Source: an uncultured Gemmatimonadales bacterium
Lineage (GTDB): Bacteria; Gemmatimonadota; Gemmatimonadetes; Gemmatimonadales; GWC2-71-9
DNA: 64,000 bases
Direction of reading: 5' to 3'
NCBI GenBank assembly: GCA_963730185.1
Contig: CAVSQW010000007.1
Coordinates: forward strand, 480,001-544,000
The position numbers and the translations under genes are program-made. Below, piece by piece: positions 1-64,000 of this stretch. A model generated the notes under the pieces. That model was not told the origin of the DNA, searched no databases, and saw only the letters and a program-made list of their open reading frames with translations. Position 1 is the first letter of the stretch. Each line of letters begins with the position of its first letter.

Positions 1-4
1 TAGA

Positions 5-120
5 AGAGGGGGAGGGGAGACCCGGCGGGTTGGGGGGAGACGGGGGACCGCCCCGCTCCCCCTCCCGCTGTCTCCCCCCGTCCCTCCCCGTCTCCCCCCG
101 TCTCCCCCCGTCCCTCCCCC
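5..120. repeat. G-rich arm followed by C-rich decamer tandem repeat (TCTCCCCCCG/TCCCTCCCCG)
   Basis: Directly visible; same units recur at 4703-4840. Confidence 0.8.
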
Positions 121-1115
121 TACCCCCCCAACACGAAGTAGTCATACACCGCCCGTGCCGTCTGGGCGATCGCGGCATCGAGATCGGGGCCTTCGACCTT
201 CTTCGAGTCCTTGACGTAGATCGCGATCGCCAGGTGGGTGCCATCGGGCAGGTCGATGATCCCGACGTCGTTGGCGGTGCCGGGGAAGGTGCCGGTCTTG
301 TGGGCGACCCGGGTGCCGGGTGGGAGCATCCCTTTGATTCGGGCCTTGCCGGTCTGACAGCGGTACATGATGTCGAGCATGTAGTCCCGATGGGCCGGTG
401 AGATCAACTCGCCTTTCCAGAGCCGGGTCAGGATGGTCAGCATCGCCGCCGGGCTGGTGTGGTCCTGCGGATCGTGGGCGTAGTACCACGCGGCCGAGTC
501 CTGGCGGGCCTTGCTGGTCGCGGCGATGCCCTGCTCCCAGGCCTCTTTCCGGAACTTGCCGTCCGGTCCCCAGATTCCTTTGACGCCATAAGGCTGGGCG
601 ATGATGTCGGCGGTCGGACGGTCCACTCGAATGCCGTCGATCCCGAAGCCTCGCATCCGGGCCGTCACGGCGGTCCCGCCGCCGACCAGCGAAAGCACCT
701 TGTCGGTGGCGCTGTTCTCGCTGAAGATCAGCATGTCCTCGAGGATCACCCGGAACGACAGCGACACCCCGGGCGCCTGGAAGAGATTGTTCCACTCCTC
801 GCCGATGTGAATGTCGGTGGGGTCGATGGTGATCATCCGGTCCAGGTCGAGCGTGCCCTCCTCCACCAGCTTGAAGGCGTGAATCGCGATCGGCACCTTG
901 TAGGTGCTGGCCAGCGGGTACTGCTGATCAGCCTGGCGGGCGTAGGTCTCGCCGGTCTCCAGGTGGATGGCGGCGACGCCCACCGTGCCGCCGGAAATCG
1001 GCTCGATTCGGGCGACCTCATGGTCGAGCGCCGCCAGGCGGTTCTGCGCCGCCAGCGGCGCCGCGACGGCGGTGGTACCGGCGAGGAAGAGTGAGAGCAA
1101 CGCGAGTCGCGACAT
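120..1115 (-). CDS. Class A beta-lactamase-like serine hydrolase, secreted
   Basis: ATG 1115 (MSRLALLSLFLAG, signal peptide); STYK, SEN (SDN-like) and KTGT motifs; RVDRPT at the omega-loop start. Confidence 0.85.
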   Translation of the reverse strand: MSRLALLSLFLAGTTAVAAPLAAQNRLAALDHEVARIEPISGGTVGVAAIHLETGETYARQADQQYPLASTYKVPIAIHAFKLVEEGTLDLDRMITIDPTDIHIGEEWNNLFQAPGVSLSFRVILEDMLIFSENSATDKVLSLVGGGTAVTARMRGFGIDGIRVDRPTADIIAQPYGVKGIWGPDGKFRKEAWEQGIAATSKARQDSAAWYYAHDPQDHTSPAAMLTILTRLWKGELISPAHRDYMLDIMYRCQTGKARIKGMLPPGTRVAHKTGTFPGTANDVGIIDLPDGTHLAIAIYVKDSKKVEGPDLDAAIAQTARAVYDYFVLGG

Positions 1116-1217
1116 CGGAGGGTCCTCCGGGGTGGACGGGTGGCAGGGGTGAGAGGGCGAGGCTAGGTTCGATTGTATCCTATAGTGTATACGGTGATCA
1201 TCCTGGAGGCCATTACC

Positions 1218-3554
1218 GTGCGGATCGCTCCGATCGTCGCGGGCACCGTGGCGTGTGTCCACCTGTGCGCTTCTTCCCTGGTGGGCCAGGCGCCCGTCAC
1301 GGCTCGCGACTACGCCCGGGCCGAAAGCCGGCTCCCCATCCACGCCGATTCCTTGGTGCTCCGCGACCAGGTTCAGCCCAACTGGATCGGCGGGTCCAAC
1401 CGCTTCTGGTATCGGGTCCGGACGCCGAGGGGGGCGGAGTTCGTGTACGTGGATCCGGAGCATGGCCTCCGGAGAGCCGCGTTCGACCCGGTCCGGCTCG
1501 CCAGGGCGCTCGGGCGCGCGACCGATTCGGCGTTCTCGCCCGACACCTTGCCGTTTCAGACGCTCTCCTGGGAGGAAGCCGGGGGCCGGACGGCGATCGT
1601 GATACCGATCGGGGCGAAGACCTGGCGCTGCGACCTCGGCCGCTACCGCTGTGACTCGACCGGTCGGCCGGAGCCTCGCTCGCCCGCCGAGGTCTGGTCG
1701 CCGGACTCGAGCCGGGTGGCCTTCCTCAAGGGACACGATCTCTGGCTCCGGATCGCCGCGACCGGCGAGGAGCGAGCGCTCACGACCGATGGCGCCTTCC
1801 GGTACGATTACGCCACGGCGCCGGAGGGCAGCACCCTGTTCGTAACGACCCAACGGCTGGGGCTTCCGGTGGTGCCCGGCGTGTTGTGGTCGCCCGATTC
1901 CAGGCGGCTGCTCACCTACCGGCTCGACCAGCGGGGCGTGGGAGAGTTTCACCTGGTGCAGTCGGCGATCCGGGAGGGCCACCGTCCCAAGCTCTGGTCG
2001 TTCGCGGTTCCGATCCCCGGCGACAGCGTCCTCCCGACGGCGGAGTGGGTGGTCTTCGACGCGGTGACGGGCGCGCGGACCGCGGTCGCGGCGCCGCCAG
2101 TCCTCGTCTCGATCGAGTCGCCGATCGCCTTCCGGCAGGCGTGGTGGGATGCCGACGGCCGGACGGCCTACTACGTGGACTTCGAGCGGGGAGTCCAGGC
2201 CTATCGTTTCCGGGCGATCGACGCCGCGACGGGTCAGGTGAGGACCCTGCTCGAAGAGCGCGGCCCGACCATGGTGGAGCCGACTCTGACCCTCGGTAAC
2301 CGCCCGAACATCCAGGTCATCGCCGGTGGGCGCGAGGTGGTCTGGTTTTCGGAGCGCGACGGTTGGGGCCAGCTCTACCGGTTCGAGGTGGCGACGGGTC
2401 GATTGATCAATCGGATCACCCAAGGTCCCTGGGTGGTGCGTGAGCTGCTTCGGGTCGACGAGAAGGCGGGCCGGGTCTGGTTCACGGCCGGTGGCCGGGA
2501 GCCGGGCCGCGATCCGTATTACCGCCATCTCTACTCGGTCGGTCTCGACGGAACGGACCTCCGGCTTCTCTCGCCGGAGGACGCCGAGCATGAAGTCACC
2601 CTCAGTCCCGGGGGGGACTGGGCTCTCGATCGCTACAGCCGGGTAGACCTGGCGCCGACCACCGTGCTCAGGTCCCTGGACGGAAAGACGGTGCTACCGC
2701 TCGAACGGGCGGACGTGTCCCGGCTGCTCGCGACCGGCTGGCGCTATCCCGAACGCTTCGTGACCCGGGCGGCCGACGGGGCGACCGACGTCTATGGGAT
2801 CCTCCTCCGCCCGTCGAATTTCGACTCGACCCACTCCTACCCGGTCGTGGAGGAGATCTACCCCGGGCCGCAGGCGATCAAGGTGCCGAGGGCGTTCGTC
2901 GCCGGGGGCGATCACCAGGCGATCGTCGAGCTGGGGTTCGTCGGCGTCGAGGTCGACGGTCGCGGGACGCCGTACCGCTCGAAGGCTTGGCACGACTACT
3001 CCTACCGTCATCTCGAGAACGGCGGCGGTTTGGAGGATCACGTCGCGGCGTATCGCCAACTCGGCCCCCGGTACCCGTTTCTCGACCTCGGCCGGGTCGG
3101 GATCTACGGTCACTCGGGTGGCGGGTTCGCCTCCACCCGGGCGATCCTCCTCTATCCCGATCTCTACAAGGTGGCGGTGTCGTCGTCGGGCAATCACGAT
3201 CAGCGGGGCTATGTGGCGCTCTGGGGGGAGACCTACTTCGGCCTGCCGGTCGACTCGAGCTGGAACGCCCAGGCCAACGGGTCTCTGGCCGGGCGCCTGC
3301 AAGGGAAGCTGATGCTGGCGTTCGGGGACATGGACGACAACGTGCCGCCGGCGCTCACCATCCAGGTGATCGACGCCCTGACCAAGGCCAACAAGAACTA
3401 CGATCTCCTGATCGTCCCGAACGGGCACCACGGCATGATGGCGAGCCCATACTTCATCCGGCGCCGCTGGGACTATCTCGTCCGCAATCTGCTCGGCGTC
3501 GAGCCACCCGAGTACCAAGTCACCACGGCCCCACGGATGCCGTTCGAGAAGTAG
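1218..3554 (+). CDS. S9 family dipeptidyl peptidase IV-like peptidase
   Basis: GTG 1218 after GGAGG; DPP IV N-terminal propeller (WSPD repeats); GHSGGF nucleophile, DDNV, NGHH. Confidence 0.9.
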   Translation: MRIAPIVAGTVACVHLCASSLVGQAPVTARDYARAESRLPIHADSLVLRDQVQPNWIGGSNRFWYRVRTPRGAEFVYVDPEHGLRRAAFDPVRLARALGRATDSAFSPDTLPFQTLSWEEAGGRTAIVIPIGAKTWRCDLGRYRCDSTGRPEPRSPAEVWSPDSSRVAFLKGHDLWLRIAATGEERALTTDGAFRYDYATAPEGSTLFVTTQRLGLPVVPGVLWSPDSRRLLTYRLDQRGVGEFHLVQSAIREGHRPKLWSFAVPIPGDSVLPTAEWVVFDAVTGARTAVAAPPVLVSIESPIAFRQAWWDADGRTAYYVDFERGVQAYRFRAIDAATGQVRTLLEERGPTMVEPTLTLGNRPNIQVIAGGREVVWFSERDGWGQLYRFEVATGRLINRITQGPWVVRELLRVDEKAGRVWFTAGGREPGRDPYYRHLYSVGLDGTDLRLLSPEDAEHEVTLSPGGDWALDRYSRVDLAPTTVLRSLDGKTVLPLERADVSRLLATGWRYPERFVTRAADGATDVYGILLRPSNFDSTHSYPVVEEIYPGPQAIKVPRAFVAGGDHQAIVELGFVGVEVDGRGTPYRSKAWHDYSYRHLENGGGLEDHVAAYRQLGPRYPFLDLGRVGIYGHSGGGFASTRAILLYPDLYKVAVSSSGNHDQRGYVALWGETYFGLPVDSSWNAQANGSLAGRLQGKLMLAFGDMDDNVPPALTIQVIDALTKANKNYDLLIVPNGHHGMMASPYFIRRRWDYLVRNLLGVEPPEYQVTTAPRMPFEK

Positions 3555-3601
3555 ATTCCGGCCTCCGAACCCCCTTGGACCTCAAACCGTCGGTTGTCGC
3601 C

Positions 3602-4705
3602 ATGCACCTCTCCGATCTCGAAACTCCGGTCCCGGTCGTCGATCTCGACGTGCTGGCGCAGAATCTCGACCGGATGGCCGCGTACGCGGCCGAGCACCGG
3701 TTGGGACTGCGTCCACACATCAAGACGCACAAGTCGCTCCGGATCGGCGCCGAGCAGATCCGGCGGGGCGCCATCGGCCTCACCTGTGCGACGCTCCGCG
3801 AGGCCGAGGTGATGTCGGACCTGACCGACGACATCCTGCTGGCCTATCCGCCGGTCGGCGAACCCAAGCTCCGGCGGCTGATGGCGCTGCCGTCGCATGT
3901 CCGGCCGATGGTCGCGCTCGACTCCGAGACCGCGCTCGACGGGCTGGCCAAGGCGGCTCGGGCGCACGACCGGCCGGTGCGGGTGTTGATCGAGGCGGAC
4001 TTCGGGATGCATCGGGTGGGCGTGCCGACCGTGGCCGAGGTCGTCGCGCTGGCCCGGCGGACCCGGGGACTGGCGCCGCTGGAGTTCGCCGGCGTGGCGT
4101 TCTATCCGGGGCACATCCGGCAGACGGTCGATCGGCAGACCGACGCCCTGGCCAAGCTGAACGCCGACCTGGCCGCCTTGCTCGCGGCGCTCCGCGCGGA
4201 GGGCCTGAACCCGACGATCGTGAGCGGCGGTTCCACCCCGACCGCCTTCCACGCCCACGAGATCGTGGGCCTGACCGAGTTCCGTCCCGGCACCTATGTG
4301 TACAACGACCGGTCGACTACCGCGATCGGCGCGTGCGCTCGGGAGGACTGCGCCTTCACCGTGCTCGCGACCGTCGTGAGCGTGGCCGTGCCGGGACAGG
4401 CCGTCGTGGATGCCGGCACCAAGGCGCTGGGCCGAGAGCCGCGGGACATCGAACAGACCGGGTTCGGGGAGCTGATGGCCCACCCGGAGGTCACCGTCAA
4501 GTCGATGTCGGAGGAGCACGGCATCCTCGACCTGGGCCGATCCAGCTGGGCGCCGCGGGTCGGCGACGTGGTCCGGATCATCCCGAATCACGTCTGCATC
4601 GTGACCCACCTGAACGACTTCATCTACGGGGTCCGGGGCGACGTGGTGGAGACCAACTGGCCGGTGGCGGCACGGGGAAGGGGACCAGTGGCAGCGTTGG
4701 GGTGA
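3602..4705 (+). CDS. DSD1/D-threonine aldolase family PLP enzyme (alanine racemase fold)
   Basis: ETPVPVVDLD, RPHIKTHK (PLP Lys), GGSTPT, EFRPGTY, SEEHG, PNHVC. Confidence 0.9.
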   Translation: MHLSDLETPVPVVDLDVLAQNLDRMAAYAAEHRLGLRPHIKTHKSLRIGAEQIRRGAIGLTCATLREAEVMSDLTDDILLAYPPVGEPKLRRLMALPSHVRPMVALDSETALDGLAKAARAHDRPVRVLIEADFGMHRVGVPTVAEVVALARRTRGLAPLEFAGVAFYPGHIRQTVDRQTDALAKLNADLAALLAALRAEGLNPTIVSGGSTPTAFHAHEIVGLTEFRPGTYVYNDRSTTAIGACAREDCAFTVLATVVSVAVPGQAVVDAGTKALGREPRDIEQTGFGELMAHPEVTVKSMSEEHGILDLGRSSWAPRVGDVVRIIPNHVCIVTHLNDFIYGVRGDVVETNWPVAARGRGPVAALG

Positions 4706-4840
4706 GACGGGGAGGGACGGGGAGGGATGGGGTGAGACGGGGAGAGACGGGGAGGGGTGAGGCGGACCGCGCCGGGCCACCCCTCCCCCCGTCTCCGCCC
4801 GTCTCCCCCCGTCGCCCCCCGTCCCTCCCCGTCCCTCCCT
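4703..4840. repeat. Inverted G-rich/C-rich decamer repeat element between convergent genes
   Basis: GGGGAGGGACG/GGGAGAGACG-type units, short core, then complementary CGTCTCCCCC/CGTCCCTCCC units. Confidence 0.8.
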
Positions 4841-4846
4841 ACTACA

Positions 4847-7231
4847 CTACCTCCCAACTTCGTCGAACGTCTGATTCCCGATCCGATAGTGCCGCCAGTC
4901 CTGGTAGTCGAAGTGCCACCACTCGGCCTCGTAGACCGTGAACCCCTCCGCCGTCATGGTGCGGCGCAGGAGATCGCGGAGCCAGCGCTGGCGTGAGGTC
5001 CCGCCCGGGTAGTAGGGGTAGGACCGGTTGGAGAACTCGTCGTAACTCCCCGTCATCACGACCGGCTTCCCGGTCCGGAGATCGAACAGGGTGAGATCCA
5101 CGGCGCAGCCGCGGTTGTGGCGCGAGCCTTGGGACGGGTCCGCCACGAAGGTGTGGTTCTCGGGGGCGGTGCCGTCCCAGAACATCTTGGTGACGTACCA
5201 GGGCCGATAGCCGTCGTGGATCAGAAGACCATAGCCCATCGCGTGGAGCTTCCGATTGGCCCGGGCCACCGCCTCGGCCGCGGGGCGCTGGAGAAACGCG
5301 CGGGCCTCCTGGTAGAAGGGGGTCCGGGCGAAGTTGGTGGTGCTGGCGTAGCGGATGTCGAGCTTGATCGAGGGATCGACCTTCACCAGCTCCACCAGGT
5401 CGCTGGGCCGGAAGTCTCCCTGCTCCACCGGGGGTTTCGCGGCGAGCGCTTCCTTCCGGAGCTCGTCCACCGGGCGAGTCAGGTCGATGTGGAATGCCGA
5501 TCCGTCCTCGGGACCGACGTTCCGGCGCCGGAAGACGACGTTGGCGGCGCGCACCTCGGTCGCGCGACCGGCGGCGTCGCGGCGGAACACGAGGTCCTCA
5601 CCCGGGTAGAGGCCGTATTCGGGGAACCGCCAGGTCGAGTCGTTGGTCTGGGTCAGCGGGTACTCGGTGAACCACTCGATCAGGGCGTTGAGCTTCCCGC
5701 CCCGTTCCAGGATGAAGAGCGTGTTGTGGTCCCAGCCGTACTCGCCGATCAGGCCGTGCCAGGCGGGCGGGGGGGCGGGGGGGAGCGGCGGGCGAGCCGT
5801 GTGGGAGAGGGTGTCGTCGCCGAACACGAGCCGATCGCCCAGCGGGTAGACCCGCGGGCCCCAGGCCAGCTCGTCGTCCACGATCAGGGTGTCGCCGGCC
5901 AGGCGGCGGAGGACCTTCCGGGTCTCGCCGTCCCGCTCCCAGGCGACCAGCTGGTCGGTGTGGCGGGAGAGCCGGTAGGCGGTATGGAGGTTGGCCCAGT
6001 CGCCGGCGAGGCGCGCGGCAAGCGAGTCGGGCACGGTGATGGTGGTATCCACCCCGCGGAGCGGGCGGCCCCGCTTCAGGTCTCGGAGCATGCCGAGGGC
6101 GGTGGCGCCGATCCGGCTCATGACGGCATTGACCACGTCCTTGGTGCCGACCACCGCGACCGCGAGCTTTTCGTCCGGCATCGCCATGAAGTTGGTGGCG
6201 AAGCCGTAGATCGCGCCGTCGTGCGCGACCACGAAGGTGGAGTCGTCCCGGGTCACATAGAACCCGAGGCCGAATCCGGAGCGGGTCCCGGCCGGCACGA
6301 ACTGCGGCTGCCACATCTTTTCGAGCGTTTCCCGAGACAGGACTCGCCCGTTGGCGCCTTGGCCGCGATCGAAAATGACCTGGGCGAATTGGGCCAGGTC
6401 ATTCACGGTGGAGTACATGCTTCCCGCCGGCGCCATCCCCAGCGCGAAGGTGGGCGCCGGGAACTCGCGCTCGTCGTAGGTCCACATCGTGGCTTGGGCC
6501 AGGCGCGGGCGGAGCCGGTCGTCGATCGCGAAGGCGCTCGACCCCAGGCCCATGGGCTCGAGCACGGCGTGAGCCAGGTAGGTCGCGAACGGCTCTCCCT
6601 TCACCTTCTCCAGCACATAACCCACCGTGCCGATGCCCGCGTTGGAATACTTGGTGCGTTGACCCGGCGGGTAAAACAGGCTGGTCTGATTGAGACTCGC
6701 CACCATGTGGGACAGCGTGGAATCCGACGGGTCGAAGTAGTTCCCGACCGGCGGCTCGCGGGTGAGCCCCGCCCGGTGCGACATCAGATGGCGGAGGGTG
6801 ATGTCGCCGCCGAACGGGTTGGCGGGGTGGAAGTCCGGGAGGTACGTCTGGATCGGGGCGTCGAGATCGAGCTCGCCCCGTTCGACCAGCTGCATGATCC
6901 CGATGTCGGTGAAGAGCTTCGAGACCGAGCCGATGCGATAGACCGTGTTGGCGGTGGCCGCGCTCTCGGCCGGAGCGCCGGCCGTGCCGAACCCCTGGGC
7001 CCAGATCGTCTTGGGACCGTCGATCAGCGCGATGGAGACGGCCGGGATGTGCTGGGCGGCCATCTCGTGCTCGATCAGCGCCGACATCGCCTCGGCGATC
7101 GGGGCATATTGCCCCTCGGCCGGGACGCGGTCGGGGGCGGGGCCGGCGCCGCCAGCGTCGCCGTCGCGTCCACAGGCGAGCGCGGCGAGCAGGAGCGGGG
7201 CAAGGCGAAGGGCTCGGGTCATGGGCGTCAT
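4847..7231 (-). CDS. Serine hydrolase (beta-lactamase family) fused to D-alanyl-D-alanine dipeptidase (M15D/VanX-like); lipoprotein
   Basis: LAALAC lipobox; SVSK, YSN, HDG; C-terminal DGYRP, SRHNRGCAVD, EAEWWHF; start could be 7222 or 7240. Confidence 0.85.
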   Translation of the reverse strand: MTPMTRALRLAPLLLAALACGRDGDAGGAGPAPDRVPAEGQYAPIAEAMSALIEHEMAAQHIPAVSIALIDGPKTIWAQGFGTAGAPAESAATANTVYRIGSVSKLFTDIGIMQLVERGELDLDAPIQTYLPDFHPANPFGGDITLRHLMSHRAGLTREPPVGNYFDPSDSTLSHMVASLNQTSLFYPPGQRTKYSNAGIGTVGYVLEKVKGEPFATYLAHAVLEPMGLGSSAFAIDDRLRPRLAQATMWTYDEREFPAPTFALGMAPAGSMYSTVNDLAQFAQVIFDRGQGANGRVLSRETLEKMWQPQFVPAGTRSGFGLGFYVTRDDSTFVVAHDGAIYGFATNFMAMPDEKLAVAVVGTKDVVNAVMSRIGATALGMLRDLKRGRPLRGVDTTITVPDSLAARLAGDWANLHTAYRLSRHTDQLVAWERDGETRKVLRRLAGDTLIVDDELAWGPRVYPLGDRLVFGDDTLSHTARPPLPPAPPPAWHGLIGEYGWDHNTLFILERGGKLNALIEWFTEYPLTQTNDSTWRFPEYGLYPGEDLVFRRDAAGRATEVRAANVVFRRRNVGPEDGSAFHIDLTRPVDELRKEALAAKPPVEQGDFRPSDLVELVKVDPSIKLDIRYASTTNFARTPFYQEARAFLQRPAAEAVARANRKLHAMGYGLLIHDGYRPWYVTKMFWDGTAPENHTFVADPSQGSRHNRGCAVDLTLFDLRTGKPVVMTGSYDEFSNRSYPYYPGGTSRQRWLRDLLRRTMTAEGFTVYEAEWWHFDYQDWRHYRIGNQTFDEVGR

Positions 7232-7322
7232 GGCTTGCACGTGGCCGACTTCATTCGAGAGACGGACGGATGGCGGACGGGTGACTCGGGAATCTACCCC
7301 CCACCTCGGTAGATTTCAGGCC

Positions 7323-7682
7323 ATGGAAGTGCAGATATTCGGAGTCAAGAAGAGTGCCCCGACCCGGGCGGCCCTTCGGTTCTTCGCCGAGCGGCGGATC
7401 AAGACCCACTTCGTGGACTTCGACGTGCGGGGGCCTTCGCTGGGCGAGCTCCGGCGCTTTGCCCAGCGCTTCGGCGTCCGCTCCCTGGTCGACGCCGAGT
7501 CATCCCGGTACGCCGAGCTGGGGCTGGGCGCCGCGAGCTATTCCGACGACCGCTGGCTCACCAAGCTGGTGGACGAGCCGCGACTGCTCCGGATGCCGTT
7601 GGTCCGGTGGCAACAACGTCTGACGGTCGGTCCGGACGACGCGACCTGGCGCCAGTGGCACGAGCTGGCGCGACCGTCCTGA
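7323..7682 (+). CDS. ArsC/Spx-family protein
   Basis: MEVQIFGVKKS..TRAALRFFAERRI and PRLLRMPLVR pattern; lacks CxxC. Confidence 0.7.
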   Translation: MEVQIFGVKKSAPTRAALRFFAERRIKTHFVDFDVRGPSLGELRRFAQRFGVRSLVDAESSRYAELGLGAASYSDDRWLTKLVDEPRLLRMPLVRWQQRLTVGPDDATWRQWHELARPS

Positions 7683-7702
7683 TCCTCCTCGACGAGCCCA
7701 CC

Positions 7703-8098
7703 ATGACGCGGATTCCGAAAGCAGTGCTCGCGCTCCTCCTGGCCGGCGCGGGCTCGGCGGGAGCCCAGGCCGTACCCGACTCGCTGCCCCCGACCGTGAC
7801 CGCGGCGATGGTCGCCAAGGGACGAGAGCTCTTCGTGGGGCCGGGGCTCTGCGTGGCGTGCCACGGTTTCGACGGGACCGGGGCGATCGGCCCCGATCTG
7901 ACGGACACCATGTGGCTTCACCCCGACGGGTCCTACCTCGCCCTGGTGGCGAGGATCATCCACGGCGTTCCCGACTCGGAGTCGGTCAGCGGTACGGCGA
8001 TGCCCCCCAAGGGGGGCTCGGCCCTCACCGACGACGAGGTCCGGTCGGTGGCCGCCTACGTCTGGAGTCTCTCCCGGCCGCCCAGCGGCCGCCGTTAG
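7703..8098 (+). CDS. Periplasmic monoheme cytochrome c
   Basis: Signal peptide, CVACH, GPDLTD..WLH, MPPKGG. Confidence 0.9.
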   Translation: MTRIPKAVLALLLAGAGSAGAQAVPDSLPPTVTAAMVAKGRELFVGPGLCVACHGFDGTGAIGPDLTDTMWLHPDGSYLALVARIIHGVPDSESVSGTAMPPKGGSALTDDEVRSVAAYVWSLSRPPSGRR

Positions 8099-9114
8099 GC
8101 GGCCCCCGGCCCCGGCGGGGGCCGTTCCTCCCAGTCCAGCTCGAACCGCTCCACCAGGTCGGCCGCGCCCAGCCGGGTCAGGGCCTCCAGGGCCCGAGCC
8201 CGCTCCGCGGCCGCCGACTCCGCTTGCCCGAGCGAGCGCAGCGCCAGGGCTCGAATGCCGGCCGCCTGGGCCGCGATCAGGGCGCTCCCCTGGGCGTCGG
8301 CCGCCCGGCCCACCTCGGCCGCCGCCTGGGCCGCCCGCTCCGTCTGGCCGATTTGCAGCTGAATCAGGGCCCGGAGCCGGCCGACTTCCAACAGCAGGAG
8401 CGGGTCGTCCGCGGTCCGGGCCAGGGCCTCCGCTCCGTCGAGCTTGGCCGCGGCCGCGGTGAAGTCCTGGCGCTCGATCTCGATGCCGGCGCCGCCCGCC
8501 AGGCAGAGGCCGAGGAGGTCTGGCCGCTGGCATCGCTCCGCCCGTTGGATCGCTTGATCCGCGGCATAGGTGGCGTCGCGAAGCGCGCCCAGCTGCTGGA
8601 ACCGAAGGGCGAGGTTGTGGAGGGTCTCGGCCGCGCCCCGGCAGTCGCCCGCGGCCTCGTAGGCGGAGAGCGCGCTGCGGTAGAGCCGAAGGGCCCGCTC
8701 CACCTGCCCCTGCAGGTGAGCGATGTTCGCCAGATTGTTGGTGGTGCGGGCGATCATCACCTGATCACCGAGGCGACGGGCGAGCTGACGGGCGTTCCCG
8801 AATCGAAGCTCGGCCCGGCCGATCCGGCCGCACTCGAAGTCCACCGCGCCCATGAGGTTGGTCGCCCTGAGGGCGCCGGGCTGGTCGTCCCGGTCCAGGA
8901 ACGCCTGGAGCGCCCAGTCGGCCCAGCGGCCGGCTGCTTCCAGCTGCCCCAGCCGGCCGGCCGAGCTGGCGGCGAGAAAGAGGATCTCGGGCCCCGCCGT
9001 CCGAACGTCGTCCGGCCCGAGGCCCTCGAACCGGTCCAGCACCTCTCGAAACCGGCCCGAGGCGTGGAGCAGCTCGAGCTCGAAGGGGTCGGGCCCCGAT
9101 CGGACCGAGCTCAT
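8095..9114 (-). CDS. Tetratricopeptide repeat protein (stand-alone)
   Basis: ATG 9114 overlaps the upstream TGA (ATGA); repeats NLMGAV, NNLANIA, HNLAL. Confidence 0.75.
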   Translation of the reverse strand: MSSVRSGPDPFELELLHASGRFREVLDRFEGLGPDDVRTAGPEILFLAASSAGRLGQLEAAGRWADWALQAFLDRDDQPGALRATNLMGAVDFECGRIGRAELRFGNARQLARRLGDQVMIARTTNNLANIAHLQGQVERALRLYRSALSAYEAAGDCRGAAETLHNLALRFQQLGALRDATYAADQAIQRAERCQRPDLLGLCLAGGAGIEIERQDFTAAAAKLDGAEALARTADDPLLLLEVGRLRALIQLQIGQTERAAQAAAEVGRAADAQGSALIAAQAAGIRALALRSLGQAESAAAERARALEALTRLGAADLVERFELDWEERPPPGPGAA

Positions 9115-10701
9115 GCGGCCTCCGACGGCGGGGGCAGCTCGGCCACGACCCGCAGGAAGGCGTCGTACACCTCCGGCCGCCAGCAGTGCCGCGACTCGGC
9201 CAGCTTGCCAAGGGCCACCTCGACGCTCAGCGCCCCCCGATAGCTTCGGGTGGTGGTCAGCGCGTCGAAGACGTCGACGATTCCGATGATCTCGGCCGAG
9301 AGGAATCTCGTCACCGACCAGCGCGTCCGGATAACCGGTGCCATCGCGCTTCTCGTGATGCCAGCGGATCATCGGCTCCACGTCCCAAGGGAACGGAATC
9401 CCGGCCAGCATCTCGACCCCCCAGACCGGGTGCTTCTTGATCGTCTCGAACTCGTCGTCGGTCAGGCGGCCCGGCTTGTTCAGGACCTCGTGGGGAACCT
9501 TCACCTTGCCGAGGTCGTGGAGGTAGGCGCCGACCCGAATGGTGGTGAGGTCCACGTTGCTCAGACCCAGCTCCCCGGCGAGCGCCACGGCGTAGTCGGC
9601 CACCCGCTCGCAGTGACCGAAGGTGTAGCTGTCGGCCGACTCGATCGATTCGCCCCAGCTCCGGACCACGGCGAGATAGGTGTCTTCGAGATGGCGGACC
9701 TTGGCGGTGACGTCGACCTGCTCGACCCGCGCGTCAAGCCGCTGGAAGAGCCGGTGCGCGCGCGTCAGCAGGGTCAGGGCTTCGCGGTTCCGCCCGGCCT
9801 GACGATAGAGCAGGGCGATCTCGCGCGAGGCCTCGGCCTCGCCGAGCAGCGAGCCGCAGGCGTGGAAGAGGTCGATCGCGGCCCGGAGCCGGGCTTCGGC
9901 CAGGGTCGGCCGCTGGGTGTCCCGATACACCATGCCGAGGAGCTTGTAGGCGCCGGCCTTGTCGGGGCGGGAGTCGAGCTGATCGAAGATCGTGAGCGCT
10001 CGCTCGGCCAGCCGGCCGGCCTCGTCGGTCTGGCCGAGGGCCAGGAGAACCTCACCGTAGTTGAGGCGGCAGAGGCCCTCGAGGTGCCTGTCGCTCAAGC
10101 TCTGGGCGAGCTCGAGACTCTGGCGATAGTGCGCGGCCGCGTCGTCCCATCGACCCTGGTCCGCGTCCACCATGCCGAGGTTGTGGCAGGCCAGCGCGGT
10201 CCCGTGGCGGTCGCCGGCCGTGAGGAAGCCGGCCAGCGAGCGCTCGTAGTGGCCGCGGGCCCGCGACCAGTCGCCCTGCACGTTGGCAATGATCCCAAGG
10301 TTCTGCTCCACCCGAGCGCCGATGATGGCCTCGTGCCCGGCGATCCGGAGCGCCTCCTGAAAGAGGGCTCGGGCGCGATCGTAGGCGCCGGATTCGAGCT
10401 CGATCACCCCGGCGGTGTTGAGCGCCTCGCCGGCCAGGTGAGCATCGTCGGCCTTTCGAGCCAGGGCCGCCGCCTCGCGACAGGCCGACCGAGCGCCCTC
10501 GCGGTCGCCGCGCTGGAAGCAGAGCACCCCCGCGCGTCGCAGGGCTTCGCTGGCGATGGCCGGGAACTCGGCGGCTCCGGCGGCCTCGCGGTAGGCGGCG
10601 AGGGCCAGGGCAGCCTGGCCGGCGCGGTCGAGCTCGCGTCCGCGGGCCAGCGCGGCGTCGGCCTCGAGGGGCCGGGCCGGCCGGACCAGGGTGGCCGTCA
10701 C
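9111..10701 (-). CDS. TPR + HD-GYP cyclic-dinucleotide phosphodiesterase (frameshift near 9300)
   Basis: N-terminal TPRs (QNLGII, HNLGMV, LNYGEV); HCERVA, LHDLGK, HHEKRDGTGYP; C-terminus SAEIIGIVDVFDALTTTRSYR lies in another frame (ORF 9111-9344). Confidence 0.85.
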
Positions 10702-10705
10702 CGCG

Positions 10706-11284
10706 CTACCAGGCGACGGCGTAGCGGGAGAAGTGATCGAGGCGGCCCTCGACCGTCCGGTGCGCCGGATCGTCGCGGGAGGGAATGACCTCGAGGATCG
10801 TCCCGCCGTCGTTGGTGGTATACACCATCCGCTTGGGCGTCCGGACCAGCGCGCACGAGCCGTAATCGAGCTCGAGCCGGGCCGGGACTTGGAACTGGAG
10901 ACCCTCCGGCCCGAACACGACGGAAGCGGTGCCGTCTCCGAGGAAGGTTCCCGAGATCACGACCGGCCGGTCCAGGGCGCCCGGCGGAACGATCAGCTCG
11001 TGCCGCCCGACTTTGAGGCGGCCGCCCTCGGGGCCGATCCGGGCCGCGTTCCGAGCCGGGAGCTCCAGCGGACAGGTGAGCAGTTGGAGAGTCTCCGCGA
11101 GCAGGCTGGTCAGGCCGTTCGTGGTGCGCTGGACGCCGCCGAGCAGCCCGCCGATCAGCGAAGTATTGGGCGCGGGTGGCGGGGGGGCGTTCGACGGCTC
11201 GAACGGCTCGACCGTACAGGAGACGAGTACGAGCGACAGCAGGCCGATGAGGGCGGCACGGGCGGTCAGGCGGCGACGAGACAC
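10706..11284 (-). CDS. Lipoprotein with ZU5-like domain ending HFSRYAVAW
   Basis: GTG 11284 after GGAGA; lipobox-like LVSC; IGPEGGRL..LIVPPGAL..FGPEGLQF..P ZU5 pattern; terminal HFS. Confidence 0.7.
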   Translation of the reverse strand: MSRRRLTARAALIGLLSLVLVSCTVEPFEPSNAPPPPAPNTSLIGGLLGGVQRTTNGLTSLLAETLQLLTCPLELPARNAARIGPEGGRLKVGRHELIVPPGALDRPVVISGTFLGDGTASVVFGPEGLQFQVPARLELDYGSCALVRTPKRMVYTTNDGGTILEVIPSRDDPAHRTVEGRLDHFSRYAVAW

Positions 11285-11679
11285 GACGTTTCTCCGATCG
11301 TCCAGGTTCGGGTCACCGGTTTCGATCACGGTAACGGTGGCACCCCGGAGCGCAACTGGAATGCCGAGCCCGAAGATCGGCAATGCATACAATCTTGACG
11401 CCGAGTCAAGCGATATCTCGTAACTAATTGCAATGACAAGAGATGTCGACCTCGAACGGTGTATTCCAATTTGACGGTATTGTGAAGAAAGCGTACGGTT
11501 CGACGGGGTGGGCGTGGGGGCGGCGAAGAGGAGCTGTCGCGTTGGCACGTCGACAGAAATGGCTCGGGGAGTGGGGTCGGCTCGTCGATTTTCCGTCGTC
11601 GCGGTATTATTGCCGCGCGTTCTCGCTCGGGTCCTGGGAGTCGGCCCGGCCTTCCTCCGCTTCAGCCCCGCAGGTTTCG

Positions 11680-12396
11680 ATGACCGCGCCTCCTCGTGAT
11701 GCCCCCCGCCAGCGCACCGACCTGGTCAGCCAGGCCTATCGTGAGATCCGCGATCTGATCGTCCGGTCTCGGCTGGCCCCCGGCGCTCGGATTCTCGAGC
11801 ATCAGGCGGCGACCCGGCTCGGCCTGAGCCGGACCCCGGTGCGGGCCGCGCTGCAGCGGCTTCAGCAGGAGGGCTACGTCACGGGGGCCGCGCCGGGACG
11901 GCGGGCTCGCCCGACGGTCACTCCGCTCACGATGGAGGACGCACTCGAGCTCTTCTCGATCGTGGGCGAGATCGAGGGGCTGGCGGCGGAGCACTCGGCG
12001 GGCCTGCCGTCGGCGGAGCGGAGGGCGCTGGTGGACGAGCTCACCGCGATCAACGACGAGTATCTTCGGGCCGCCACGTCGGCCCACCCCGAGGGTGACG
12101 ACCTGTTCTCGCTCGACACCCGATTTCACCGGCGGTACGTGGAGGCCGGGGCGGGGGCCAGGTTGGTGGCCCTCCATGACGCGATCAAGCCGCAAACCGA
12201 GCGGTACATCCGGGTCTACCAGACCGCGCTGGTCGAGGCGATCCGGACCTCGGTCAAGGAGCATCGGATCATCGTGGAGCGGATCGCCGAGGGGCCGCCC
12301 GCGACGGCCCAGGAGGCGGTGCGCACCAATTGGCGCAACGCCGCCCTGCGCTTACAGGCGGTCATCGGCTCGCGGGGCGAAACCGGGATCTGGTAA
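11680..12396 (+). CDS. GntR family regulator (FCD domain)
   Basis: LGLSRTPVRAALQRL wHTH; DTRFH and EHRII FCD motifs. Confidence 0.9.
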   Translation: MTAPPRDAPRQRTDLVSQAYREIRDLIVRSRLAPGARILEHQAATRLGLSRTPVRAALQRLQQEGYVTGAAPGRRARPTVTPLTMEDALELFSIVGEIEGLAAEHSAGLPSAERRALVDELTAINDEYLRAATSAHPEGDDLFSLDTRFHRRYVEAGAGARLVALHDAIKPQTERYIRVYQTALVEAIRTSVKEHRIIVERIAEGPPATAQEAVRTNWRNAALRLQAVIGSRGETGIW

Positions 12397-12644
12397 GCCC
12401 CGTAGAGAAGGATCAGTCACCGTTCGTTTGATCCATCGTTTGGACGTCGAAATCTTGGGACCGCTCTGTGCTTGCGCGGCGTGAGATCGGCCATTAGCAT
12501 AGTGGCGTTCAGTAAATTGGATGCAAAGACGTATTCATGACTGTGCGCACCTGAATCGCACCTGATTTGGGGCGCCAACAGGTTCTTTCCCCTCGCGCTC
12601 TTACGGGCGCGGCAATTGTGGTCCAAAGCGCACGGAGTCAACCC

Positions 12645-15587
12645 ATGAGGCTTAGTACAGTCCTCGGCTTGGGCGGCGTCTTCCTGGCTGCAGTCGCAGC
12701 CCCCTTGGTAGCCCAGCAGGAAGTGGGCGGCCGGGTGACGGACGGTCGTACCGGGCGCTCCCTCGAGGGAGCAATCGTGGCGGTGCAAGGCGGGACCCCG
12801 TCGACCCGAACGGACAATGACGGTCGATTCAAGTTGACCGGTCTGAGCGGGGGGACTGTCACCCTCTCGATCACCATGATTGGGTTCCGCCCCGGGACCC
12901 AAACGGCCAACGTTGGCAACATGAACCTCCAGATCACGCTCAACGAGCTGGCGGTGAACCTGGGTGAGTTGGTCGTTACCGGGACGGTCGCGGGGGCCGA
13001 GAAGCGGACGGTCGGCAATTCGGTCACGACGGTGCGGGCGGCGGACGTGCAGGAGATCGCGCCGGCACCGGACGTGAGCAACCTGATCAACGCGCGGGCG
13101 CCGGGCGTGGTGGTGATTCCGGGCAGCGGCCAGGTGGGCGCTGGTCCCCGGATCAAGATCCGGGGCACCAACAGCTTCTCGCTCAACGATCAGCCGCTGA
13201 TCTACGTGGACGGCGTCCGGGTCGCGAACGACGTCTCGACCGGCATCAACGTCCAGGCCTTCGGCTCGGCGCTCGTCTCGCGGCTGAACGACTTCAGCCC
13301 CGACGAGATCGACCATATCGAGATCCTCAAGGGTCCGGCGGCGGCGACGTTGTACGGCACCGAGGCCTCGAACGGTGTGATCCAGATCTTCACCAAGCGG
13401 GGGCAAGCCGGCGGGAAGCCGAAGATCTCGGCGACCGTCCGGCAGGGCACCCAGTGGTTCTCGAATCCGGAAGGTCGGATCCGGCAGCCGGTGAACATGG
13501 TCAACGGCGTCCTGACGGCCTGGGATCCGGTCCGCCAGGAGGACTCGCTCTACAAGCTGGGTCTGGTATCACGGCCGCTGTTCTCGAACGGCTACATGAT
13601 GGGCTACGGCGCCAACGTGGGCGGCGGGAACAGCACCGTCCGCTACTTCGCCGGGGCCACGTTCGACCGGGACAACGGGATCGAGCCGGTCAACAACCAG
13701 CGTCGGCTCACGACCAATCTGAACCTCAATCTGACGCCCTCGGACAAGTGGGACCTCCAGGCGTCGATGTCGTACGTGAAGACCAAGCTCAACCAGGCGT
13801 ACGAGGCCGGCGCGGGCGGGATCTGGTTCTCGACCCTGTTCGGCGATCCGGGGCTGGTCAATCAGCCGGAGCGTGGCTTCCTGTTCGGTCCGCCCGAGTT
13901 CCAGTGGGGGATCGCCCAGCCGTCGCAGAACATCGACCGGATGACCGGGAGCATCACCATCAACCACCGGCCGACCAAGTGGTTCAGCCAGCGGTTGACG
14001 GTGGGTCAGGATCAGACGGCCGAGGCGAGTGAGGAGCTGCAGCCCTATCTGTCGAACCCCGAGTGGGTGCGGTGGTGCTCCGGTGACTGCGCTCTGGGGT
14101 ACAAGTACACCCAGAACCGGGCCATCAGCTACACGACCTTCGACTACAACGCCAACGCCAAGTTCAGCCTCAGCGACAAGATCGGGACCACCACCTCGTT
14201 CGGCGCCCAGTACTACCGGCGGCGGACCAACACGATTTGGGCGGAGGGCGATCGGTTCCCGGCCCCGGGTCTCGAGACGGTGGGAACGACGGCGCAGACC
14301 TTCGGGTTCGACGACTTCATCGAGAACTCCACGGTCGGCTTCTTCGGGCAGGAGCAGGTCGCGATCAACGACAAGCTCTACCTGACCGGCGCCCTCCGGG
14401 TCGACAACAACAGTGCCTTCGGCTCGGACTTCAACTGGATCGTCTATCCGAAGCTCAGCGCCTCCTACGTGGTGGCGGAGGGGCAGACGGGCACGGTGAA
14501 CGCCCTCAAGCTCCGAGCCGCCTACGGTCAGGCCGGTCAGCAGCCGGACGCCTTCGCGGCGCTCCGGAGCTACCAGGCCGTGACCGCCGGCGACGGCTCG
14601 CCGGCCATCATCCCGCAGTTCGTCGGCAACCCGAACCTCAAGCCCGAGCGGGGCACCGAGTTCGAGACCGGCTTCGAGGCGGGGCTCTTCAACGACAAGG
14701 TGGCGGTCGACTTCACCTTCTACTACCAGAAGACGCGAGACGCCATCCTCAACAAGTCGCTGGCGCCGTCGACCGGCTTCCCGGGCCTCCAGTTCGTCAA
14801 CATCGGGTCGCTCCGGAACATGGGCATCGAGGGCCAGATCTCGGTGACCCCGATCGAGCATCGGAACTTCCGGCTCCAGACCGACCTCAACTTCTCCCAC
14901 AACAGCAACAAGGTCCTGAGCCTCGGCGAGGGCGTCGACTCGCTCGGCACCTTCGGGCCCAAGGTCGGCTATCCGGTCGACGCGATCTTCCGGCGCAAGG
15001 TGACGAGCGCCCAGCTGGATTCGAACGGCAACGCGATCAACGTCCTCTGCGACGGCGGCGCCTCGGGCGTCGACAAGGCCTGCAGCTCGGCCGGCGGTCT
15101 TTATCTCGGCGTCTGGGATCCGCGCTGGGAGGGCTCGTTCAGCGCGACGGTGACGCTGCACAACCGGCTCCGCCTGTACGGGCTGGTGGACTTCAAGCTC
15201 GGCAACCGGCACTTCGACAACAACCTGCGCGCCCTCTGCCAGGTGTTCCGTCGCTGTGACGAGAACTTCAACCCGCAGAACTACGACGTGCTGACCATCG
15301 CCGAGATCCAGAGCAACAACGTGGCCCAGAGCTGGGTGATCAACAAGGCGGACTTCGCCAAGATCCGCGAGCTCTCGGTCGGCTACTCCTTCCCGCGGCG
15401 GATGGCGAAGTGGGTCGGGGGGCAGGACGCGACGCTGACCCTGTCCGCCCGGAACCTCCACACCTTTACGGGGTGGAGCGGGATGGATCCCGAGGCCTAC
15501 TTCGTGACCCAGTTGTTCACCCGGTTGGAGCAGGACAACACCCCGCAGCTGGCCTCGTTCCAGGCCACGCTCAACATCTCGTTCTGA
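12645..15587 (+). CDS. SusC/RagA TonB-dependent outer membrane transporter
   Basis: Signal peptide, carboxypeptidase-like N domain, QPLIYVDGV, EILKGPAAATLYGTEASNGVIQIFTK, GNPNLKPE, C-terminal F. Confidence 0.95.
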   Translation: MRLSTVLGLGGVFLAAVAAPLVAQQEVGGRVTDGRTGRSLEGAIVAVQGGTPSTRTDNDGRFKLTGLSGGTVTLSITMIGFRPGTQTANVGNMNLQITLNELAVNLGELVVTGTVAGAEKRTVGNSVTTVRAADVQEIAPAPDVSNLINARAPGVVVIPGSGQVGAGPRIKIRGTNSFSLNDQPLIYVDGVRVANDVSTGINVQAFGSALVSRLNDFSPDEIDHIEILKGPAAATLYGTEASNGVIQIFTKRGQAGGKPKISATVRQGTQWFSNPEGRIRQPVNMVNGVLTAWDPVRQEDSLYKLGLVSRPLFSNGYMMGYGANVGGGNSTVRYFAGATFDRDNGIEPVNNQRRLTTNLNLNLTPSDKWDLQASMSYVKTKLNQAYEAGAGGIWFSTLFGDPGLVNQPERGFLFGPPEFQWGIAQPSQNIDRMTGSITINHRPTKWFSQRLTVGQDQTAEASEELQPYLSNPEWVRWCSGDCALGYKYTQNRAISYTTFDYNANAKFSLSDKIGTTTSFGAQYYRRRTNTIWAEGDRFPAPGLETVGTTAQTFGFDDFIENSTVGFFGQEQVAINDKLYLTGALRVDNNSAFGSDFNWIVYPKLSASYVVAEGQTGTVNALKLRAAYGQAGQQPDAFAALRSYQAVTAGDGSPAIIPQFVGNPNLKPERGTEFETGFEAGLFNDKVAVDFTFYYQKTRDAILNKSLAPSTGFPGLQFVNIGSLRNMGIEGQISVTPIEHRNFRLQTDLNFSHNSNKVLSLGEGVDSLGTFGPKVGYPVDAIFRRKVTSAQLDSNGNAINVLCDGGASGVDKACSSAGGLYLGVWDPRWEGSFSATVTLHNRLRLYGLVDFKLGNRHFDNNLRALCQVFRRCDENFNPQNYDVLTIAEIQSNNVAQSWVINKADFAKIRELSVGYSFPRRMAKWVGGQDATLTLSARNLHTFTGWSGMDPEAYFVTQLFTRLEQDNTPQLASFQATLNISF

Positions 15588-15618
15588 GCCGCTTCGGGGC
15601 GAAAGGAGATTACTGACG

Positions 15619-16932
15619 ATGCGCAACGCATCTTGGGTCATTCGACGGGCGCTGGTGCCACTCAGTGTCCTGGTCCTCCCGCTGGTTACCCTCGCGGGCT
15701 GCAACAAACTGCTCGACGTTCAGGCGCCGAGCCGGGTGGCGGTCGACGTGCTCGACCGGCCGTCCTCCGCCGGCCTCCTGGTGGACGGGGCGCGGGCCGC
15801 CTTCGGGTGCGCCTACCAGGCCTACATCATGGGCAACGCCCTCCTCACCGACGAGATGGACGACACCCAGCTCGCCGCGGCGGCCTGGGATTGGGACCGG
15901 CGGAGCTGGAACGGCTCGCTCGGGCAGGCCTACGCCGAGTCGCCGTGTGACGCCGGCCAGATCTTCGGGACCTACCGGCCGCTCCAGACGGCGCGCTTCT
16001 CGGCCGACGACGCGGTGAACCGGCTGGCGGCCTTCAGCGACGCCGACGTGCCGGGCCGGGCCGCGCTCCAGGCGCAGGCCAACCTGCTGTCCGGGTACAA
16101 CCGAATCATGTTGGGCGAGGGCTTCTGCACGATGGCGATCGACAACGGTCCGGAGATCACCCAGACCGACGTCTTTACCCAGGCCGAGCAGTACTTCACC
16201 GACGCCATCACGTTCGCGGCCTCGGCCGGAGACGCGGATCTGGGTAACGCCGCCAAGGTCGGACGGGCCCGAGCTCGGCTCGATCTGGCCCGGGTTCCTG
16301 GGCAGGCGGTCAGCAACCAGAATTACACCGACGCGATGTCCGATGCGTCGCAGGTGCCGGCCGGGTTCGAGTACGACATGGCCTACAACCCGAACTCGAG
16401 CTACAGCCGGAACAACATCTCGGCCCGGAACCGGAACTTCCTCCAGTACGGCATCGGGGTGAACTACCGGAACCTGAACGATCCGCGGGTCGTGGTGACC
16501 AACTCGGGGCAGACCGGCGCCGACGCGGTCAGCATCGTCTGGCTCACGGACAAGTACCCCAGCCAGAGCTCGCCGATCGTGTTGGCCTCGTACAAAGAGG
16601 CCCAGCTGATCCTGGCCGAGGGGCAGTTGTTCACCAGCGGTCCGGCCGCCGCGGTCGCGACGCTGGACGCCCTCCGGGGCCGGGCCGGTGTGGGTCTGCC
16701 GCCCTACAGCGGCACCGTGGACGCCGCCAGCGTGCAGGCGTTCCTGCTCTCCGAGCGATCCAAGGAGCTGTTCCTCGAGGGGCAGCACTTCTGGGACATC
16801 GCCCGGTTCAACCTGCCGCTCGACCCGCCCGCGGGGACGGTCTACCCGGGCAAGGGCGGCAACTACGGCGATCTCCGCTGCCTCCCGCTTCCCGACATCG
16901 AGCGGATCAACAACCCGAACATCGGGGGATGA
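15619..16932 (+). CDS. SusD/RagB nutrient-binding lipoprotein
   Basis: LAGC lipobox, follows SusC; ERSKELFLEGQHFWD and LPLPDIERINNPN motifs. Confidence 0.9.
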   Translation: MRNASWVIRRALVPLSVLVLPLVTLAGCNKLLDVQAPSRVAVDVLDRPSSAGLLVDGARAAFGCAYQAYIMGNALLTDEMDDTQLAAAAWDWDRRSWNGSLGQAYAESPCDAGQIFGTYRPLQTARFSADDAVNRLAAFSDADVPGRAALQAQANLLSGYNRIMLGEGFCTMAIDNGPEITQTDVFTQAEQYFTDAITFAASAGDADLGNAAKVGRARARLDLARVPGQAVSNQNYTDAMSDASQVPAGFEYDMAYNPNSSYSRNNISARNRNFLQYGIGVNYRNLNDPRVVVTNSGQTGADAVSIVWLTDKYPSQSSPIVLASYKEAQLILAEGQLFTSGPAAAVATLDALRGRAGVGLPPYSGTVDAASVQAFLLSERSKELFLEGQHFWDIARFNLPLDPPAGTVYPGKGGNYGDLRCLPLPDIERINNPNIGG

Positions 16933-16935
16933 TGG

Positions 16936-17100
16936 CGGGGAGTAGGGATTTGGGAGTGGTGACTAGGGAGTGAGTTGGGAGTAGGGAGTAGGGGAAAACG
17001 AGGGGGCCCGCGCAGCAGCGCCGGGCCCCTTCGCACACCCCTACTGCCCACTCCCTACTCCCTCGCTATTCACCACTCACGAATCACCAGTCACTATTCG
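16936..17100. repeat. Heptamer (GGGAGTA-like) inverted repeat element with central GC hairpin
   Basis: gggagta/gtgagtt units, core ggggcccg...cgggcccc, then tactccc/cactcac units; between convergent genes. Confidence 0.75.
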
Positions 17101-17104
17101 CGAG

Positions 17105-18391
17105 CTATGGAAAGTCAGGGAATCTGTCGCCGGTCGGCCAGGTGGTGACGGCGCCCAGGGCCTGGCCGAGGGTCGGGTCGATCAGCGACTCGAACTGGGA
17201 GTTGGGGACCATGGCGCGGGCGTTGAAGACCGCGGCGACGGTGATGCCGCTGGCGTAGCGGGCCACGAACGACGCGGTGCCCGGCAGAGACCCGTTGTGC
17301 CACCAGTTGCCGGGATCGGGGCGCACCAGCCAGCCGAGGCCGTAGAAGTAGGAGGAGCCGGTCCAGACGTTGGGAGGCGCCATCAGCATCTGGATCCGCT
17401 CGGCGGGCCCGATCAGGTCGGGGCGGACCGAGCCGGCGTCCATGGCGGTCATGAACTTGACCAGGTCGACCGCCGAGGCGATCCAGCCGCCGTGGGAGTC
17501 CATGGACTCGATGTAGAACCCGCCGTAGGCGAACGGGACCACGCCCTCGCCGGGGAAGACGGACTCCGCGGTGGCGGGGTCGTAGTAGTGGACCTCGCCG
17601 GCGGCTGCCTGCGGCAGCCGCGAGTGGCCCAGCTCCATCCGGGTGATGCCCGCCGGGGCCATGACGTTGGCCCTCATCCAGTCGCCGTAGGGCTGGCCGG
17701 TGACGTGCTCGATGATCCGGCCCAGGACCATGTAGCCGAAGTTGGAGTAGGCGTAGCGGGCGCCCGGGTCGAAGTCGAGCTGCCGGCCCTCCATATAGGA
17801 GATGACATCCTCGGCACTGGCCGGCTGGGCGGCACCCAGGGCGCCGGCGATCTGGGCGTTCTGGAATACCGGGTCGCCGCTCACGTCGCGGTCCCAGCCG
17901 CCCACGTGCCAGAGCAACTGGCGGACGGTGATGGTGGCGAGCCGCGGGTCGACCGTGGCGCCCGCTGGCGGCACGATGTCGGGGATCAGCGAGAAGGCCG
18001 GGGCGTCGAGGTCGATTTTCCCTTGGGCCGCCAGGCGGAGCAGCCCAGCGGAGGTGAACGGCTTCGAGACGCTGGCGATTCGGAAGAGCGCGTCGGGTTG
18101 GACGGTGGCCTTGGTCAGGGTGTCGGCGTAGCCGAACCCCCGGGCATAGACCAGCCGCTCGCGATAGGCCACCGCCACCGCGCCACCGGGAATCTGCCAG
18201 TTCTGCATCAGGGTCCGAATGCCCTGGTCCATCGCCTGGAGCTCGGGCACGGCGGTCCCGGTGATCGGGAGCTCGGGTGGAGGCGGCGGTGGCGGAGCCG
18301 GCGGATTGGGCGGGGTCGGCCCGCCGCCGCAGGCCAGGGTGAGACCGACCAGTGCGGTGACCGCGCGGCGAGCTCGAGAGTGGTGAGTCAT
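17105..18391 (-). CDS. Serine hydrolase (beta-lactamase family) lipoprotein
   Basis: LTLAC lipobox, Pro-rich linker, FRIASVSK, YSNFGY, HNGSLPG. Confidence 0.9.
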   Translation of the reverse strand: MTHHSRARRAVTALVGLTLACGGGPTPPNPPAPPPPPPPELPITGTAVPELQAMDQGIRTLMQNWQIPGGAVAVAYRERLVYARGFGYADTLTKATVQPDALFRIASVSKPFTSAGLLRLAAQGKIDLDAPAFSLIPDIVPPAGATVDPRLATITVRQLLWHVGGWDRDVSGDPVFQNAQIAGALGAAQPASAEDVISYMEGRQLDFDPGARYAYSNFGYMVLGRIIEHVTGQPYGDWMRANVMAPAGITRMELGHSRLPQAAAGEVHYYDPATAESVFPGEGVVPFAYGGFYIESMDSHGGWIASAVDLVKFMTAMDAGSVRPDLIGPAERIQMLMAPPNVWTGSSYFYGLGWLVRPDPGNWWHNGSLPGTASFVARYASGITVAAVFNARAMVPNSQFESLIDPTLGQALGAVTTWPTGDRFPDFP

Positions 18392-18493
18392 CCTTCCAAT
18401 CTACGGTCCCCGATGCGAGGGGCCACCGCCGGCTGGCCTCCGAGGGCGTTCGGAGGGTAACGTTACCGACACCCCCTCGGAAGTTGGCAAACG

Positions 18494-19393
18494 ATGATCT
18501 TCGCGCGGGTGCTGGCCGGGGTCAGTCTCGTTCTGGCGCCGGTGGTGACGGCGGCGCAGGCCACGCCGCCCGGCACCGACCTCTATCTGGCCAAGCTGGC
18601 GTTCTCTCGGGGCGAGCTCTCGATCTCCGCCCCGACCCGGCTCACCGAGCGGCCCGGGTACGACAACCAGCCGGCGTTTTCGCCGGATGGAAAGCGGATC
18701 TACTACACCTCGATCCGGGGAGCGGGGGCCGAGAGCCAGGCCGATACTTGGGTCCTCGACCTCGCGTCGGGGCGGAGCACGGCGTTCACCGATACGCCGG
18801 AGAGCGAGTACTCGCCGACCCTGATGCCCGGCGGGCGGGAGCTCGCCGTGGTGCGGGTCGAGGCGGACTCGACCCAGCGGCTTTGGGCCTTTCCGCTGGC
18901 GGGCGGTGCCCCGCGGCTGCTGCTCGAGCGGATCAAGCCGGTAGGCTATCAGGTGTGGCTCGACTCGAAGACGGTGGGCGTCTACGTCCTCGGATCGCCT
19001 GCCACCTTCCAGGTGGCCGATCTTCCGAGCGGAACGGCCCGGGTGCTCTTGAGCGACATCGGCCGGTCGCTCCAGCTGGTGCCGGGCCGGCGCGCGGTCA
19101 GCGTGATTCACCGAGTGTCAGAAACCGATTGGTGGCTGACCGAGGTGGACCCGGCGTCGGGTGCGACCCGCCCGGTCGTGAAGATGCCGGACGGGGCCGA
19201 CTACGTGGTGTGGCTCCCGGACGGGTCGATCCTGACCGCGCGGGAGCACGCCTTGCTCCGGTTTCGGCCCGGGGCCGATTCGGCCTTCCGGGTGGTGACC
19301 GACCTGACCGCGGCCGGGGTGGGCCGGATCAGCCGGCTGGCGGTGAGTCCCGAGGGCGACCGGCTGGCGTTCGTCGCGGAGGAAACTCCATGA
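18494..19393 (+). CDS. TolB-like/PD40 beta-propeller protein, secreted
   Basis: Signal peptide; YDNQPAFSPDG, ESEYSP, LAVSPEG. Confidence 0.8.
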   Translation: MIFARVLAGVSLVLAPVVTAAQATPPGTDLYLAKLAFSRGELSISAPTRLTERPGYDNQPAFSPDGKRIYYTSIRGAGAESQADTWVLDLASGRSTAFTDTPESEYSPTLMPGGRELAVVRVEADSTQRLWAFPLAGGAPRLLLERIKPVGYQVWLDSKTVGVYVLGSPATFQVADLPSGTARVLLSDIGRSLQLVPGRRAVSVIHRVSETDWWLTEVDPASGATRPVVKMPDGADYVVWLPDGSILTAREHALLRFRPGADSAFRVVTDLTAAGVGRISRLAVSPEGDRLAFVAEETP

Positions 19394-19617
19394 GCGGATG
19401 GAAACGGATCGCGGTGGCCGGGCTCGGACTGGCCCTGATCGGCTGTGCGGGCAAGAAGCCGGAAAAGACCGCTGCGACGTCCGATACGCTGACCACCCGT
19501 CAGCGGCAGGAGGCGATCGGCCGGAGCGGGCTGCCGGGCGCCAAGGCCATCAACAAGGCGCTCGAGGCGGCGGACTCGGAGGCGGCTCGGGTGGGGCGGC
19601 TGGACTCGATCCGCTGA
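19390..19617 (+). CDS. Small hypothetical lipoprotein
   Basis: ATGA overlap with the upstream gene; MSGWKRIAVAGLGLALIGC lipobox. Confidence 0.7.
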   Translation: MSGWKRIAVAGLGLALIGCAGKKPEKTAATSDTLTTRQRQEAIGRSGLPGAKAINKALEAADSEAARVGRLDSIR

Positions 19618-19664
19618 GCGGCCCCCGGGGGCGCGAACCAACCAACCAGTGAGCACAGGTGACG

Positions 19665-20996
19665 ATGACGAACGATAGCCGTGAGCGCCGTGGACCGGTC
19701 GGTCGGGGGTGGCTGAGGACCGTCGGGCTGATCGCGGTGGCGATCTCGGTGGGGGGCGGCCCGCAGGCTCTGTCGGCGCAGGGCGCGCCGGATCAGGCCG
19801 TGGTGCTCCGCCCGGCCGCGGTCTTCACCGGAACCGTGCTGGAGCGGGGCTGGAGCGTGGTGGTGGAGGGGAGCCGGATCACGGCGGCGGGCCCATCCGT
19901 GACCGCTCCCCGGGGCGCCAAGGTCGTTTCGCTGCCCGGGCTGACCCTGATCCCGGGGCTGATCGAGGCGCATTCGCACCTGCTCCTCCATCCCTACAAC
20001 GAGACCCCCTGGACCGACCAGGTCCTGAAGGAGCCCCTGGCTCTCCGGGTGGCGCGGGCGACGGTCCACGCCCGGAACACCCTGATGGCGGGCTTCACCA
20101 CGGTGCGCGATCTCGGCACCGAGGGGGCGGGCTACGCCGACGTGGGTCTGAAGCAGGCCATCGTCCAGGGGATCATCCCCGGCCCGCGGATGCTGGTGGT
20201 GACCCGGGCGATCGTGGCCACGGGAAGCTACGCCCCCAAGGGCTTCGACCCCCGCTGGGACGTCCCGCAGGGGGCCGAGGAGGCGGACGGCATCGAGGAC
20301 CTGACCCGGGTGGTGCGTGACCAGATCGGGAAGGGCGCCGACTGGATCAAGGTCTACGCCGACTATCGCTGGGGGCCGCACGGCGAGGCGGAGCCCACCT
20401 TTTCGGAGGAGGAGCTTCGGCGGATCGTCGAGACGGCCGCCAGCAGCGGCCGGAAGGTCGCGGCCCATTCGGTGACGCCCGAAGGGATGCGGCGGGCCAC
20501 GCTCGCCGGCGTCACCACGATCGAGCACGGCGACCAGGGCACGCCCGAGGTCTTTGCCCTGATGGCCGAGCGGGGGGTGGCGCTCTGCCCGACGGTGGCG
20601 GCGGGCGACGCGATCCTCCAGTACGGAGGCTGGCACAAGGGCGTCGATCCGGAGCCCGCGTCGATCGCGGCCAAGCGGGCCAGCTTCCAGGCGGCGATGG
20701 CGGCCGGGGTGACGATCATCAGCGGGAGCGATGTGGGCGTGTTCACCCATGGCGACAATGCCCGCGAGCTCGAGATCATGGTCGACTACGGCATGAGTCC
20801 GCTCAAGGCGCTGGAGGCGGCCACCAGCGCGGACGCCCGGGTGCTGGGCCTCGACGATCGGGGGCGGGTCGCCCCGGGCCTCCTGGCCGACCTGGTCGCG
20901 GTCGACGGCGACCCGACCGCCACGATCAGCGCGATCCGGAAGGTGAAGTGGGTGATGAAGGGTGGGGTCGTCTATCGGGACGACCTCTCGCATTGA
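19665..20996 (+). CDS. Amidohydrolase family protein (Xaa-Pro dipeptidase-like), secreted
   Basis: [35 protein letters not shown]; start uncertain. Confidence 0.88.
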
Positions 20997-21012
20997 ACTC
21001 TTGGAGCCTCAG

Positions 21013-22689
21013 ATGACACGCGTTTCCCTGGGCCTGACGGCGTTGCTCGCGGGGGCCGTCGCACCGACCCTCGCGGCGCAGTCCCTCACCGACGTCCAAC
21101 GACAGCGGGTCGACAGCGTCTTCGCCGACTTCGACGGGACCAGCCGGCCCGGCTGCTCGCTCGGGATCGGGCGGAACGGGACGCCGGTCTACCTCCGCGG
21201 GTACGGGATGTCCGACCTCCAGCACAACCTGGCGATCACCCCACAGTCGATCTTCCACGTGGCGTCGGTGTCGAAGGAGTTCACCGCCTTCGCCATTGGG
21301 CTTCTGGCCGACGACGGCAAGCTCTCACTCGACGACGACGTCCACAAGTACCTCCCCGAGCTCCCGGACTACGGGAAGCCGATCACTCTCCGTCACCTGA
21401 TCTACCATACCAGCGGGATCCGCGATCAGTGGGAGCTGCTCGGATTGGCCGGCTGGCGGTACCCGGACGATCTCTTCACCCAGGAAGACGTGCTTCAGAT
21501 CGTGACCCGGCAGAAGCACCTCAACTTCGACCCCGGCGAGCAGTGGCTCTACAGCAACTCGGGCTACACCCTCCTCGCGATCATCGTGGAGCGGGTCTCC
21601 GGCAAGACGCTCCGCCGGTTCGCCGATGAACGGATCTTCCAGCCGCTGGGCATGACCCGGACCCAGGTTCACGACGACCACGCCCGGATCGTCGTCGACC
21701 GGACGTCCGCCTATGAGCGGGGGGACAGCGGGGTCTGGAAGATCAGCATCCCCGACTTCGACACCCACGGCGCCACCAGCCTCTTCACCACGGCCGCCGA
21801 CCTGCTCAAGTGGATGCACAACTTCGACGCCCCGACGGTGGGAAGCGCCGCGCTCATCCGAGACGCCCAGACCTCGTCCAAATTGAACAGCGGCAAGGAC
21901 ACCAATTACGCCTTCGGGCTCAGCCTCGAGACCTACCGGGGGGTCCGCGCGATCGGGCACGGTGGGGCCGACGCCGGCTATCGGGCCGACGTCGTCCGGT
22001 TCCCGGACGAGGGGCTCGAGGTGAGCGTCCTCTGCAACTTTGCGGAGGCAACCCCGAACCGCTATTCGCGAGCGGTGGCCGATGTGCTGCTGAACGGCAA
22101 GCTCGGGCCCCGCGACGAAGTGGCGCCGGTCCCGACCGGGATCGCGCTGTCCGACGCGCAGCTCGATGAGGTGGCCGGCGTGTACCGGACCCCCGGCACC
22201 GACCAGGCCTGGCTCCTCCGACGGCAGGACGGGAAGCTCACCCTGGTGAATTTCCAGCTGCCGCTGGCACCGATCGACGCCCGCCGCTTCACCGCGGCCG
22301 GCGTGGTGGCCGAGTTCACGGGGCCGGAGGGACAGCCGGCCACGGGCGCGACCCTTCGGGTCGGCCGCCAGGTGATCGACTCGATGGTCCGGGCGCCCTT
22401 CTTCGCGCCGTCGCGCGCCCAGCTCGCCGCCTTTGCCGGCGAGTACTGGAGCGACGAGCTCCAGATCTGGTATCGGGTCGAGCTGGCCGATTCCGGTCTG
22501 GTGCTCCACCGACCCAAGTTCCCGACTCGGCCGATGACCCCGGCCTTCGCGGACGCGTTCTTGGTCCCCGGCACCGGCACGCTCCGGTTCGCGAGGGAAA
22601 AGGGGCGTCCGGCCCGGTTCTTCGTGACCGGCGGACGAGTGCGCGGGGTCGAGTTCCGGCGAGGCACGGAAGGGAGCATGTCGCGATAG
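21013..22689 (+). CDS. Serine hydrolase (beta-lactamase/D-aminopeptidase family), secreted
   Basis: Signal peptide; ASVSKEF, YSNSGY, HGGAD. Confidence 0.9.
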   Translation: MTRVSLGLTALLAGAVAPTLAAQSLTDVQRQRVDSVFADFDGTSRPGCSLGIGRNGTPVYLRGYGMSDLQHNLAITPQSIFHVASVSKEFTAFAIGLLADDGKLSLDDDVHKYLPELPDYGKPITLRHLIYHTSGIRDQWELLGLAGWRYPDDLFTQEDVLQIVTRQKHLNFDPGEQWLYSNSGYTLLAIIVERVSGKTLRRFADERIFQPLGMTRTQVHDDHARIVVDRTSAYERGDSGVWKISIPDFDTHGATSLFTTAADLLKWMHNFDAPTVGSAALIRDAQTSSKLNSGKDTNYAFGLSLETYRGVRAIGHGGADAGYRADVVRFPDEGLEVSVLCNFAEATPNRYSRAVADVLLNGKLGPRDEVAPVPTGIALSDAQLDEVAGVYRTPGTDQAWLLRRQDGKLTLVNFQLPLAPIDARRFTAAGVVAEFTGPEGQPATGATLRVGRQVIDSMVRAPFFAPSRAQLAAFAGEYWSDELQIWYRVELADSGLVLHRPKFPTRPMTPAFADAFLVPGTGTLRFAREKGRPARFFVTGGRVRGVEFRRGTEGSMSR

Positions 22690-22711
22690 CGTCGTGGGGG
22701 CGGAGGCGGGC

Positions 22712-22741
22712 TTGACTCGGCTGGCGGCGGGCCGCTAGCAT
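22712..22741 (+). promoter_or_regulatory. Possible sigma70 promoter of DUF1015-serA-serC
   Basis: TTGACT-N18-TAGCAT. Confidence 0.4.
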
Positions 22742-22777
22742 GCCAAGCTTCGATGGTTTTGGTGCTGAACCTCGGCT

Positions 22778-24019
22778 TTGAAGGGAACCGCCATCCGCCT
22801 CCGTCCGTTCCGCGCCTGGCGCCCCGACCCCGCGATCGCCGCCCGCGTCGCCGCGCCTCCGTACGACGTCGTTTCTCGCTCGGAAGCCGCCGAGCTGGCC
22901 CAGGGCAACCCCTTCAGCTTTCTCCGGGTAGGCCGGTCGGACATCGACCTGCCGCCCGACCTCGATCCCCACGACGAGCGGGTCTATCTCAAGGCGCGGG
23001 ACAACCTTCGCGCCTTCATGATCGACGGGACGCTCATCCAGGAGCCCACCCCGTCGCTCTACCTCTACGAGCTGACCCTTGGCGCTCGTTCGCAGGTGGG
23101 CGTGGTGGGGTGCGTCAACATCGACGACTATGAGCAAGACGTCATCCGGAAGCACGAGCGGACCCGGAAGGACAAGGAAGATGACCGGACCCGCCACGTC
23201 CTGACGCTGGGGGCCAACGCCGAGCCGGTGTTCCTGACCTTCAGCGGCCAGCCGATCATCGACCGGCTCAACGCGGTCGAGATGGCCGGTCGGCCGCTCT
23301 ACGACTTCAGCTCGGCCGATAGGGTGCGCCATCGGGTCTGGCGGATCGGGAATGTCGAGCCCTACGTCGACGCCTTTCGCCGAATCCCGGTGGCCTACGT
23401 CGCGGACGGCCACCACCGCTCCGCCAGCGCCTGGCGGGCCGGGCGGGAGCTCCGGGCCGAGAATCCGCACCACACCGGCGACGAGGAGTACAACTGGTTT
23501 CTGGCCGTCCTGTTCCCGGCCAACCAGCTTGCCATCCTGCCGTACAACCGGGTGGTGAAGGACCTCAACGGGCTCTCCCCCGAGGCGCTCCTGGCCCGAC
23601 TCGCGGAGCTGGGCTCGGTGGCACCGACCGCGAACCCCTCGCCCGAGCGCTCGGGCGTCATCGCGGTGTACCTGGATGGCGCCTGGCACCGTCTCGAGCT
23701 CGATCCGGCGTCGATCAACACCGAGGATCCGATCAAGTCGCTCGATGCCGATCTCCTCTACGATCGGATCCTCGAGCCGATTCTCGGGATCGGCGACATC
23801 CGAAGCGACCCCCGGATCGATTTCGTGGGGGGCGGTCGGGGCACGGCCGAGCTCGAGCGGCGGGTCGACTCGGGCGAGGCGGCCGTCGCGTTCTCGCTGT
23901 ACCCCGTTCAGATCGAGCAGGTGATGGCGGTCTCGGACGGCGGGGGGATCATGCCTCCCAAGAGCACCTGGTTCGAGCCCAAGCTCAAGAGCGGGCTCTT
24001 CGTTCACACCCTCGACTGA
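22778..24019 (+). CDS. DUF1015 family protein
   Basis: PPYDVV, KHERT, YVADGHHR, MPPKSTWFEPKLKSGL; adjacent to serA/serC. Confidence 0.9.
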   Translation: MKGTAIRLRPFRAWRPDPAIAARVAAPPYDVVSRSEAAELAQGNPFSFLRVGRSDIDLPPDLDPHDERVYLKARDNLRAFMIDGTLIQEPTPSLYLYELTLGARSQVGVVGCVNIDDYEQDVIRKHERTRKDKEDDRTRHVLTLGANAEPVFLTFSGQPIIDRLNAVEMAGRPLYDFSSADRVRHRVWRIGNVEPYVDAFRRIPVAYVADGHHRSASAWRAGRELRAENPHHTGDEEYNWFLAVLFPANQLAILPYNRVVKDLNGLSPEALLARLAELGSVAPTANPSPERSGVIAVYLDGAWHRLELDPASINTEDPIKSLDADLLYDRILEPILGIGDIRSDPRIDFVGGGRGTAELERRVDSGEAAVAFSLYPVQIEQVMAVSDGGGIMPPKSTWFEPKLKSGLFVHTLD

Positions 24020-24031
24020 CCCCGTACTCCC

Positions 24032-25240
24032 ATGACGCGTGTATTGATCGCCGACAAGTTCGAGAAGGTCGGCGTTGACGGACTCAAGGACATCGGTTGC
24101 GAGGTTATCCAACGCCCGGATGCCAAGGCCGACGACCTGCCGGCGCTGGTCAAGGAGCTCGACCCCAGGATCCTGGTGGTCCGGAGCACCAAGGTCACCG
24201 AGGCGGCGCTCTCCGCCGGACCCCGGCTCTCGCTGGTCATCCGGGCCGGTGCCGGGATCGACACGATCGACGTGAAGGCGGCCTCCCGGCTCGGCATCTT
24301 CGTCGCCAACTGCCCTGGCAAGAACGCCATCGCGGTGGCCGAGCTGGTGCTCGGGCTGTTGTTGTCGTGCGACCGGCGAATCCCCGACCAGGTGGCGGAC
24401 CTTCGCCAGGGCAGTTGGAACAAGGCGGAGTTCGCCAAGGCGCGAGGCCTTAACGGGCGCACCCTCGGCATCATCGGTCTCGGCCAGATCGGCAAGGAGG
24501 TCGCCCGGCGGGCCTTGGCCTTCGGGATGAAGGTGGTGGCCTGGTCGCGCCAGCTCACCATCGAGGAGGCCGAGGAGCTCGGGATCGGCTACGCCCAAAC
24601 GCCCCTCGACGTGGCCCGAGTCGCCGACGCCGTGTCGATCAACGTCGCGGCCACCGGGGAGACGAAGGAGCTCGTCAATCGCGAGTTCCTGGCGGCGATG
24701 CGGCCCGGGGCGTATCTGATCAATACGTCGCGCGGCACCGTGGTCGACGAGGCCGCCCTCCTCGAGGCGATCCAGACCCAGGGTCTCCGCGCGGGGCTCG
24801 ACGTCTATCAGGGCGAGCCCGGCACCAGCAAAGGCACCTTCGACTCCGCCCTCGCCAAGTCCCCCGGGGTCTTCGGGACCCACCACATCGGCGCGTCGAC
24901 CGACCAGGCGCAGGTGGCCATCGCTCACGAAGCGATCCGGATCGTGCAGCAGTACCTCGACACCGGGGTCGCGCCGCACTGTGTGAACCGGCTGGCCAAG
25001 AGCTCGGCCACGCACGTGCTCGCCGTCCGCCACCAGAACCGGCCCGGCGTGCTGGCGCACGTCTTCCGGGTGCTCTCCGACAGCGCGATCAACGTCGAGG
25101 AGGTGGAGAACCTGGCGTACCACGGGGCCGAGGCGGCCTGCGCCCGGATCCACGTCTCGGGCAAGCCAACCGACGGCGCGCTGGACGCGATCCGAAGCGG
25201 GAACCCCAACGTGATCAGCGTGGAGCTGGCGGGGCTGTAG
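24032..25240 (+). CDS. serA: D-3-phosphoglycerate dehydrogenase with ACT domain
   Basis: RAGAGID, NAIAVAE, GLGQIG, INTSRG, HIGAST, C-terminal HQNRPGVLA. Confidence 0.85.
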   Translation: MTRVLIADKFEKVGVDGLKDIGCEVIQRPDAKADDLPALVKELDPRILVVRSTKVTEAALSAGPRLSLVIRAGAGIDTIDVKAASRLGIFVANCPGKNAIAVAELVLGLLLSCDRRIPDQVADLRQGSWNKAEFAKARGLNGRTLGIIGLGQIGKEVARRALAFGMKVVAWSRQLTIEEAEELGIGYAQTPLDVARVADAVSINVAATGETKELVNREFLAAMRPGAYLINTSRGTVVDEAALLEAIQTQGLRAGLDVYQGEPGTSKGTFDSALAKSPGVFGTHHIGASTDQAQVAIAHEAIRIVQQYLDTGVAPHCVNRLAKSSATHVLAVRHQNRPGVLAHVFRVLSDSAINVEEVENLAYHGAEAACARIHVSGKPTDGALDAIRSGNPNVISVELAGL

Positions 25241-25294
25241 GCGGTGGGAGGTGGGGGGATCGGGGGGGCGACCACACTCAACGGGACGGGCGGG

Positions 25295-26377
25295 ATGCGG
25301 GTTCACAACTTCAATGCCGGGCCGGGGACGCTCCCCGAATCCGTGCTCAAGCAAGCGCAGCAGGACGTCTGGGACATCGGCGGTTCCGGGATGGGCATCA
25401 TGGAGCACAGCCATCGGGGCAAGCTGTTCTCCAAGGTCATCGCCGAGGCCGAGGCCGACGCCCGCCGGCTGGCGGACATCCCCGACGACTACGACGTGTT
25501 GTTCGTTCAGGGCGGCGCCAGCCAGCAGTTCGCGATGGTGCCGATGAACCTGCTGGCGGCGGGACGCACGGCCGACTACCTGGTGACCGGGTCCTGGAGC
25601 CAGAAGGCGCTCAAGGAAGCCAAGCTCTTCGGCGCCACGCACGTCGCCGCGACCGGTGAGGCCGGCAATTTCGGCGAGATCCCCTCGCCCGGATCGATCC
25701 GGTTCTCCCCGGATCCGGTCTACGTCCACGTCACCACCAACAACACGATCTTCGGCACCGAGTGGCCCACCGAGCCACCGGTTCCCGAAGGCGTGCCGCT
25801 GGTGGCCGATGCGTCGAGCGACATCTTCTCCCGTCTGATCGACGTCCGGAAGTACGGCTTGATCTACGCCGGCGCCCAGAAGAACCTGGGACCGTCGGGC
25901 ATCGTGCTGGTGATCGTCCGGAAGGATCTGGTCGACCGGGGTCCGTCGACCCTGGCCACCATGCTGCAGTACCGGACCTACGCCAAGAACCAGTCGCTCT
26001 ACAACACCCCGCCCACCCTCGCCATCTACATGGTGGGCCTGGTCCTCAAGTGGATCCTGGAGACCGGCGGTCTGGTCGCGATGGGGGAGCGCAACGCCGA
26101 GAAGGCGGGGCTCCTGTACCGGTTCCTCGAGCAGAGCGAGTTCTACCGGACCACGGCGGCCCCGACCAGCCGCTCCCTCATGAACGTCTGCTTCCGGGCG
26201 CCGAGCGAGGAGTTGGAGGCCAAGCTGGTGGCCGAGGCCGAGAAGCGAGGATTGGCCGGGCTCAAGGGGCACCGCTCGGTGGGTGGGATGCGGGCCAGCA
26301 TCTACAACGCCTGCCGGCGGGACAGCGTGGCGGCCCTGGTGGAGTTCCTTCAGGAGTTCGAGCGGGCCAACCGTTAG
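25295..26377 (+). CDS. serC: Phosphoserine aminotransferase
   Basis: [50 protein letters not shown]. Confidence 0.95.
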
Positions 26378-27069
26378 GCGATCTCCGCCGCCGGGGGCGG
26401 CGCCTCGGTGAAGTCGGCGCGCCGCGCCATCCGGCCGGACGCGAAGCCGGCGATCGTGTCGTAGAGGGCGTGTACCACGATCGCCGGCACCAGCGACCCC
26501 GTCACCAGCACCAGGCCGTGAAAGCCGACCGCGATCGCGAAGACGATCGCGGCGGCCCGCCATCCCTGGACCGCGTGCCCCACCGCGAACGCCAGGGCGG
26601 CGAGGCCGACGGCCGCGAGCGGTGAACCGGTCACCGAGACCAGGAGCAGATAGAGCACGCCGCGATAGGTGATCTCCTCGCTCACCCCGGCCAGCGCGCT
26701 CACCACGACCCAGAGGCCGTGCTCGGGGCGGGTCATCGGGCTGGCGAGGAGCACCCGCCGGTCGCGGCTCCGGATCCGGCGCCGCCACTCCGGGGCCAAG
26801 ATCGCGACGCTCACCACCAGAAACGCCCCGGCCAGGAGCCAGCCCCGCCCGTCCGGCGGCGCGACGGAGAGCGGAAGGCCGGCGCTCCACGCGACCAGCA
26901 GCGAGAATCCCAGAAAGACCGTCTGCTGGAGAATCACCGTGGCGTAGAAGACCGGTCGTGGTGGCAGGGGCATCGCCCCGATGCGCTGCAGGCTCCGCAC
27001 CCCCAGGACCGGCACCGCGATCCCGAACCAGACGATGTGCGCGATGCCGGCCGGGCCCGGAATGGTCAT
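26374..27069 (-). CDS. CPBP (CAAX/Abi) intramembrane metalloprotease
   Basis: EEITYRG, FAVGH, HALYD; multiple TM segments. Confidence 0.85.
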
Positions 27070-27088
27070 GACCGGAGCCGAGCCCGGG

Positions 27089-27505
27089 TCAGGCGGCCAG
27101 CGCCGCGGCCTGCCGGCGGACCCGCTGGACGATGGCGGTGAGCCCCTGAGTGCGCATCATCCCCAGGGCTTCGTCCAGGCCGAGCTGGTGGAGGAGGTCG
27201 GGGGGCAGAGTGGCGGCCACGGTGGGGGGGCGCCCGTCGAGTGCCTGGACCAGGAGGCCGACGAATCCCCGCACCGTCGGCGACTCCCGGGGGACGTCGG
27301 CCTGGAGCCGAAGGGCGTCGCCCTCCCGCTCGAACCAGAGAAAAACCGGGGTCTGGCACTCGGTGACCCGATGTCCCTCCCGGTCTCGATCAGCCTGGAG
27401 CCGATCGGGGAGGTCCGGCAGCTTCCGGGCCGCGTCGAGCAACGCCTCGAGGCGGGTCGCCTTGTCGGCGGCCTTGAAGCGTCGGATCATCTGGTCGAGC
27501 TCCAT
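27089..27505 (-). CDS. SufE family sulfur-acceptor protein
   Basis: RVTECQTPVF, ESPTVRGF, MRTQGL. Confidence 0.85.
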   Translation of the reverse strand: MELDQMIRRFKAADKATRLEALLDAARKLPDLPDRLQADRDREGHRVTECQTPVFLWFEREGDALRLQADVPRESPTVRGFVGLLVQALDGRPPTVAATLPPDLLHQLGLDEALGMMRTQGLTAIVQRVRRQAAALAA

Positions 27506-27552
27506 CGGCAAACCTCTGACATTCCGGCCGGTTCCAATCTACACTACGAGCC

Positions 27553-28422
27553 ATGACACCTACCCTTGCCGGTCCCGTCGTCTCCACCGCGTGGCTCGCC
27601 GCGCACCTCGCCGATCCTGCCGTCGTGGTGGTCGACGCCTCGTGGTACCTGCCCGCGACGAATCGCGACCCCCGGGACGAATACCGAGCCGCTCACCTGC
27701 CCGGCGCCGTCTTCTGGGACCTCGACGCGCTGAGCCGCCAGGACACGTCGCTCCCCCACATGCTTCCCGATCCGGTCACCTTCGCCCGGCAGGCCGGGCG
27801 GCTCGGGATCGGCAACGACAGCGTCGTGGTCGTCTACGACGGCTCTGGCGCCAACCTGAGCGCCCCCCGAGTGTGGTGGGAGCTCCGATTGCACGGCCAC
27901 GACCGGGTGGCGGTGCTGGACGGCGGGATGGCCAAGTGGCGGGCGGAGGGCCGGCCAGTCGACGCCGGCCTGGTGACCCGGGAGCCCACCTCGTTCGACG
28001 TGAAGCTCCGGCCCGGTCTGCTCCGGTCGCTCGAGGAGGTACGGGCGGCGATCGGGACCGACGCGCAGCTGTTGGACGCCCGCTCCCGCGGCCGGTTCGA
28101 GGCCACCGAGCCCGAGCCCCGGCCGGGAATCCGGGGCGGGCACGTGCCCGGTTCCCGGTGTGTGCCCTACGGCGACCTGGTGACCCCGGACGGCACCCTC
28201 AAGTCCCCGACGGAGCTTCGCCGTCTCTTTGCGGCGGCCGGCATCGACCTCGATCGCCCGGTGACCACCAGCTGCGGCTCGGGCGTCTCGGCCTGCGCCC
28301 TGGCGCTGGCGGTGAACCTGGCCGGCGGATCGGATGCGGCGGTCTACGACGGCTCGTGGACCGAGTGGGGGGGGCGGGAGGACACGCCGATCGAGACGGG
28401 AGCGCCGTCCGAGGGGAGCTAG
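27553..28422 (+). CDS. sseA: 3-mercaptopyruvate sulfurtransferase
   Basis: DASWYLP, HMLP, DARSRGRF, CGSGVSA active loop, YDGSWTEW. Confidence 0.9.
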   Translation: MTPTLAGPVVSTAWLAAHLADPAVVVVDASWYLPATNRDPRDEYRAAHLPGAVFWDLDALSRQDTSLPHMLPDPVTFARQAGRLGIGNDSVVVVYDGSGANLSAPRVWWELRLHGHDRVAVLDGGMAKWRAEGRPVDAGLVTREPTSFDVKLRPGLLRSLEEVRAAIGTDAQLLDARSRGRFEATEPEPRPGIRGGHVPGSRCVPYGDLVTPDGTLKSPTELRRLFAAAGIDLDRPVTTSCGSGVSACALALAVNLAGGSDAAVYDGSWTEWGGREDTPIETGAPSEGS

Positions 28423-28432
28423 GCCGGGACGC

Positions 28433-29992
28433 CTAGCGGCACTTGGCCGCCAGCTGCCGAGGGATCGGGTGGTGCGGGAGAAGCGCGGCGGCCCGCCGGG
28501 CATGGACGGCCGCCTCGGGACAGGACGTCCGGAGCGCCAGCAGGATCTCAAGGCGGTAGCTCGCCGGGTCGTAGCGGACCGCCCGCTCCAATCGGGATCG
28601 CGGTGAGCCCGTGCCCGCGGTGAGGATCGAGGCGAGCTGGGTGCCGCTTCGCAGGCCGGCGGCCAGCACGACCAGCGCGACGGCGCCGAGGACCCATCGC
28701 CGCCGACGTCCCTCCAGCGTCGCGACCGGGCGCGTCGCGGGGAGGAGCGCGCCTAAGCTCACCATCACCACGAACGTCGGCGGTGCCAGCAAGAGCACCG
28801 CGTCGAAGAGCCCCTCCACCGAGGCCGCCGTCACCAGGCCGACCGCCGCCAACCCGGCCAGGGCGGCGCCGCTCTCCGGGCTCGCGCTCCGCCGGACCGC
28901 GATCACCACGAACCCGAAGAGCGCCAGCGCGAGCAGGAGCCCGCCGGCCGGACCCCGCTCCGCCACGGTCGCCACCCAGTCACTGCTCGGCCACGGGTTG
29001 GTGGGCATCGGGTCGACCGCGTCGTAGGACGGATCGCCCGGGGTCGTCACCAACGGGTAGAGCACCGGCCAGTTGCCCGGCCCGGTCCCGAGCAGGGGAT
29101 CGCGCTCGACCAGCTTGAGGCTGTTCCGATACTGCACCAGGCGCCCCCGCCCGGAGCCTTCCTGATAGCTCAGCACCCGGCGGAGGGAGTCGCGGTACGG
29201 GGTCGACGACTTCCAGTCGAGCTGGTTCGGGATCACCAGCGCTCCCAACGTCCCCAACCCCAGCGCGAGAGCCAGCTGTCCCAGGCGCCGGCGGGGGATC
29301 CGAGGCTCCCGGCCCCGTCTGGTCAGGAGACCCACTAGGACGGCGACGGCGGTTGTCGCCACGAGGCCGAGCCAGGCCGCCCGCGATCGGGACATCACGA
29401 CCGCTCCCATCATCGTGGCCAGCGCCAGGGACCAGACCGCCACGCTTGCCCGGCGGGTCGAGGTCACGAAGAGCCAGGCGGCGAGCGGCAGGCCGATCAC
29501 CATCAGGTGGGCCATGAAGTTCCGGTTGCCGAACGTGCCGCCGGGAGCCCGGGCCTCGGTCAGCAGCTCGGAGGAGTAGCCATAGGCCTGCGCCAGCCCG
29601 GTGGCGCCGCCGGCCAGCACCGCCAGGGTGAGGGCGATCACCACCGGCCGGGGGCCGATCCCCTCGGCCACGACCCGCCCGCCGAAGTAGACGACCAGGC
29701 CGGAGGCGGTGATCCCGAGCGCCCGGATGGCCATCCAGTGGTTCGTCGCGAAGGCGGCCGACAGCGCTGACCAACCCACGAACAGGCCGAGCAGCGTTTC
29801 GGCCAGGCCGAGCTCAAAGCGCTTGCGCCGGGCGAGGATGAGGGGAAGCAGCGCCAGAGCCGTCAGATGGAGCACCAGCTCCTTCGGCACCCCGAAGCGG
29901 TCGAGGTCGAAGAGCGTCGACGGCACGGCGGCCAACACCGCGCCCAGGCCGCCGAGCGCGACCAGCACCAGACCGAGCCAGGAGACGAGCAT
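28433..29992 (-). CDS. O-antigen ligase (Wzy_C) family membrane protein
   Basis: Many TM helices; GTFGNRN, SRSRAAWLG, PLLGTGPG. Confidence 0.8.
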   Translation of the reverse strand: MLVSWLGLVLVALGGLGAVLAAVPSTLFDLDRFGVPKELVLHLTALALLPLILARRKRFELGLAETLLGLFVGWSALSAAFATNHWMAIRALGITASGLVVYFGGRVVAEGIGPRPVVIALTLAVLAGGATGLAQAYGYSSELLTEARAPGGTFGNRNFMAHLMVIGLPLAAWLFVTSTRRASVAVWSLALATMMGAVVMSRSRAAWLGLVATTAVAVLVGLLTRRGREPRIPRRRLGQLALALGLGTLGALVIPNQLDWKSSTPYRDSLRRVLSYQEGSGRGRLVQYRNSLKLVERDPLLGTGPGNWPVLYPLVTTPGDPSYDAVDPMPTNPWPSSDWVATVAERGPAGGLLLALALFGFVVIAVRRSASPESGAALAGLAAVGLVTAASVEGLFDAVLLLAPPTFVVMVSLGALLPATRPVATLEGRRRRWVLGAVALVVLAAGLRSGTQLASILTAGTGSPRSRLERAVRYDPASYRLEILLALRTSCPEAAVHARRAAALLPHHPIPRQLAAKCR

Positions 29993-30075
29993 CGCGCGGA
30001 TTGTAGACGGCGGCGCCTCGGGGGCAAAGTCCGGAGCCGTGCGGCTACATTACCGGGATGGTAGAGGAACCGGGC

Positions 30076-30642
30076 ATGGACGACGACATGGTGCTGGCGG
30101 CGACGGATCGGCCGGTACCCCTGAGTGTACGACGGATCGACGACGATCGGGTGCCGGAGGGGCTGGTGGGGTTGGGGTCGTTTCTCGACCAGCGCTTGAT
30201 CGCCCGCTGTGCCGTCCCGACCGATGTCGCGGCGATGATCGAGGAGCAGGAGCTGTTCGAGCAGCCGGTGCAGCTGGTGCTGGCTGCGCGGGAGGAAGCG
30301 CCCGGCCTCCAGTGCCGGCTTTTCGCGGTGGTCGAGGTCCCTCAGGGCCGGGAGGACGAGCCCCGGGAGCCCTGGGCCGACTCCGTGCCCGGCGCGGGAT
30401 TCGACCAGGAGAACGAGGAGGACGAGGAAGATGCGGAGCCGGCCCAGGCGATGGTCTTCCTGGGGCAGATCATCCGGTTCGAGCGCGACCGCCGGCACAA
30501 AGAGAGCCTCGCCCTCGAAACCGCGGACGTGCTCCGGCGGATCGTCGAGGGGCAGGCGGTCGAGGTGGTGGACAAGGTCATCGAGGACCTCACGAACGGC
30601 TCGGATCACGACCCCGGCGAGCAAGGGCCCGCGTCGGCTTGA
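30076..30642 (+). CDS. Hypothetical acidic protein
   Basis: ORF with typical codon usage; start 30058 or 30076. Confidence 0.6.
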
Positions 30643-30697
30643 CTTTCCCCGGACGGTTCTCGTACTTACGCGCCCACGCTGGGCGGGAGGGTCGGCA

Positions 30698-31573
<876 letters not shown>

Positions 31574-31600
31574 GCCCGACTTCCGACGGGTGGTGTCCCG

Positions 31601-32182
31601 ATGCTCCCTCTCCTGCTACCCACCCTGCTCGCGGTCGCGTCGGGGCCGATCGTCGAGCCGATTACCTGGCAGATCGATCCCACCCACTCGGAGCTCACCT
31701 TTCGGGTCCGGCACCTGGTGAGCCGGGTGCCCGGCACCTTCACCTCGTGGGGCGGGACCATCGTCGCCGACCCGAACGACCTGGCCGACGGAACGGTCGA
31801 GGTCACGATCGACGCCGCCAGCATCACGACCCGAAACGAGCGGCGGGATACCGATCTCCGGTCATCGAACTTCTTCGCGGTCGACAGCTTTCCCAAGATC
31901 ACCTTCAAGAGCACCAAGGTCGCGGTCCAAGGCTCGGCCATCACGGTCACCGGCGACCTGACGATGCGCGGCGTGAAGGAGTCGGTCACCCTGACCGGCG
32001 AGTACGGCGGCATCATGGGCTCCCCAGAGGCCCGGCGCCAACGCATTGGGTTTACGGCCCGCACCACGATCAATCGCCTCGACTTCGGCGTGAGCTGGAA
32101 TCGCGCCGTCGAAGGCGGTGGCGTGCTCCTCGGCAACGAAGTCGAGATCACCATCAACATCGAAGCCATTCGAGCGAGTTGA
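31601..32182 (+). CDS. YceI family protein
   Basis: [31 protein letters not shown]. Confidence 0.9.
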
Positions 32183-32183
32183 C

Positions 32184-33410
<1,227 letters not shown>

Positions 33411-33422
33411 GGGGCGCCGGTG

Positions 33423-33447
33423 GGCGGCGGCCGGACCGGCCGCCGCC
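33423..33447. terminator. GC-rich hairpin between convergent icd and anti-sigma genes
   Basis: Perfect inverted repeat GGCGGCGGCCGG-A-CCGGCCGCCGCC; no U-tract. Confidence 0.45.
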
Positions 33448-34458
33448 TCACCGGATCCGTCGGGTCCACGCCGCGACCGAGTCCGGCGGCGTGCCCTCCG
33501 GTGCCACCACCCGAGTCCGCAGGGCCGTTCCCTCCCGCCACTGCTCCAGCACGAACGCCAGACCGCCGGTTCGGTAATGCACCCGGACCACCGAGTCGAC
33601 GATCTCCACCCGCGTGGGGGCAAGGCCGTCGATCGCCCGGAGGGTGTCGCCCAGGAAGGCCCGGGCTGCCTGGAGGGCGCTGTCGACCGCCGGTGCCGCG
33701 GGTGTCGGGGCCAGGGCTCCCCGGATCTGAATCCGGTTCGCCGCCAAAGGGCGCCGGGTCGAGTCGGAAGTGCGGGTCACGACCAGCTCGTCCAGACGAT
33801 ACTGGGCACTCTTCATCCGCTCGAGCGCCGCCTTGCGGAGGCTGTCGGCCGCGCGGTCGGCGGCCGGCTCGAGGTCCTTCTGAGGCGCTCGCTTCGTGGC
33901 GGCCGGCCCCGACGCCGACTCGGCCTTGGGTGCCGGCGCCGGGGGCGGCCGATCGGACGGACTGGCCGCTGCGGGAACCGGGGGCGGGGCCGTGGCCCGC
34001 ATGGACTCCAGGCTGGCGGAGTCGGTCAGGGCAAGGTCGCGGGCGGCCGCCGCCGGGCTGTTTCCTCGACCGGCCAGCAGATAGCCGGCCGAGACCGCCA
34101 GCACGACCGTGGCCGCCCAGGCAAGCCCGGCGATCCAGCGGGCCCGGGGCTGGCGGAGCCCGACCGGTGGTGTGGTCGAGGGGGTGGTCCGGGCGATGGA
34201 GACCGGTTCCGGGTCGGTCGCCCGGCCCGCCGCCGAAGTCGCCGGCGCGGCCGGACTCGCGAAGGCGAGCAGCCGATCGTCGGTCTCGTCCAGCGTCTCC
34301 ACCAGCGTCCTGGCCACATCCCGGAACTCCCGGGCCTCGCGGAGCGTGGTCCGGCAGTCGGCACAGTCCGAGAGGTGCGCCTCGACCCGAGCGACCTCGG
34401 TCGAGTCGAGCTCGCCGTCCAGCAGGGCGTGCAGGGTCCCTTCGTCAGGATGCCACAT
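33448..34458 (-). CDS. zf-HC2 anti-sigma factor
   Basis: HPDEGTLHALLDGEL..HLSDCADC, single TM; follows the ECF sigma. Confidence 0.85.
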   Translation of the reverse strand: MWHPDEGTLHALLDGELDSTEVARVEAHLSDCADCRTTLREAREFRDVARTLVETLDETDDRLLAFASPAAPATSAAGRATDPEPVSIARTTPSTTPPVGLRQPRARWIAGLAWAATVVLAVSAGYLLAGRGNSPAAAARDLALTDSASLESMRATAPPPVPAAASPSDRPPPAPAPKAESASGPAATKRAPQKDLEPAADRAADSLRKAALERMKSAQYRLDELVVTRTSDSTRRPLAANRIQIRGALAPTPAAPAVDSALQAARAFLGDTLRAIDGLAPTRVEIVDSVVRVHYRTGGLAFVLEQWREGTALRTRVVAPEGTPPDSVAAWTRRIR

Positions 34459-34945
34459 CACGTTTGTCCTCCGTCGCCCGGTAGGCCTCGACCAGCCGCC
34501 GTCGGGCCCGCGCGAGCGTCGTTCCAATCGAGCCTCGCGAGAGGCCGAGCGTCTCGGCGATCTCGTCGTAGCTCAAGCCTTCCGCGTTGAGTAACAGGGC
34601 CTCTCGGTCACGGTCGGTCAGCCGATCGAGCGCCCGCCGCACCCCGGCGATCCGCTCCTCGCGGAGCAGGCCGTCCTCCGGGCTCGGGGCCCAGGCGGGC
34701 TGTTCGGCCCGGTAGAGCTCCAGCCGGCGCCCCCGCCGCACGGTCCGGCGGCCTTCTTCACGAATCAGGTTCAGGGCCACGGCGAAGAGCCAGGGCCGGG
34801 GATTCCGGGGAGGTGCGGCGACGGCCCGGGCAAAGACTTCCTGCGCCAGCTCTTCCGCGTGCTCGCGATCGCCGGTCCGCCGGTGGAGCATGCGGACCAG
34901 TGACTCGTGATACTGGTGGAAGAGCTCGGCGACGAAGCCGTCCAT
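34445..34945 (-). CDS. ECF RNA polymerase sigma factor
   Basis: AEELAQEVF, WLFAVALN, GLSYDEIAETLG..TTLARARRRL. Confidence 0.9.
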   Translation of the reverse strand: MDGFVAELFHQYHESLVRMLHRRTGDREHAEELAQEVFARAVAAPPRNPRPWLFAVALNLIREEGRRTVRRGRRLELYRAEQPAWAPSPEDGLLREERIAGVRRALDRLTDRDREALLLNAEGLSYDEIAETLGLSRGSIGTTLARARRRLVEAYRATEDKRDVAS

Positions 34946-35000
34946 GGGCCGTCCGTTCTCAGGTGCAGGGGAGATGCGTCAGGGGGCCTGGGATGCACAA

Positions 35001-35118
35001 GGGGGGATGGAGGGGGGAGGGGAGATGGGGAGGGGGAGAGGGGGAGGGACGGGGCGAGATGGGCGGACAGCTCCCCCCATCCCCCCCCATCCCCCCCCAT
35101 CCCTCCCCCTCCCCCCTC
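35001..35118. repeat. Inverted G-rich/C-rich repeat element (CCCCCCCCAT decamers)
   Basis: G-run arm about 35001-35065, C-run arm about 35071-35118. Confidence 0.75.
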
Positions 35119-37530
35119 TTACGCCCCCACCGCCGCCCGATCCAACACCGACCGGACCGCCGCCGACAGGTCCGCCACCGTGAAGGGCTTGTGGATGAAG
35201 GTGACGCCTGGCTCGGTCAGCCCCTTGCGGTCCACCTCGTCGCGGGCGTACCCGGACATGTAGATGACCTGGGTGGCGGGCCGTTCCTGGGTCAGCACGT
35301 GGGCCAGGCGGAGCCCGTTGAGCTCCGGCATGACCACGTCGGTGAGGAGCAGGTCGATCGGGTCGGGGTATTCGCGGCTCACCACCAGCGCGTCGGCGCC
35401 GTGCCGGGCCTCCAAGACGGTATACCCGGCGTTGGCGAGGATCTTCTGCACCATCCGCCGAACCGACTCCTCGTCCTCGACCAGCAGGATCGTCTCCGAG
35501 CCCCGGGCCACGGAACGGGAGGGCGGCGACCGGTCCTCGATCACCGCGCCGGCCGGTTGCTCCGGGAGGTAGATCACGAAGGTCGTGCCCCGGTCGACCG
35601 CGCTTCGGAAGCCGATCCGGCCGCCGCTCTGCTCCACGATCCCGTAGACCGTCGAGAGCCCGAGCCCGGTGCCCTGACCCGGGGGCTTGGTCGTGAAGAA
35701 GGGCTCGAACACGTGCGTCTGGGTTTCCGGATCCATACCCCGGCCGGTATCGCGCATCGTCAGGGTGACGTAGCGGCGGCGGTCGAGCGGGACCAGCGGT
35801 TCCGGCCCGCCGGGTTGGGGCGTGAACAGCCCGGTCTCGAGCGTCACCCGGCCGCCGCCCGGCATCGCGTCCTGAGCGTTGACGATCAGGTTGACGATCA
35901 CCTGATGGATCTGTCCGGGGTCGGCGTGGACCCAGACCGGGCTCGCGTGGGGCTGGAGGGCCAGCTCGGTATCGGCCCGGAGGAGCCGGGAGAGCATGTT
36001 CCGGCACTCCTCCACGACGCCGTTCAGATCCACCAGCTTGGGCTGGACGACCTGCTGGCGGCTGAAGGTGAGGAGCTGACGGGTCAACGACGTGGCCCGA
36101 TCGACCGCCCGGGCGATCTCGGCGAGGTCGTGCCGGGTCGAGGCCGGGACATGATCGTCTTCAAGCAGGAGGTCGGTGTAGCCCCGGATGGCGGTGAGGA
36201 GGTTGTTGAAGTCGTGGGCGATCCCGCCCGCCAGGCGGCCGACCGCCTCCATCTTGGCCGACTGGCGGAGCTGCTTGCCGCTCAGCTCCAGCCGCTCGGC
36301 CGCCGCCCGCTGCTCGGTGGCGTCCTTCGCGACCACGTAGACGCCCCCGACGCTCCCGCCGCTCATCAGGGGCACGAACGTGACGTCGAGGTCGATTCGG
36401 GAACGGCGGCGGGGGTGGATCGCGGTGGCGAACCGTTGCGGATACCCGGTCAGGGCCCGGCGGAGGTGCTCCTCGAACCGGGCGCCCAAGTTGGGGAGCA
36501 CGTGCCGGACGAACGGGTCACCGACCAGCGCCGAGGCCTCCTCGCCGAAGAGCTGCTCGGTCGCCGGGTTCACGGTGATGACCTCGCCGGTGGGGGCCAG
36601 GGTCAGGACCGCGTCGGGGTGCAGCGCGAAGACGCTCTGGAGCCGGGTCTCCCGCTCCCGGAGCGTCCGGGCGTTCCAGTGGCGCTCGATGGCGACCGCC
36701 GCCAGCGGGGCGGCCAGCTCGAGCAGAGTGCGGAGGCCGGTCTGGGCTCGATATCCGGCTCGGAACCAGACGGTGAGCATCCCGACCAGGGTTTCGTCGG
36801 GCGCGTAGATCGGGACGCCCGCGACCAGTCCAAACCCCAGCTCCGTGGCGACCTGCACCGCGGTGCCGGGCTCGAGTCGGGCCAGCGGAGCGGCGAAGTA
36901 GGGGCCGATCTCCTCGCCGAAGACCCCGAACGGCACGGTCGCGATGGCCTCGCCCATGGCGGACGGGAGGTCCACGGCCGCGTGCAGATTGAGGGCGTCG
37001 CCGTCGGGGTTCAGACCGAAGACGGCGCAGGCCGCGCCCCGGGTCTCGGCCACGACCGCCCCGGCCAGCCGCTCCAGGGTCGTTCCCAGCGGGGCGTCGC
37101 GGACCACCATGCCGAGGACGTCGTGCTGGAGCTCGGAGAGCCGCTCGGCGACCATTCGTTCGGAGATGTCGGCGTGGGCGACCAAGAGGAGGCGCTCGCC
37201 GGCCAGCTGGCAGGGAGCGGCCCGGAGGAGCATCCAGCGGGCGCGCTCGCCGCCGGGCATGGGGTACTCCACCACGTATTCGTTGAGGCGGCCGGCGAAG
37301 ACGTCCGAGAGCCCCCGTTCCACGGCGGCGACCAGGGTGGCCTCCGCGCCGGTATGAGCGGTCCAGGCGGCCAGGTAATCGTCGCTCTGGTGCCCCTGGG
37401 CCTGCCAGGCGCGGTTCCCGAAACGGACCCGGAGGGACCACCGGTCCACGACGGCGATGGCCGACGGCAGGGCGTCGAGGACGCTCGCGCTGGCCAGTCC
37501 TGGGACCCCCCCGGCCTCGGGGGTCGGCAT
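35119..37530 (-). CDS. Hybrid histidine kinase (PAS/GAF-PAS-HisKA-HATPase-REC)
   Basis: [50 protein letters not shown]. Confidence 0.92.
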
Positions 37531-38264
37531 CAGCGCCTAGGTACCACCGACTGTGGTCCGGGTTGCGACAGCGCGGTGGCGGAGAAGGTTACGGGCGGCA
37601 GATTCCCGAACCCAGCGAGGACCGTCTGGGTGCCCGCCGTCGGCCCGAGCGTCCAGTCCGTTCTGGCGATGCCCTCTTCGTCGGAGATCCTCGGCGCGGC
37701 ACTCAGGGTTCCACCGCCGGTCAGGACGGTGAACGCCACGGTGACGTCGGGGACGGGGTTGTTGAAGCCGTCGGTCACCAAGACCTGGAGGGGGACCGGG
37801 AGCGGGGCTCCACCAGCGGCGGACTGCCCTTCGCCGCCCGCGATCGTGAGCGTGGCCGGAGGACCCGGCGTAGCGGTCGCGACGAACGACACCGGCGGCA
37901 AGCCGGGGAGCGACGCGGACGCCGTCTGGACGCCGAGCTGACCACCGAGCCGGAAGGAGGTCGAGACGGTGCCGCTGGCGTCTGTGGTATCGGTCACCGG
38001 ATCGACCACCCCATTGCCGGTGGTGACCGCCCACACGACGACCGCGCCGTCGATCGGATCGCCAAATTGATCCTCGACCTTGACCGTCAGCGGCGCGGCC
38101 AGCACGGTCCCCACGACACCAGTCTGCCCGTCACCGCTCGAGAGGGCGATCGCGGCCAGACGGGGGCCAGCCGGCAACTCGCTGCTGCACCCAACGGTCA
38201 GTGCGGCAGCTCCAGCCGCAATAATACGCCCAAGAACGCGGGCGGAACGCCGTCCGAGTAGCAT
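37530..38264 (-). CDS. Ig-like (Big_1) repeat lipoprotein
   Basis: LTVGC lipobox; two SGDGQ/GGEGQ..PL.V.V.D..G/N.P repeats; TGATG overlap with the kinase; start uncertain. Confidence 0.75.
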   Translation of the reverse strand: MLLGRRSARVLGRIIAAGAAALTVGCSSELPAGPRLAAIALSSGDGQTGVVGTVLAAPLTVKVEDQFGDPIDGAVVVWAVTTGNGVVDPVTDTTDASGTVSTSFRLGGQLGVQTASASLPGLPPVSFVATATPGPPATLTIAGGEGQSAAGGAPLPVPLQVLVTDGFNNPVPDVTVAFTVLTGGGTLSAAPRISDEEGIARTDWTLGPTAGTQTVLAGFGNLPPVTFSATALSQPGPQSVVPRR

Positions 38265-38545
38265 TTTACCACCCCTCAGTCCAAGCTTCGACAGCCAATG
38301 GTCGCTCACGGGATCGCCAGCCGAATCGAAGTGTAAGATCTAGGCTCACCTTTCGGGAGGCGGGGTCGTGCCTGGCAGCCCCCATGGGGCGAACCCAGGG
38401 CAAGACTTAGGCCGACCGCGGGCCTGTTGCCGACTGTTCCGGGCGCCGATGCCGACTCAAATTCAGACAGTCGGCGTCCCCCGAGGTCAGGGCGGTGGTG
38501 ACGCCGGAGGCGGTTCGAGAGCAGCGGCCGTCCTGCCAGCGGGTC

Positions 38546-38575
38546 TTGACCAACCCGGCCGCAAATTGATATTCT
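38546..38575 (+). promoter_or_regulatory. sigma70 promoter of the tRNA cluster
   Basis: TTGACC-N18-TATTCT with extended TG, just upstream of tRNA-His. Confidence 0.7.
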
Positions 38576-38592
38576 TGCGTGCTTGGCCGCCT

Positions 38593-38667
38593 GGTGGTTG
38601 TAGCTCAATCGGTTAGAGCGCCGGACTGTGGCTCCGGAGGTTGCGGGTTCGATCCCCGTCAGCCACC
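38593..38667 (+). tRNA. tRNA-His(GTG)
   Basis: Cloverleaf; G-1; anticodon arm CCGGA-CTGTGGC-TCCGG; GTTCGAT. Confidence 0.95.
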
Positions 38668-38733
38668 CTGGACGGAGTCGGATGGGGACGCGGGCGACCG
38701 GCCGAAGAAGCCAGGACGCCGGAAGGCAGACAG

Positions 38734-38806
38734 AGGTCCGTAGCTCAATTGGTAGAGCACCGGTCTCCAAAACCGGGGGTTGGGGGTTCGATTCCCTCCG
38801 GGCCTG
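38734..38806 (+). tRNA. tRNA-Trp(CCA)
   Basis: Acceptor AGGTCCG/CGGGCCT; anticodon loop CTCCAAA. Confidence 0.95.
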
Positions 38807-38821
38807 TTGGAGGACCAACAC

Positions 38822-38894
<73 letters not shown>

Positions 38895-38954
38895 TGTGAC
38901 GTTGTCGGGTTGAGAGTCGAGAGTCGACGATCTTTCGGCTCTCGAGTCGTTAGC

Positions 38955-39026
38955 GGCCCCATCGTCCAACGGTTAGGACACCACTCTTTCAAGGTGGTAA
39001 TACGGGTTCGATTCCCGTTGGGGTCA
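38955..39026 (+). tRNA. tRNA-Glu(TTC)
   Basis: Acceptor GGCCCCA/TGGGGTC; anticodon loop CTTTCAA. Confidence 0.93.
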
Positions 39027-39027
39027 T

Positions 39028-39090
39028 GGTAGGGAGTTGGGAGTAGTGAGTGGGGAATAGGGAGGCAGTGGGGAGTAGGGAATCGTGGGA
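39028..39090. repeat. GGGAGTA-like heptamer repeat
   Basis: gtagggagttgggagtagtgagtgggg... between tRNA-Glu and tRNA-Lys. Confidence 0.65.
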
Positions 39091-39098
39091 CAACAAAC

Positions 39099-39171
<73 letters not shown>

Positions 39172-39413
39172 CTGACGGGAACACAGTTCTGCAAGACCTC
39201 GATACCGCCTCGGTCGGATTGTCCGGCCGGGGCGCTCGCCGTTTGTTCCCCCTCCACCACCCTCTGACGGCCGCCATCCGGGAAACAGGGGTTGCGCCCT
39301 GGCCAAGGCATGGCATGATTCATGAATAGTTCATGAACTGCGATTCACCTGGTCTGCTTCGGCGCTTCCCGATCCTGACCAGCGCAATGACCCTGCGCCA
39401 AGGTCAGGAACGA

Positions 39414-40865
39414 ATGGTCCACGAGCTTGGAAGGACGAGTGCCCTGGGGCTGGGGCTCGCCGTCGCGGTGGGTTTGCTCCCCCCGGCGGTGGCGCGCGGG
39501 GACGGTGGTCGGGGAAAGCCCGCAGTGGCGATCGTCGGGGTGGTGGTGATCGATGGGACGGGTCAGCCGCCCCTCCCGGACATGACCGTGGTGGTGCGCG
39601 ATGGCCGGGTGGTGTCGGTGGGACAGTTGGCCGCGACCCGCATTCCGCGCGGGGCCACGGTGATCCGCGCGACCGGGCTCTACCTAATCCCGGGCCTGTG
39701 GGACATGCACACGCACCTGGCCGGCGGGCCGGTCGTCCGTGATTCCACCATAGCGGCGAACGCGGACTACTTCTTTCCCCGACTGCTTGCGCACGGCGTC
39801 ACGGGCGTCCGCGACATGGGAGGCGACTTCGCCACGCTCGCGGCGTGGCGGACCCGGATCCGGGCGGGCGACCTGCTCGGCCCAGAGATCGTCGGTACCG
39901 GGGCGCGAATCACGGATCTCCAGCCGATGCCCGATGGGCGCTCGATCGGGACGGCTGCCGACCTCGAGGCCGAGGTCAGCCTGCTGGCGGCCCAGGGCGT
40001 GGACTTCATCAAGGTCGTCTGGCTCGACTATCCGCTCTATCTCGCGCTGCCTCGGATCGCGGCGGCGCACGGCCTCAAGGTGGTTGGGCACGTTCCCGCC
40101 ACGGTGGCTCTGGGGGAGGCGGTGGACTCGGGCCTCGCTGGAGTCGAGCACCTGGCGCCCGTCCTGGCCGCGTGCTCTCGCGTGTCGGATCGGATCCTGA
40201 CGATGGCCCGGGAGAGTGGGTCGTGGTGGGACCGGTTGCTGGTCCGTCTCCGGCTTCGAGATCCTGAACGGAGCGGTCTCGAGCGTCTCCGGCTCGCGAC
40301 CGAGACCCAGGACGAGCGTCGCTGCGAGCCGGTGCTCCGCGAGCTGCGGCGCCACGGCGTGCCGGTGACGCCGACGCTGAGCATGTCCGAGCTGACCGCG
40401 CCGCGTGGCACGAGCCTCGGGAAGGCGCGGTTGGCGGCCGAGCGCCGGGTGGTCGGGTGGATGTGGGAGGCGGGGGTGCCGCTGCTGGCCGGCAGCGACA
40501 TCGGCGGGCCGGTGCGGGAGGCCGGTGAGTCGCTGATTCGCGAGCTCTGCCTGCTGGTCCGCGCCGGTCTGACGCCAATGGACGCGATCGTGACCGCCAC
40601 CTCGCGGGCGACGGCATTCCTCGGCCTGGCGGACTCGGTCGGTACCATCCGTCCGGGCCAGCGGGCCGATCTCGTGCTCCTGTCGCGCGATCCCTTGAAG
40701 GATCCCGTGAATCTGCTGAGCGTGCAGGCCGTCATGGTGCGCGGGCGCTTGGTCGCGGGCGAGGACTTCGAGGCGCTTCGGCAGCGGGCGGGGCTCCTGT
40801 CGCGCGAGCACGAGGCGACCGAGCGGATCAACGCCCCGATCGGTGCCCGGGCGCCGGGGGACTGA
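39414..40865 (+). CDS. Amidohydrolase family protein
   Basis: PGLWDMHTH, GVTGVRDMG, DFIKV, GHVP, EH, AGSD, GQRADLVLL; start uncertain. Confidence 0.85.
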   Translation: MVHELGRTSALGLGLAVAVGLLPPAVARGDGGRGKPAVAIVGVVVIDGTGQPPLPDMTVVVRDGRVVSVGQLAATRIPRGATVIRATGLYLIPGLWDMHTHLAGGPVVRDSTIAANADYFFPRLLAHGVTGVRDMGGDFATLAAWRTRIRAGDLLGPEIVGTGARITDLQPMPDGRSIGTAADLEAEVSLLAAQGVDFIKVVWLDYPLYLALPRIAAAHGLKVVGHVPATVALGEAVDSGLAGVEHLAPVLAACSRVSDRILTMARESGSWWDRLLVRLRLRDPERSGLERLRLATETQDERRCEPVLRELRRHGVPVTPTLSMSELTAPRGTSLGKARLAAERRVVGWMWEAGVPLLAGSDIGGPVREAGESLIRELCLLVRAGLTPMDAIVTATSRATAFLGLADSVGTIRPGQRADLVLLSRDPLKDPVNLLSVQAVMVRGRLVAGEDFEALRQRAGLLSREHEATERINAPIGARAPGD

Positions 40866-40969
40866 GCCCTTACGGCACCGGCCGGGCCCCGATAGACTGG
40901 AGGGTCGTTTCCCGGCCGATCGCCGTTACCCTCGCGCGCTCCCGCCCTCAGCGGGAGGATGGAGTTCGC

Positions 40970-41854
40970 ATGCACCGCTCTCCCTGGCTTCCGGTCCTGG
41001 TCCTGATGGCCGGGCTGGTGCCCTCCGTCGCCCACGCCCAGCAGAAGCTCAAGGTCTACGTCTCCGTCGACATGGAAGGGATCTCGGGCGTCGTCTCGAT
41101 GGCGCAGGTAGCCGGCAAAGACTACGAGTGGGGTCGGGAGCAGATGCTGGCCGAGACCAACGCCGCGATCGCGGCGGCGTTCGACGCTGGTGCCACCGAG
41201 GTCCTGGTCAACGACTCGCACGGCTCCCACACCAACCTCCGCGCCGACCTGCTCGACCGCCGGGCCACGCTGATCAGCGGAACTCCCACCCCGATGGGGA
41301 TGGTCGAAGGGTTGGACTCGACCTTCGACGCGGCCATGTTCATCGGCTTCCACGGCCACGCCAACCAGACCGACGCGGTGCTCGGCCACACCTACAGCCT
41401 GGCGCTTCGCCACGTGCGCCTCAACGGCCGGGAGGTGGGTGAGTACGGGACGGCCGGCATGGTGGCGGGGCATTTCGGGGTGCCGGTGGTGTTCGTCTCC
41501 GGCGACGAGTCGTTCGCCGCAGCGGCCCGGGCCTTCATGCCGGGAGTCGAGGCGCTGGCCGTGAAGCAGGCGATCGGGTTCACCGCCGCCAGGCTGATGA
41601 ACCCGGCGGTGGCGCGCGAGAAAATGGCGGCGGGCATCCGGGCCGGCCTGGGCCGGCGGTCGTCGATCGCGCCGGTCCGGCTCCAGCGGCCCATCAATCT
41701 CGAGATCGAGCTCGCCAGCGCGGCCTTCGCCGACAAGGCGATGTTCATACCCGGAATGGAGCGCCTCGACGGGACCACGGTGCGCTACGTCGCCTCGGAC
41801 GGCGCGGCGGCCTATCGGATGTCCCGGCTGATCATGATGCTGGCTCGGGACTGA
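40970..41854 (+). CDS. M55 family D-aminopeptidase (DppA-like), with signal peptide
   Basis: SVDMEGISG, VNDSHG, IGFH, HTYS, SGD. Confidence 0.9.
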   Translation: MHRSPWLPVLVLMAGLVPSVAHAQQKLKVYVSVDMEGISGVVSMAQVAGKDYEWGREQMLAETNAAIAAAFDAGATEVLVNDSHGSHTNLRADLLDRRATLISGTPTPMGMVEGLDSTFDAAMFIGFHGHANQTDAVLGHTYSLALRHVRLNGREVGEYGTAGMVAGHFGVPVVFVSGDESFAAAARAFMPGVEALAVKQAIGFTAARLMNPAVAREKMAAGIRAGLGRRSSIAPVRLQRPINLEIELASAAFADKAMFIPGMERLDGTTVRYVASDGAAAYRMSRLIMMLARD

Positions 41855-41976
41855 GCCTCTCGGGACGGATTTCGGGCAGGTCGAGGCCGGCACGAACCGG
41901 AGAGCTTGTTTCTCGGCCAACCTCGTGGAATTATCTCGGGGAGTGGTCCGACCGGTACTTCCTCGACAGGAGACGG

Positions 41977-42426
41977 ATGATGCGCGGTAAGCCGAAGCGG
42001 CGAAGCGGGAGCTCCAGGAAGGTGACCAAGGCGCGGCCGGCGGCCCGGAAGGCTGCGCCGAAAAAAGTCGCTGCGAAGGCGGCGGGTGAGAGCAAGCGGA
42101 AGGTCCCGCCGTTCGGTCGCCGGAGCCACCGGGTTACCCACGCCCAGGCTCGCCGGATGCGCCAGAGGTTCCTGCGCCGATACCAGGGGGCCCGGCACCC
42201 GCTCCGGGCCGGCGTATACGACCGGGGCATCTTCGACAAGATCCTGAAGCAAAGGGGATGCAAGGGGGTCCGGTTCTACCCCGCTCTGGATGATGCCGGC
42301 GAGCTGACCTTGCTGTTCGCCGGTGTCGACGGCGAGGGTCACGACATGCTCGCCGGGATCATCGGGGACATGCCCTGGCGCTGCCCGCCTTATTGCAGCG
42401 CAACGAACGGCATTCTGGCTCACTGA
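41977..42426 (+). CDS. Hypothetical protein: basic Lys/Ala/Arg N-tail and C-terminal CPPYC motif
   Basis: RBS AGGAG; GCKGVRFY...LLFAGVDGEGHD...CPPYC. Confidence 0.75.
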   Translation: MMRGKPKRRSGSSRKVTKARPAARKAAPKKVAAKAAGESKRKVPPFGRRSHRVTHAQARRMRQRFLRRYQGARHPLRAGVYDRGIFDKILKQRGCKGVRFYPALDDAGELTLLFAGVDGEGHDMLAGIIGDMPWRCPPYCSATNGILAH

Positions 42427-42450
42427 TCAGTCGCTCGCCGAGCCCGACGG

Positions 42451-43131
42451 GTGACCGCGTCGATCGTCGCGTCCGCCATGGTGACGTTGGCCATGGCGCT
42501 CGTCGTGGCCTTGAGTTGGCGCACCCGGGCTTCGCTCGATCGCGGAGCTCGGCCCATCGCCGTCGGCGTTGGCCTGTCGTTGGTGGGCGCGCTGATTTCC
42601 CTCGGGTTCGTGCTTCGAGGCCGGGAAACACGGCCGATCGCGGAAGGTCTGCTCCTGATCGAGACGTCGCTCGTCCTCTGGGGCATGGCGGCCTGGCAGA
42701 CCAATCGGAGGTCGGCGCGAGTCCTCCGCCTGATGATCCCGGGATGGGGAGTCGTGTGGCTGGCGGCGCAGTTCCTTCAAGGTTCCGCCGAGCCGTTCAG
42801 TCCCATCACCGCGCCGATCGGCCACACCCTCAAGGTCGGTGCGGCGGCCTACACCCTCATCATCCGGTTCCGGGCCACGGAAGGCGACTGGACCCGACAC
42901 CTCTGGTTCTGGTTCTGTACCGGCATCATGCTGATGTACGGGACGGAGATCTTCCTCGACCCTCTCTGGCAGCGGGTCTTTCCGGTCCGGGACGATCTGG
43001 TCTTCGCGGCGTTCTTCTTCAACCTGGTCATGAACGCGATCGGGTATGCCCTCATGGCCTACGGGCTGATCCGGGTCGTGCGGCCGGGTCCGACCAGCAA
43101 CCCTAGGGATTTCCCTAGGGTGAAGGCCTAG
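42451..43131 (+). CDS. Seven-TM hypothetical membrane protein (candidate sensory partner)
   Basis: About 7 hydrophobic segments incl. FWFCTGIMLMY; directly upstream of the kinase. Confidence 0.75.
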   Translation: MTASIVASAMVTLAMALVVALSWRTRASLDRGARPIAVGVGLSLVGALISLGFVLRGRETRPIAEGLLLIETSLVLWGMAAWQTNRRSARVLRLMIPGWGVVWLAAQFLQGSAEPFSPITAPIGHTLKVGAAAYTLIIRFRATEGDWTRHLWFWFCTGIMLMYGTEIFLDPLWQRVFPVRDDLVFAAFFFNLVMNAIGYALMAYGLIRVVRPGPTSNPRDFPRVKA

Positions 43132-43173
43132 GGGTTTTCCCAGATTGCTCTCGCGGCCTGAGGGCGATAAGCT
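43103..43173 (+). promoter_or_regulatory. Tandem boxes CTAGGGATTTCCCTAG / CTAGGGGTTTTCCCAG plus TTGCTC-N17-TAAGCT promoter
   Basis: Boxes at 43103 and 43128; -10 at 43168; geometry repeated at 44698. Confidence 0.7.
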
Positions 43174-43235
43174 GCCGACTCGGAGTCACCCGTCAATCGG
43201 GGGACCAACCGGCCGAGGTCGCGACGGAAGGCACG

Positions 43236-44015
43236 ATGGCAACCAGCACGGCGCCGGCAGTCTGGTGGGTCTACGTCCTGGCCGGGGCGGTGACGGTCAT
43301 CTTCACCGCGACGGTCGTCGGGGTCATCGTGTTCGCGCAGCGACGCCAAGTCGAGCAGAGCCAGCGGTTCAGCCAGGGCTTGGTCGAGGCCCAGGAGGCG
43401 GAGCGGGCCCGGATCGCCCGGGAGCTCCACGACGACATCATCCAGCGGATCGCCCTGATCGGCGGCGAAGTGACCGAGCTGGGCCGGGTGATTCCCGATC
43501 CCCCGCCGATCGTGCACCAGCGCCTGGAGGGCCTCCGCGACGAGCTCCGCGACCTCGCCGACGAGGTCCGCTCCATGGCCCGCCGAGCCCATCCCTCCAT
43601 CCTGGATCACCTCGGGCTCTTCAAGGCGCTCCAGAGCCTCGCTGGCGAGATGCGGATTTCCGACGGACTCGACGTGACGCTCGATCTCGACCTCGACGAC
43701 GGCCAGAACGGTCTGCCGTCGCCTGCGGCACTCTCCCTCTATCGGGTGGCGCAGGAGGGGCTTCGAAACGTTGCCCGGCACGCCGGGACCGGGGCGGCGG
43801 TCCTCCGGGCCGGCCGTCGCGATCGGGGAGTGTTCGTCGAGGTGCAGGATGAAGGCGTCGGGAGCTCGCCCGGCGATCGCGACGGCCGCGGCCTCGGACT
43901 CCGGGGGTTGTCGGAGCGGCTTCGGGCCGTCAAAGGGCAGCTGAGCCTCGACAGCGAACCGGGACGGGGCACCCGCCTCACCGCCTGGGTTTCCGAACGG
44001 ACGAACGACTCATGA
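43236..44015 (+). CDS. HisKA_3 histidine kinase, single TM, no sensor domain
   Basis: QEAERARIARELHDDIIQ, YRVAQEGLRNVARHA, DEGVG, GLGL. Confidence 0.92.
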   Translation: MATSTAPAVWWVYVLAGAVTVIFTATVVGVIVFAQRRQVEQSQRFSQGLVEAQEAERARIARELHDDIIQRIALIGGEVTELGRVIPDPPPIVHQRLEGLRDELRDLADEVRSMARRAHPSILDHLGLFKALQSLAGEMRISDGLDVTLDLDLDDGQNGLPSPAALSLYRVAQEGLRNVARHAGTGAAVLRAGRRDRGVFVEVQDEGVGSSPGDRDGRGLGLRGLSERLRAVKGQLSLDSEPGRGTRLTAWVSERTNDS

Positions 44016-44701
44016 CCCTTGCCGCCCGCATCCTCCTGGTCGACGACCACCCGCTCGTGTGCCAGGGGCTCAAGGCGATTCTCGAGCCGACCCACCACGT
44101 CGTGGGAATGGTGCACGACGGAACCGAAGTGATGGACGCGGTCCGCGCGCTGAGCCCCAACCTGGTGCTCCTGGACCTCGGCTTGCCTGGGCGGCTCGGT
44201 CTCGACGTCTGTCGTGACATCCGGGCGGCCTTCCCGGGCATCAAGGTGCTGGTGGTGAGCATGCAGGCCGAGCGGATCTACGCCGAAGAAGCGCTGCGGG
44301 CGGGGGCGGCCGGCTTCCTGGTGAAGCTCTCGTCCGACAAGGACGTCCTCACCGCCGTCGCCGAGGTGATGGCGGGGCGCCCCTACCGGAACGCCAAGCT
44401 CGAGGTCCGGACCCGGCCGGCCCAGACCGAGCGCCACGCCACCGCCAGCGGGCGGCTCCGCGATCCCCTGGAGATGCTCTCCCACCGCCAGCGTCAGGTG
44501 TTCGTCCTGATGGGACAGGGGAAGACGACCCAGGAGATCGCCGAGGCGCTCGGGGTGGGCGTCAAGACGGTCGAGTTCCACCGGGCCGCGATGGAAAAGG
44601 CGCTCGGCATCAAGAGTGCGCGGGCCCTGATGCGCCTCAGCATGGAGCGGATGAGCGAGCCGGGCGCACCCACCCTCGACGAGCTGGATCGCTCCGACTA
44701 G
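44012..44701 (+). CDS. NarL/FixJ family response regulator (REC + LuxR HTH)
   Basis: LVDDHPLV, LLDLGLP, GFLVK, LSHRQRQV..EIAEALGVGVKTVEFHR; ATGA overlap with the kinase. Confidence 0.93.
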   Translation: MTLAARILLVDDHPLVCQGLKAILEPTHHVVGMVHDGTEVMDAVRALSPNLVLLDLGLPGRLGLDVCRDIRAAFPGIKVLVVSMQAERIYAEEALRAGAAGFLVKLSSDKDVLTAVAEVMAGRPYRNAKLEVRTRPAQTERHATASGRLRDPLEMLSHRQRQVFVLMGQGKTTQEIAEALGVGVKTVEFHRAAMEKALGIKSARALMRLSMERMSEPGAPTLDELDRSD

Positions 44702-44768
44702 GGATTTCCCCAGGGCGAGTGACCAGGGTTTGTCCCAACTGGTTGCTGGCGCCCGCGATTCCTATCCT
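44698..44768 (+). promoter_or_regulatory. Second tandem-box promoter (CTAGGGATTTCCCCAG / CCAGGGTTTGTCCCAA; -10 TATCCT)
   Basis: Boxes at 44698 and 44723; -10 at 44763; same 25 and 40 bp offsets as at 43103. Confidence 0.7.
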
Positions 44769-44814
44769 GTGACGGTCACGAGAGCACTACCGCCGTCCAC
44801 GAAGGAGTCGCCCG

Positions 44815-45228
44815 ATGTCAGCCACCGTCGAGATGGTCACCGTGGAAACCCTCCCCTGCCGGGCCTGCGGCCGGCAGCACCGCCTCCGACTCGCGCTGGT
44901 CGCGGCCGATCCGTCCGATCAGGATATCACCCTCGGGTTCTTCGGCCGGTGTCCCGACCTGGGGCGGAAGAGCTGGATGGTGATCGCCGTCCCGGTGGCC
45001 GCGGACGGTGCCTCGCGGCTGCTCCGGATGGGCCCGCCGGATCAGGACGGCTGGGAGCCGGACGATCTCGAGTCCATTCGCCGGGCCGTGGCGGTCGACG
45101 CGGTGCTCGGCCGCCGTCCCTCCCCCCGCCCCGCGCCGCCGCCCCCTCGCCCGCGTCCCGGCGACGGGTACCGCCGGATCCCGGTTCCCGATCTCCTCCG
45201 CCGGGCCCTCGGGTGCCCGATGGGCTGA
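44815..45228 (+). CDS. Hypothetical Cys-containing protein (CRACGRQH...C)
   Basis: AAGGAG RBS; follows the tandem-box promoter. Confidence 0.6.
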   Translation: MSATVEMVTVETLPCRACGRQHRLRLALVAADPSDQDITLGFFGRCPDLGRKSWMVIAVPVAADGASRLLRMGPPDQDGWEPDDLESIRRAVAVDAVLGRRPSPRPAPPPPRPRPGDGYRRIPVPDLLRRALGCPMG

Positions 45229-45415
45229 ACCACTGGCGTCACCCCCCGGCGTGGCCGCTCGGCCGCGCCTCGAATCCGGCCGGGCACGTTGCCTTGCCGG
45301 ATTCGTCTCGTTCGGTTTGCATTCCCGCGCGGCGCCGGCACGGCGGTTGCGCAGCCGCGGTTTCGGGAAGCACCGTCGGTTCATTCAACGTTCATTCGGG
45401 CGGCGTGTCGATCTC

Positions 45416-46426
45416 ATGGCGATTCTGGTAACCGGCGGGGCGGGGTACATTGGCAGCCACGCGTGTCTCGAGCTGCTCCGGGCGGGCCACGAGGTGGTGG
45501 TGGTGGACAACCTGAGCAACAGCCGCGAAGACGCGGTCCATCGGGTGGAGCGTCTGGCCGGCAAGCGGCTGGCGTTCCACCGGGTGGACATCCGGGACCG
45601 GGCCGGTCTCGAGGCGGTGTTCGCCGGGGCGTCGATCGATTCGGTGATGCACTTCGCCGGGCTCAAGGCCGTCGGGGAGTCGGTGGGGCAGCCGCTTCGG
45701 TACTTCGACAACAACATCACCGGCACGATCGTCCTGCTCGAGGTGATGAAGCAGCACGCCGTCAAGACGCTGGTGTTCAGCTCGTCGGCGACGGTCTACG
45801 GGGATCCGGCGAGCGTCCCGATTCGGGAGGACTTTCCGCTCTCGGCCTACAACCCCTACGGGCGTTCGAAGCTCTTCATCGAGGACATGCTGCGGGACCT
45901 GGTCCGCGCCGAGCCCGATTGGCGGGTCGCGCTGCTCCGCTACTTCAACCCGACCGGGGCGGACCCGAGCGGGGACATCGGCGAGGACCCCAACGGAATC
46001 CCCAACAACCTGGTACCGTACATCGCCCAGGTGGCGGTCGGGAAGTTGGAGGAGTTGCCGGTCTACGGGGGCGACTACCCCACTCGGGACGGCACCGGGG
46101 TCCGTGACTACATCCACGTGACCGATCTGGTGCTCGGCCACCTCAAGGCGCTGGAGAAGCTGGCCCGGGGGCCGGGCGTCGTGACCTACAATCTGGGTAC
46201 CGGCCAGGGCTACAGCGTGCTGGATGTGATCCACGCCTTCGAGCGGGCGGCGGGTAAGCCGATCGCCCATCGGATCGTCGACCGCCGGCCGGGGGATGCC
46301 GCCGAGTGCTGGGCCGATCCGTCGCTGGCCGGGCGCGAGCTGGGCTGGACGGCGACCCGCGACCTCGACGTGATGTGCGCCGACGTCTGGCGCTGGCAGA
46401 CCCAGAACCCGAACGGGTACGCCTAA
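45416..46426 (+). CDS. galE: UDP-glucose 4-epimerase
   Basis: TGGAGYIGSH, FAGLKAVGES, FSSSATVYG, YGRSK, LRYFNP, GTGVRDYIHV. Confidence 0.97.
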   Translation: MAILVTGGAGYIGSHACLELLRAGHEVVVVDNLSNSREDAVHRVERLAGKRLAFHRVDIRDRAGLEAVFAGASIDSVMHFAGLKAVGESVGQPLRYFDNNITGTIVLLEVMKQHAVKTLVFSSSATVYGDPASVPIREDFPLSAYNPYGRSKLFIEDMLRDLVRAEPDWRVALLRYFNPTGADPSGDIGEDPNGIPNNLVPYIAQVAVGKLEELPVYGGDYPTRDGTGVRDYIHVTDLVLGHLKALEKLARGPGVVTYNLGTGQGYSVLDVIHAFERAAGKPIAHRIVDRRPGDAAECWADPSLAGRELGWTATRDLDVMCADVWRWQTQNPNGYA

Positions 46427-47442
46427 CGATCCTCGTCGCCGGCCCGCCGATCGGGCCGCGCGACCAACCGGTCGGGCCGCTCGACCAACCGGTCGAGCTG
46501 CTCGACCAGCCGGTCCGTCTTTCGGAAGAACTGGTCGGGCGTCTCGGTCGGGATGAATCGGGCCGAGAGCGGTCTGAGCACCGGCGCGAATCCGGTCGAG
46601 CGGGTTGGGTCGGCCGCTCCATCGTTCCAGGTCAGCGCGACCGTCCCTACCCCCAGCACCGCCGTGGCCGCGGCCGCTACCCGCCAGCGCCGGGCCCGCT
46701 CCCATTCCGTCGCCAGCCCCAGGTGCCCGGCCACGAGCAGGGCGCCCAGGCCGAGGGCCGAGACCGCGCCGCCCCAGGGCACCACCCCGGCGTCCGGCGC
46801 CAGGAATCCGGCCCAGGCCATCGCTCCGCTTACCGCCAGGGCGCCCACCGCGACCAGGGCGACCCAGGCCAGGTGGGCGGTGAACCGGAACTGGTGCAGC
46901 GCGAGTCGGGTGACCAGGGCCCAGGCGCCGGCCCAGGTGGCGCCCAGGAGCAGGGCCCAGGCGGTGGGCGGGAGGAGCGAGCCGACGGTGACCGCCTCGG
47001 TGTCGTCGAGACCGAGGAGGAAGGCCACCACCGTGAACCCCACGGCGGCCAGCAGCGTCGCCCGGACCGGGCTCAGAAGCACAGCGCCCAGCCACGACAC
47101 CCGACGCCGGTCGGGCAGGGCCGGGGGCACGGCCTCGTCGGGCCCCACGAACCGAAGGGTGGTCCGGCCGATCCGGAGCGCGAGCCCGGGGCGGAGCGGA
47201 CCCGACGACCACCGGTGCTCGCCGGTCCAGGTGCCGTTGGTTGACCCGGGGTCGGACACCATCAGTGCGCCGGTCTCCGGGTCGGGGCCGAGCACCAGAT
47301 GCCGGGCGTCCACGTAGGGGTCGTCGACGATCAGGTCGTTGTCGTAGCCCCGGCCGACGGTCAGCCGATCGGCGGTGAGGCGGTGGCGCAGGCGGACCCG
47401 GCCCCGATGGTCGACCACCTCGACGATCACGGGGTCGCCCAT
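46423..47442 (-). CDS. FHA domain membrane protein
   Basis: VGRGYDNDL..DPYVDARH..GSTNGT FHA motifs, then about 5 TM helices. Confidence 0.85.
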   Translation of the reverse strand: MGDPVIVEVVDHRGRVRLRHRLTADRLTVGRGYDNDLIVDDPYVDARHLVLGPDPETGALMVSDPGSTNGTWTGEHRWSSGPLRPGLALRIGRTTLRFVGPDEAVPPALPDRRRVSWLGAVLLSPVRATLLAAVGFTVVAFLLGLDDTEAVTVGSLLPPTAWALLLGATWAGAWALVTRLALHQFRFTAHLAWVALVAVGALAVSGAMAWAGFLAPDAGVVPWGGAVSALGLGALLVAGHLGLATEWERARRWRVAAAATAVLGVGTVALTWNDGAADPTRSTGFAPVLRPLSARFIPTETPDQFFRKTDRLVEQLDRLVERPDRLVARPDRRAGDEDR

Positions 47443-48712
47443 CGGATCCTCGTCAGGTACTCGCGGGCGATGCGCTGAGCGTTCGCGAAGCTCACCCCGG
47501 AGAGGGAGAGGGTGGTGATCAGCCCGACGTCGCGAGCCCCGAGCACCGCGGCCCGGACCGTGGCGTCGTAGAGGTCGGGGAAGTCGAGATAGCGGCGGGC
47601 GCAGAACACGGTCCGGAGCACGATTCCCTGCTCCCGGAGGTTGCCGGTGCGGCACCGCTCGGCGGTGACCTCGCCGCCAGGGTCGGGGGCGTCGTCGGCG
47701 TCGTCGTCGGAGCGATCGGCGAACAGGGCCGAGTAGAAGGCGTAGAACCGAACCGGCCCCATCCCCCGGCTGGTGAGCAACACGTGGCGCATCGTCACGA
47801 TCCCCGACGACTGATCGCTCCCGAGGAAGATGTAGTCGTCGGTCGAGCACTCGTGGGTCACCCGCTCGTAGAGCGCGTCCGCGGGCCGGTCGGCATCGCC
47901 CCAGCAGCGGAAGAACGGCGCGGGTTGGGTGGGCAGCTCGAACGGGCCCAGCCGGACGGTATGGTCCCCTTCGGCGAAGAGCGAGGCGAGGTAGACGTCC
48001 TGGTTGGCCAGGACCTGGTCACCCACCTCCTGGAGGAGGTCCTCGGCGGGAGTCGGGTCGGTCGCGGCCCGGGCCACCAGGGCGCGGACCCGGTCGGCCG
48101 GCACCAGGAAGCTGACCGAGTTCCCCTCGGTCGAGACGTTGACACCGATGACCCGGCCGTCCGCGGTCAGGGCGGGGCCGCCGCTCATCCCGGGGTTGAG
48201 CGGACCGGTGAAGTGAATCTTGGGGTAGAGGGTGTGCTCGAGCAGGCCGTTGTAGGTGCCTTCGACGATGCTCAGGCCCAGGTCCTTGGGGTGTCCCAGC
48301 GAGTAGAGTCGGGTCCCCTTGGGAATCACGGCGCCGGCGACGGCGAAGAACCGGCCGGTGGGCCGGTCGGTCGCCAGCACCGCGAGATCGGCCACCACGT
48401 CGAGTGCCACGACCCGGGCGGGTCGCCCCGGTCCTTCGGCGGAATCCACTCCGCCCGGTACCGGTCGGGATCGTGGACGGTCTCGGCGACGACGTGATAA
48501 TTGGTGAGCAGGAGCCCACTGGCGCTCACGAAGAAGGCGGTGCCGAGCGACGTCTTGGCGCCGGAGCCGACCTCGGACACCTCCACCTTCACCACCCGAT
48601 CGGCATAGCGGCGAAAGACCTCGGCCGAGGCTTCGCTGCCGGATTGGGCGGTGAGGGAGGAACAGGGCAGGAGTCCGGCGACGAGGACGAGCCAAGCCCG
48701 TCCCGCGCTCAT
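47427..48712 (-). CDS. Secreted trypsin-like serine protease with Cys-rich C-terminal domain (frameshift at about 48415-48450)
   Basis: Signal peptide and TNYHV in one frame; DLAVL and GMSGGP in ORF 47427-48695. Confidence 0.8.
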
Positions 48713-50137
48713 GGGGTGCCGCCGCGTCGGGTCCAGATCAGGATGATCGCGCACCCGTTGCCGACCGACTGGAACTCGGCCGGAATGCCGCCCGGGCCCT
48801 GGTAGATCTCGATGCCTTTGACTTCCTCGGGGAGCACCGGGGAGTCCGACCCCCAGGTCGGGGTCCAGCGGGATCCTGACCCGGTCGAGGAAGACGACCG
48901 GCCGGCAGGTGGCGTTGAAGCCGGCCCCGCCCCGGGTGGAGAGGATGTCGTAGTCGGCGGCCCCGACCGGCTCGACCTTGATCCCCGGGACCGTCTTGAA
49001 GAGATCCTCGATCCGGATCGTGCCCCGGCGGAGGATGTCGTTCCGCCCGATGAAGTAGCCGCCCAGACCGCGCTCTCGCCGGACCTCGAAGCCGGTCGGA
49101 TCGTTGGCCGCGTTGGAGCTGGTGACGGTGAGCTCGGGGAGCTCGAACGGAAGCCGGGCCAGCGTCAGGTCGGCCGTCCGCTGTCCGTCGGGGGTCAGGC
49201 TCACCCCGACCTGGCCTCGCCGGAAGCCGATGGCCCGGGCCTCGATGGTCTCGGTGCCGGCCCGGAGGCCGTTGAGGAGGAACCGTCCCGACGAGTCGGT
49301 CCGGACGCCGGAGGGTCGGCCGAGCAGGCCCACCAGAGCGCCCGGAATCGGGCGGCCGGCGGGGTCTCGGACCGAGCCCGTGACCCGGGCGGTGCCCGGG
49401 CTGGTGGTGTCGCTCACGTCGAGACTCACGTTCCGGACGGCGAGGTCCCTTCCGGAGAGATCGACCGCGAGCAGCGCCCGGGCGATGCCGGCGCTGTCGG
49501 TGGAGGTCAGGAGTACGGGGACGTCGTTCGGCACGCCGCAGAGCTGATAGCGCCCGCCCGGGTCGGTCAGGGCGTTGATGATCTTGGGCCGCTTCACGAC
49601 GCCGTGGGTCTTGTCCAATGTGGTCTCGGTCCACTCGCCTCGGACCCGTCCTCGAGCGAGGGGCTGGTCGCCCCCGGCGCGGGTGAGGCGACCGAGAAGC
49701 ACGCCGGTCTTCTCGGCGTGCGTCCCGGGACAGAGCCGGTCGTAGATGGTGCCGCCCGCCGGAGTGGCGAGCAGGACGGTGACGTCGATCCCGGCCCCGA
49801 GGGTGACGGTCCGCTCGGGCGGCGTGAAGCCGAGTGCCGTCAGGTCGGGATGGCTGTAGAGAAGGATGTAGGAGCCGGCGGGCACGGTGTCGAACCGGAA
49901 CACGCCCCGGGCGTCGGTGAGGGTGTGCCGCCCGAGCTCGAACAGCTCGACCCGGGCGCCCTCGAGTGGACCGGCCGTGAGGAGGCTGTCGTAGACGGTG
50001 CCCCGGATCGAGCCACGCGGCGTCTGGGCCAGCCCGGGGCCGGCGCCGAGCGTGAGCGCCAGCCCGAGCGCCGCGGCGACGGCCAGGACCTGCCTAACGA
50101 ACCCGGTCGAGCAGCGCGCGAACCCGCGGGAACGCAT
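48709..50137 (-). CDS. Carboxypeptidase-regulatory-like domain protein with TonB plug-like C-terminus (frameshift at about 48840)
   Basis: GTVYDS..TDARGVFRF and TDSSGRF repeats; tail PEEVKGIEIY..CAIILIWT restored by removing one C. Confidence 0.75.
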
Positions 50138-51404
50138 CCTCGATGTCCTGGAGGGAGACCGCCCCCACCGAGATCCGGAACCACCCGGTCTCGGCCTCGA
50201 GGCCGAACGCCTGGAACGGGACCACGGCCAACCCGGCGCCGTCGAGCAGGAGCTGCCGAATGTCCTCGTTGGACCGGATTGGCCGGCCGTCGATGCTCCG
50301 GCCGACCAGGTCGAGCTGGAGCGAGAGGTAGAGGGCGCCCTGCGGGTGAATGCAGTCGGCCCGATAGCCGTCCTTCCGGAGCGCCTGGAAGCCCTGGTAC
50401 AGGGCGTCGAGCCGGGCCTTGATCCCGGTGTGCATGGTGCGCCGGTACTCGGCGATGGCGGCCTCGTCGTTCAGGAACCGGGCCGTGCCGACCTGCTCGG
50501 GCCGGGGCGCCCAGGCCCCCACGTGGCCGAGGAAGTCCTTCATCCGGGCGATCACGGCCGGCGCGCCGACCGTCCACCCCACCCGGAGCCCGGTGCCGGC
50601 GAACGCCTTGGACACGCCGTCGAGCAGCATCGTCCAGGGGGCGGCCTCGGGGACCAACGCCACCGGATTGTGGTGCTGGGCGGGCGGGAAGGCGAGCGTG
50701 CCGTACATCTGGTCGAACAGCACGAAGAGCGGGCGCTCGCCGGCCGAGTGCCGGCGGGCGTTCTCGGCCACCACGGCTTCCATGATCCGGCGGAGCTCGT
50801 CTTCCGCCATCACGGTGCCGGTCGGGTTGGCGGGGGAGCAGAGGCAGATCAGCCGGGCCGAGGCCAGATGCGGCTCGAGCTGGGCCAGGGTCGGTTGGAA
50901 CCCGGTTTCCCGATCGGCCGCGACGGTGACGACCTTCGCCTCGGTCAGGGTGGAATAGTGGTCGTTGTTCCAGGAGGGCACGGGATACACCACCGTGTCG
51001 CCCCGATCGACCACCGTCCGGAAAAACGCATAGATCCCGGGCCGCCCGCCCCCGGCGATCAGGATCGACTCCACGGGATAGGCGACGCCCTGCTCGCGCT
51101 CCAGATAGGCCCGGACGGCCTGGCGGAGCGCCATGACGCCGTCCGAAGGCGGGTAGTTCGTCTCGCCGGCCTCCAGAGCGGCCTCGATGGCCCGCCGGAG
51201 GGCGTCCGGGATCGGGAACTGTTTGGCGTCGAAATCGCCGACCGTCAGGTTGCAGACCGGCTTGCCGGCCGCGATCATGGCGCGGACGGTGGCGGCGATT
51301 TTGAGGATGGACGACCCGCGGAGCCGACGGGACATGGCCGACAGCGACTGATCGAGCTCCGCCTGGTTGCCGAAATCGAGTGCGGGGGAGGCGGTCGAGG
51401 TCAT
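50094..51404 (-). CDS. Aminotransferase class I/II
   Basis: YPPSDG, CSPANPTG, DQMY, GVSKAFAGTGLRVGW, FRISVG. Confidence 0.9.
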   Translation of the reverse strand: MTSTASPALDFGNQAELDQSLSAMSRRLRGSSILKIAATVRAMIAAGKPVCNLTVGDFDAKQFPIPDALRRAIEAALEAGETNYPPSDGVMALRQAVRAYLEREQGVAYPVESILIAGGGRPGIYAFFRTVVDRGDTVVYPVPSWNNDHYSTLTEAKVVTVAADRETGFQPTLAQLEPHLASARLICLCSPANPTGTVMAEDELRRIMEAVVAENARRHSAGERPLFVLFDQMYGTLAFPPAQHHNPVALVPEAAPWTMLLDGVSKAFAGTGLRVGWTVGAPAVIARMKDFLGHVGAWAPRPEQVGTARFLNDEAAIAEYRRTMHTGIKARLDALYQGFQALRKDGYRADCIHPQGALYLSLQLDLVGRSIDGRPIRSNEDIRQLLLDGAGLAVVPFQAFGLEAETGWFRISVGAVSLQDIEDAFPRVRALLDRVR

Positions 51405-51533
51405 GGCCGAATCTACACACTTCTCGGGGAGCGGGGTAAGCCGCCCAGCGTTGGCGGCGAGGGGACTGTAGTTTTCCGGTCTGGCCCGCTTCGGTGGCCG
51501 GCTCTCATTTCAGCGTTTCCGAGGAGGTTGCTC

Positions 51534-52865
51534 GTGTCGCGATCGGCATTCGTGCTCGGTCTCATCGTGATGGTGGCGTCGTCCGCCCAGGCCCAGCGCC
51601 GGGGCGACGACCACACCGCGGGGATCGACGCCCAGGTCGCCAAGGTCATGCCTCAGGTGGTGGCCTGGCGGGAGGACATCCATCAGCATCCGGAGCTCAG
51701 CAACCGCGAGTTCCGCACCTCCAAGCTGGTCGCCGACCATCTCCGGAGCCTGGGACTCGAGGTCCGGACCGGGATCGCCAAGACGGGCGTCGTCGGGATC
51801 CTCAAGGGCGGAAGGCCGGGGCCGGTGGTGGCGCTCCGGGCCGACATGGATGCTCTGCCCGTGACCGAGCAGGTCGACCTGCCGTTCAAGTCGACCGTCA
51901 AGGCGACGTACAACGGGATGGAGGTCGGGGTGATGCACGCCTGCGGCCACGACAACCACGTCGCCATCCTGCTGGGCACCGCGACGGTGCTGGCCGGAAT
52001 GAAGGACAAAGTGCCGGGCACGGTGATGTTCGTGTTCCAGCCGGCGGAGGAGGGGGCGCCCGCGGGCGAGGAGGGCGGTGCCTCGCTGATGATGAAGGAC
52101 GGGGTGTTCAACGATCCGACGCCGAGTGCGGTGTTCGGCCTCCACGTCTGGCCCGACCGGGTCGGGACCATCACCTACCGCTCCGGCAGCACCCTGGCCG
52201 CGGCCGACTGGCTCAGCATCAAGGTCAAGGGCCGCCAGACCCACGGCGCCGTCCCCTGGGGCGGGGTCGACCCGATCGTGGTGTCGTCACAGATCATCAT
52301 GGCGCTTCAGACCATCACGTCGCGCCAGGTCGACATCACCAAGTACCCGGCGATCGTCACCATCGGCCAGATCGTGGGCGGCAACCGGGGCAACATCATC
52401 CCCGACAGCGTGATGATGTACGGCACCATCCGGACCTTCGATGAGGACATGCGGAAGGAGATCCACGCCCGGATCAAGCGGATCGCCGAGGACATCGCGG
52501 CCAGCGCCGGCGCGACGGCCGAGGTGACCATCCCGCCCTACGGGCTGGTGACCTACAACGATCCGGCCCTCACCGCCCGGATGGTGCCGACCCTCGAGCG
52601 GGTGGCGGGTAAGGACAACGTGTCGGTCGGCCAGCTGACCACCGGTTCCGAAGACTTCCCGGAGTACACCCGGACCATTCCGGGCCTCTACTTCTTCCTC
52701 GGGGTCACCCCGGCGGACCAGGACCCGGCCAAAGCGGCCAAGAACCACTCGCCCTACTTCTTCGCCGACGAGGCGGCGCTGCCGGTCGGCGTCAAGGCGA
52801 TGACCAACCTGGCGCTCGACTACCTCCGCTCGGGCGGTGTCGGCAAGGCGGCGGGTGGTCGTTAG
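51534..52865 (+). CDS. M20 family amidohydrolase, secreted
   Basis: HQHPELS, LRADMDALP, MHACGHD, FQPAEEG, SEDF, NHSP. Confidence 0.92.
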   Translation: MSRSAFVLGLIVMVASSAQAQRRGDDHTAGIDAQVAKVMPQVVAWREDIHQHPELSNREFRTSKLVADHLRSLGLEVRTGIAKTGVVGILKGGRPGPVVALRADMDALPVTEQVDLPFKSTVKATYNGMEVGVMHACGHDNHVAILLGTATVLAGMKDKVPGTVMFVFQPAEEGAPAGEEGGASLMMKDGVFNDPTPSAVFGLHVWPDRVGTITYRSGSTLAAADWLSIKVKGRQTHGAVPWGGVDPIVVSSQIIMALQTITSRQVDITKYPAIVTIGQIVGGNRGNIIPDSVMMYGTIRTFDEDMRKEIHARIKRIAEDIAASAGATAEVTIPPYGLVTYNDPALTARMVPTLERVAGKDNVSVGQLTTGSEDFPEYTRTIPGLYFFLGVTPADQDPAKAAKNHSPYFFADEAALPVGVKAMTNLALDYLRSGGVGKAAGGR

Positions 52866-52881
52866 TCGGCTCCCGGGCCCG

Positions 52882-53427
52882 ATGGCGAGCTCGCCCGACC
52901 GGATGACCCTCACGCTGGTTCCCGTGGGCTTGGAGCACGCGGAGCGGATCCAGGCCCTCGCGAGCCATCCCGAGATCGTGGCCACGACCCGGCTCCCCGA
53001 TCCCTACCCGGCCGACGGCGCGCTCGAGTTCCTCCGGTACGTCATGCCGAGACATGCCGAGGGCTCCGAGTACGCCTTCGCCGTGATCGACGAGCGCGTG
53101 GGGCTGGTCGGCACTTGCGGCCTCCACCACGTGGTCCGGGAACGGGGTGAGGCCGAGCTCGGCTTCTGGGTCGGGCGGCCCTACTGGGGACGGGGCTTCG
53201 CATCGGCCGCCGCCCGCCTCGGAGTGGCGCTGGCGTTCGGCGCGCTCGGGTTCGACCGGCTCGTGGCGCACGCGCTCAGTGACAACGTCGCGTCCCGTCG
53301 GGTCCTCGAGCGCGCCGGGTTCACGCTGGATCGTTACGATACCCACCGGTTGCCCAAGTGGCCGGTGGAGCGGGAGCTGGCGCTCTACCAGCTGACGCGG
53401 GCCGGCTGGCGGAAGGGACAGGGATGA
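52882..53427 (+). CDS. GNAT (RimJ/RimL) N-acetyltransferase
   Basis: ELGFWVGRPYWGRGFAS, NVASRRVLERAGF. Confidence 0.88.
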   Translation: MASSPDRMTLTLVPVGLEHAERIQALASHPEIVATTRLPDPYPADGALEFLRYVMPRHAEGSEYAFAVIDERVGLVGTCGLHHVVRERGEAELGFWVGRPYWGRGFASAAARLGVALAFGALGFDRLVAHALSDNVASRRVLERAGFTLDRYDTHRLPKWPVERELALYQLTRAGWRKGQG

Positions 53428-53909
53428 GCGTTACCGGGTTCGGCATCCGCACCGTCGTCGGTCCGGAAGACATCGACGACCTCGGTCACGCCAACAACGT
53501 GAGCTACCTCCGGTGGGTGCTGGCGGCGGCGACGGCCCACTGGACTCACCTTCGGGCCGAGGCGCCGCCCGAGGCCACCCACGGGCTGGCCTGGGTGGTG
53601 ATGCGGCACCAGGTGGAGTACGTGGCCCCGGCCTTTCCGGGCGACGAGCTCGAGGTCGTCACCTGGGTCCCCACCTGCACCACCATGACGTGCGAGCGGT
53701 TCGCCGAGATCTCGCGGGCCGGGACGGTGCTGGCCCGCTCGGCGTCGGTCTACTGCGCCATCGATGCCGCGAGTGGGCGGCCTCGGCGGATCACGGAGAC
53801 GATCCGGGCGGCAATCGGCGGGCCGCCCGTCGTGCCCCGGATCAAGCTGGAGTCCGCCGTCCCGCCTCGTCCCGACCGGATCGTCCGGAGCGCCGATGGC
53901 TCGCGGTGA
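53424..53909 (+). CDS. Acyl-CoA thioesterase (hotdog fold)
   Basis: DIDDLGHANNVSYLRW. Confidence 0.85.
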   Translation: MSVTGFGIRTVVGPEDIDDLGHANNVSYLRWVLAAATAHWTHLRAEAPPEATHGLAWVVMRHQVEYVAPAFPGDELEVVTWVPTCTTMTCERFAEISRAGTVLARSASVYCAIDAASGRPRRITETIRAAIGGPPVVPRIKLESAVPPRPDRIVRSADGSR

Positions 53910-54363
53910 CCGGCTCGGCCGCCTTCCGTGGCTCCTGCCGGCCACCTACCTCGTTCACCTGGCCGAGGAGTACTACCTGGGCTTTCCGGCCTGGCTCGAC
54001 GACGTGGCCGGGGCGCGGCTCACTCCCGAGCGGTTCCTCGAGCTCAACACCTTCTTCTTCGGCGTGATGGTGCTGGCCGTGCTGGTGGCGACGGCAATCC
54101 GGCCGGCGCGGGTGATCCTGGTGCCGCTCGCGACGGTGGTCGTCGTGAACGCGTTGCTTCACCTCGGCGGGACGATCGTGACCGGCCGCTACTCGCCGGG
54201 CGCGCTCACCGGCCTCTTGCTCTGGCTTCCGCTGGGTCTGACCCTCCTGACCCGGCTCCGACGCGAGGTGCCGCGGTTGGTGCTGGGGCTGGGCATGCTG
54301 GTCGGGGTGGCCCTCCATGCCCTCGTGACGCTCGCGGCGCTGGGTGCCGGGAGGGGGTCGTGA
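53896..54363 (+). CDS. HXXEE domain membrane protein
   Basis: HLAEE, NALLH, YSPG. Confidence 0.85.
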   Translation: MARGDRLGRLPWLLPATYLVHLAEEYYLGFPAWLDDVAGARLTPERFLELNTFFFGVMVLAVLVATAIRPARVILVPLATVVVVNALLHLGGTIVTGRYSPGALTGLLLWLPLGLTLLTRLRREVPRLVLGLGMLVGVALHALVTLAALGAGRGS

Positions 54364-54388
54364 TCGGTCGGTCGGCGCCGAGCCGCTG

Positions 54389-55513
54389 CTACTGTGCCGC
54401 CGCCAGGCCGGGGATGTAGATCTTGGCTACGCCCTCGATCAGGTCGTCGGGCCGGGCGCCCATCAGATTGGTGAGGACGATGACCGTCAGGTCGTCGTCG
54501 GGATAGACGTAGAACCCGGCCCGCTCGCCGCCCGAGCCGCCCACCGCTCGGTGCTTGACCCGATCGACGAGCGGCCAGCCGAGTCCGTAGCCCAGCGGCG
54601 TGCCCTCCAGGTGGAAGACCGTCCCGTCGGCCAGCTTGGTCGGCGTCCAGATCTCCTCCAGACTCGCCCGCGAGATCAGCTTCCCGTCGAGCAGCCCGAT
54701 CACCCAGGTCGCGAAGTCTTTGGCCGACAGGTTCAAGGCCGCGGCGGTGTAGAGAAACGGCTCGAACTCGTACCAGGTGTTCTCCACCTGGTCCAGGATC
54801 TTCACCTCACTGCCGGCCGTGTTGTACTTGGTGTACCCGCTGGCTCGGCCGGGCACGACCGTGCGGGCGTCGCCCCAGCGCGCCTTGGTGATGCCGAGCG
54901 GCGCGAGCTCCCGCTTCAGGCAGAACTCGGGCCAGGGAATCCCGCTCTTGGCCTCGATCAGCATGCCGAGCAGCATGTAGTTCGTCTGGTTGTAGCTCCA
55001 GGACGTCCCCCGAGCGAACATCATCGGCTTATCGGCCAGGAGGCGGAGCGCGTCGGGCACGGTGCGCGCCAGCATCGTGCCGGTCATCGGATTGTCGATG
55101 ATGTCGGGCAGGCCCGAGGTGTGGCTCAGGAGCTGGCGGATGGTCACGTCGTGCCACGCCGCGGGCAGGCCCTGGAGGTGCTCCCCGATCGGGTCGTCGA
55201 GCTGGAACTTGCCCTCCTCCGCGAGCATGAGCACGCCGACCGAGGTAAACGACTTGGTGGTGGAGTTGATCTGGAAGAGCTGGTCGTCCGTCACCGGAAC
55301 GCCAAGCTCGAGGTTGGCGGTTCCGTAGCTCGTCAGCTTGTCGATCTTGCCATGGCGGACGATGGCGACTTGCAGGCCGGGGATGTCCCGCTTGGTCATC
55401 TCCGCCTGGAGATAGCGATCCACGAGGTCGCCCGGAGTCTGGGCCGGGAGGACCGTGGGGAGGGTGAGCGAGAGGCCGAGGCCTAGGAGGGCCAACCGGG
55501 CGCGAGGTAGCAT
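54389..55513 (-). CDS. Serine hydrolase (beta-lactamase family), secreted
   Basis: Signal peptide; NSTTK, LLSHTSG, YNQTNY. Confidence 0.88.
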   Translation of the reverse strand: MLPRARLALLGLGLSLTLPTVLPAQTPGDLVDRYLQAEMTKRDIPGLQVAIVRHGKIDKLTSYGTANLELGVPVTDDQLFQINSTTKSFTSVGVLMLAEEGKFQLDDPIGEHLQGLPAAWHDVTIRQLLSHTSGLPDIIDNPMTGTMLARTVPDALRLLADKPMMFARGTSWSYNQTNYMLLGMLIEAKSGIPWPEFCLKRELAPLGITKARWGDARTVVPGRASGYTKYNTAGSEVKILDQVENTWYEFEPFLYTAAALNLSAKDFATWVIGLLDGKLISRASLEEIWTPTKLADGTVFHLEGTPLGYGLGWPLVDRVKHRAVGGSGGERAGFYVYPDDDLTVIVLTNLMGARPDDLIEGVAKIYIPGLAAAQ

Positions 55514-55812
55514 GGCATCCTCCCGGAGTGTCGGGATCGGAAATTGATCGGTTGCATAGGTCGGACCGTGGGCAGCATACGGCGGGCGAAGCCCCTCGGT
55601 TTCAAAGCCTGGACGCCGTCGGCACGGGTCGGACCAACCCGGCCTCGCGGCCGGCGAAGCAGACCCGCTCGAGCCACCCGCCGCCCGCGCCAGGTGACCC
55701 TCGGGTGACTTTACCGAGACCGGGGCTCCGTAGGACGGATCGCCGGGGCGCCAAGGCCTCCGGCGACCGCGCCAGAAGGCGCAGCCACCGATCTTCAAGG
55801 AGAGCAGTCGTC

Positions 55813-56523
55813 ATGTCTTCCCCGTTCGCCCAGTCCCGATCCAGCCGATCCGCCCGCCTCGCGGCCGCCTCGGCGTTCCTGGCCGCGGCGGCGTTGGTCG
55901 CCGCGCCCCTCGCGGCCCAGACGGCCTTGGGCACCCCCTTCATCGGGGCCAACAACCTGAGCTTCACCTCGTCGCAGCTGACCCGGACCGGCGGTCCGGA
56001 GATCACGACCCTGTTCGGCGCCGCCTACGCTCGCCGGTTTGGCGCGGCGAGCCGCGCGGTCCACACCAGCCTCGCGGTCCGGGCGGTCGCCCGGCCGTTC
56101 GACGAGGTCAAGTCCGGCGTGCTCGATCTATCCGCGACCCTCGGCGTGTCCTACGACGTGCCCGGGACCTCGGGTCTCTCGGTGGCGGCGTCGACCGGGA
56201 TCGGGATGATGGCCTGGGGCGACGATGTGGCCAACACGGGGCGCTCGTATCTGACCATTCCGGCCAACGCCGGGGTGAGCTACGACCTCCATCTCAAGCG
56301 GGCGACGTTCTCGCCTTTCGTCATGGCGTCGCTGGCGCGGTACGACCACCGGACCTATCTGAACGACGTCCGGCAGACCGGTACGACGGGCTGGGACACC
56401 AACTACCGGCTGGGCGCCTCGGTTCGCCTGAGCGAAGTGGTGCTGACCACGGCCCGGATCATCGGCGAAGAGGGGATGCCGTCGCGGAGCCGGTGGGCGT
56501 TCTCCGCCGGCGTCTCGTTCTGA
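55813..56523 (+). CDS. Probable outer-membrane beta-barrel protein
   Basis: Signal peptide, alternating beta-strands, C-terminal FSAGVSF. Confidence 0.6.
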   Translation: MSSPFAQSRSSRSARLAAASAFLAAAALVAAPLAAQTALGTPFIGANNLSFTSSQLTRTGGPEITTLFGAAYARRFGAASRAVHTSLAVRAVARPFDEVKSGVLDLSATLGVSYDVPGTSGLSVAASTGIGMMAWGDDVANTGRSYLTIPANAGVSYDLHLKRATFSPFVMASLARYDHRTYLNDVRQTGTTGWDTNYRLGASVRLSEVVLTTARIIGEEGMPSRSRWAFSAGVSF

Positions 56524-56747
56524 CGCCGCGGGCCGGTGCCCGCGGTGCCTCGCCTTCCCCTTCCGGCCCCTGATCGCGTCGTGCGGTCGGGGGCTGCCCA
56601 CCTCCCCGGCGCCGTTGCTTGCCGCCGCCACCGGCGGCGCCCTATTATCTGGCTCGCCTTGTGAGTCGTTCCTATCGAGGCCGTGCCGGACGCCCTTCGA
56701 TCCGGCACGGTGCAGGGGGAGCCCAGCCCCGTGTCAGCCTGCGTCAC

Positions 56748-58982
56748 GTGTTACGGATAACGGTCTTCGGCGGCCTTCGGGTCGAGCGTGGCGGCGAGCG
56801 GATCCTCGGCGCCGCGGCGCAGCCTCGCCGGATGGCGGTGCTGGCGATGGTGGCCCGGGCGGGTGGGCGGGGCGTCAGCCGGGACCGGCTCCAGGCCACC
56901 CTCTGGCCCGAGGCGGCGCCGGACCAGGGCCGCCACGCCCTCAAGCAGGCCATCTACGCCCTCCGCCGCGACGCCGGTGCCGCCGAGCTCTTCTCGGGGA
57001 CCCGCGAGCTGCACCTCAATCCGGACGAGGTCCGGTCCGACGTCGGCGAGTTCGAAGAGCAGCTCCGCCACGGCCGCGACGAGCGGGCGGCCGCCCTCTA
57101 CGCCGGGCCGTTTCTCGACGGGTTCCGGCTCTCGTCGGTGCCGGAGTTCGAGTACTGGATGGAGGAGGAGCGGTTGGTCCTCGAGCGGAGCTTCGCCGAC
57201 GCCCTCGAACGCCTCGGCCGGACCGCCCTCGAGCGGGGAGACGCGCCCGCGGGGGTTCGCTGGTACCGGCGCCTGGCCGGGCTCGATCCCGTCAATGCCT
57301 GGCACACCGTCGGGCTCATGCAAGCACTCCTGGCCGCCGGCGACCGGGCCGGCGCCCTCCAACAGGCCCGGATCTACGAGGGGGTGATCGCCCAGGAAGT
57401 CGATCTGCCCCCGGACGAGGCGGTGCTCGACCTGGCCAAGGCGATCCGCCAGGGGCGCGCCGTCGTCGGGCCCCCTCGGCCGGTCGTCGACCCGGCGCCC
57501 GCGGCCCCGGTGCCATCGACGGAGCCGGCCGGGCGCGACGACACCGGTGGGGGCTCCCCGACGGCTCCGCCCTCACCGCTGGCCGTGGCGGTGCTGCCCT
57601 TCACCTCGCTGGCCGCGCCCGACGACCGCGGGTACCTCTGCGACGGGCTCACCGAGGAGTTGATCTCCGCCCTCGGCCGCCGACCCGAGCTCCGGGTGCC
57701 GGGCCGGATTTCGGCCGTGCCCCTTCGGGACGGCGCCCCGGACCTGGCCGCCATCGGGGGCCGGTTCGGCGTCTCGGCGGTCGTGGAGGGGAGCGTCCGG
57801 AGCGCCGGGCCGGATGTCCGGGTTACAGCCAGGCTGCTCCGGGTCGCCGACGGGTTGATGCTCTGGACCGAGCGCTTCGACCGCCGGCTCGATCACGTGC
57901 TGGCCCTTCAGGACGAGGTGGCCGGCGCCGTGGCCGACGCGGTGGAGCGAGCCCTGCGCGATGCGGCCGGCCTTCCCTCGGCGCCGAGCGCCCGAGAACG
58001 GGCCAACGCGCTCTACCTCGAGGGGATCCGGGCCTGGACCCCGCAGGGCGGGGGACTCGGGCAGGGAATGGAGCACTTTCGCGAGGCGGTGGCCCTCGAT
58101 CCGGGGCACGCCCGCGCCCACGCGGCCCTGGCCGAGTCGTACACCCAGCTCGCGTTCTACGGGTTCCTCCCCGCCGGACGGGCCGCGACCCTGGCGGCGG
58201 CCGCTGCCGACCAGGCGCTCCGTCTCGCGCCCGACCTGGCCGAGTCCCATCTGGCCCGCGGGACCTGCCTCCTCTGGGTCGATCGCGACTTCGAAGCCGG
58301 CACCGAGGAGCTGGAGCGAGCCCTGGCCCTGGATCCCGCGCTGGTGCCGGCCCAGGCTCGGCTCGCGTTCGTTCGGCTCTGCCACGATGGGCCCGTGGAA
58401 GCCGAGCGGGGCATGGCCGAGCGGGCGGCGACGGCGGCCGGAGCCACGGGACTCTCCCGGGTGATGTTCGGCCAACAGCTCCTCGCGGCTCGCCGGTTCG
58501 ACGAGGCGATCGTCGCCCTGCACGCGGCGATCGACATCGAGGCGCCGTCGTTCCTGGCCTACCATTGGCTGACGGTGGCCTACGTGCAGCAGGGCCTCGG
58601 TGCCGAGGCAGTGGCGGCGGCGGTGGCGGAGGCCAGCCTCTCCGATCGCCATCCATGGGCACTGATGAGCCTGGTCGTCGCGTGCGCCACCGCGGGACAG
58701 ACCCGCCGGGCGGAGAGCTTGCTCGACGCGCTGACCGCGCGGGCGGCGGCCGGGCATGTCCAGGCCAGCGTGCTCGCCCAGGCCCACGCCGCCCTCGGCG
58801 ACATCGACACCGGAATGGCGTTCCTGGAACGGGCCGTGGAGGAGCACGACCCGTCGATGATGATGCTCCGCGCCTTTCCGATGTTCACGCCGTTCCACCA
58901 GCATCCGGGGTTCCGTTCTCTGCTGCATTTGGCGGGGTGGCGGGATTGGGACACGGCGGAGTTCCGGATTCCCACGCTCTGA
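56748..58982 (+). CDS. BTAD (SARP-like) regulator with TolB-N-like and TPR domains
   Basis: RITVFGGL, RDRLQATLWPE, LYAGPFLDG, AVLPF..DGLTEELI, TPRs. Confidence 0.85.
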   Translation: MLRITVFGGLRVERGGERILGAAAQPRRMAVLAMVARAGGRGVSRDRLQATLWPEAAPDQGRHALKQAIYALRRDAGAAELFSGTRELHLNPDEVRSDVGEFEEQLRHGRDERAAALYAGPFLDGFRLSSVPEFEYWMEEERLVLERSFADALERLGRTALERGDAPAGVRWYRRLAGLDPVNAWHTVGLMQALLAAGDRAGALQQARIYEGVIAQEVDLPPDEAVLDLAKAIRQGRAVVGPPRPVVDPAPAAPVPSTEPAGRDDTGGGSPTAPPSPLAVAVLPFTSLAAPDDRGYLCDGLTEELISALGRRPELRVPGRISAVPLRDGAPDLAAIGGRFGVSAVVEGSVRSAGPDVRVTARLLRVADGLMLWTERFDRRLDHVLALQDEVAGAVADAVERALRDAAGLPSAPSARERANALYLEGIRAWTPQGGGLGQGMEHFREAVALDPGHARAHAALAESYTQLAFYGFLPAGRAATLAAAAADQALRLAPDLAESHLARGTCLLWVDRDFEAGTEELERALALDPALVPAQARLAFVRLCHDGPVEAERGMAERAATAAGATGLSRVMFGQQLLAARRFDEAIVALHAAIDIEAPSFLAYHWLTVAYVQQGLGAEAVAAAVAEASLSDRHPWALMSLVVACATAGQTRRAESLLDALTARAAAGHVQASVLAQAHAALGDIDTGMAFLERAVEEHDPSMMMLRAFPMFTPFHQHPGFRSLLHLAGWRDWDTAEFRIPTL

Positions 58983-58997
58983 GGGCGCTCGCTGGTT

Positions 58998-59079
58998 GGA
59001 TAGTGAGCGGTGAGTTGTGAATGGTGAGTAGGGAGGGAGTGGGGAGTAGGGAGTAGGAGCAGGAGTAGGGGGTAGGGGG
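58998..59079. repeat. GGGAGTA/GTGAGTT-like heptamer repeat
   Basis: Purine-rich tandem heptamers between convergent genes. Confidence 0.7.
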
Positions 59080-60030
59080 CTAGTAGAGCTCGCCTAGCAG
59101 ACATCGGGCGGAGCCGCCGCCCAGGGTCTCGAAGGCGCCGAGGTCGGTGTGCAGGATCCGGGCGTGCCCCTCGATCGTGGCCCGCTGCTCGGCGGTCAGG
59201 CCTTGATAGGCGGCCGTCGACATCACCATCAGCGGCTCACCCTCGTCATTGACCAGGCCCAGGCAGTTGCCGCAGTAGCAGAGGACCTGCTGGCGGGTGA
59301 TCGTCATTACCTCGAGGCCGCTCGTCCGGAGATTCTCGGCCACGCTCTCCCGCTCAGCCTGGTCGTCGATCGATTCGAGGCACACCCCGGCCAGCCCGTG
59401 GCCGATGAACATCATGACGTTGGTGTGGTAGTAGGGAACGCTGGCCGCGTCGGTCGCCGTGAAGGTCACCAGCCGGTAGCCGAGCCGGTCAGCCCACTCC
59501 CGGGCCAGGGCCCGATCGGTGCGCGGAGACAGCGCCGCGTAGGCGATGCCCGCATCCCGATCCAGGCAGAGGCTTCCGGTGCTTTCCAGGAACGTGCCCG
59601 CGTCCTCTCGGACGGTGAAGTCGACCACCCGCGCGTGGCCGGTGCTCAGCAGGCTTACCAGGTCCGGCCTCCGCTCGAGCCGTCGGCTCTTCGCCAGGAG
59701 CGGATAGAGCACCAGGATCCCGCCGGTCTCACCCTCCGCCGATCCAGCCGTCCGCTCGTCCGCCCGTCCGGCATGGGTCGAGAACCAGTTGTTGCAGAAA
59801 GGCGCGTCCGGGGTCGCCGCCGTGCTCCGGGCCACCGTGATCGTCACGCCGTTCTCGATCAGGAGGTCGCGAAGGGTCCGGTGCTGGACTTCGGCGGCCT
59901 GGGTGAGGGCCCGAGCCTCGTCGGCGTCGGGCGCCCGCATGAATGCGTTCGAGTCCGCGGTCTCGGGGTTGTACCGGAGATCGACCGGAGCGACCAGCAG
60001 AACGTGCGATGCGGCGGCCCGGTCGCTCAC
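59080..60030 (-). CDS. Arginine deiminase-related amidinotransferase (CtlX-like)
   Basis: NPETADSNAF, PDAPFCNNWFSTH, LESTGS, YHTNVMM, GGGSARC; GTGA overlap with ggt. Confidence 0.85.
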   Translation of the reverse strand: MSDRAAASHVLLVAPVDLRYNPETADSNAFMRAPDADEARALTQAAEVQHRTLRDLLIENGVTITVARSTAATPDAPFCNNWFSTHAGRADERTAGSAEGETGGILVLYPLLAKSRRLERRPDLVSLLSTGHARVVDFTVREDAGTFLESTGSLCLDRDAGIAYAALSPRTDRALAREWADRLGYRLVTFTATDAASVPYYHTNVMMFIGHGLAGVCLESIDDQAERESVAENLRTSGLEVMTITRQQVLCYCGNCLGLVNDEGEPLMVMSTAAYQGLTAEQRATIEGHARILHTDLGAFETLGGGSARCLLGELY

Positions 60031-61739
60031 GGCGCCGAGGCCTTCGAGCCGGAGCTCCGTTCGTCGTTCGCTCCCCGCGCGATCCCGCTCGCCGGATCGA
60101 ACATGATCGAATGGCCGTCGCCCTGGCGCGCGAAGGTCCTGATCGTGTGGCCCATGGCGCGGAGCGCCGCGGCGGTCGAGTCGGGCAGCCCGTCCGCCTC
60201 GAAGAAGGTCACCTCGGGCAGCCACTGGTTGTGGAAGCGAGGCGCGTCGACGGCCTGGCGGACGTCCATCCCGAAGGCGGTGGCGTTGAGGACGATCTCG
60301 AGCACCGTGTTGATGATGGTCCGGCCGCCGGGTGAGCCGGTCACCAGGAAGAGCGTGCCGTTCCGGGTCACGATGGTCGGGCTCATCGAGCTCAGCATCC
60401 GCTTGCCCGGTGCGATCGTATTGGGCGCTGTGCCGACGTCGCCCTGGAGATTGGTGAGGCCGGGCTTGCCGTTGAAGTCCCCCATCTCGTTGTTGAGGAA
60501 GAACCCGGCGCCGTCGACCACGATACCCGAGCCGTACCACTGCTCCAGCGTGTAGGTGTTGGCCACCGCATTGCCGTCGCCGTCCACCACCGAGAAGTGG
60601 GTGGTCTGGCTGCTCTCGTGCTCGTCGATCGGGAGTCGTCCCTTGGCGAGCGCCACGCTGGAGCTGGCCCTGGCGGTATCGATCGTGCTCGCCATCTCGC
60701 GGGCGTGGCCCGGCGACGTGAGCGTGGCGATCGGGACCGGCCCGAAATCCGTATCGCCGAGGTATTGGGCTCGATCGAGGAACGCCCGCCGCATGGCTTC
60801 GATGATCAGGTGAAGCGTCTCGGGTGCATAGCGGGGCCGGTGACCGATGTCGAACCGTTCCAGGATGTGGAGCGCCTCGAGGATCGCGACGCCGCCCGAG
60901 CTGGGTGGTGGCATCCCGATCACCTCGTACCCGAGGAAGGCGCCCCGCACCGGGGGACGCTCGACCGCCCGGTAGTCGGCCAGATCCCGCTTGGTGATCA
61001 GCCCGCCGTGCGCCGCCATGTCGTCGGCGATCCGGTCGGCGATCCATCCCTGGTAGAATGCATCGGGACCCTGATCGGCGATAGCTTGCAGGGTCTTGGC
61101 CAGGACCGGAAGCCGGAGGGTATCGCCCGCCGACCACTCGGCTCCACCCGGCTTGCCATAGGCCGCCCCGGTGGCCGGGTAGCGCTGGCGGTAACGGCTC
61201 ACCGTGCCGTTCAAGTCGGTCGCCATGTCGGGAGTGAGGGCGAAGCCCTCGCGAGCCAGCCGCACCGCGGGCTCGACCAGCCGTTTCCAGGGGAGCTTGC
61301 CGTACTTCTGGTGCGCCAAGGCCAGGCCTCGGACCGTGCCCGGGACGCCGACGGCCAGGTAGCTGTCGTGCTTGAGCTTCCGATCGATGGTGCCGTCGGC
61401 GCCGACGTACATCGTCGGCGTGGCCTTCTGCGGGGCGCGCTCCCGGTAGTCGATAGTGGTCGCCCGGCCGTCGGCCAGGCGAATGACCATGAATCCACCC
61501 CCACCGATGTTGCCGGCGCCCGGGTAGGTCACCGCCATGGCGAACGCGGTCGCGACCGCGGCGTCGACGGCGTTGCCGCCGGCAGCGAGGATGGCCGCTC
61601 CCGCGTCGGCGGCGGGAGCGGAGGCGGACACGACCATCCCGTGGCGCGATTCGACCACTTGGGCGGCCGCACCCGGGGCGAACGGAGCTAGGGCGGCCAG
61701 ACTGAGGACCGCACGCCCCGCGAAGTTCATCTTGGGCAT
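60027..61739 (-). CDS. ggt: Gamma-glutamyltransferase
   Basis: GGNAVDAA, GNIGGGGF, QTTHFSVVD (Thr nucleophile), LNNEMGDF, SSMSPT, GSPGG. Confidence 0.95.
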   Translation of the reverse strand: MPKMNFAGRAVLSLAALAPFAPGAAAQVVESRHGMVVSASAPAADAGAAILAAGGNAVDAAVATAFAMAVTYPGAGNIGGGGFMVIRLADGRATTIDYRERAPQKATPTMYVGADGTIDRKLKHDSYLAVGVPGTVRGLALAHQKYGKLPWKRLVEPAVRLAREGFALTPDMATDLNGTVSRYRQRYPATGAAYGKPGGAEWSAGDTLRLPVLAKTLQAIADQGPDAFYQGWIADRIADDMAAHGGLITKRDLADYRAVERPPVRGAFLGYEVIGMPPPSSGGVAILEALHILERFDIGHRPRYAPETLHLIIEAMRRAFLDRAQYLGDTDFGPVPIATLTSPGHAREMASTIDTARASSSVALAKGRLPIDEHESSQTTHFSVVDGDGNAVANTYTLEQWYGSGIVVDGAGFFLNNEMGDFNGKPGLTNLQGDVGTAPNTIAPGKRMLSSMSPTIVTRNGTLFLVTGSPGGRTIINTVLEIVLNATAFGMDVRQAVDAPRFHNQWLPEVTFFEADGLPDSTAAALRAMGHTIRTFARQGDGHSIMFDPASGIARGANDERSSGSKASAP

Positions 61740-61764
61740 GCCGGAAGGTTAGAGGGTGGGAACG

Positions 61765-62040
61765 CTACGGTCCAGCCGGAGGCTCCCTGGGCGACAAGGG
61801 TGGGTCCCCGGTCGGCTCGTCGGCCGCCTCGTCCCGAACGGCCTCCCAGCGGACCCAGTGCTTGCAGTTCGATTCGCCCGGCTTGAGTCGGCCGCGCCAG
61901 TGGCCGGTCGGCGAGTTGCAGTGACCGATCGTCGCGTGGCGGGGGGTATAGACCCGCATGTCGTCGCGGTCCGGTGTGCGCTCGCCGGTCCAATGGTGGC
62001 AGGTGGCGCAGTAGATCGAGAATGCCTTGTAGTCGACCAT
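61765..62040 (-). CDS. Small Cys/Trp-rich hypothetical protein
   Basis: C-x2-C-x26-C-x17-C-x2-W. Confidence 0.55.
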   Translation of the reverse strand: MVDYKAFSIYCATCHHWTGERTPDRDDMRVYTPRHATIGHCNSPTGHWRGRLKPGESNCKHWVRWEAVRDEAADEPTGDPPLSPREPPAGP

Positions 62041-62266
62041 TTGGTTGGCTCAGGGAGCTCAGGGGGCACCATGGTATGTCCGGAACGTCAACCGATCCTC
62101 AAATGCCGTTCAAATCGGCTTCCGCGCCCGAGATCCCTCCGCGGACGCGGCCCGACCCGTGGCGTTGCCGCAACGCGCGACCCGGCCCGGTAACGGCTCT
62201 CTGTCGGGGCTGGCGCAACCGGCCGGGCGAGCTAGCTTAAGAAATACCTCAAGCGAGAAAAATCCG

Positions 62267-62947
62267 ATGATGCTCAAGGAACGTCGAGGGCGACCCCGAC
62301 GCCCTTTGGGGCCCCCGACAGCCAGGGTCACCGCCCGGTTGCGTCGTCTCGTGGACGATGTCCATGACGGCAGCCTGTTGGAGGCATCCGCGCACGCCGG
62401 AATTCCGTATTCCACCCTTCGAGAGATCCACTCCGGTCGAAGCTCGTCGCCGGAGTGCGCCACGCTGCAACGAATTGCGCGGGCCTACGGCCTGCCCATG
62501 GACTGGTTCTCGGCCCCTGACGACGGCACCGTCCCGCCGGCCGGATGGGTCGGATTCCTCCCGGGTGAGAGCGACGCCGACACCAGACCCGCGCGACGGG
62601 TGACGGTTCCGTTCGCCGCCTGGCCCTTGATCCGTGTTCTGGTGCAGCTCGAACAGCGGCTCCGCGATCTGCCGCCTCACCCCGAGCGGCCGATTCTGGG
62701 CACGGCGACCGATCCCCGGGAGTGCCGCCGCCGCCTGACGGCGTTCATCTTCCAGCCGCTCCTTGCCGCCCGCCGGGTCGGCACCGTCGAGGGTGATGGC
62801 CGGTTGCCGTCCTTGCTGGGGTCGCTCGCGCTCCGCGGTCCGAGCCGCGAGCGCTGGATCGACATGCTCCGCGATTTGGGACACTTCTGGGAGCGGGCGC
62901 TGGGCAGTTTGCTGCCGGAGCCGGCCCGACCCGGGGCTCACCACTAG
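62267..62947 (+). CDS. XRE-like HTH protein
   Basis: SLLEASAHAGIPYSTLREIHSG..P..TLQRIARAYG..DWF. Confidence 0.7.
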   Translation: MMLKERRGRPRRPLGPPTARVTARLRRLVDDVHDGSLLEASAHAGIPYSTLREIHSGRSSSPECATLQRIARAYGLPMDWFSAPDDGTVPPAGWVGFLPGESDADTRPARRVTVPFAAWPLIRVLVQLEQRLRDLPPHPERPILGTATDPRECRRRLTAFIFQPLLAARRVGTVEGDGRLPSLLGSLALRGPSRERWIDMLRDLGHFWERALGSLLPEPARPGAHH

Positions 62948-63111
62948 GTCGAGACCGGGCCGCCGAGCCGGCGGCCAACTGGCTCGCGACCACCTGGCGG
63001 CTAGATTCCGGCGCCAGGTTTTTGTTTCTCCAGCTCGATCCGCTTCGCTTCCTTCCGGTCCGCTCCTACCAGCGGGCCGCGCCTCGCCGAACATCTCACC
63101 GTCGAGCGGTC

Positions 63112-64000
63112 ATGTCGGAGCTCAAGAAATCGCTGGGCGGCGTCCAATTCTTCACCATCGGGTTCGGCGCCATCGTCGGGGTGGGCTGGATCGTCTACAT
63201 GGGCCTCTGGTACGAGCAGGCCGGCCCGGTCGGCACGATGATCGCGTTTCTGGCCGGCGGGCTCCTCATGGCCTTGATCGCCCTCTGCTACGCCGAGCTT
63301 GCGACGATGTATCCGGTCGCAGGCGCCGAAGCGGCCTACGCCTACGGCGCTTTCGGTGGGGCGGTGGCCTTCGTGGTCGGCTGGGCCCTAGTGCTGATGC
63401 TCATCGCGGTCATTCCCTACGTGTCGGTCTCGCTTGCCTGGATCCTCGACGTCCTGATCCCTGGGATGGCCGGCCCCGTTCTCTATACCTGGCGGGGTCA
63501 GCCGGTCCGGGCCACCAGCCTCGCCATCGCCGTGTTCTGGACCCTCTGGCTCGGGGTGGTGAACTACCGGGGCATCAAGGGCGCTTCCCGATTTCAGGAT
63601 CTGTTGACCTTCGGCAAGATTGCCGTGTCGCTGCTCTTCTTCGCGGCTGGAATCTTCGGCGGACGGGTCGAGCACCTCGAGCCGATCTTTCCGCGGCCCC
63701 TCGGGGCGGGCGCGCTCGGCGGGATCGTGGCCGTGCTGAGCACCACGCCTTGGTTCTTCGGCGGCTTCAACCAGATTCCCCAGGTGCTGGAGGAGAAGTC
63801 GAGCGGGACCTCGGTCCGGTCGGTCGGGCTCATCGTGGTGCTGTCGGTCCTGGCGGCCGCCGTCTACTATGCCTTGGCCGCGCTCTCGGCCGGGATGGCG
63901 GCGCCGTGGCCCTCGATCGCCCGCCAGGAGCTGCCCGTCGCCGCGGCCTTCCGGGCCGCGTTCGGCTCGGAGCTGTTGGCCCGGGCGGTGCTGGTCGCTG
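63112..64000 (+). CDS. APC family amino acid permease (runs off the window end)
   Basis: MSELKKSLG..GFGAIVGVGW..AGP..CYAELATMYPVAG..FFGGF; absent from the ORF track because it has no stop. Confidence 0.9.
   Translation, partial: MSELKKSLGGVQFFTIGFGAIVGVGWIVYMGLWYEQAGPVGTMIAFLAGGLLMALIALCYAELATMYPVAGAEAAYAYGAFGGAVAFVVGWALVLMLIAVIPYVSVSLAWILDVLIPGMAGPVLYTWRGQPVRATSLAIAVFWTLWLGVVNYRGIKGASRFQDLLTFGKIAVSLLFFAAGIFGGRVEHLEPIFPRPLGAGALGGIVAVLSTTPWFFGGFNQIPQVLEEKSSGTSVRSVGLIVVLSVLAAAVYYALAALSAGMAAPWPSIARQELPVAAAFRAAFGSELLARAVLVA

Follow-up and report, generated by a model that had tools for sequence, protein, structure and literature searches.

A Gemmatimonadota gene set pairing a ZU5-like lipoprotein with TPR proteins points to a candidate peptide-signalling circuit

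Three minus-strand genes lie close together in the window, the 64,000-nucleotide stretch of Gemmatimonadales DNA that was analysed (Table 1). Gene 1, which ends in RLDHFSRYAVAW-stop, is separated by 4 bases from gene 2, which starts with GTG at 10701, and genes 2 and 3 share an ATGA overlap at 9111-9114. The strand, gene order and 4-base gap given in the earlier note are correct, whereas the overlap is real only if a frameshift in gene 2 is bridged. Both domains of the TPR-HD-GYP protein proposed there were also found, but not in one open frame as assembled: the first frame of gene 2 runs from 10701 to approximately 9301 and contains the TPRs and most of the HD-GYP domain, and the last ~60 residues lie in another frame. 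One public contig from a near strain (X1, record 4) contains two extra bases behind 9301 that restore the frame; because this contig has a depth of 3.8 and 23 other differing letters over 444, it may itself be erroneous, and the contigs of X1-X3 cover the region in pieces only. Intact TPR-HD-GYP frames are usual among the orthologues, of which 75 distinct closed ones were aligned, and the 2-base frameshift near 9301 is probably an assembly error. An 868-aa fusion ORF of genes 2 and 3, obtained when the assembly is read literally, was rejected as an artefact of this frameshift. Domain search and translation agree with the description of gene 3 as a TPR-only protein.

Table 1. Features of the locus (positions in the window)
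Feature	Position	Strand	Description
Gene 3	8095..9114	-	339 aa, TPR only, second TPR clade
Gene 2, C-terminal part	9111..9666	-	HD-GYP domain, Y/F subfamily (probably two-metal), split by the frameshift
Gene 2, frameshift	9299..9303	-	Short homopolymer with 2 bases lost; probably an assembly error
Gene 2, N-terminal part	9667..10701	-	About eight TPRs; Asn ladder N95/N134/N174/N214; conserved R56, E217 and E290; co-varying E103
Gene 1	10706..11284	-	192-aa lipoprotein; lipobox Cys23, low-complexity linker, ZU5/GAIN-fold domain (about residues 70-192)
Heptapeptide SRYAVAW	10709..10729	-	Candidate signal; forms the last strand of the fold
HFS motif (His184-Phe185-Ser186)	10727..10735	-	Predicted self-cleavage site between F and S
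Sigma-54-type -24/-12 site (GGCA-N6-TTGC)	11352..11365	-	~70 bases upstream of gene 1
Short inverted repeat	11395..11409	.	Upstream of the promoter; possible activator site, conservation not established

Gene 1 had been read as a ZU5-like lipoprotein. The predicted model (pLDDT 87) places it in the ZU5/GAIN superfamily by fold and motif position: the best Foldseek matches are the ZU5 domains of ankyrin, ZO-1 and UNC5b (E 1e-5 to 4e-4), and VIA-align yielded Z 11.8 against ankyrin-B ZU5 (rmsd 2.4, 111 aligned), 9.3 against UNC5b and 8.8 against CD97 GAIN. In sequence comparisons, gene 1 scored 18.4 bits with Pfam ZU5 (PF00791), below the cut-off of 21 bits, and a sequence-only search of solved structures returned weak ankyrin/ZO-1 matches (E 0.2-1.3). 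No NCBIfam model and, in the viral contigs searched, no relative was found. The ESM Atlas contains unnamed clusters, mostly from Gemmatimonadota, and one ZU5-labelled cluster at 0.88, which is a lead only. By inspection, the N-terminus is of the lipobox type; Cys23 is kept in at least 90% of the homologues, and the protein contains a conserved Cys71/Cys144 pair.

In the model, the HFS motif occupies the turn between the last two strands (residues 177-184 and 187-191). It is invariant in 148 of 148 aligned sequences, an alignment gathered with a query that included the motif. In a search with the tail left out of the query, for which a motif pattern allowing only S, T or C at the third position was used, 78 of the 84 domain matches contain a cleavage-type motif (68 HFS, 4 HFC, 3 HLS and one each of HFT, HYS and QLT), and the stop follows exactly seven residues after H-F-S/T/C in 69 of the 84. 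The prediction that homologues keep HFS with a fixed short tail was thus borne out. The fold, the HFS/SFS motif at the domain end, the buried Phe and the nucleophilic Ser are shared with PIDD, Nup98, the FIIND of CARD8/NLRP1 and bacterial toxin-associated ZU5 domains, which, unlike gene 1 with its single last strand, release or expose whole downstream domains (PMC3210808, PMC3482391). In the bacterial MAIN domains, cleavage between F and S of the HFS motif was demonstrated and was abolished by replacing Ser with Ala (Brogan and Rudner, bioRxiv 10.64898/2026.05.12.724683). By analogy with these proteins and from the model, the domain of gene 1 very probably self-cleaves between F185 and S186, and this small exported lipoprotein appears to sever its own C-terminal heptapeptide. 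The site is not universal: the nucleophile is replaced by Ala at L272 and L275, a loop takes the place of HFS at L279 and L295, and the His is mostly absent from class B lipoproteins. All four loci retain the tail and a TPR neighbour without an intact site, which counts against a need for cleavage.

The gene following the ZU5 gene encodes a TPR protein in 74 of the 88 genes with room for a neighbour (L031-L110) and another ZU5 protein in 13; in the tail-free set, the corresponding numbers are 42 and 16 of 67. Across Gemmatimonadota, the next gene nearly always encodes a TPR protein, usually TPR-HD-GYP, so the neighbourhood is conserved as the earlier note had anticipated. The related genomes in these counts are non-independent samples; the three-gene arrangement is far beyond chance. 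The module is also larger than first noted, including a sigma-54 promoter, a sigma-54 activator, an oligopeptide-binding protein and a second lipoprotein family; in this genome, the added parts are located on contig C13. Among homologues that stand first in their run, 78 of 134 have the same strict sigma-54 motif upstream, where dinucleotide shuffles predict 0.9 and the reverse strand yields 0; among tandem copies further down a run, it is present in 1 of 21. By its GG-N10-GC -24/-12 site and the linked enhancer-binding protein, gene 1 belongs to a predicted sigma-54 regulon. The site is found before only 3 of 36 genes with a non-Arg tail, which counts against the reading that we favour below. 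A search for a shared activator site upstream did not establish one.

At 29 other activator loci, the next gene encodes a ZU5 protein in 22 and a TPR protein in 7, and no ZU5 gene is present within 1.5 kb at seven activator-TPR loci; two gene-2 orthologues (L261 and L262) are orphans. One SBP_bac_5 orthologue is present in 42 of 80 loci, against a background of approximately five such genes in the 5.27 Mb of genome G000, which also encodes two OppC-type permeases. SBP and permease genes lie directly upstream of TPR-HD-GYP at L283 and L282, and all five module parts form one run at L287 and L288. The link weakens with distance, the SBP gene adjoining the module in 12 of the 15 closest orthologues and 2 of the next 13 (hand count); within the window, no SBP gene adjoins the module. 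Neighbouring genes for EF-G, a D-Ala-D-Ala ligase-like protein and a radical-SAM protein were set aside as lineage synteny.

Much of the tail is explicable by the fold. The S-x-Y-A-V/I of the tail also occurs in 12 multidomain ZU5 proteins encoded in genomes of this kind, which lack the small residue 6 and the aromatic residue 7 plus stop; none of the six proteins with enough flank has a TPR gene next. The fold alone thus accounts for five of the seven tail positions, which counts against the signal reading. Paralogous tails are also nearly alike, in contrast to RRNPP codes, and this too counts against a peptide signal. The same type of tail ends the second lipoprotein family, which is 27% identical to the gene 1 family over 90 residues and also has a TPR gene next. 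Moreover, the tail is duplicated in tandem at L214, L138 and L151; the two copies at L214 differ by two synonymous changes that leave the amino acids unchanged.

In gene 2, which has no visible N-terminal signal peptide, the Asn ladder is kept in 95-99% of 120 TPRs of this type. Gene 3 is 42% identical to the TPR protein beside the sigma-54 activator on contig C13. LGN/Pins is nearest to the TPR model in fold (Z 29.7), followed by MalT (25.9), RapI (25.9), NprR (23.1), AimR (21.0) and PlcR (19.4), repeat folds scoring high in general. The best NCBIfam match of gene 2, HaaT, was dismissed as generic TPR likeness (112 bits against a cut-off of 1125). The HD-GYP domain claimed for gene 2 has intact catalytic residues once the frameshift is bridged: the metal ligands, HD, HH, GYP and the Asp/Lys pair are present both there and in the consensus of the 75 orthologues, which has all PmGH-type ligands except E185. 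It falls in the Y/F subfamily, with seven of the eight PmGH metal ligands, the Asp/Lys pair, GYP and Tyr at the E185 position, and differs in its input domain, a TPR array, and in Arg at the K317 position (PMC4159591). From these residues, gene 2 is a predicted phosphodiesterase, the substrate of which could be a cyclic dinucleotide other than c-di-GMP.

Tail and TPR co-vary by a charge swap between tail residue 2 and TPR residue 103, a column that ranks first of 245 in each of two TPR clades ~25% identical to each other; it was first chosen on part of the data later used to rank the columns. An acidic residue 103 accompanies Arg2 in 89 of 93 pairs of clade 2 and 25 of 25 of clade 4. With Asp or Glu in the tail, the numbers fall to 0 of 12 (six basic) and 2 of 7 (five basic). 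In distant pairs fetched afterwards (hand count), residue 103 is acidic with 16 of 16 Arg tails and 4 of 10 other tails. Two Glu-tail pairs retain Glu103, which counts against the charge-pair reading. A tree-aware test found three independent contrasts (1.9 in the same direction, 0 opposite; p 0.5), so few that its sign test cannot reach significance. Other candidate positions (D247, L160, A125, D86 and D330) did not hold in both clades, and no TPR column shared between the clades follows the choice of Trp or Tyr at tail position 7. A complex prediction for the gene-2 TPR region and the last 30 residues of gene 1 scored 0.28 against a mark of 0.32, with controls not folded, and counts neither for nor against contact. 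The co-variation suggests that the tail probably touches the TPR directly.

We lean, at slightly better than an even chance, towards a circuit in which SRYAVAW is produced by self-cleavage, taken up into the cell and bound by TPRs that control a c-di-GMP phosphodiesterase and the sigma-54 activator. Gene 1, with its lipobox and Cys pair, would be exported and lipid-anchored, and its domain would cut itself by the N-to-O acyl shift known from PIDD, Nup98, CARD8 and MAIN. In the weakest step, the last strand would stay docked until the domain is unfolded, degraded or displaced, and would then become a free peptide. The oligopeptide-binding protein, the sigma-54 promoter and the activator fit the peptide idea and supply the import step: judging from gene linkage, the dedicated binding lipoprotein may pass the peptide to an Opp permease. 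In the cytoplasm, the peptide would sit in the Asn-lined TPR groove with Arg2 facing Glu103. Binding would switch the HD-GYP phosphodiesterase joined to the TPRs and also, by way of the TPR-only proteins, the sigma-54 activator, which would drive the precursor's own promoter. Through such a circuit, both c-di-GMP and transcription would respond when an envelope lipoprotein is turned over or damaged, whether in the cell itself or in its neighbours. The broader version is a phylum-wide form of peptide communication in Gemmatimonadota by a free 'Stachel' strand of a ZU5/GAIN lipoprotein, stored in the envelope, shed upon unfolding or turnover, captured by the OppA-like protein, imported and read by TPRs that set the c-di-GMP level as well as driving a loop of autoinduction through sigma-54, with specificity lying in the charge pair of peptide residue 2 and TPR residue 103. 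We place this version a little short of even.

Against release stand the crucial role of the last ZU5 strand in the fold stability of UNC5b (PMC3210808) and the behaviour of cleaved MAIN pieces, which stay bound non-covalently and are released only by SDS or 95 C (bioRxiv 10.64898/2026.05.12.724683). A 7-mer also offers no handle for force, a further point against release. If the tail is no more than a structural last strand, the genes may be kept together by one sigma-54 regulon while the TPRs bind other partners, namely each other, the activator or another protein. The bound MAIN fragments, the tail positions shared with multidomain ZU5 proteins, the activator-TPR loci lacking ZU5, the orphan TPR-HD-GYP genes and a co-variation resting on three contrasts all suit such an absence of contact. 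It is nevertheless unlikely, since it does not explain why one TPR column comes first for charge swaps in two such divergent clades and agrees with every distant Arg pair, why two unrelated-looking lipoprotein families share tail and stop, or why duplicated tails retain their amino acids.

The tail may alternatively be read inside the cell without import, as part of an un-exported or unfolded precursor or as its self-cleaved tail; upon failure of export or lipoprotein processing, the precursor would build up in the cytoplasm and its free C-terminus would bind the TPR, which would act as a secretion or folding monitor. Such a monitor would work without freeing the tail from a folded domain in the periplasm, accounts for the fixed stop, the aromatic C-terminus, the charge swap and the nucleophile-free variants, and agrees with the binding of extended protein segments by LGN/Pins, the nearest TPR folds. 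The linked oligopeptide-binding protein and permeases, however, are left unexplained, as is the retention of a Ser, Thr or Cys nucleophile in 78 of 84 matches, and we consider this possibility rather improbable. Least probable, to a marked degree, is a real peptide cut by ordinary periplasmic proteases during lipoprotein turnover, with self-cleavage as a helpful but dispensable ancestral trait and, as the main sensor, either the SBP or a stripped ZU5 domain that binds a partner strand in the envelope: the Ala and loop variants, the mostly His-less class B and the ZO-1 ZU5 domain solved in complex with a partner peptide (2kxs, from the entry title) would fit, but HFS is invariant in class A, the variants are few, and a missing His need not abolish cleavage, as a His-less SFS self-cleaves in CARD8 and the H862A change impairs Nup98 only slightly (PMC3210808).

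The gene set thus suggests that a group of soil bacteria uses a form of peptide signalling not described before. A literature search, mostly outside subscription papers, found no description of a ZU5-lipoprotein/TPR signalling system. Each part has a known fold, and the mechanism is a proposed one. Peptide-TPR signalling inside cells is known from Firmicutes and their phages (PMC10075063), and self-cleavage of GAIN-like domains in bacteria was shown only recently (bioRxiv 10.64898/2026.05.12.724683); if the favoured circuit is true, the two are joined in one system. It would then be a system outside the Firmicutes that has converged on RRNPP signalling, a bacterial example of a GAIN-type strand acting as ligand, and a first candidate communication or envelope-sensing circuit for an abundant and poorly understood soil phylum, and would bear on the origin of tethered-agonist signalling in adhesion GPCRs. 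In concrete terms, the prediction specifies a 7-mer, the two residues of a charge pair and an enzyme as read-out.

The proposed circuit works like RRNPP systems (Rap-Phr, NprR-NprX, PlcR-PapR and AimR-AimP) and lies outside their published definition. In both, a secreted precursor gene adjoins that of a cytoplasmic TPR receptor, the last few residues are the signal, peptides are duplicated and import is by Opp, here as suggested by the genes (PMC10075063); Rap folds reach Z 24-26 with the TPR model. The RRNPP-type receptor suggested in the earlier note falls outside the family as published: the precursor is a folded lipoprotein of 192 aa instead of a propeptide of 10-100 aa (PMC10075063). The host belongs to Gemmatimonadota rather than Firmicutes, and LGN/Pins folds score higher with the TPR model. 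Gene 2 (~530 aa) has N-terminal TPRs and a C-terminal HD-GYP domain, in contrast to receptors of 250-500 aa with C-terminal TPRs; gene 3 fits this length and is TPR throughout (PMC10075063). Processing by predicted self-cleavage and the proposed outputs, c-di-GMP and sigma-54, also differ.

MAIN domains are likewise bacterial and exported, with a GAIN/ZU5-type fold and the same motif (bioRxiv 10.64898/2026.05.12.724683), and gene 1 has the signal peptide (lipobox by inspection) and HXS motif by which they are recognized. Fold searches with gene 1 returned no MAIN-domain structures among the matches, which leaves membership possible. MAIN proteins are large, averaging 158 kDa, and carry adhesion or enzyme domains at the N-terminus and a wall anchor at the C-terminus, whereas gene 1 has an N-terminal anchor, no other domain and only seven residues past the cut. 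The main text of the preprint associates no signalling with the C-terminal piece and does not mention Gemmatimonad, TPR, HD-GYP, lipoprotein or ZU5; its supplementary tables of 15,000 proteins might include members (bioRxiv 10.64898/2026.05.12.724683). In adhesion-GPCR GAIN domains, the last strand after the cut is the ligand once exposed, as proposed here; this Stachel is tethered to a 7TM receptor and freed by force (bioRxiv 10.64898/2026.05.12.724683), whereas the strand of gene 1 would act as a free peptide on a separate cytoplasmic TPR. The cCF10 peptide of Enterococcus pCF10 (PrgZ, Opp and PrgX) differs in being cut from a signal peptide by signal peptidase II and Eep, in having a repressor as receptor and in its Gram-positive host; it resembles the predicted signal in its seven residues, lipoprotein precursor and cytoplasmic receptor, and in having an OppA-like binding protein of its own, which makes use of the chromosomal Opp permease (PMC7117660).

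The gene set around gene 1 is a real, conserved five-part system. In 80 named loci of related genomes, chosen by a tail-containing pattern, the gene after the ZU5 gene encodes a TPR protein in 74 and another ZU5 protein in 13 of the 88 cases that had 600 or more bases of flanking sequence, and a TPR-linked HD domain is present in 65 of the 80 loci by hand count (a contig edge is reached in 8 of the other 15). The neighbourhood, whose conservation the earlier note proposed to check, is thus conserved. Gemmatimonad names are attached to 79 of the 80 related loci, and the remaining one is a short contig binned elsewhere. Because the tail (the seven C-terminal residues of gene 1, SRYAVAW) was part of these queries, a tail-free search was made with gene 1 residues 60-180 only, which gave a match in 39 of 121 genomes (a tally that includes the unpublished genome G087); tails and neighbours were counted in 84 distinct domain matches in the fetched loci, with G087 left out. 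No conclusion depends on G087, which also enters the match tallies of the reverse SBP search and of the search into distant families. In this set, the next gene was a TPR gene in 42, a ZU5 gene in 16 and neither in 9 of 67 cases. Of six multidomain ZU5 controls, none was followed by a TPR gene. The pairing reaches distant families of the phylum; exceptions are orphan TPR-HD-GYP genes (L261, L262) and ZU5 genes that lack a TPR partner. The module TPRs fall into two clades that are ~25% identical and correspond to the gene 2 and gene 3 types.

Features of the module, its surroundings in the window and the second locus of the same genome
Feature	Position	Strand	Remark
Gene 1, lipoprotein, 192 aa	10706-11284	minus	read from the sequence
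Gene 2, TPR-HD-GYP	starts at 10701	minus	read from the sequence; 4 bases past gene 1, ATGA overlap with gene 3
Gene 3, TPR only, 339 aa	8095-9114	minus	read from the sequence
Small cytochrome c gene	7694-8098	plus	converges on gene 3
GntR/FCD regulator gene	11680-12396	plus	divergent from the module
TonB-dependent receptor-like ORF (1006 aa), then SusD/RagB-like lipoprotein	12567-16932	plus	translation only
Serine beta-lactamase/penicillin-binding-type ORFs	120-1100, 4847-7240, 17105-18391, 20962-22689		translation motifs only
Second half of the system (contig C13)	C13:85426-91890 (L178:1427-7630)		SBP gene divergent

The coupled minus-strand layout of the three genes, with its 4-base gap and ATGA overlap, was confirmed. 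The domains attributed to gene 2 are also present, but not in one frame as assembled: the frame breaks near 9301, so that the matches to Pfam HD_5 positions 7-126 and 129-162 fall into two different frames. A near-strain contig carries two extra bases at the break (one contig, depth 3.8), and closed, intact gene 2 frames are found in 75 distinct orthologues; the frameshift is therefore probably a homopolymer assembly error, although it may be a strain-specific mutation. Scattered frameshifts also occur in module genes of other assemblies (L035, L042, L043, L051, L086 and L166), so breaks of this kind are frequent across the collection. Neither the cytochrome c nor the GntR/FCD flank was seen as a conserved module neighbour in related loci. 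Judging from translation motifs, one of the beta-lactamase/penicillin-binding-type ORFs seems to carry a fused D-Ala-D-Ala dipeptidase-like domain.

In gene 1, a lipobox-type N-terminus is followed by a linker and a beta-sandwich, and the product is presumably exported. The best matches of the structure model (pLDDT 87) are the ZU5 domains of ankyrin, UNC5b and ZO-1, with GAIN domains next, and the model sets HFS between the final two strands. Among 148 aligned relatives, H184, F185 and S186 do not vary, and Cys23, Cys71 and Cys144 hardly do; the family comprises 1,243 clusters at 50% identity. The proposal of a ZU5-like fold with an HFS site is thus upheld, and on the model gene 1 belongs to the ZU5/GAIN fold superfamily (as delineated in the accessible parts of PMC3482391 and PMC8195603). 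Self-cleavage is predicted with high confidence. A second ZU5-like lipoprotein family, class B, has a larger domain, mostly Gly or Ser replacing the His, and a tail of similar kind; according to the accessible part of PMC3210808, the His-less SFS of CARD8 cleaves and H862A is tolerated in Nup98. In four distant homologues (L272, L275, L279 and L295), Ala occupies the nucleophile position or a loop replaces HFS, with tail and TPR neighbour kept. In L147, L159, L035, L047 and L173, one TPR gene is preceded by three to six ZU5 lipoprotein genes in tandem, whose tails differ a little and some of which have a Cys nucleophile.

With queries that included the tail, the protein ends seven residues after HF in 74 of 91 and in 132 of 147 matches. 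In the tail-free set, 78 of the 84 domain matches have a cleavage-type motif, by a pattern that itself demanded Ser, Cys or Thr (all three occurred) at the nucleophile position, and six have none; 69 end seven residues past the motif, eight end 8-30 residues past it and one is multidomain. That homologues keep HFS and a tail of 6-8 residues, a check named in the earlier note, held for most of them. On sequence grounds, the tail is in part no more than a structural strand, since S-x-Y-A-V/I is common to short tails and 12 multidomain ZU5 proteins. The latter have other residues at tail positions 6 and 7 and continue for hundreds of residues, whereas seven-residue tails have Ala/Ser at position 6 in 101 and Trp/Tyr/Phe at position 7 in 99 of 103. 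The large exported multidomain proteins of L022, L023 and L185-L194, with an internal ZU5, H/S-F-S and long C-terminal regions, are MAIN-like with inverted anchoring, and served as controls. The tail is tandemly duplicated with its amino acids kept in L214, L138 and L151 and in proteins P0075, P0076 and P0079; the two copies in L214 differ by synonymous changes alone.

Neither gene 2 nor gene 3 shows a visible signal peptide. The gene 2 TPR model (pLDDT 95) is nearest in fold to LGN/Pins, then APPBP2, MalT and Rap proteins, and N95, N134, N174, N214, R56, E217 and E290 are conserved. TPR residue 103 (E103 in gene 2), which we take to be position 13 of a TPR A-helix, among the groove-facing positions, varies with the charge at tail position 2. 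In clade 2, it is acidic with 89 of 93 Arg tails and with none of 12 Asp/Glu tails (six basic); in clade 4, it is acidic with all 25 Arg tails and two of seven Asp/Glu tails (five basic), both exceptions coming from a subclade in which Asn95 is lost. Among 245 columns, 103 tops the ranking for this charge swap in each clade; it was first picked in clade 2, and the acidic-tail, basic-103 pairs of clade 4 were added later via the activator search. In distant pairs that were collected after this, the nearest TPR has an acidic 103 with 16 of 16 Arg tails and 4 of 10 other tails (hand count). A tree-aware test yielded three independent contrasts only and was not significant. Taken together, direct contact between tail and TPR seems likely, and co-regulation of the genes without such contact unlikely.

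Of 134 first-in-run genes, 78 are preceded by a strict sigma-54-type motif, against 0.9 expected and none on the reverse strand; of 21 tandem copies, only one is. These 155 genes are the rows, out of 235, in which the tail is short, the lipobox recognisable and the upstream DNA long enough, and the strict pattern was settled after an earlier result had been seen. Before genes with non-Arg tails the motif is rare (3 of 36). Near the module, a sigma-54 activator gene recurs; in the activator search, the next gene was ZU5 in 22 and TPR in 7 of 29 other loci. Seven activator-TPR pairs have no ZU5 within 1.5 kb (L212, L216, L218, L219, L221, L225 and L227) and are flanked by one to three copies of an unnamed acidic-tail lipoprotein, which may be another input of the system.

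One oligopeptide-binding protein (SBP_bac_5) is encoded in 42 of the 80 loci and in 34 of the 56 of at least 10 kb, upstream of the module in some and downstream in others; the genome of the window has about five such genes in 5.27 Mb. In the reverse search, with this genome and G087 left out, a module gene lies within 1.5 kb of 12 of the 15 closest SBP orthologues, but beside only 2 of the next 13 (hand counts). L287 and L288 carry ZU5, TPR, activator, TPR-HD-GYP and SBP genes in one run, and in L283 and L282 SBP and permease genes lie directly upstream of TPR-HD-GYP, which is there part of a 1,600-1,700-aa protein. The C13 locus comprises a sigma-54 site and genes for the divergent SBP_bac_5 lipoprotein, an unnamed acidic-tail lipoprotein, a sigma-54 activator, a class B lipoprotein and a TPR protein that shares 42% identity with gene 3; its SBP, activator, class B and TPR genes are under their own sigma-54 site. 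The N-terminal domain of the activator has no receiver match in Pfam. Both OppC-type genes of the genome are away from this locus.

In the mechanism that we propose, gene 1 would be exported and cleave itself at HF|S, and the tail would be released, imported via Opp and contact the TPR, thereby controlling the phosphodiesterase and the sigma-54 activator. We favour this full chain slightly. In the HD-GYP consensus, every PmGH ligand is retained apart from E185, where Tyr is found; this Y/F subfamily is predicted to be binuclear in the accessible part of PMC4159591. Release is the weak step, because MAIN domains, which cut at HF|S, yield pieces that co-purify and part only with SDS or heat (accessible text of bioRxiv 10.64898/2026.05.12.724683), and a 7-mer gives mechanical force nothing to grip. 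If release occurred via unfolding or turnover, the system would register damage to the envelope, or neighbours that lyse or shed, just as much as cell density. The four homologues lacking the nucleophile or motif fit alternatives that let the tail be recognised with no self-cleavage. We consider it improbable that un-exported precursor is monitored in the cytoplasm, and protease-driven release of the tail more doubtful still.

The likeness to RRNPP signalling (PMC10075063) and to the cCF10-PrgZ-Opp route (PMC7117660), as far as the accessible parts of these sources describe them, is one of proposed mode of working. Of the RRNPP-type TPR reading, the conserved Asn positions (N95/N134/N174/N214) stand, whereas the precursor size and receptor layout of the module fall outside the criteria in the accessible part of PMC10075063. 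Gene 1 also differs from MAIN proteins in architecture. The combination was not found described in the literature search, although unseen supplements or subscription papers could hold a description, and the full novel reading as a peptide-ligand system is tentative, at slightly less than even chances. Proteins of 1,600-1,700 aa are encoded in L283, L282, L277 and L280, the one in L283 being a TPR-HD-GYP-GGDEF-AAA protein.
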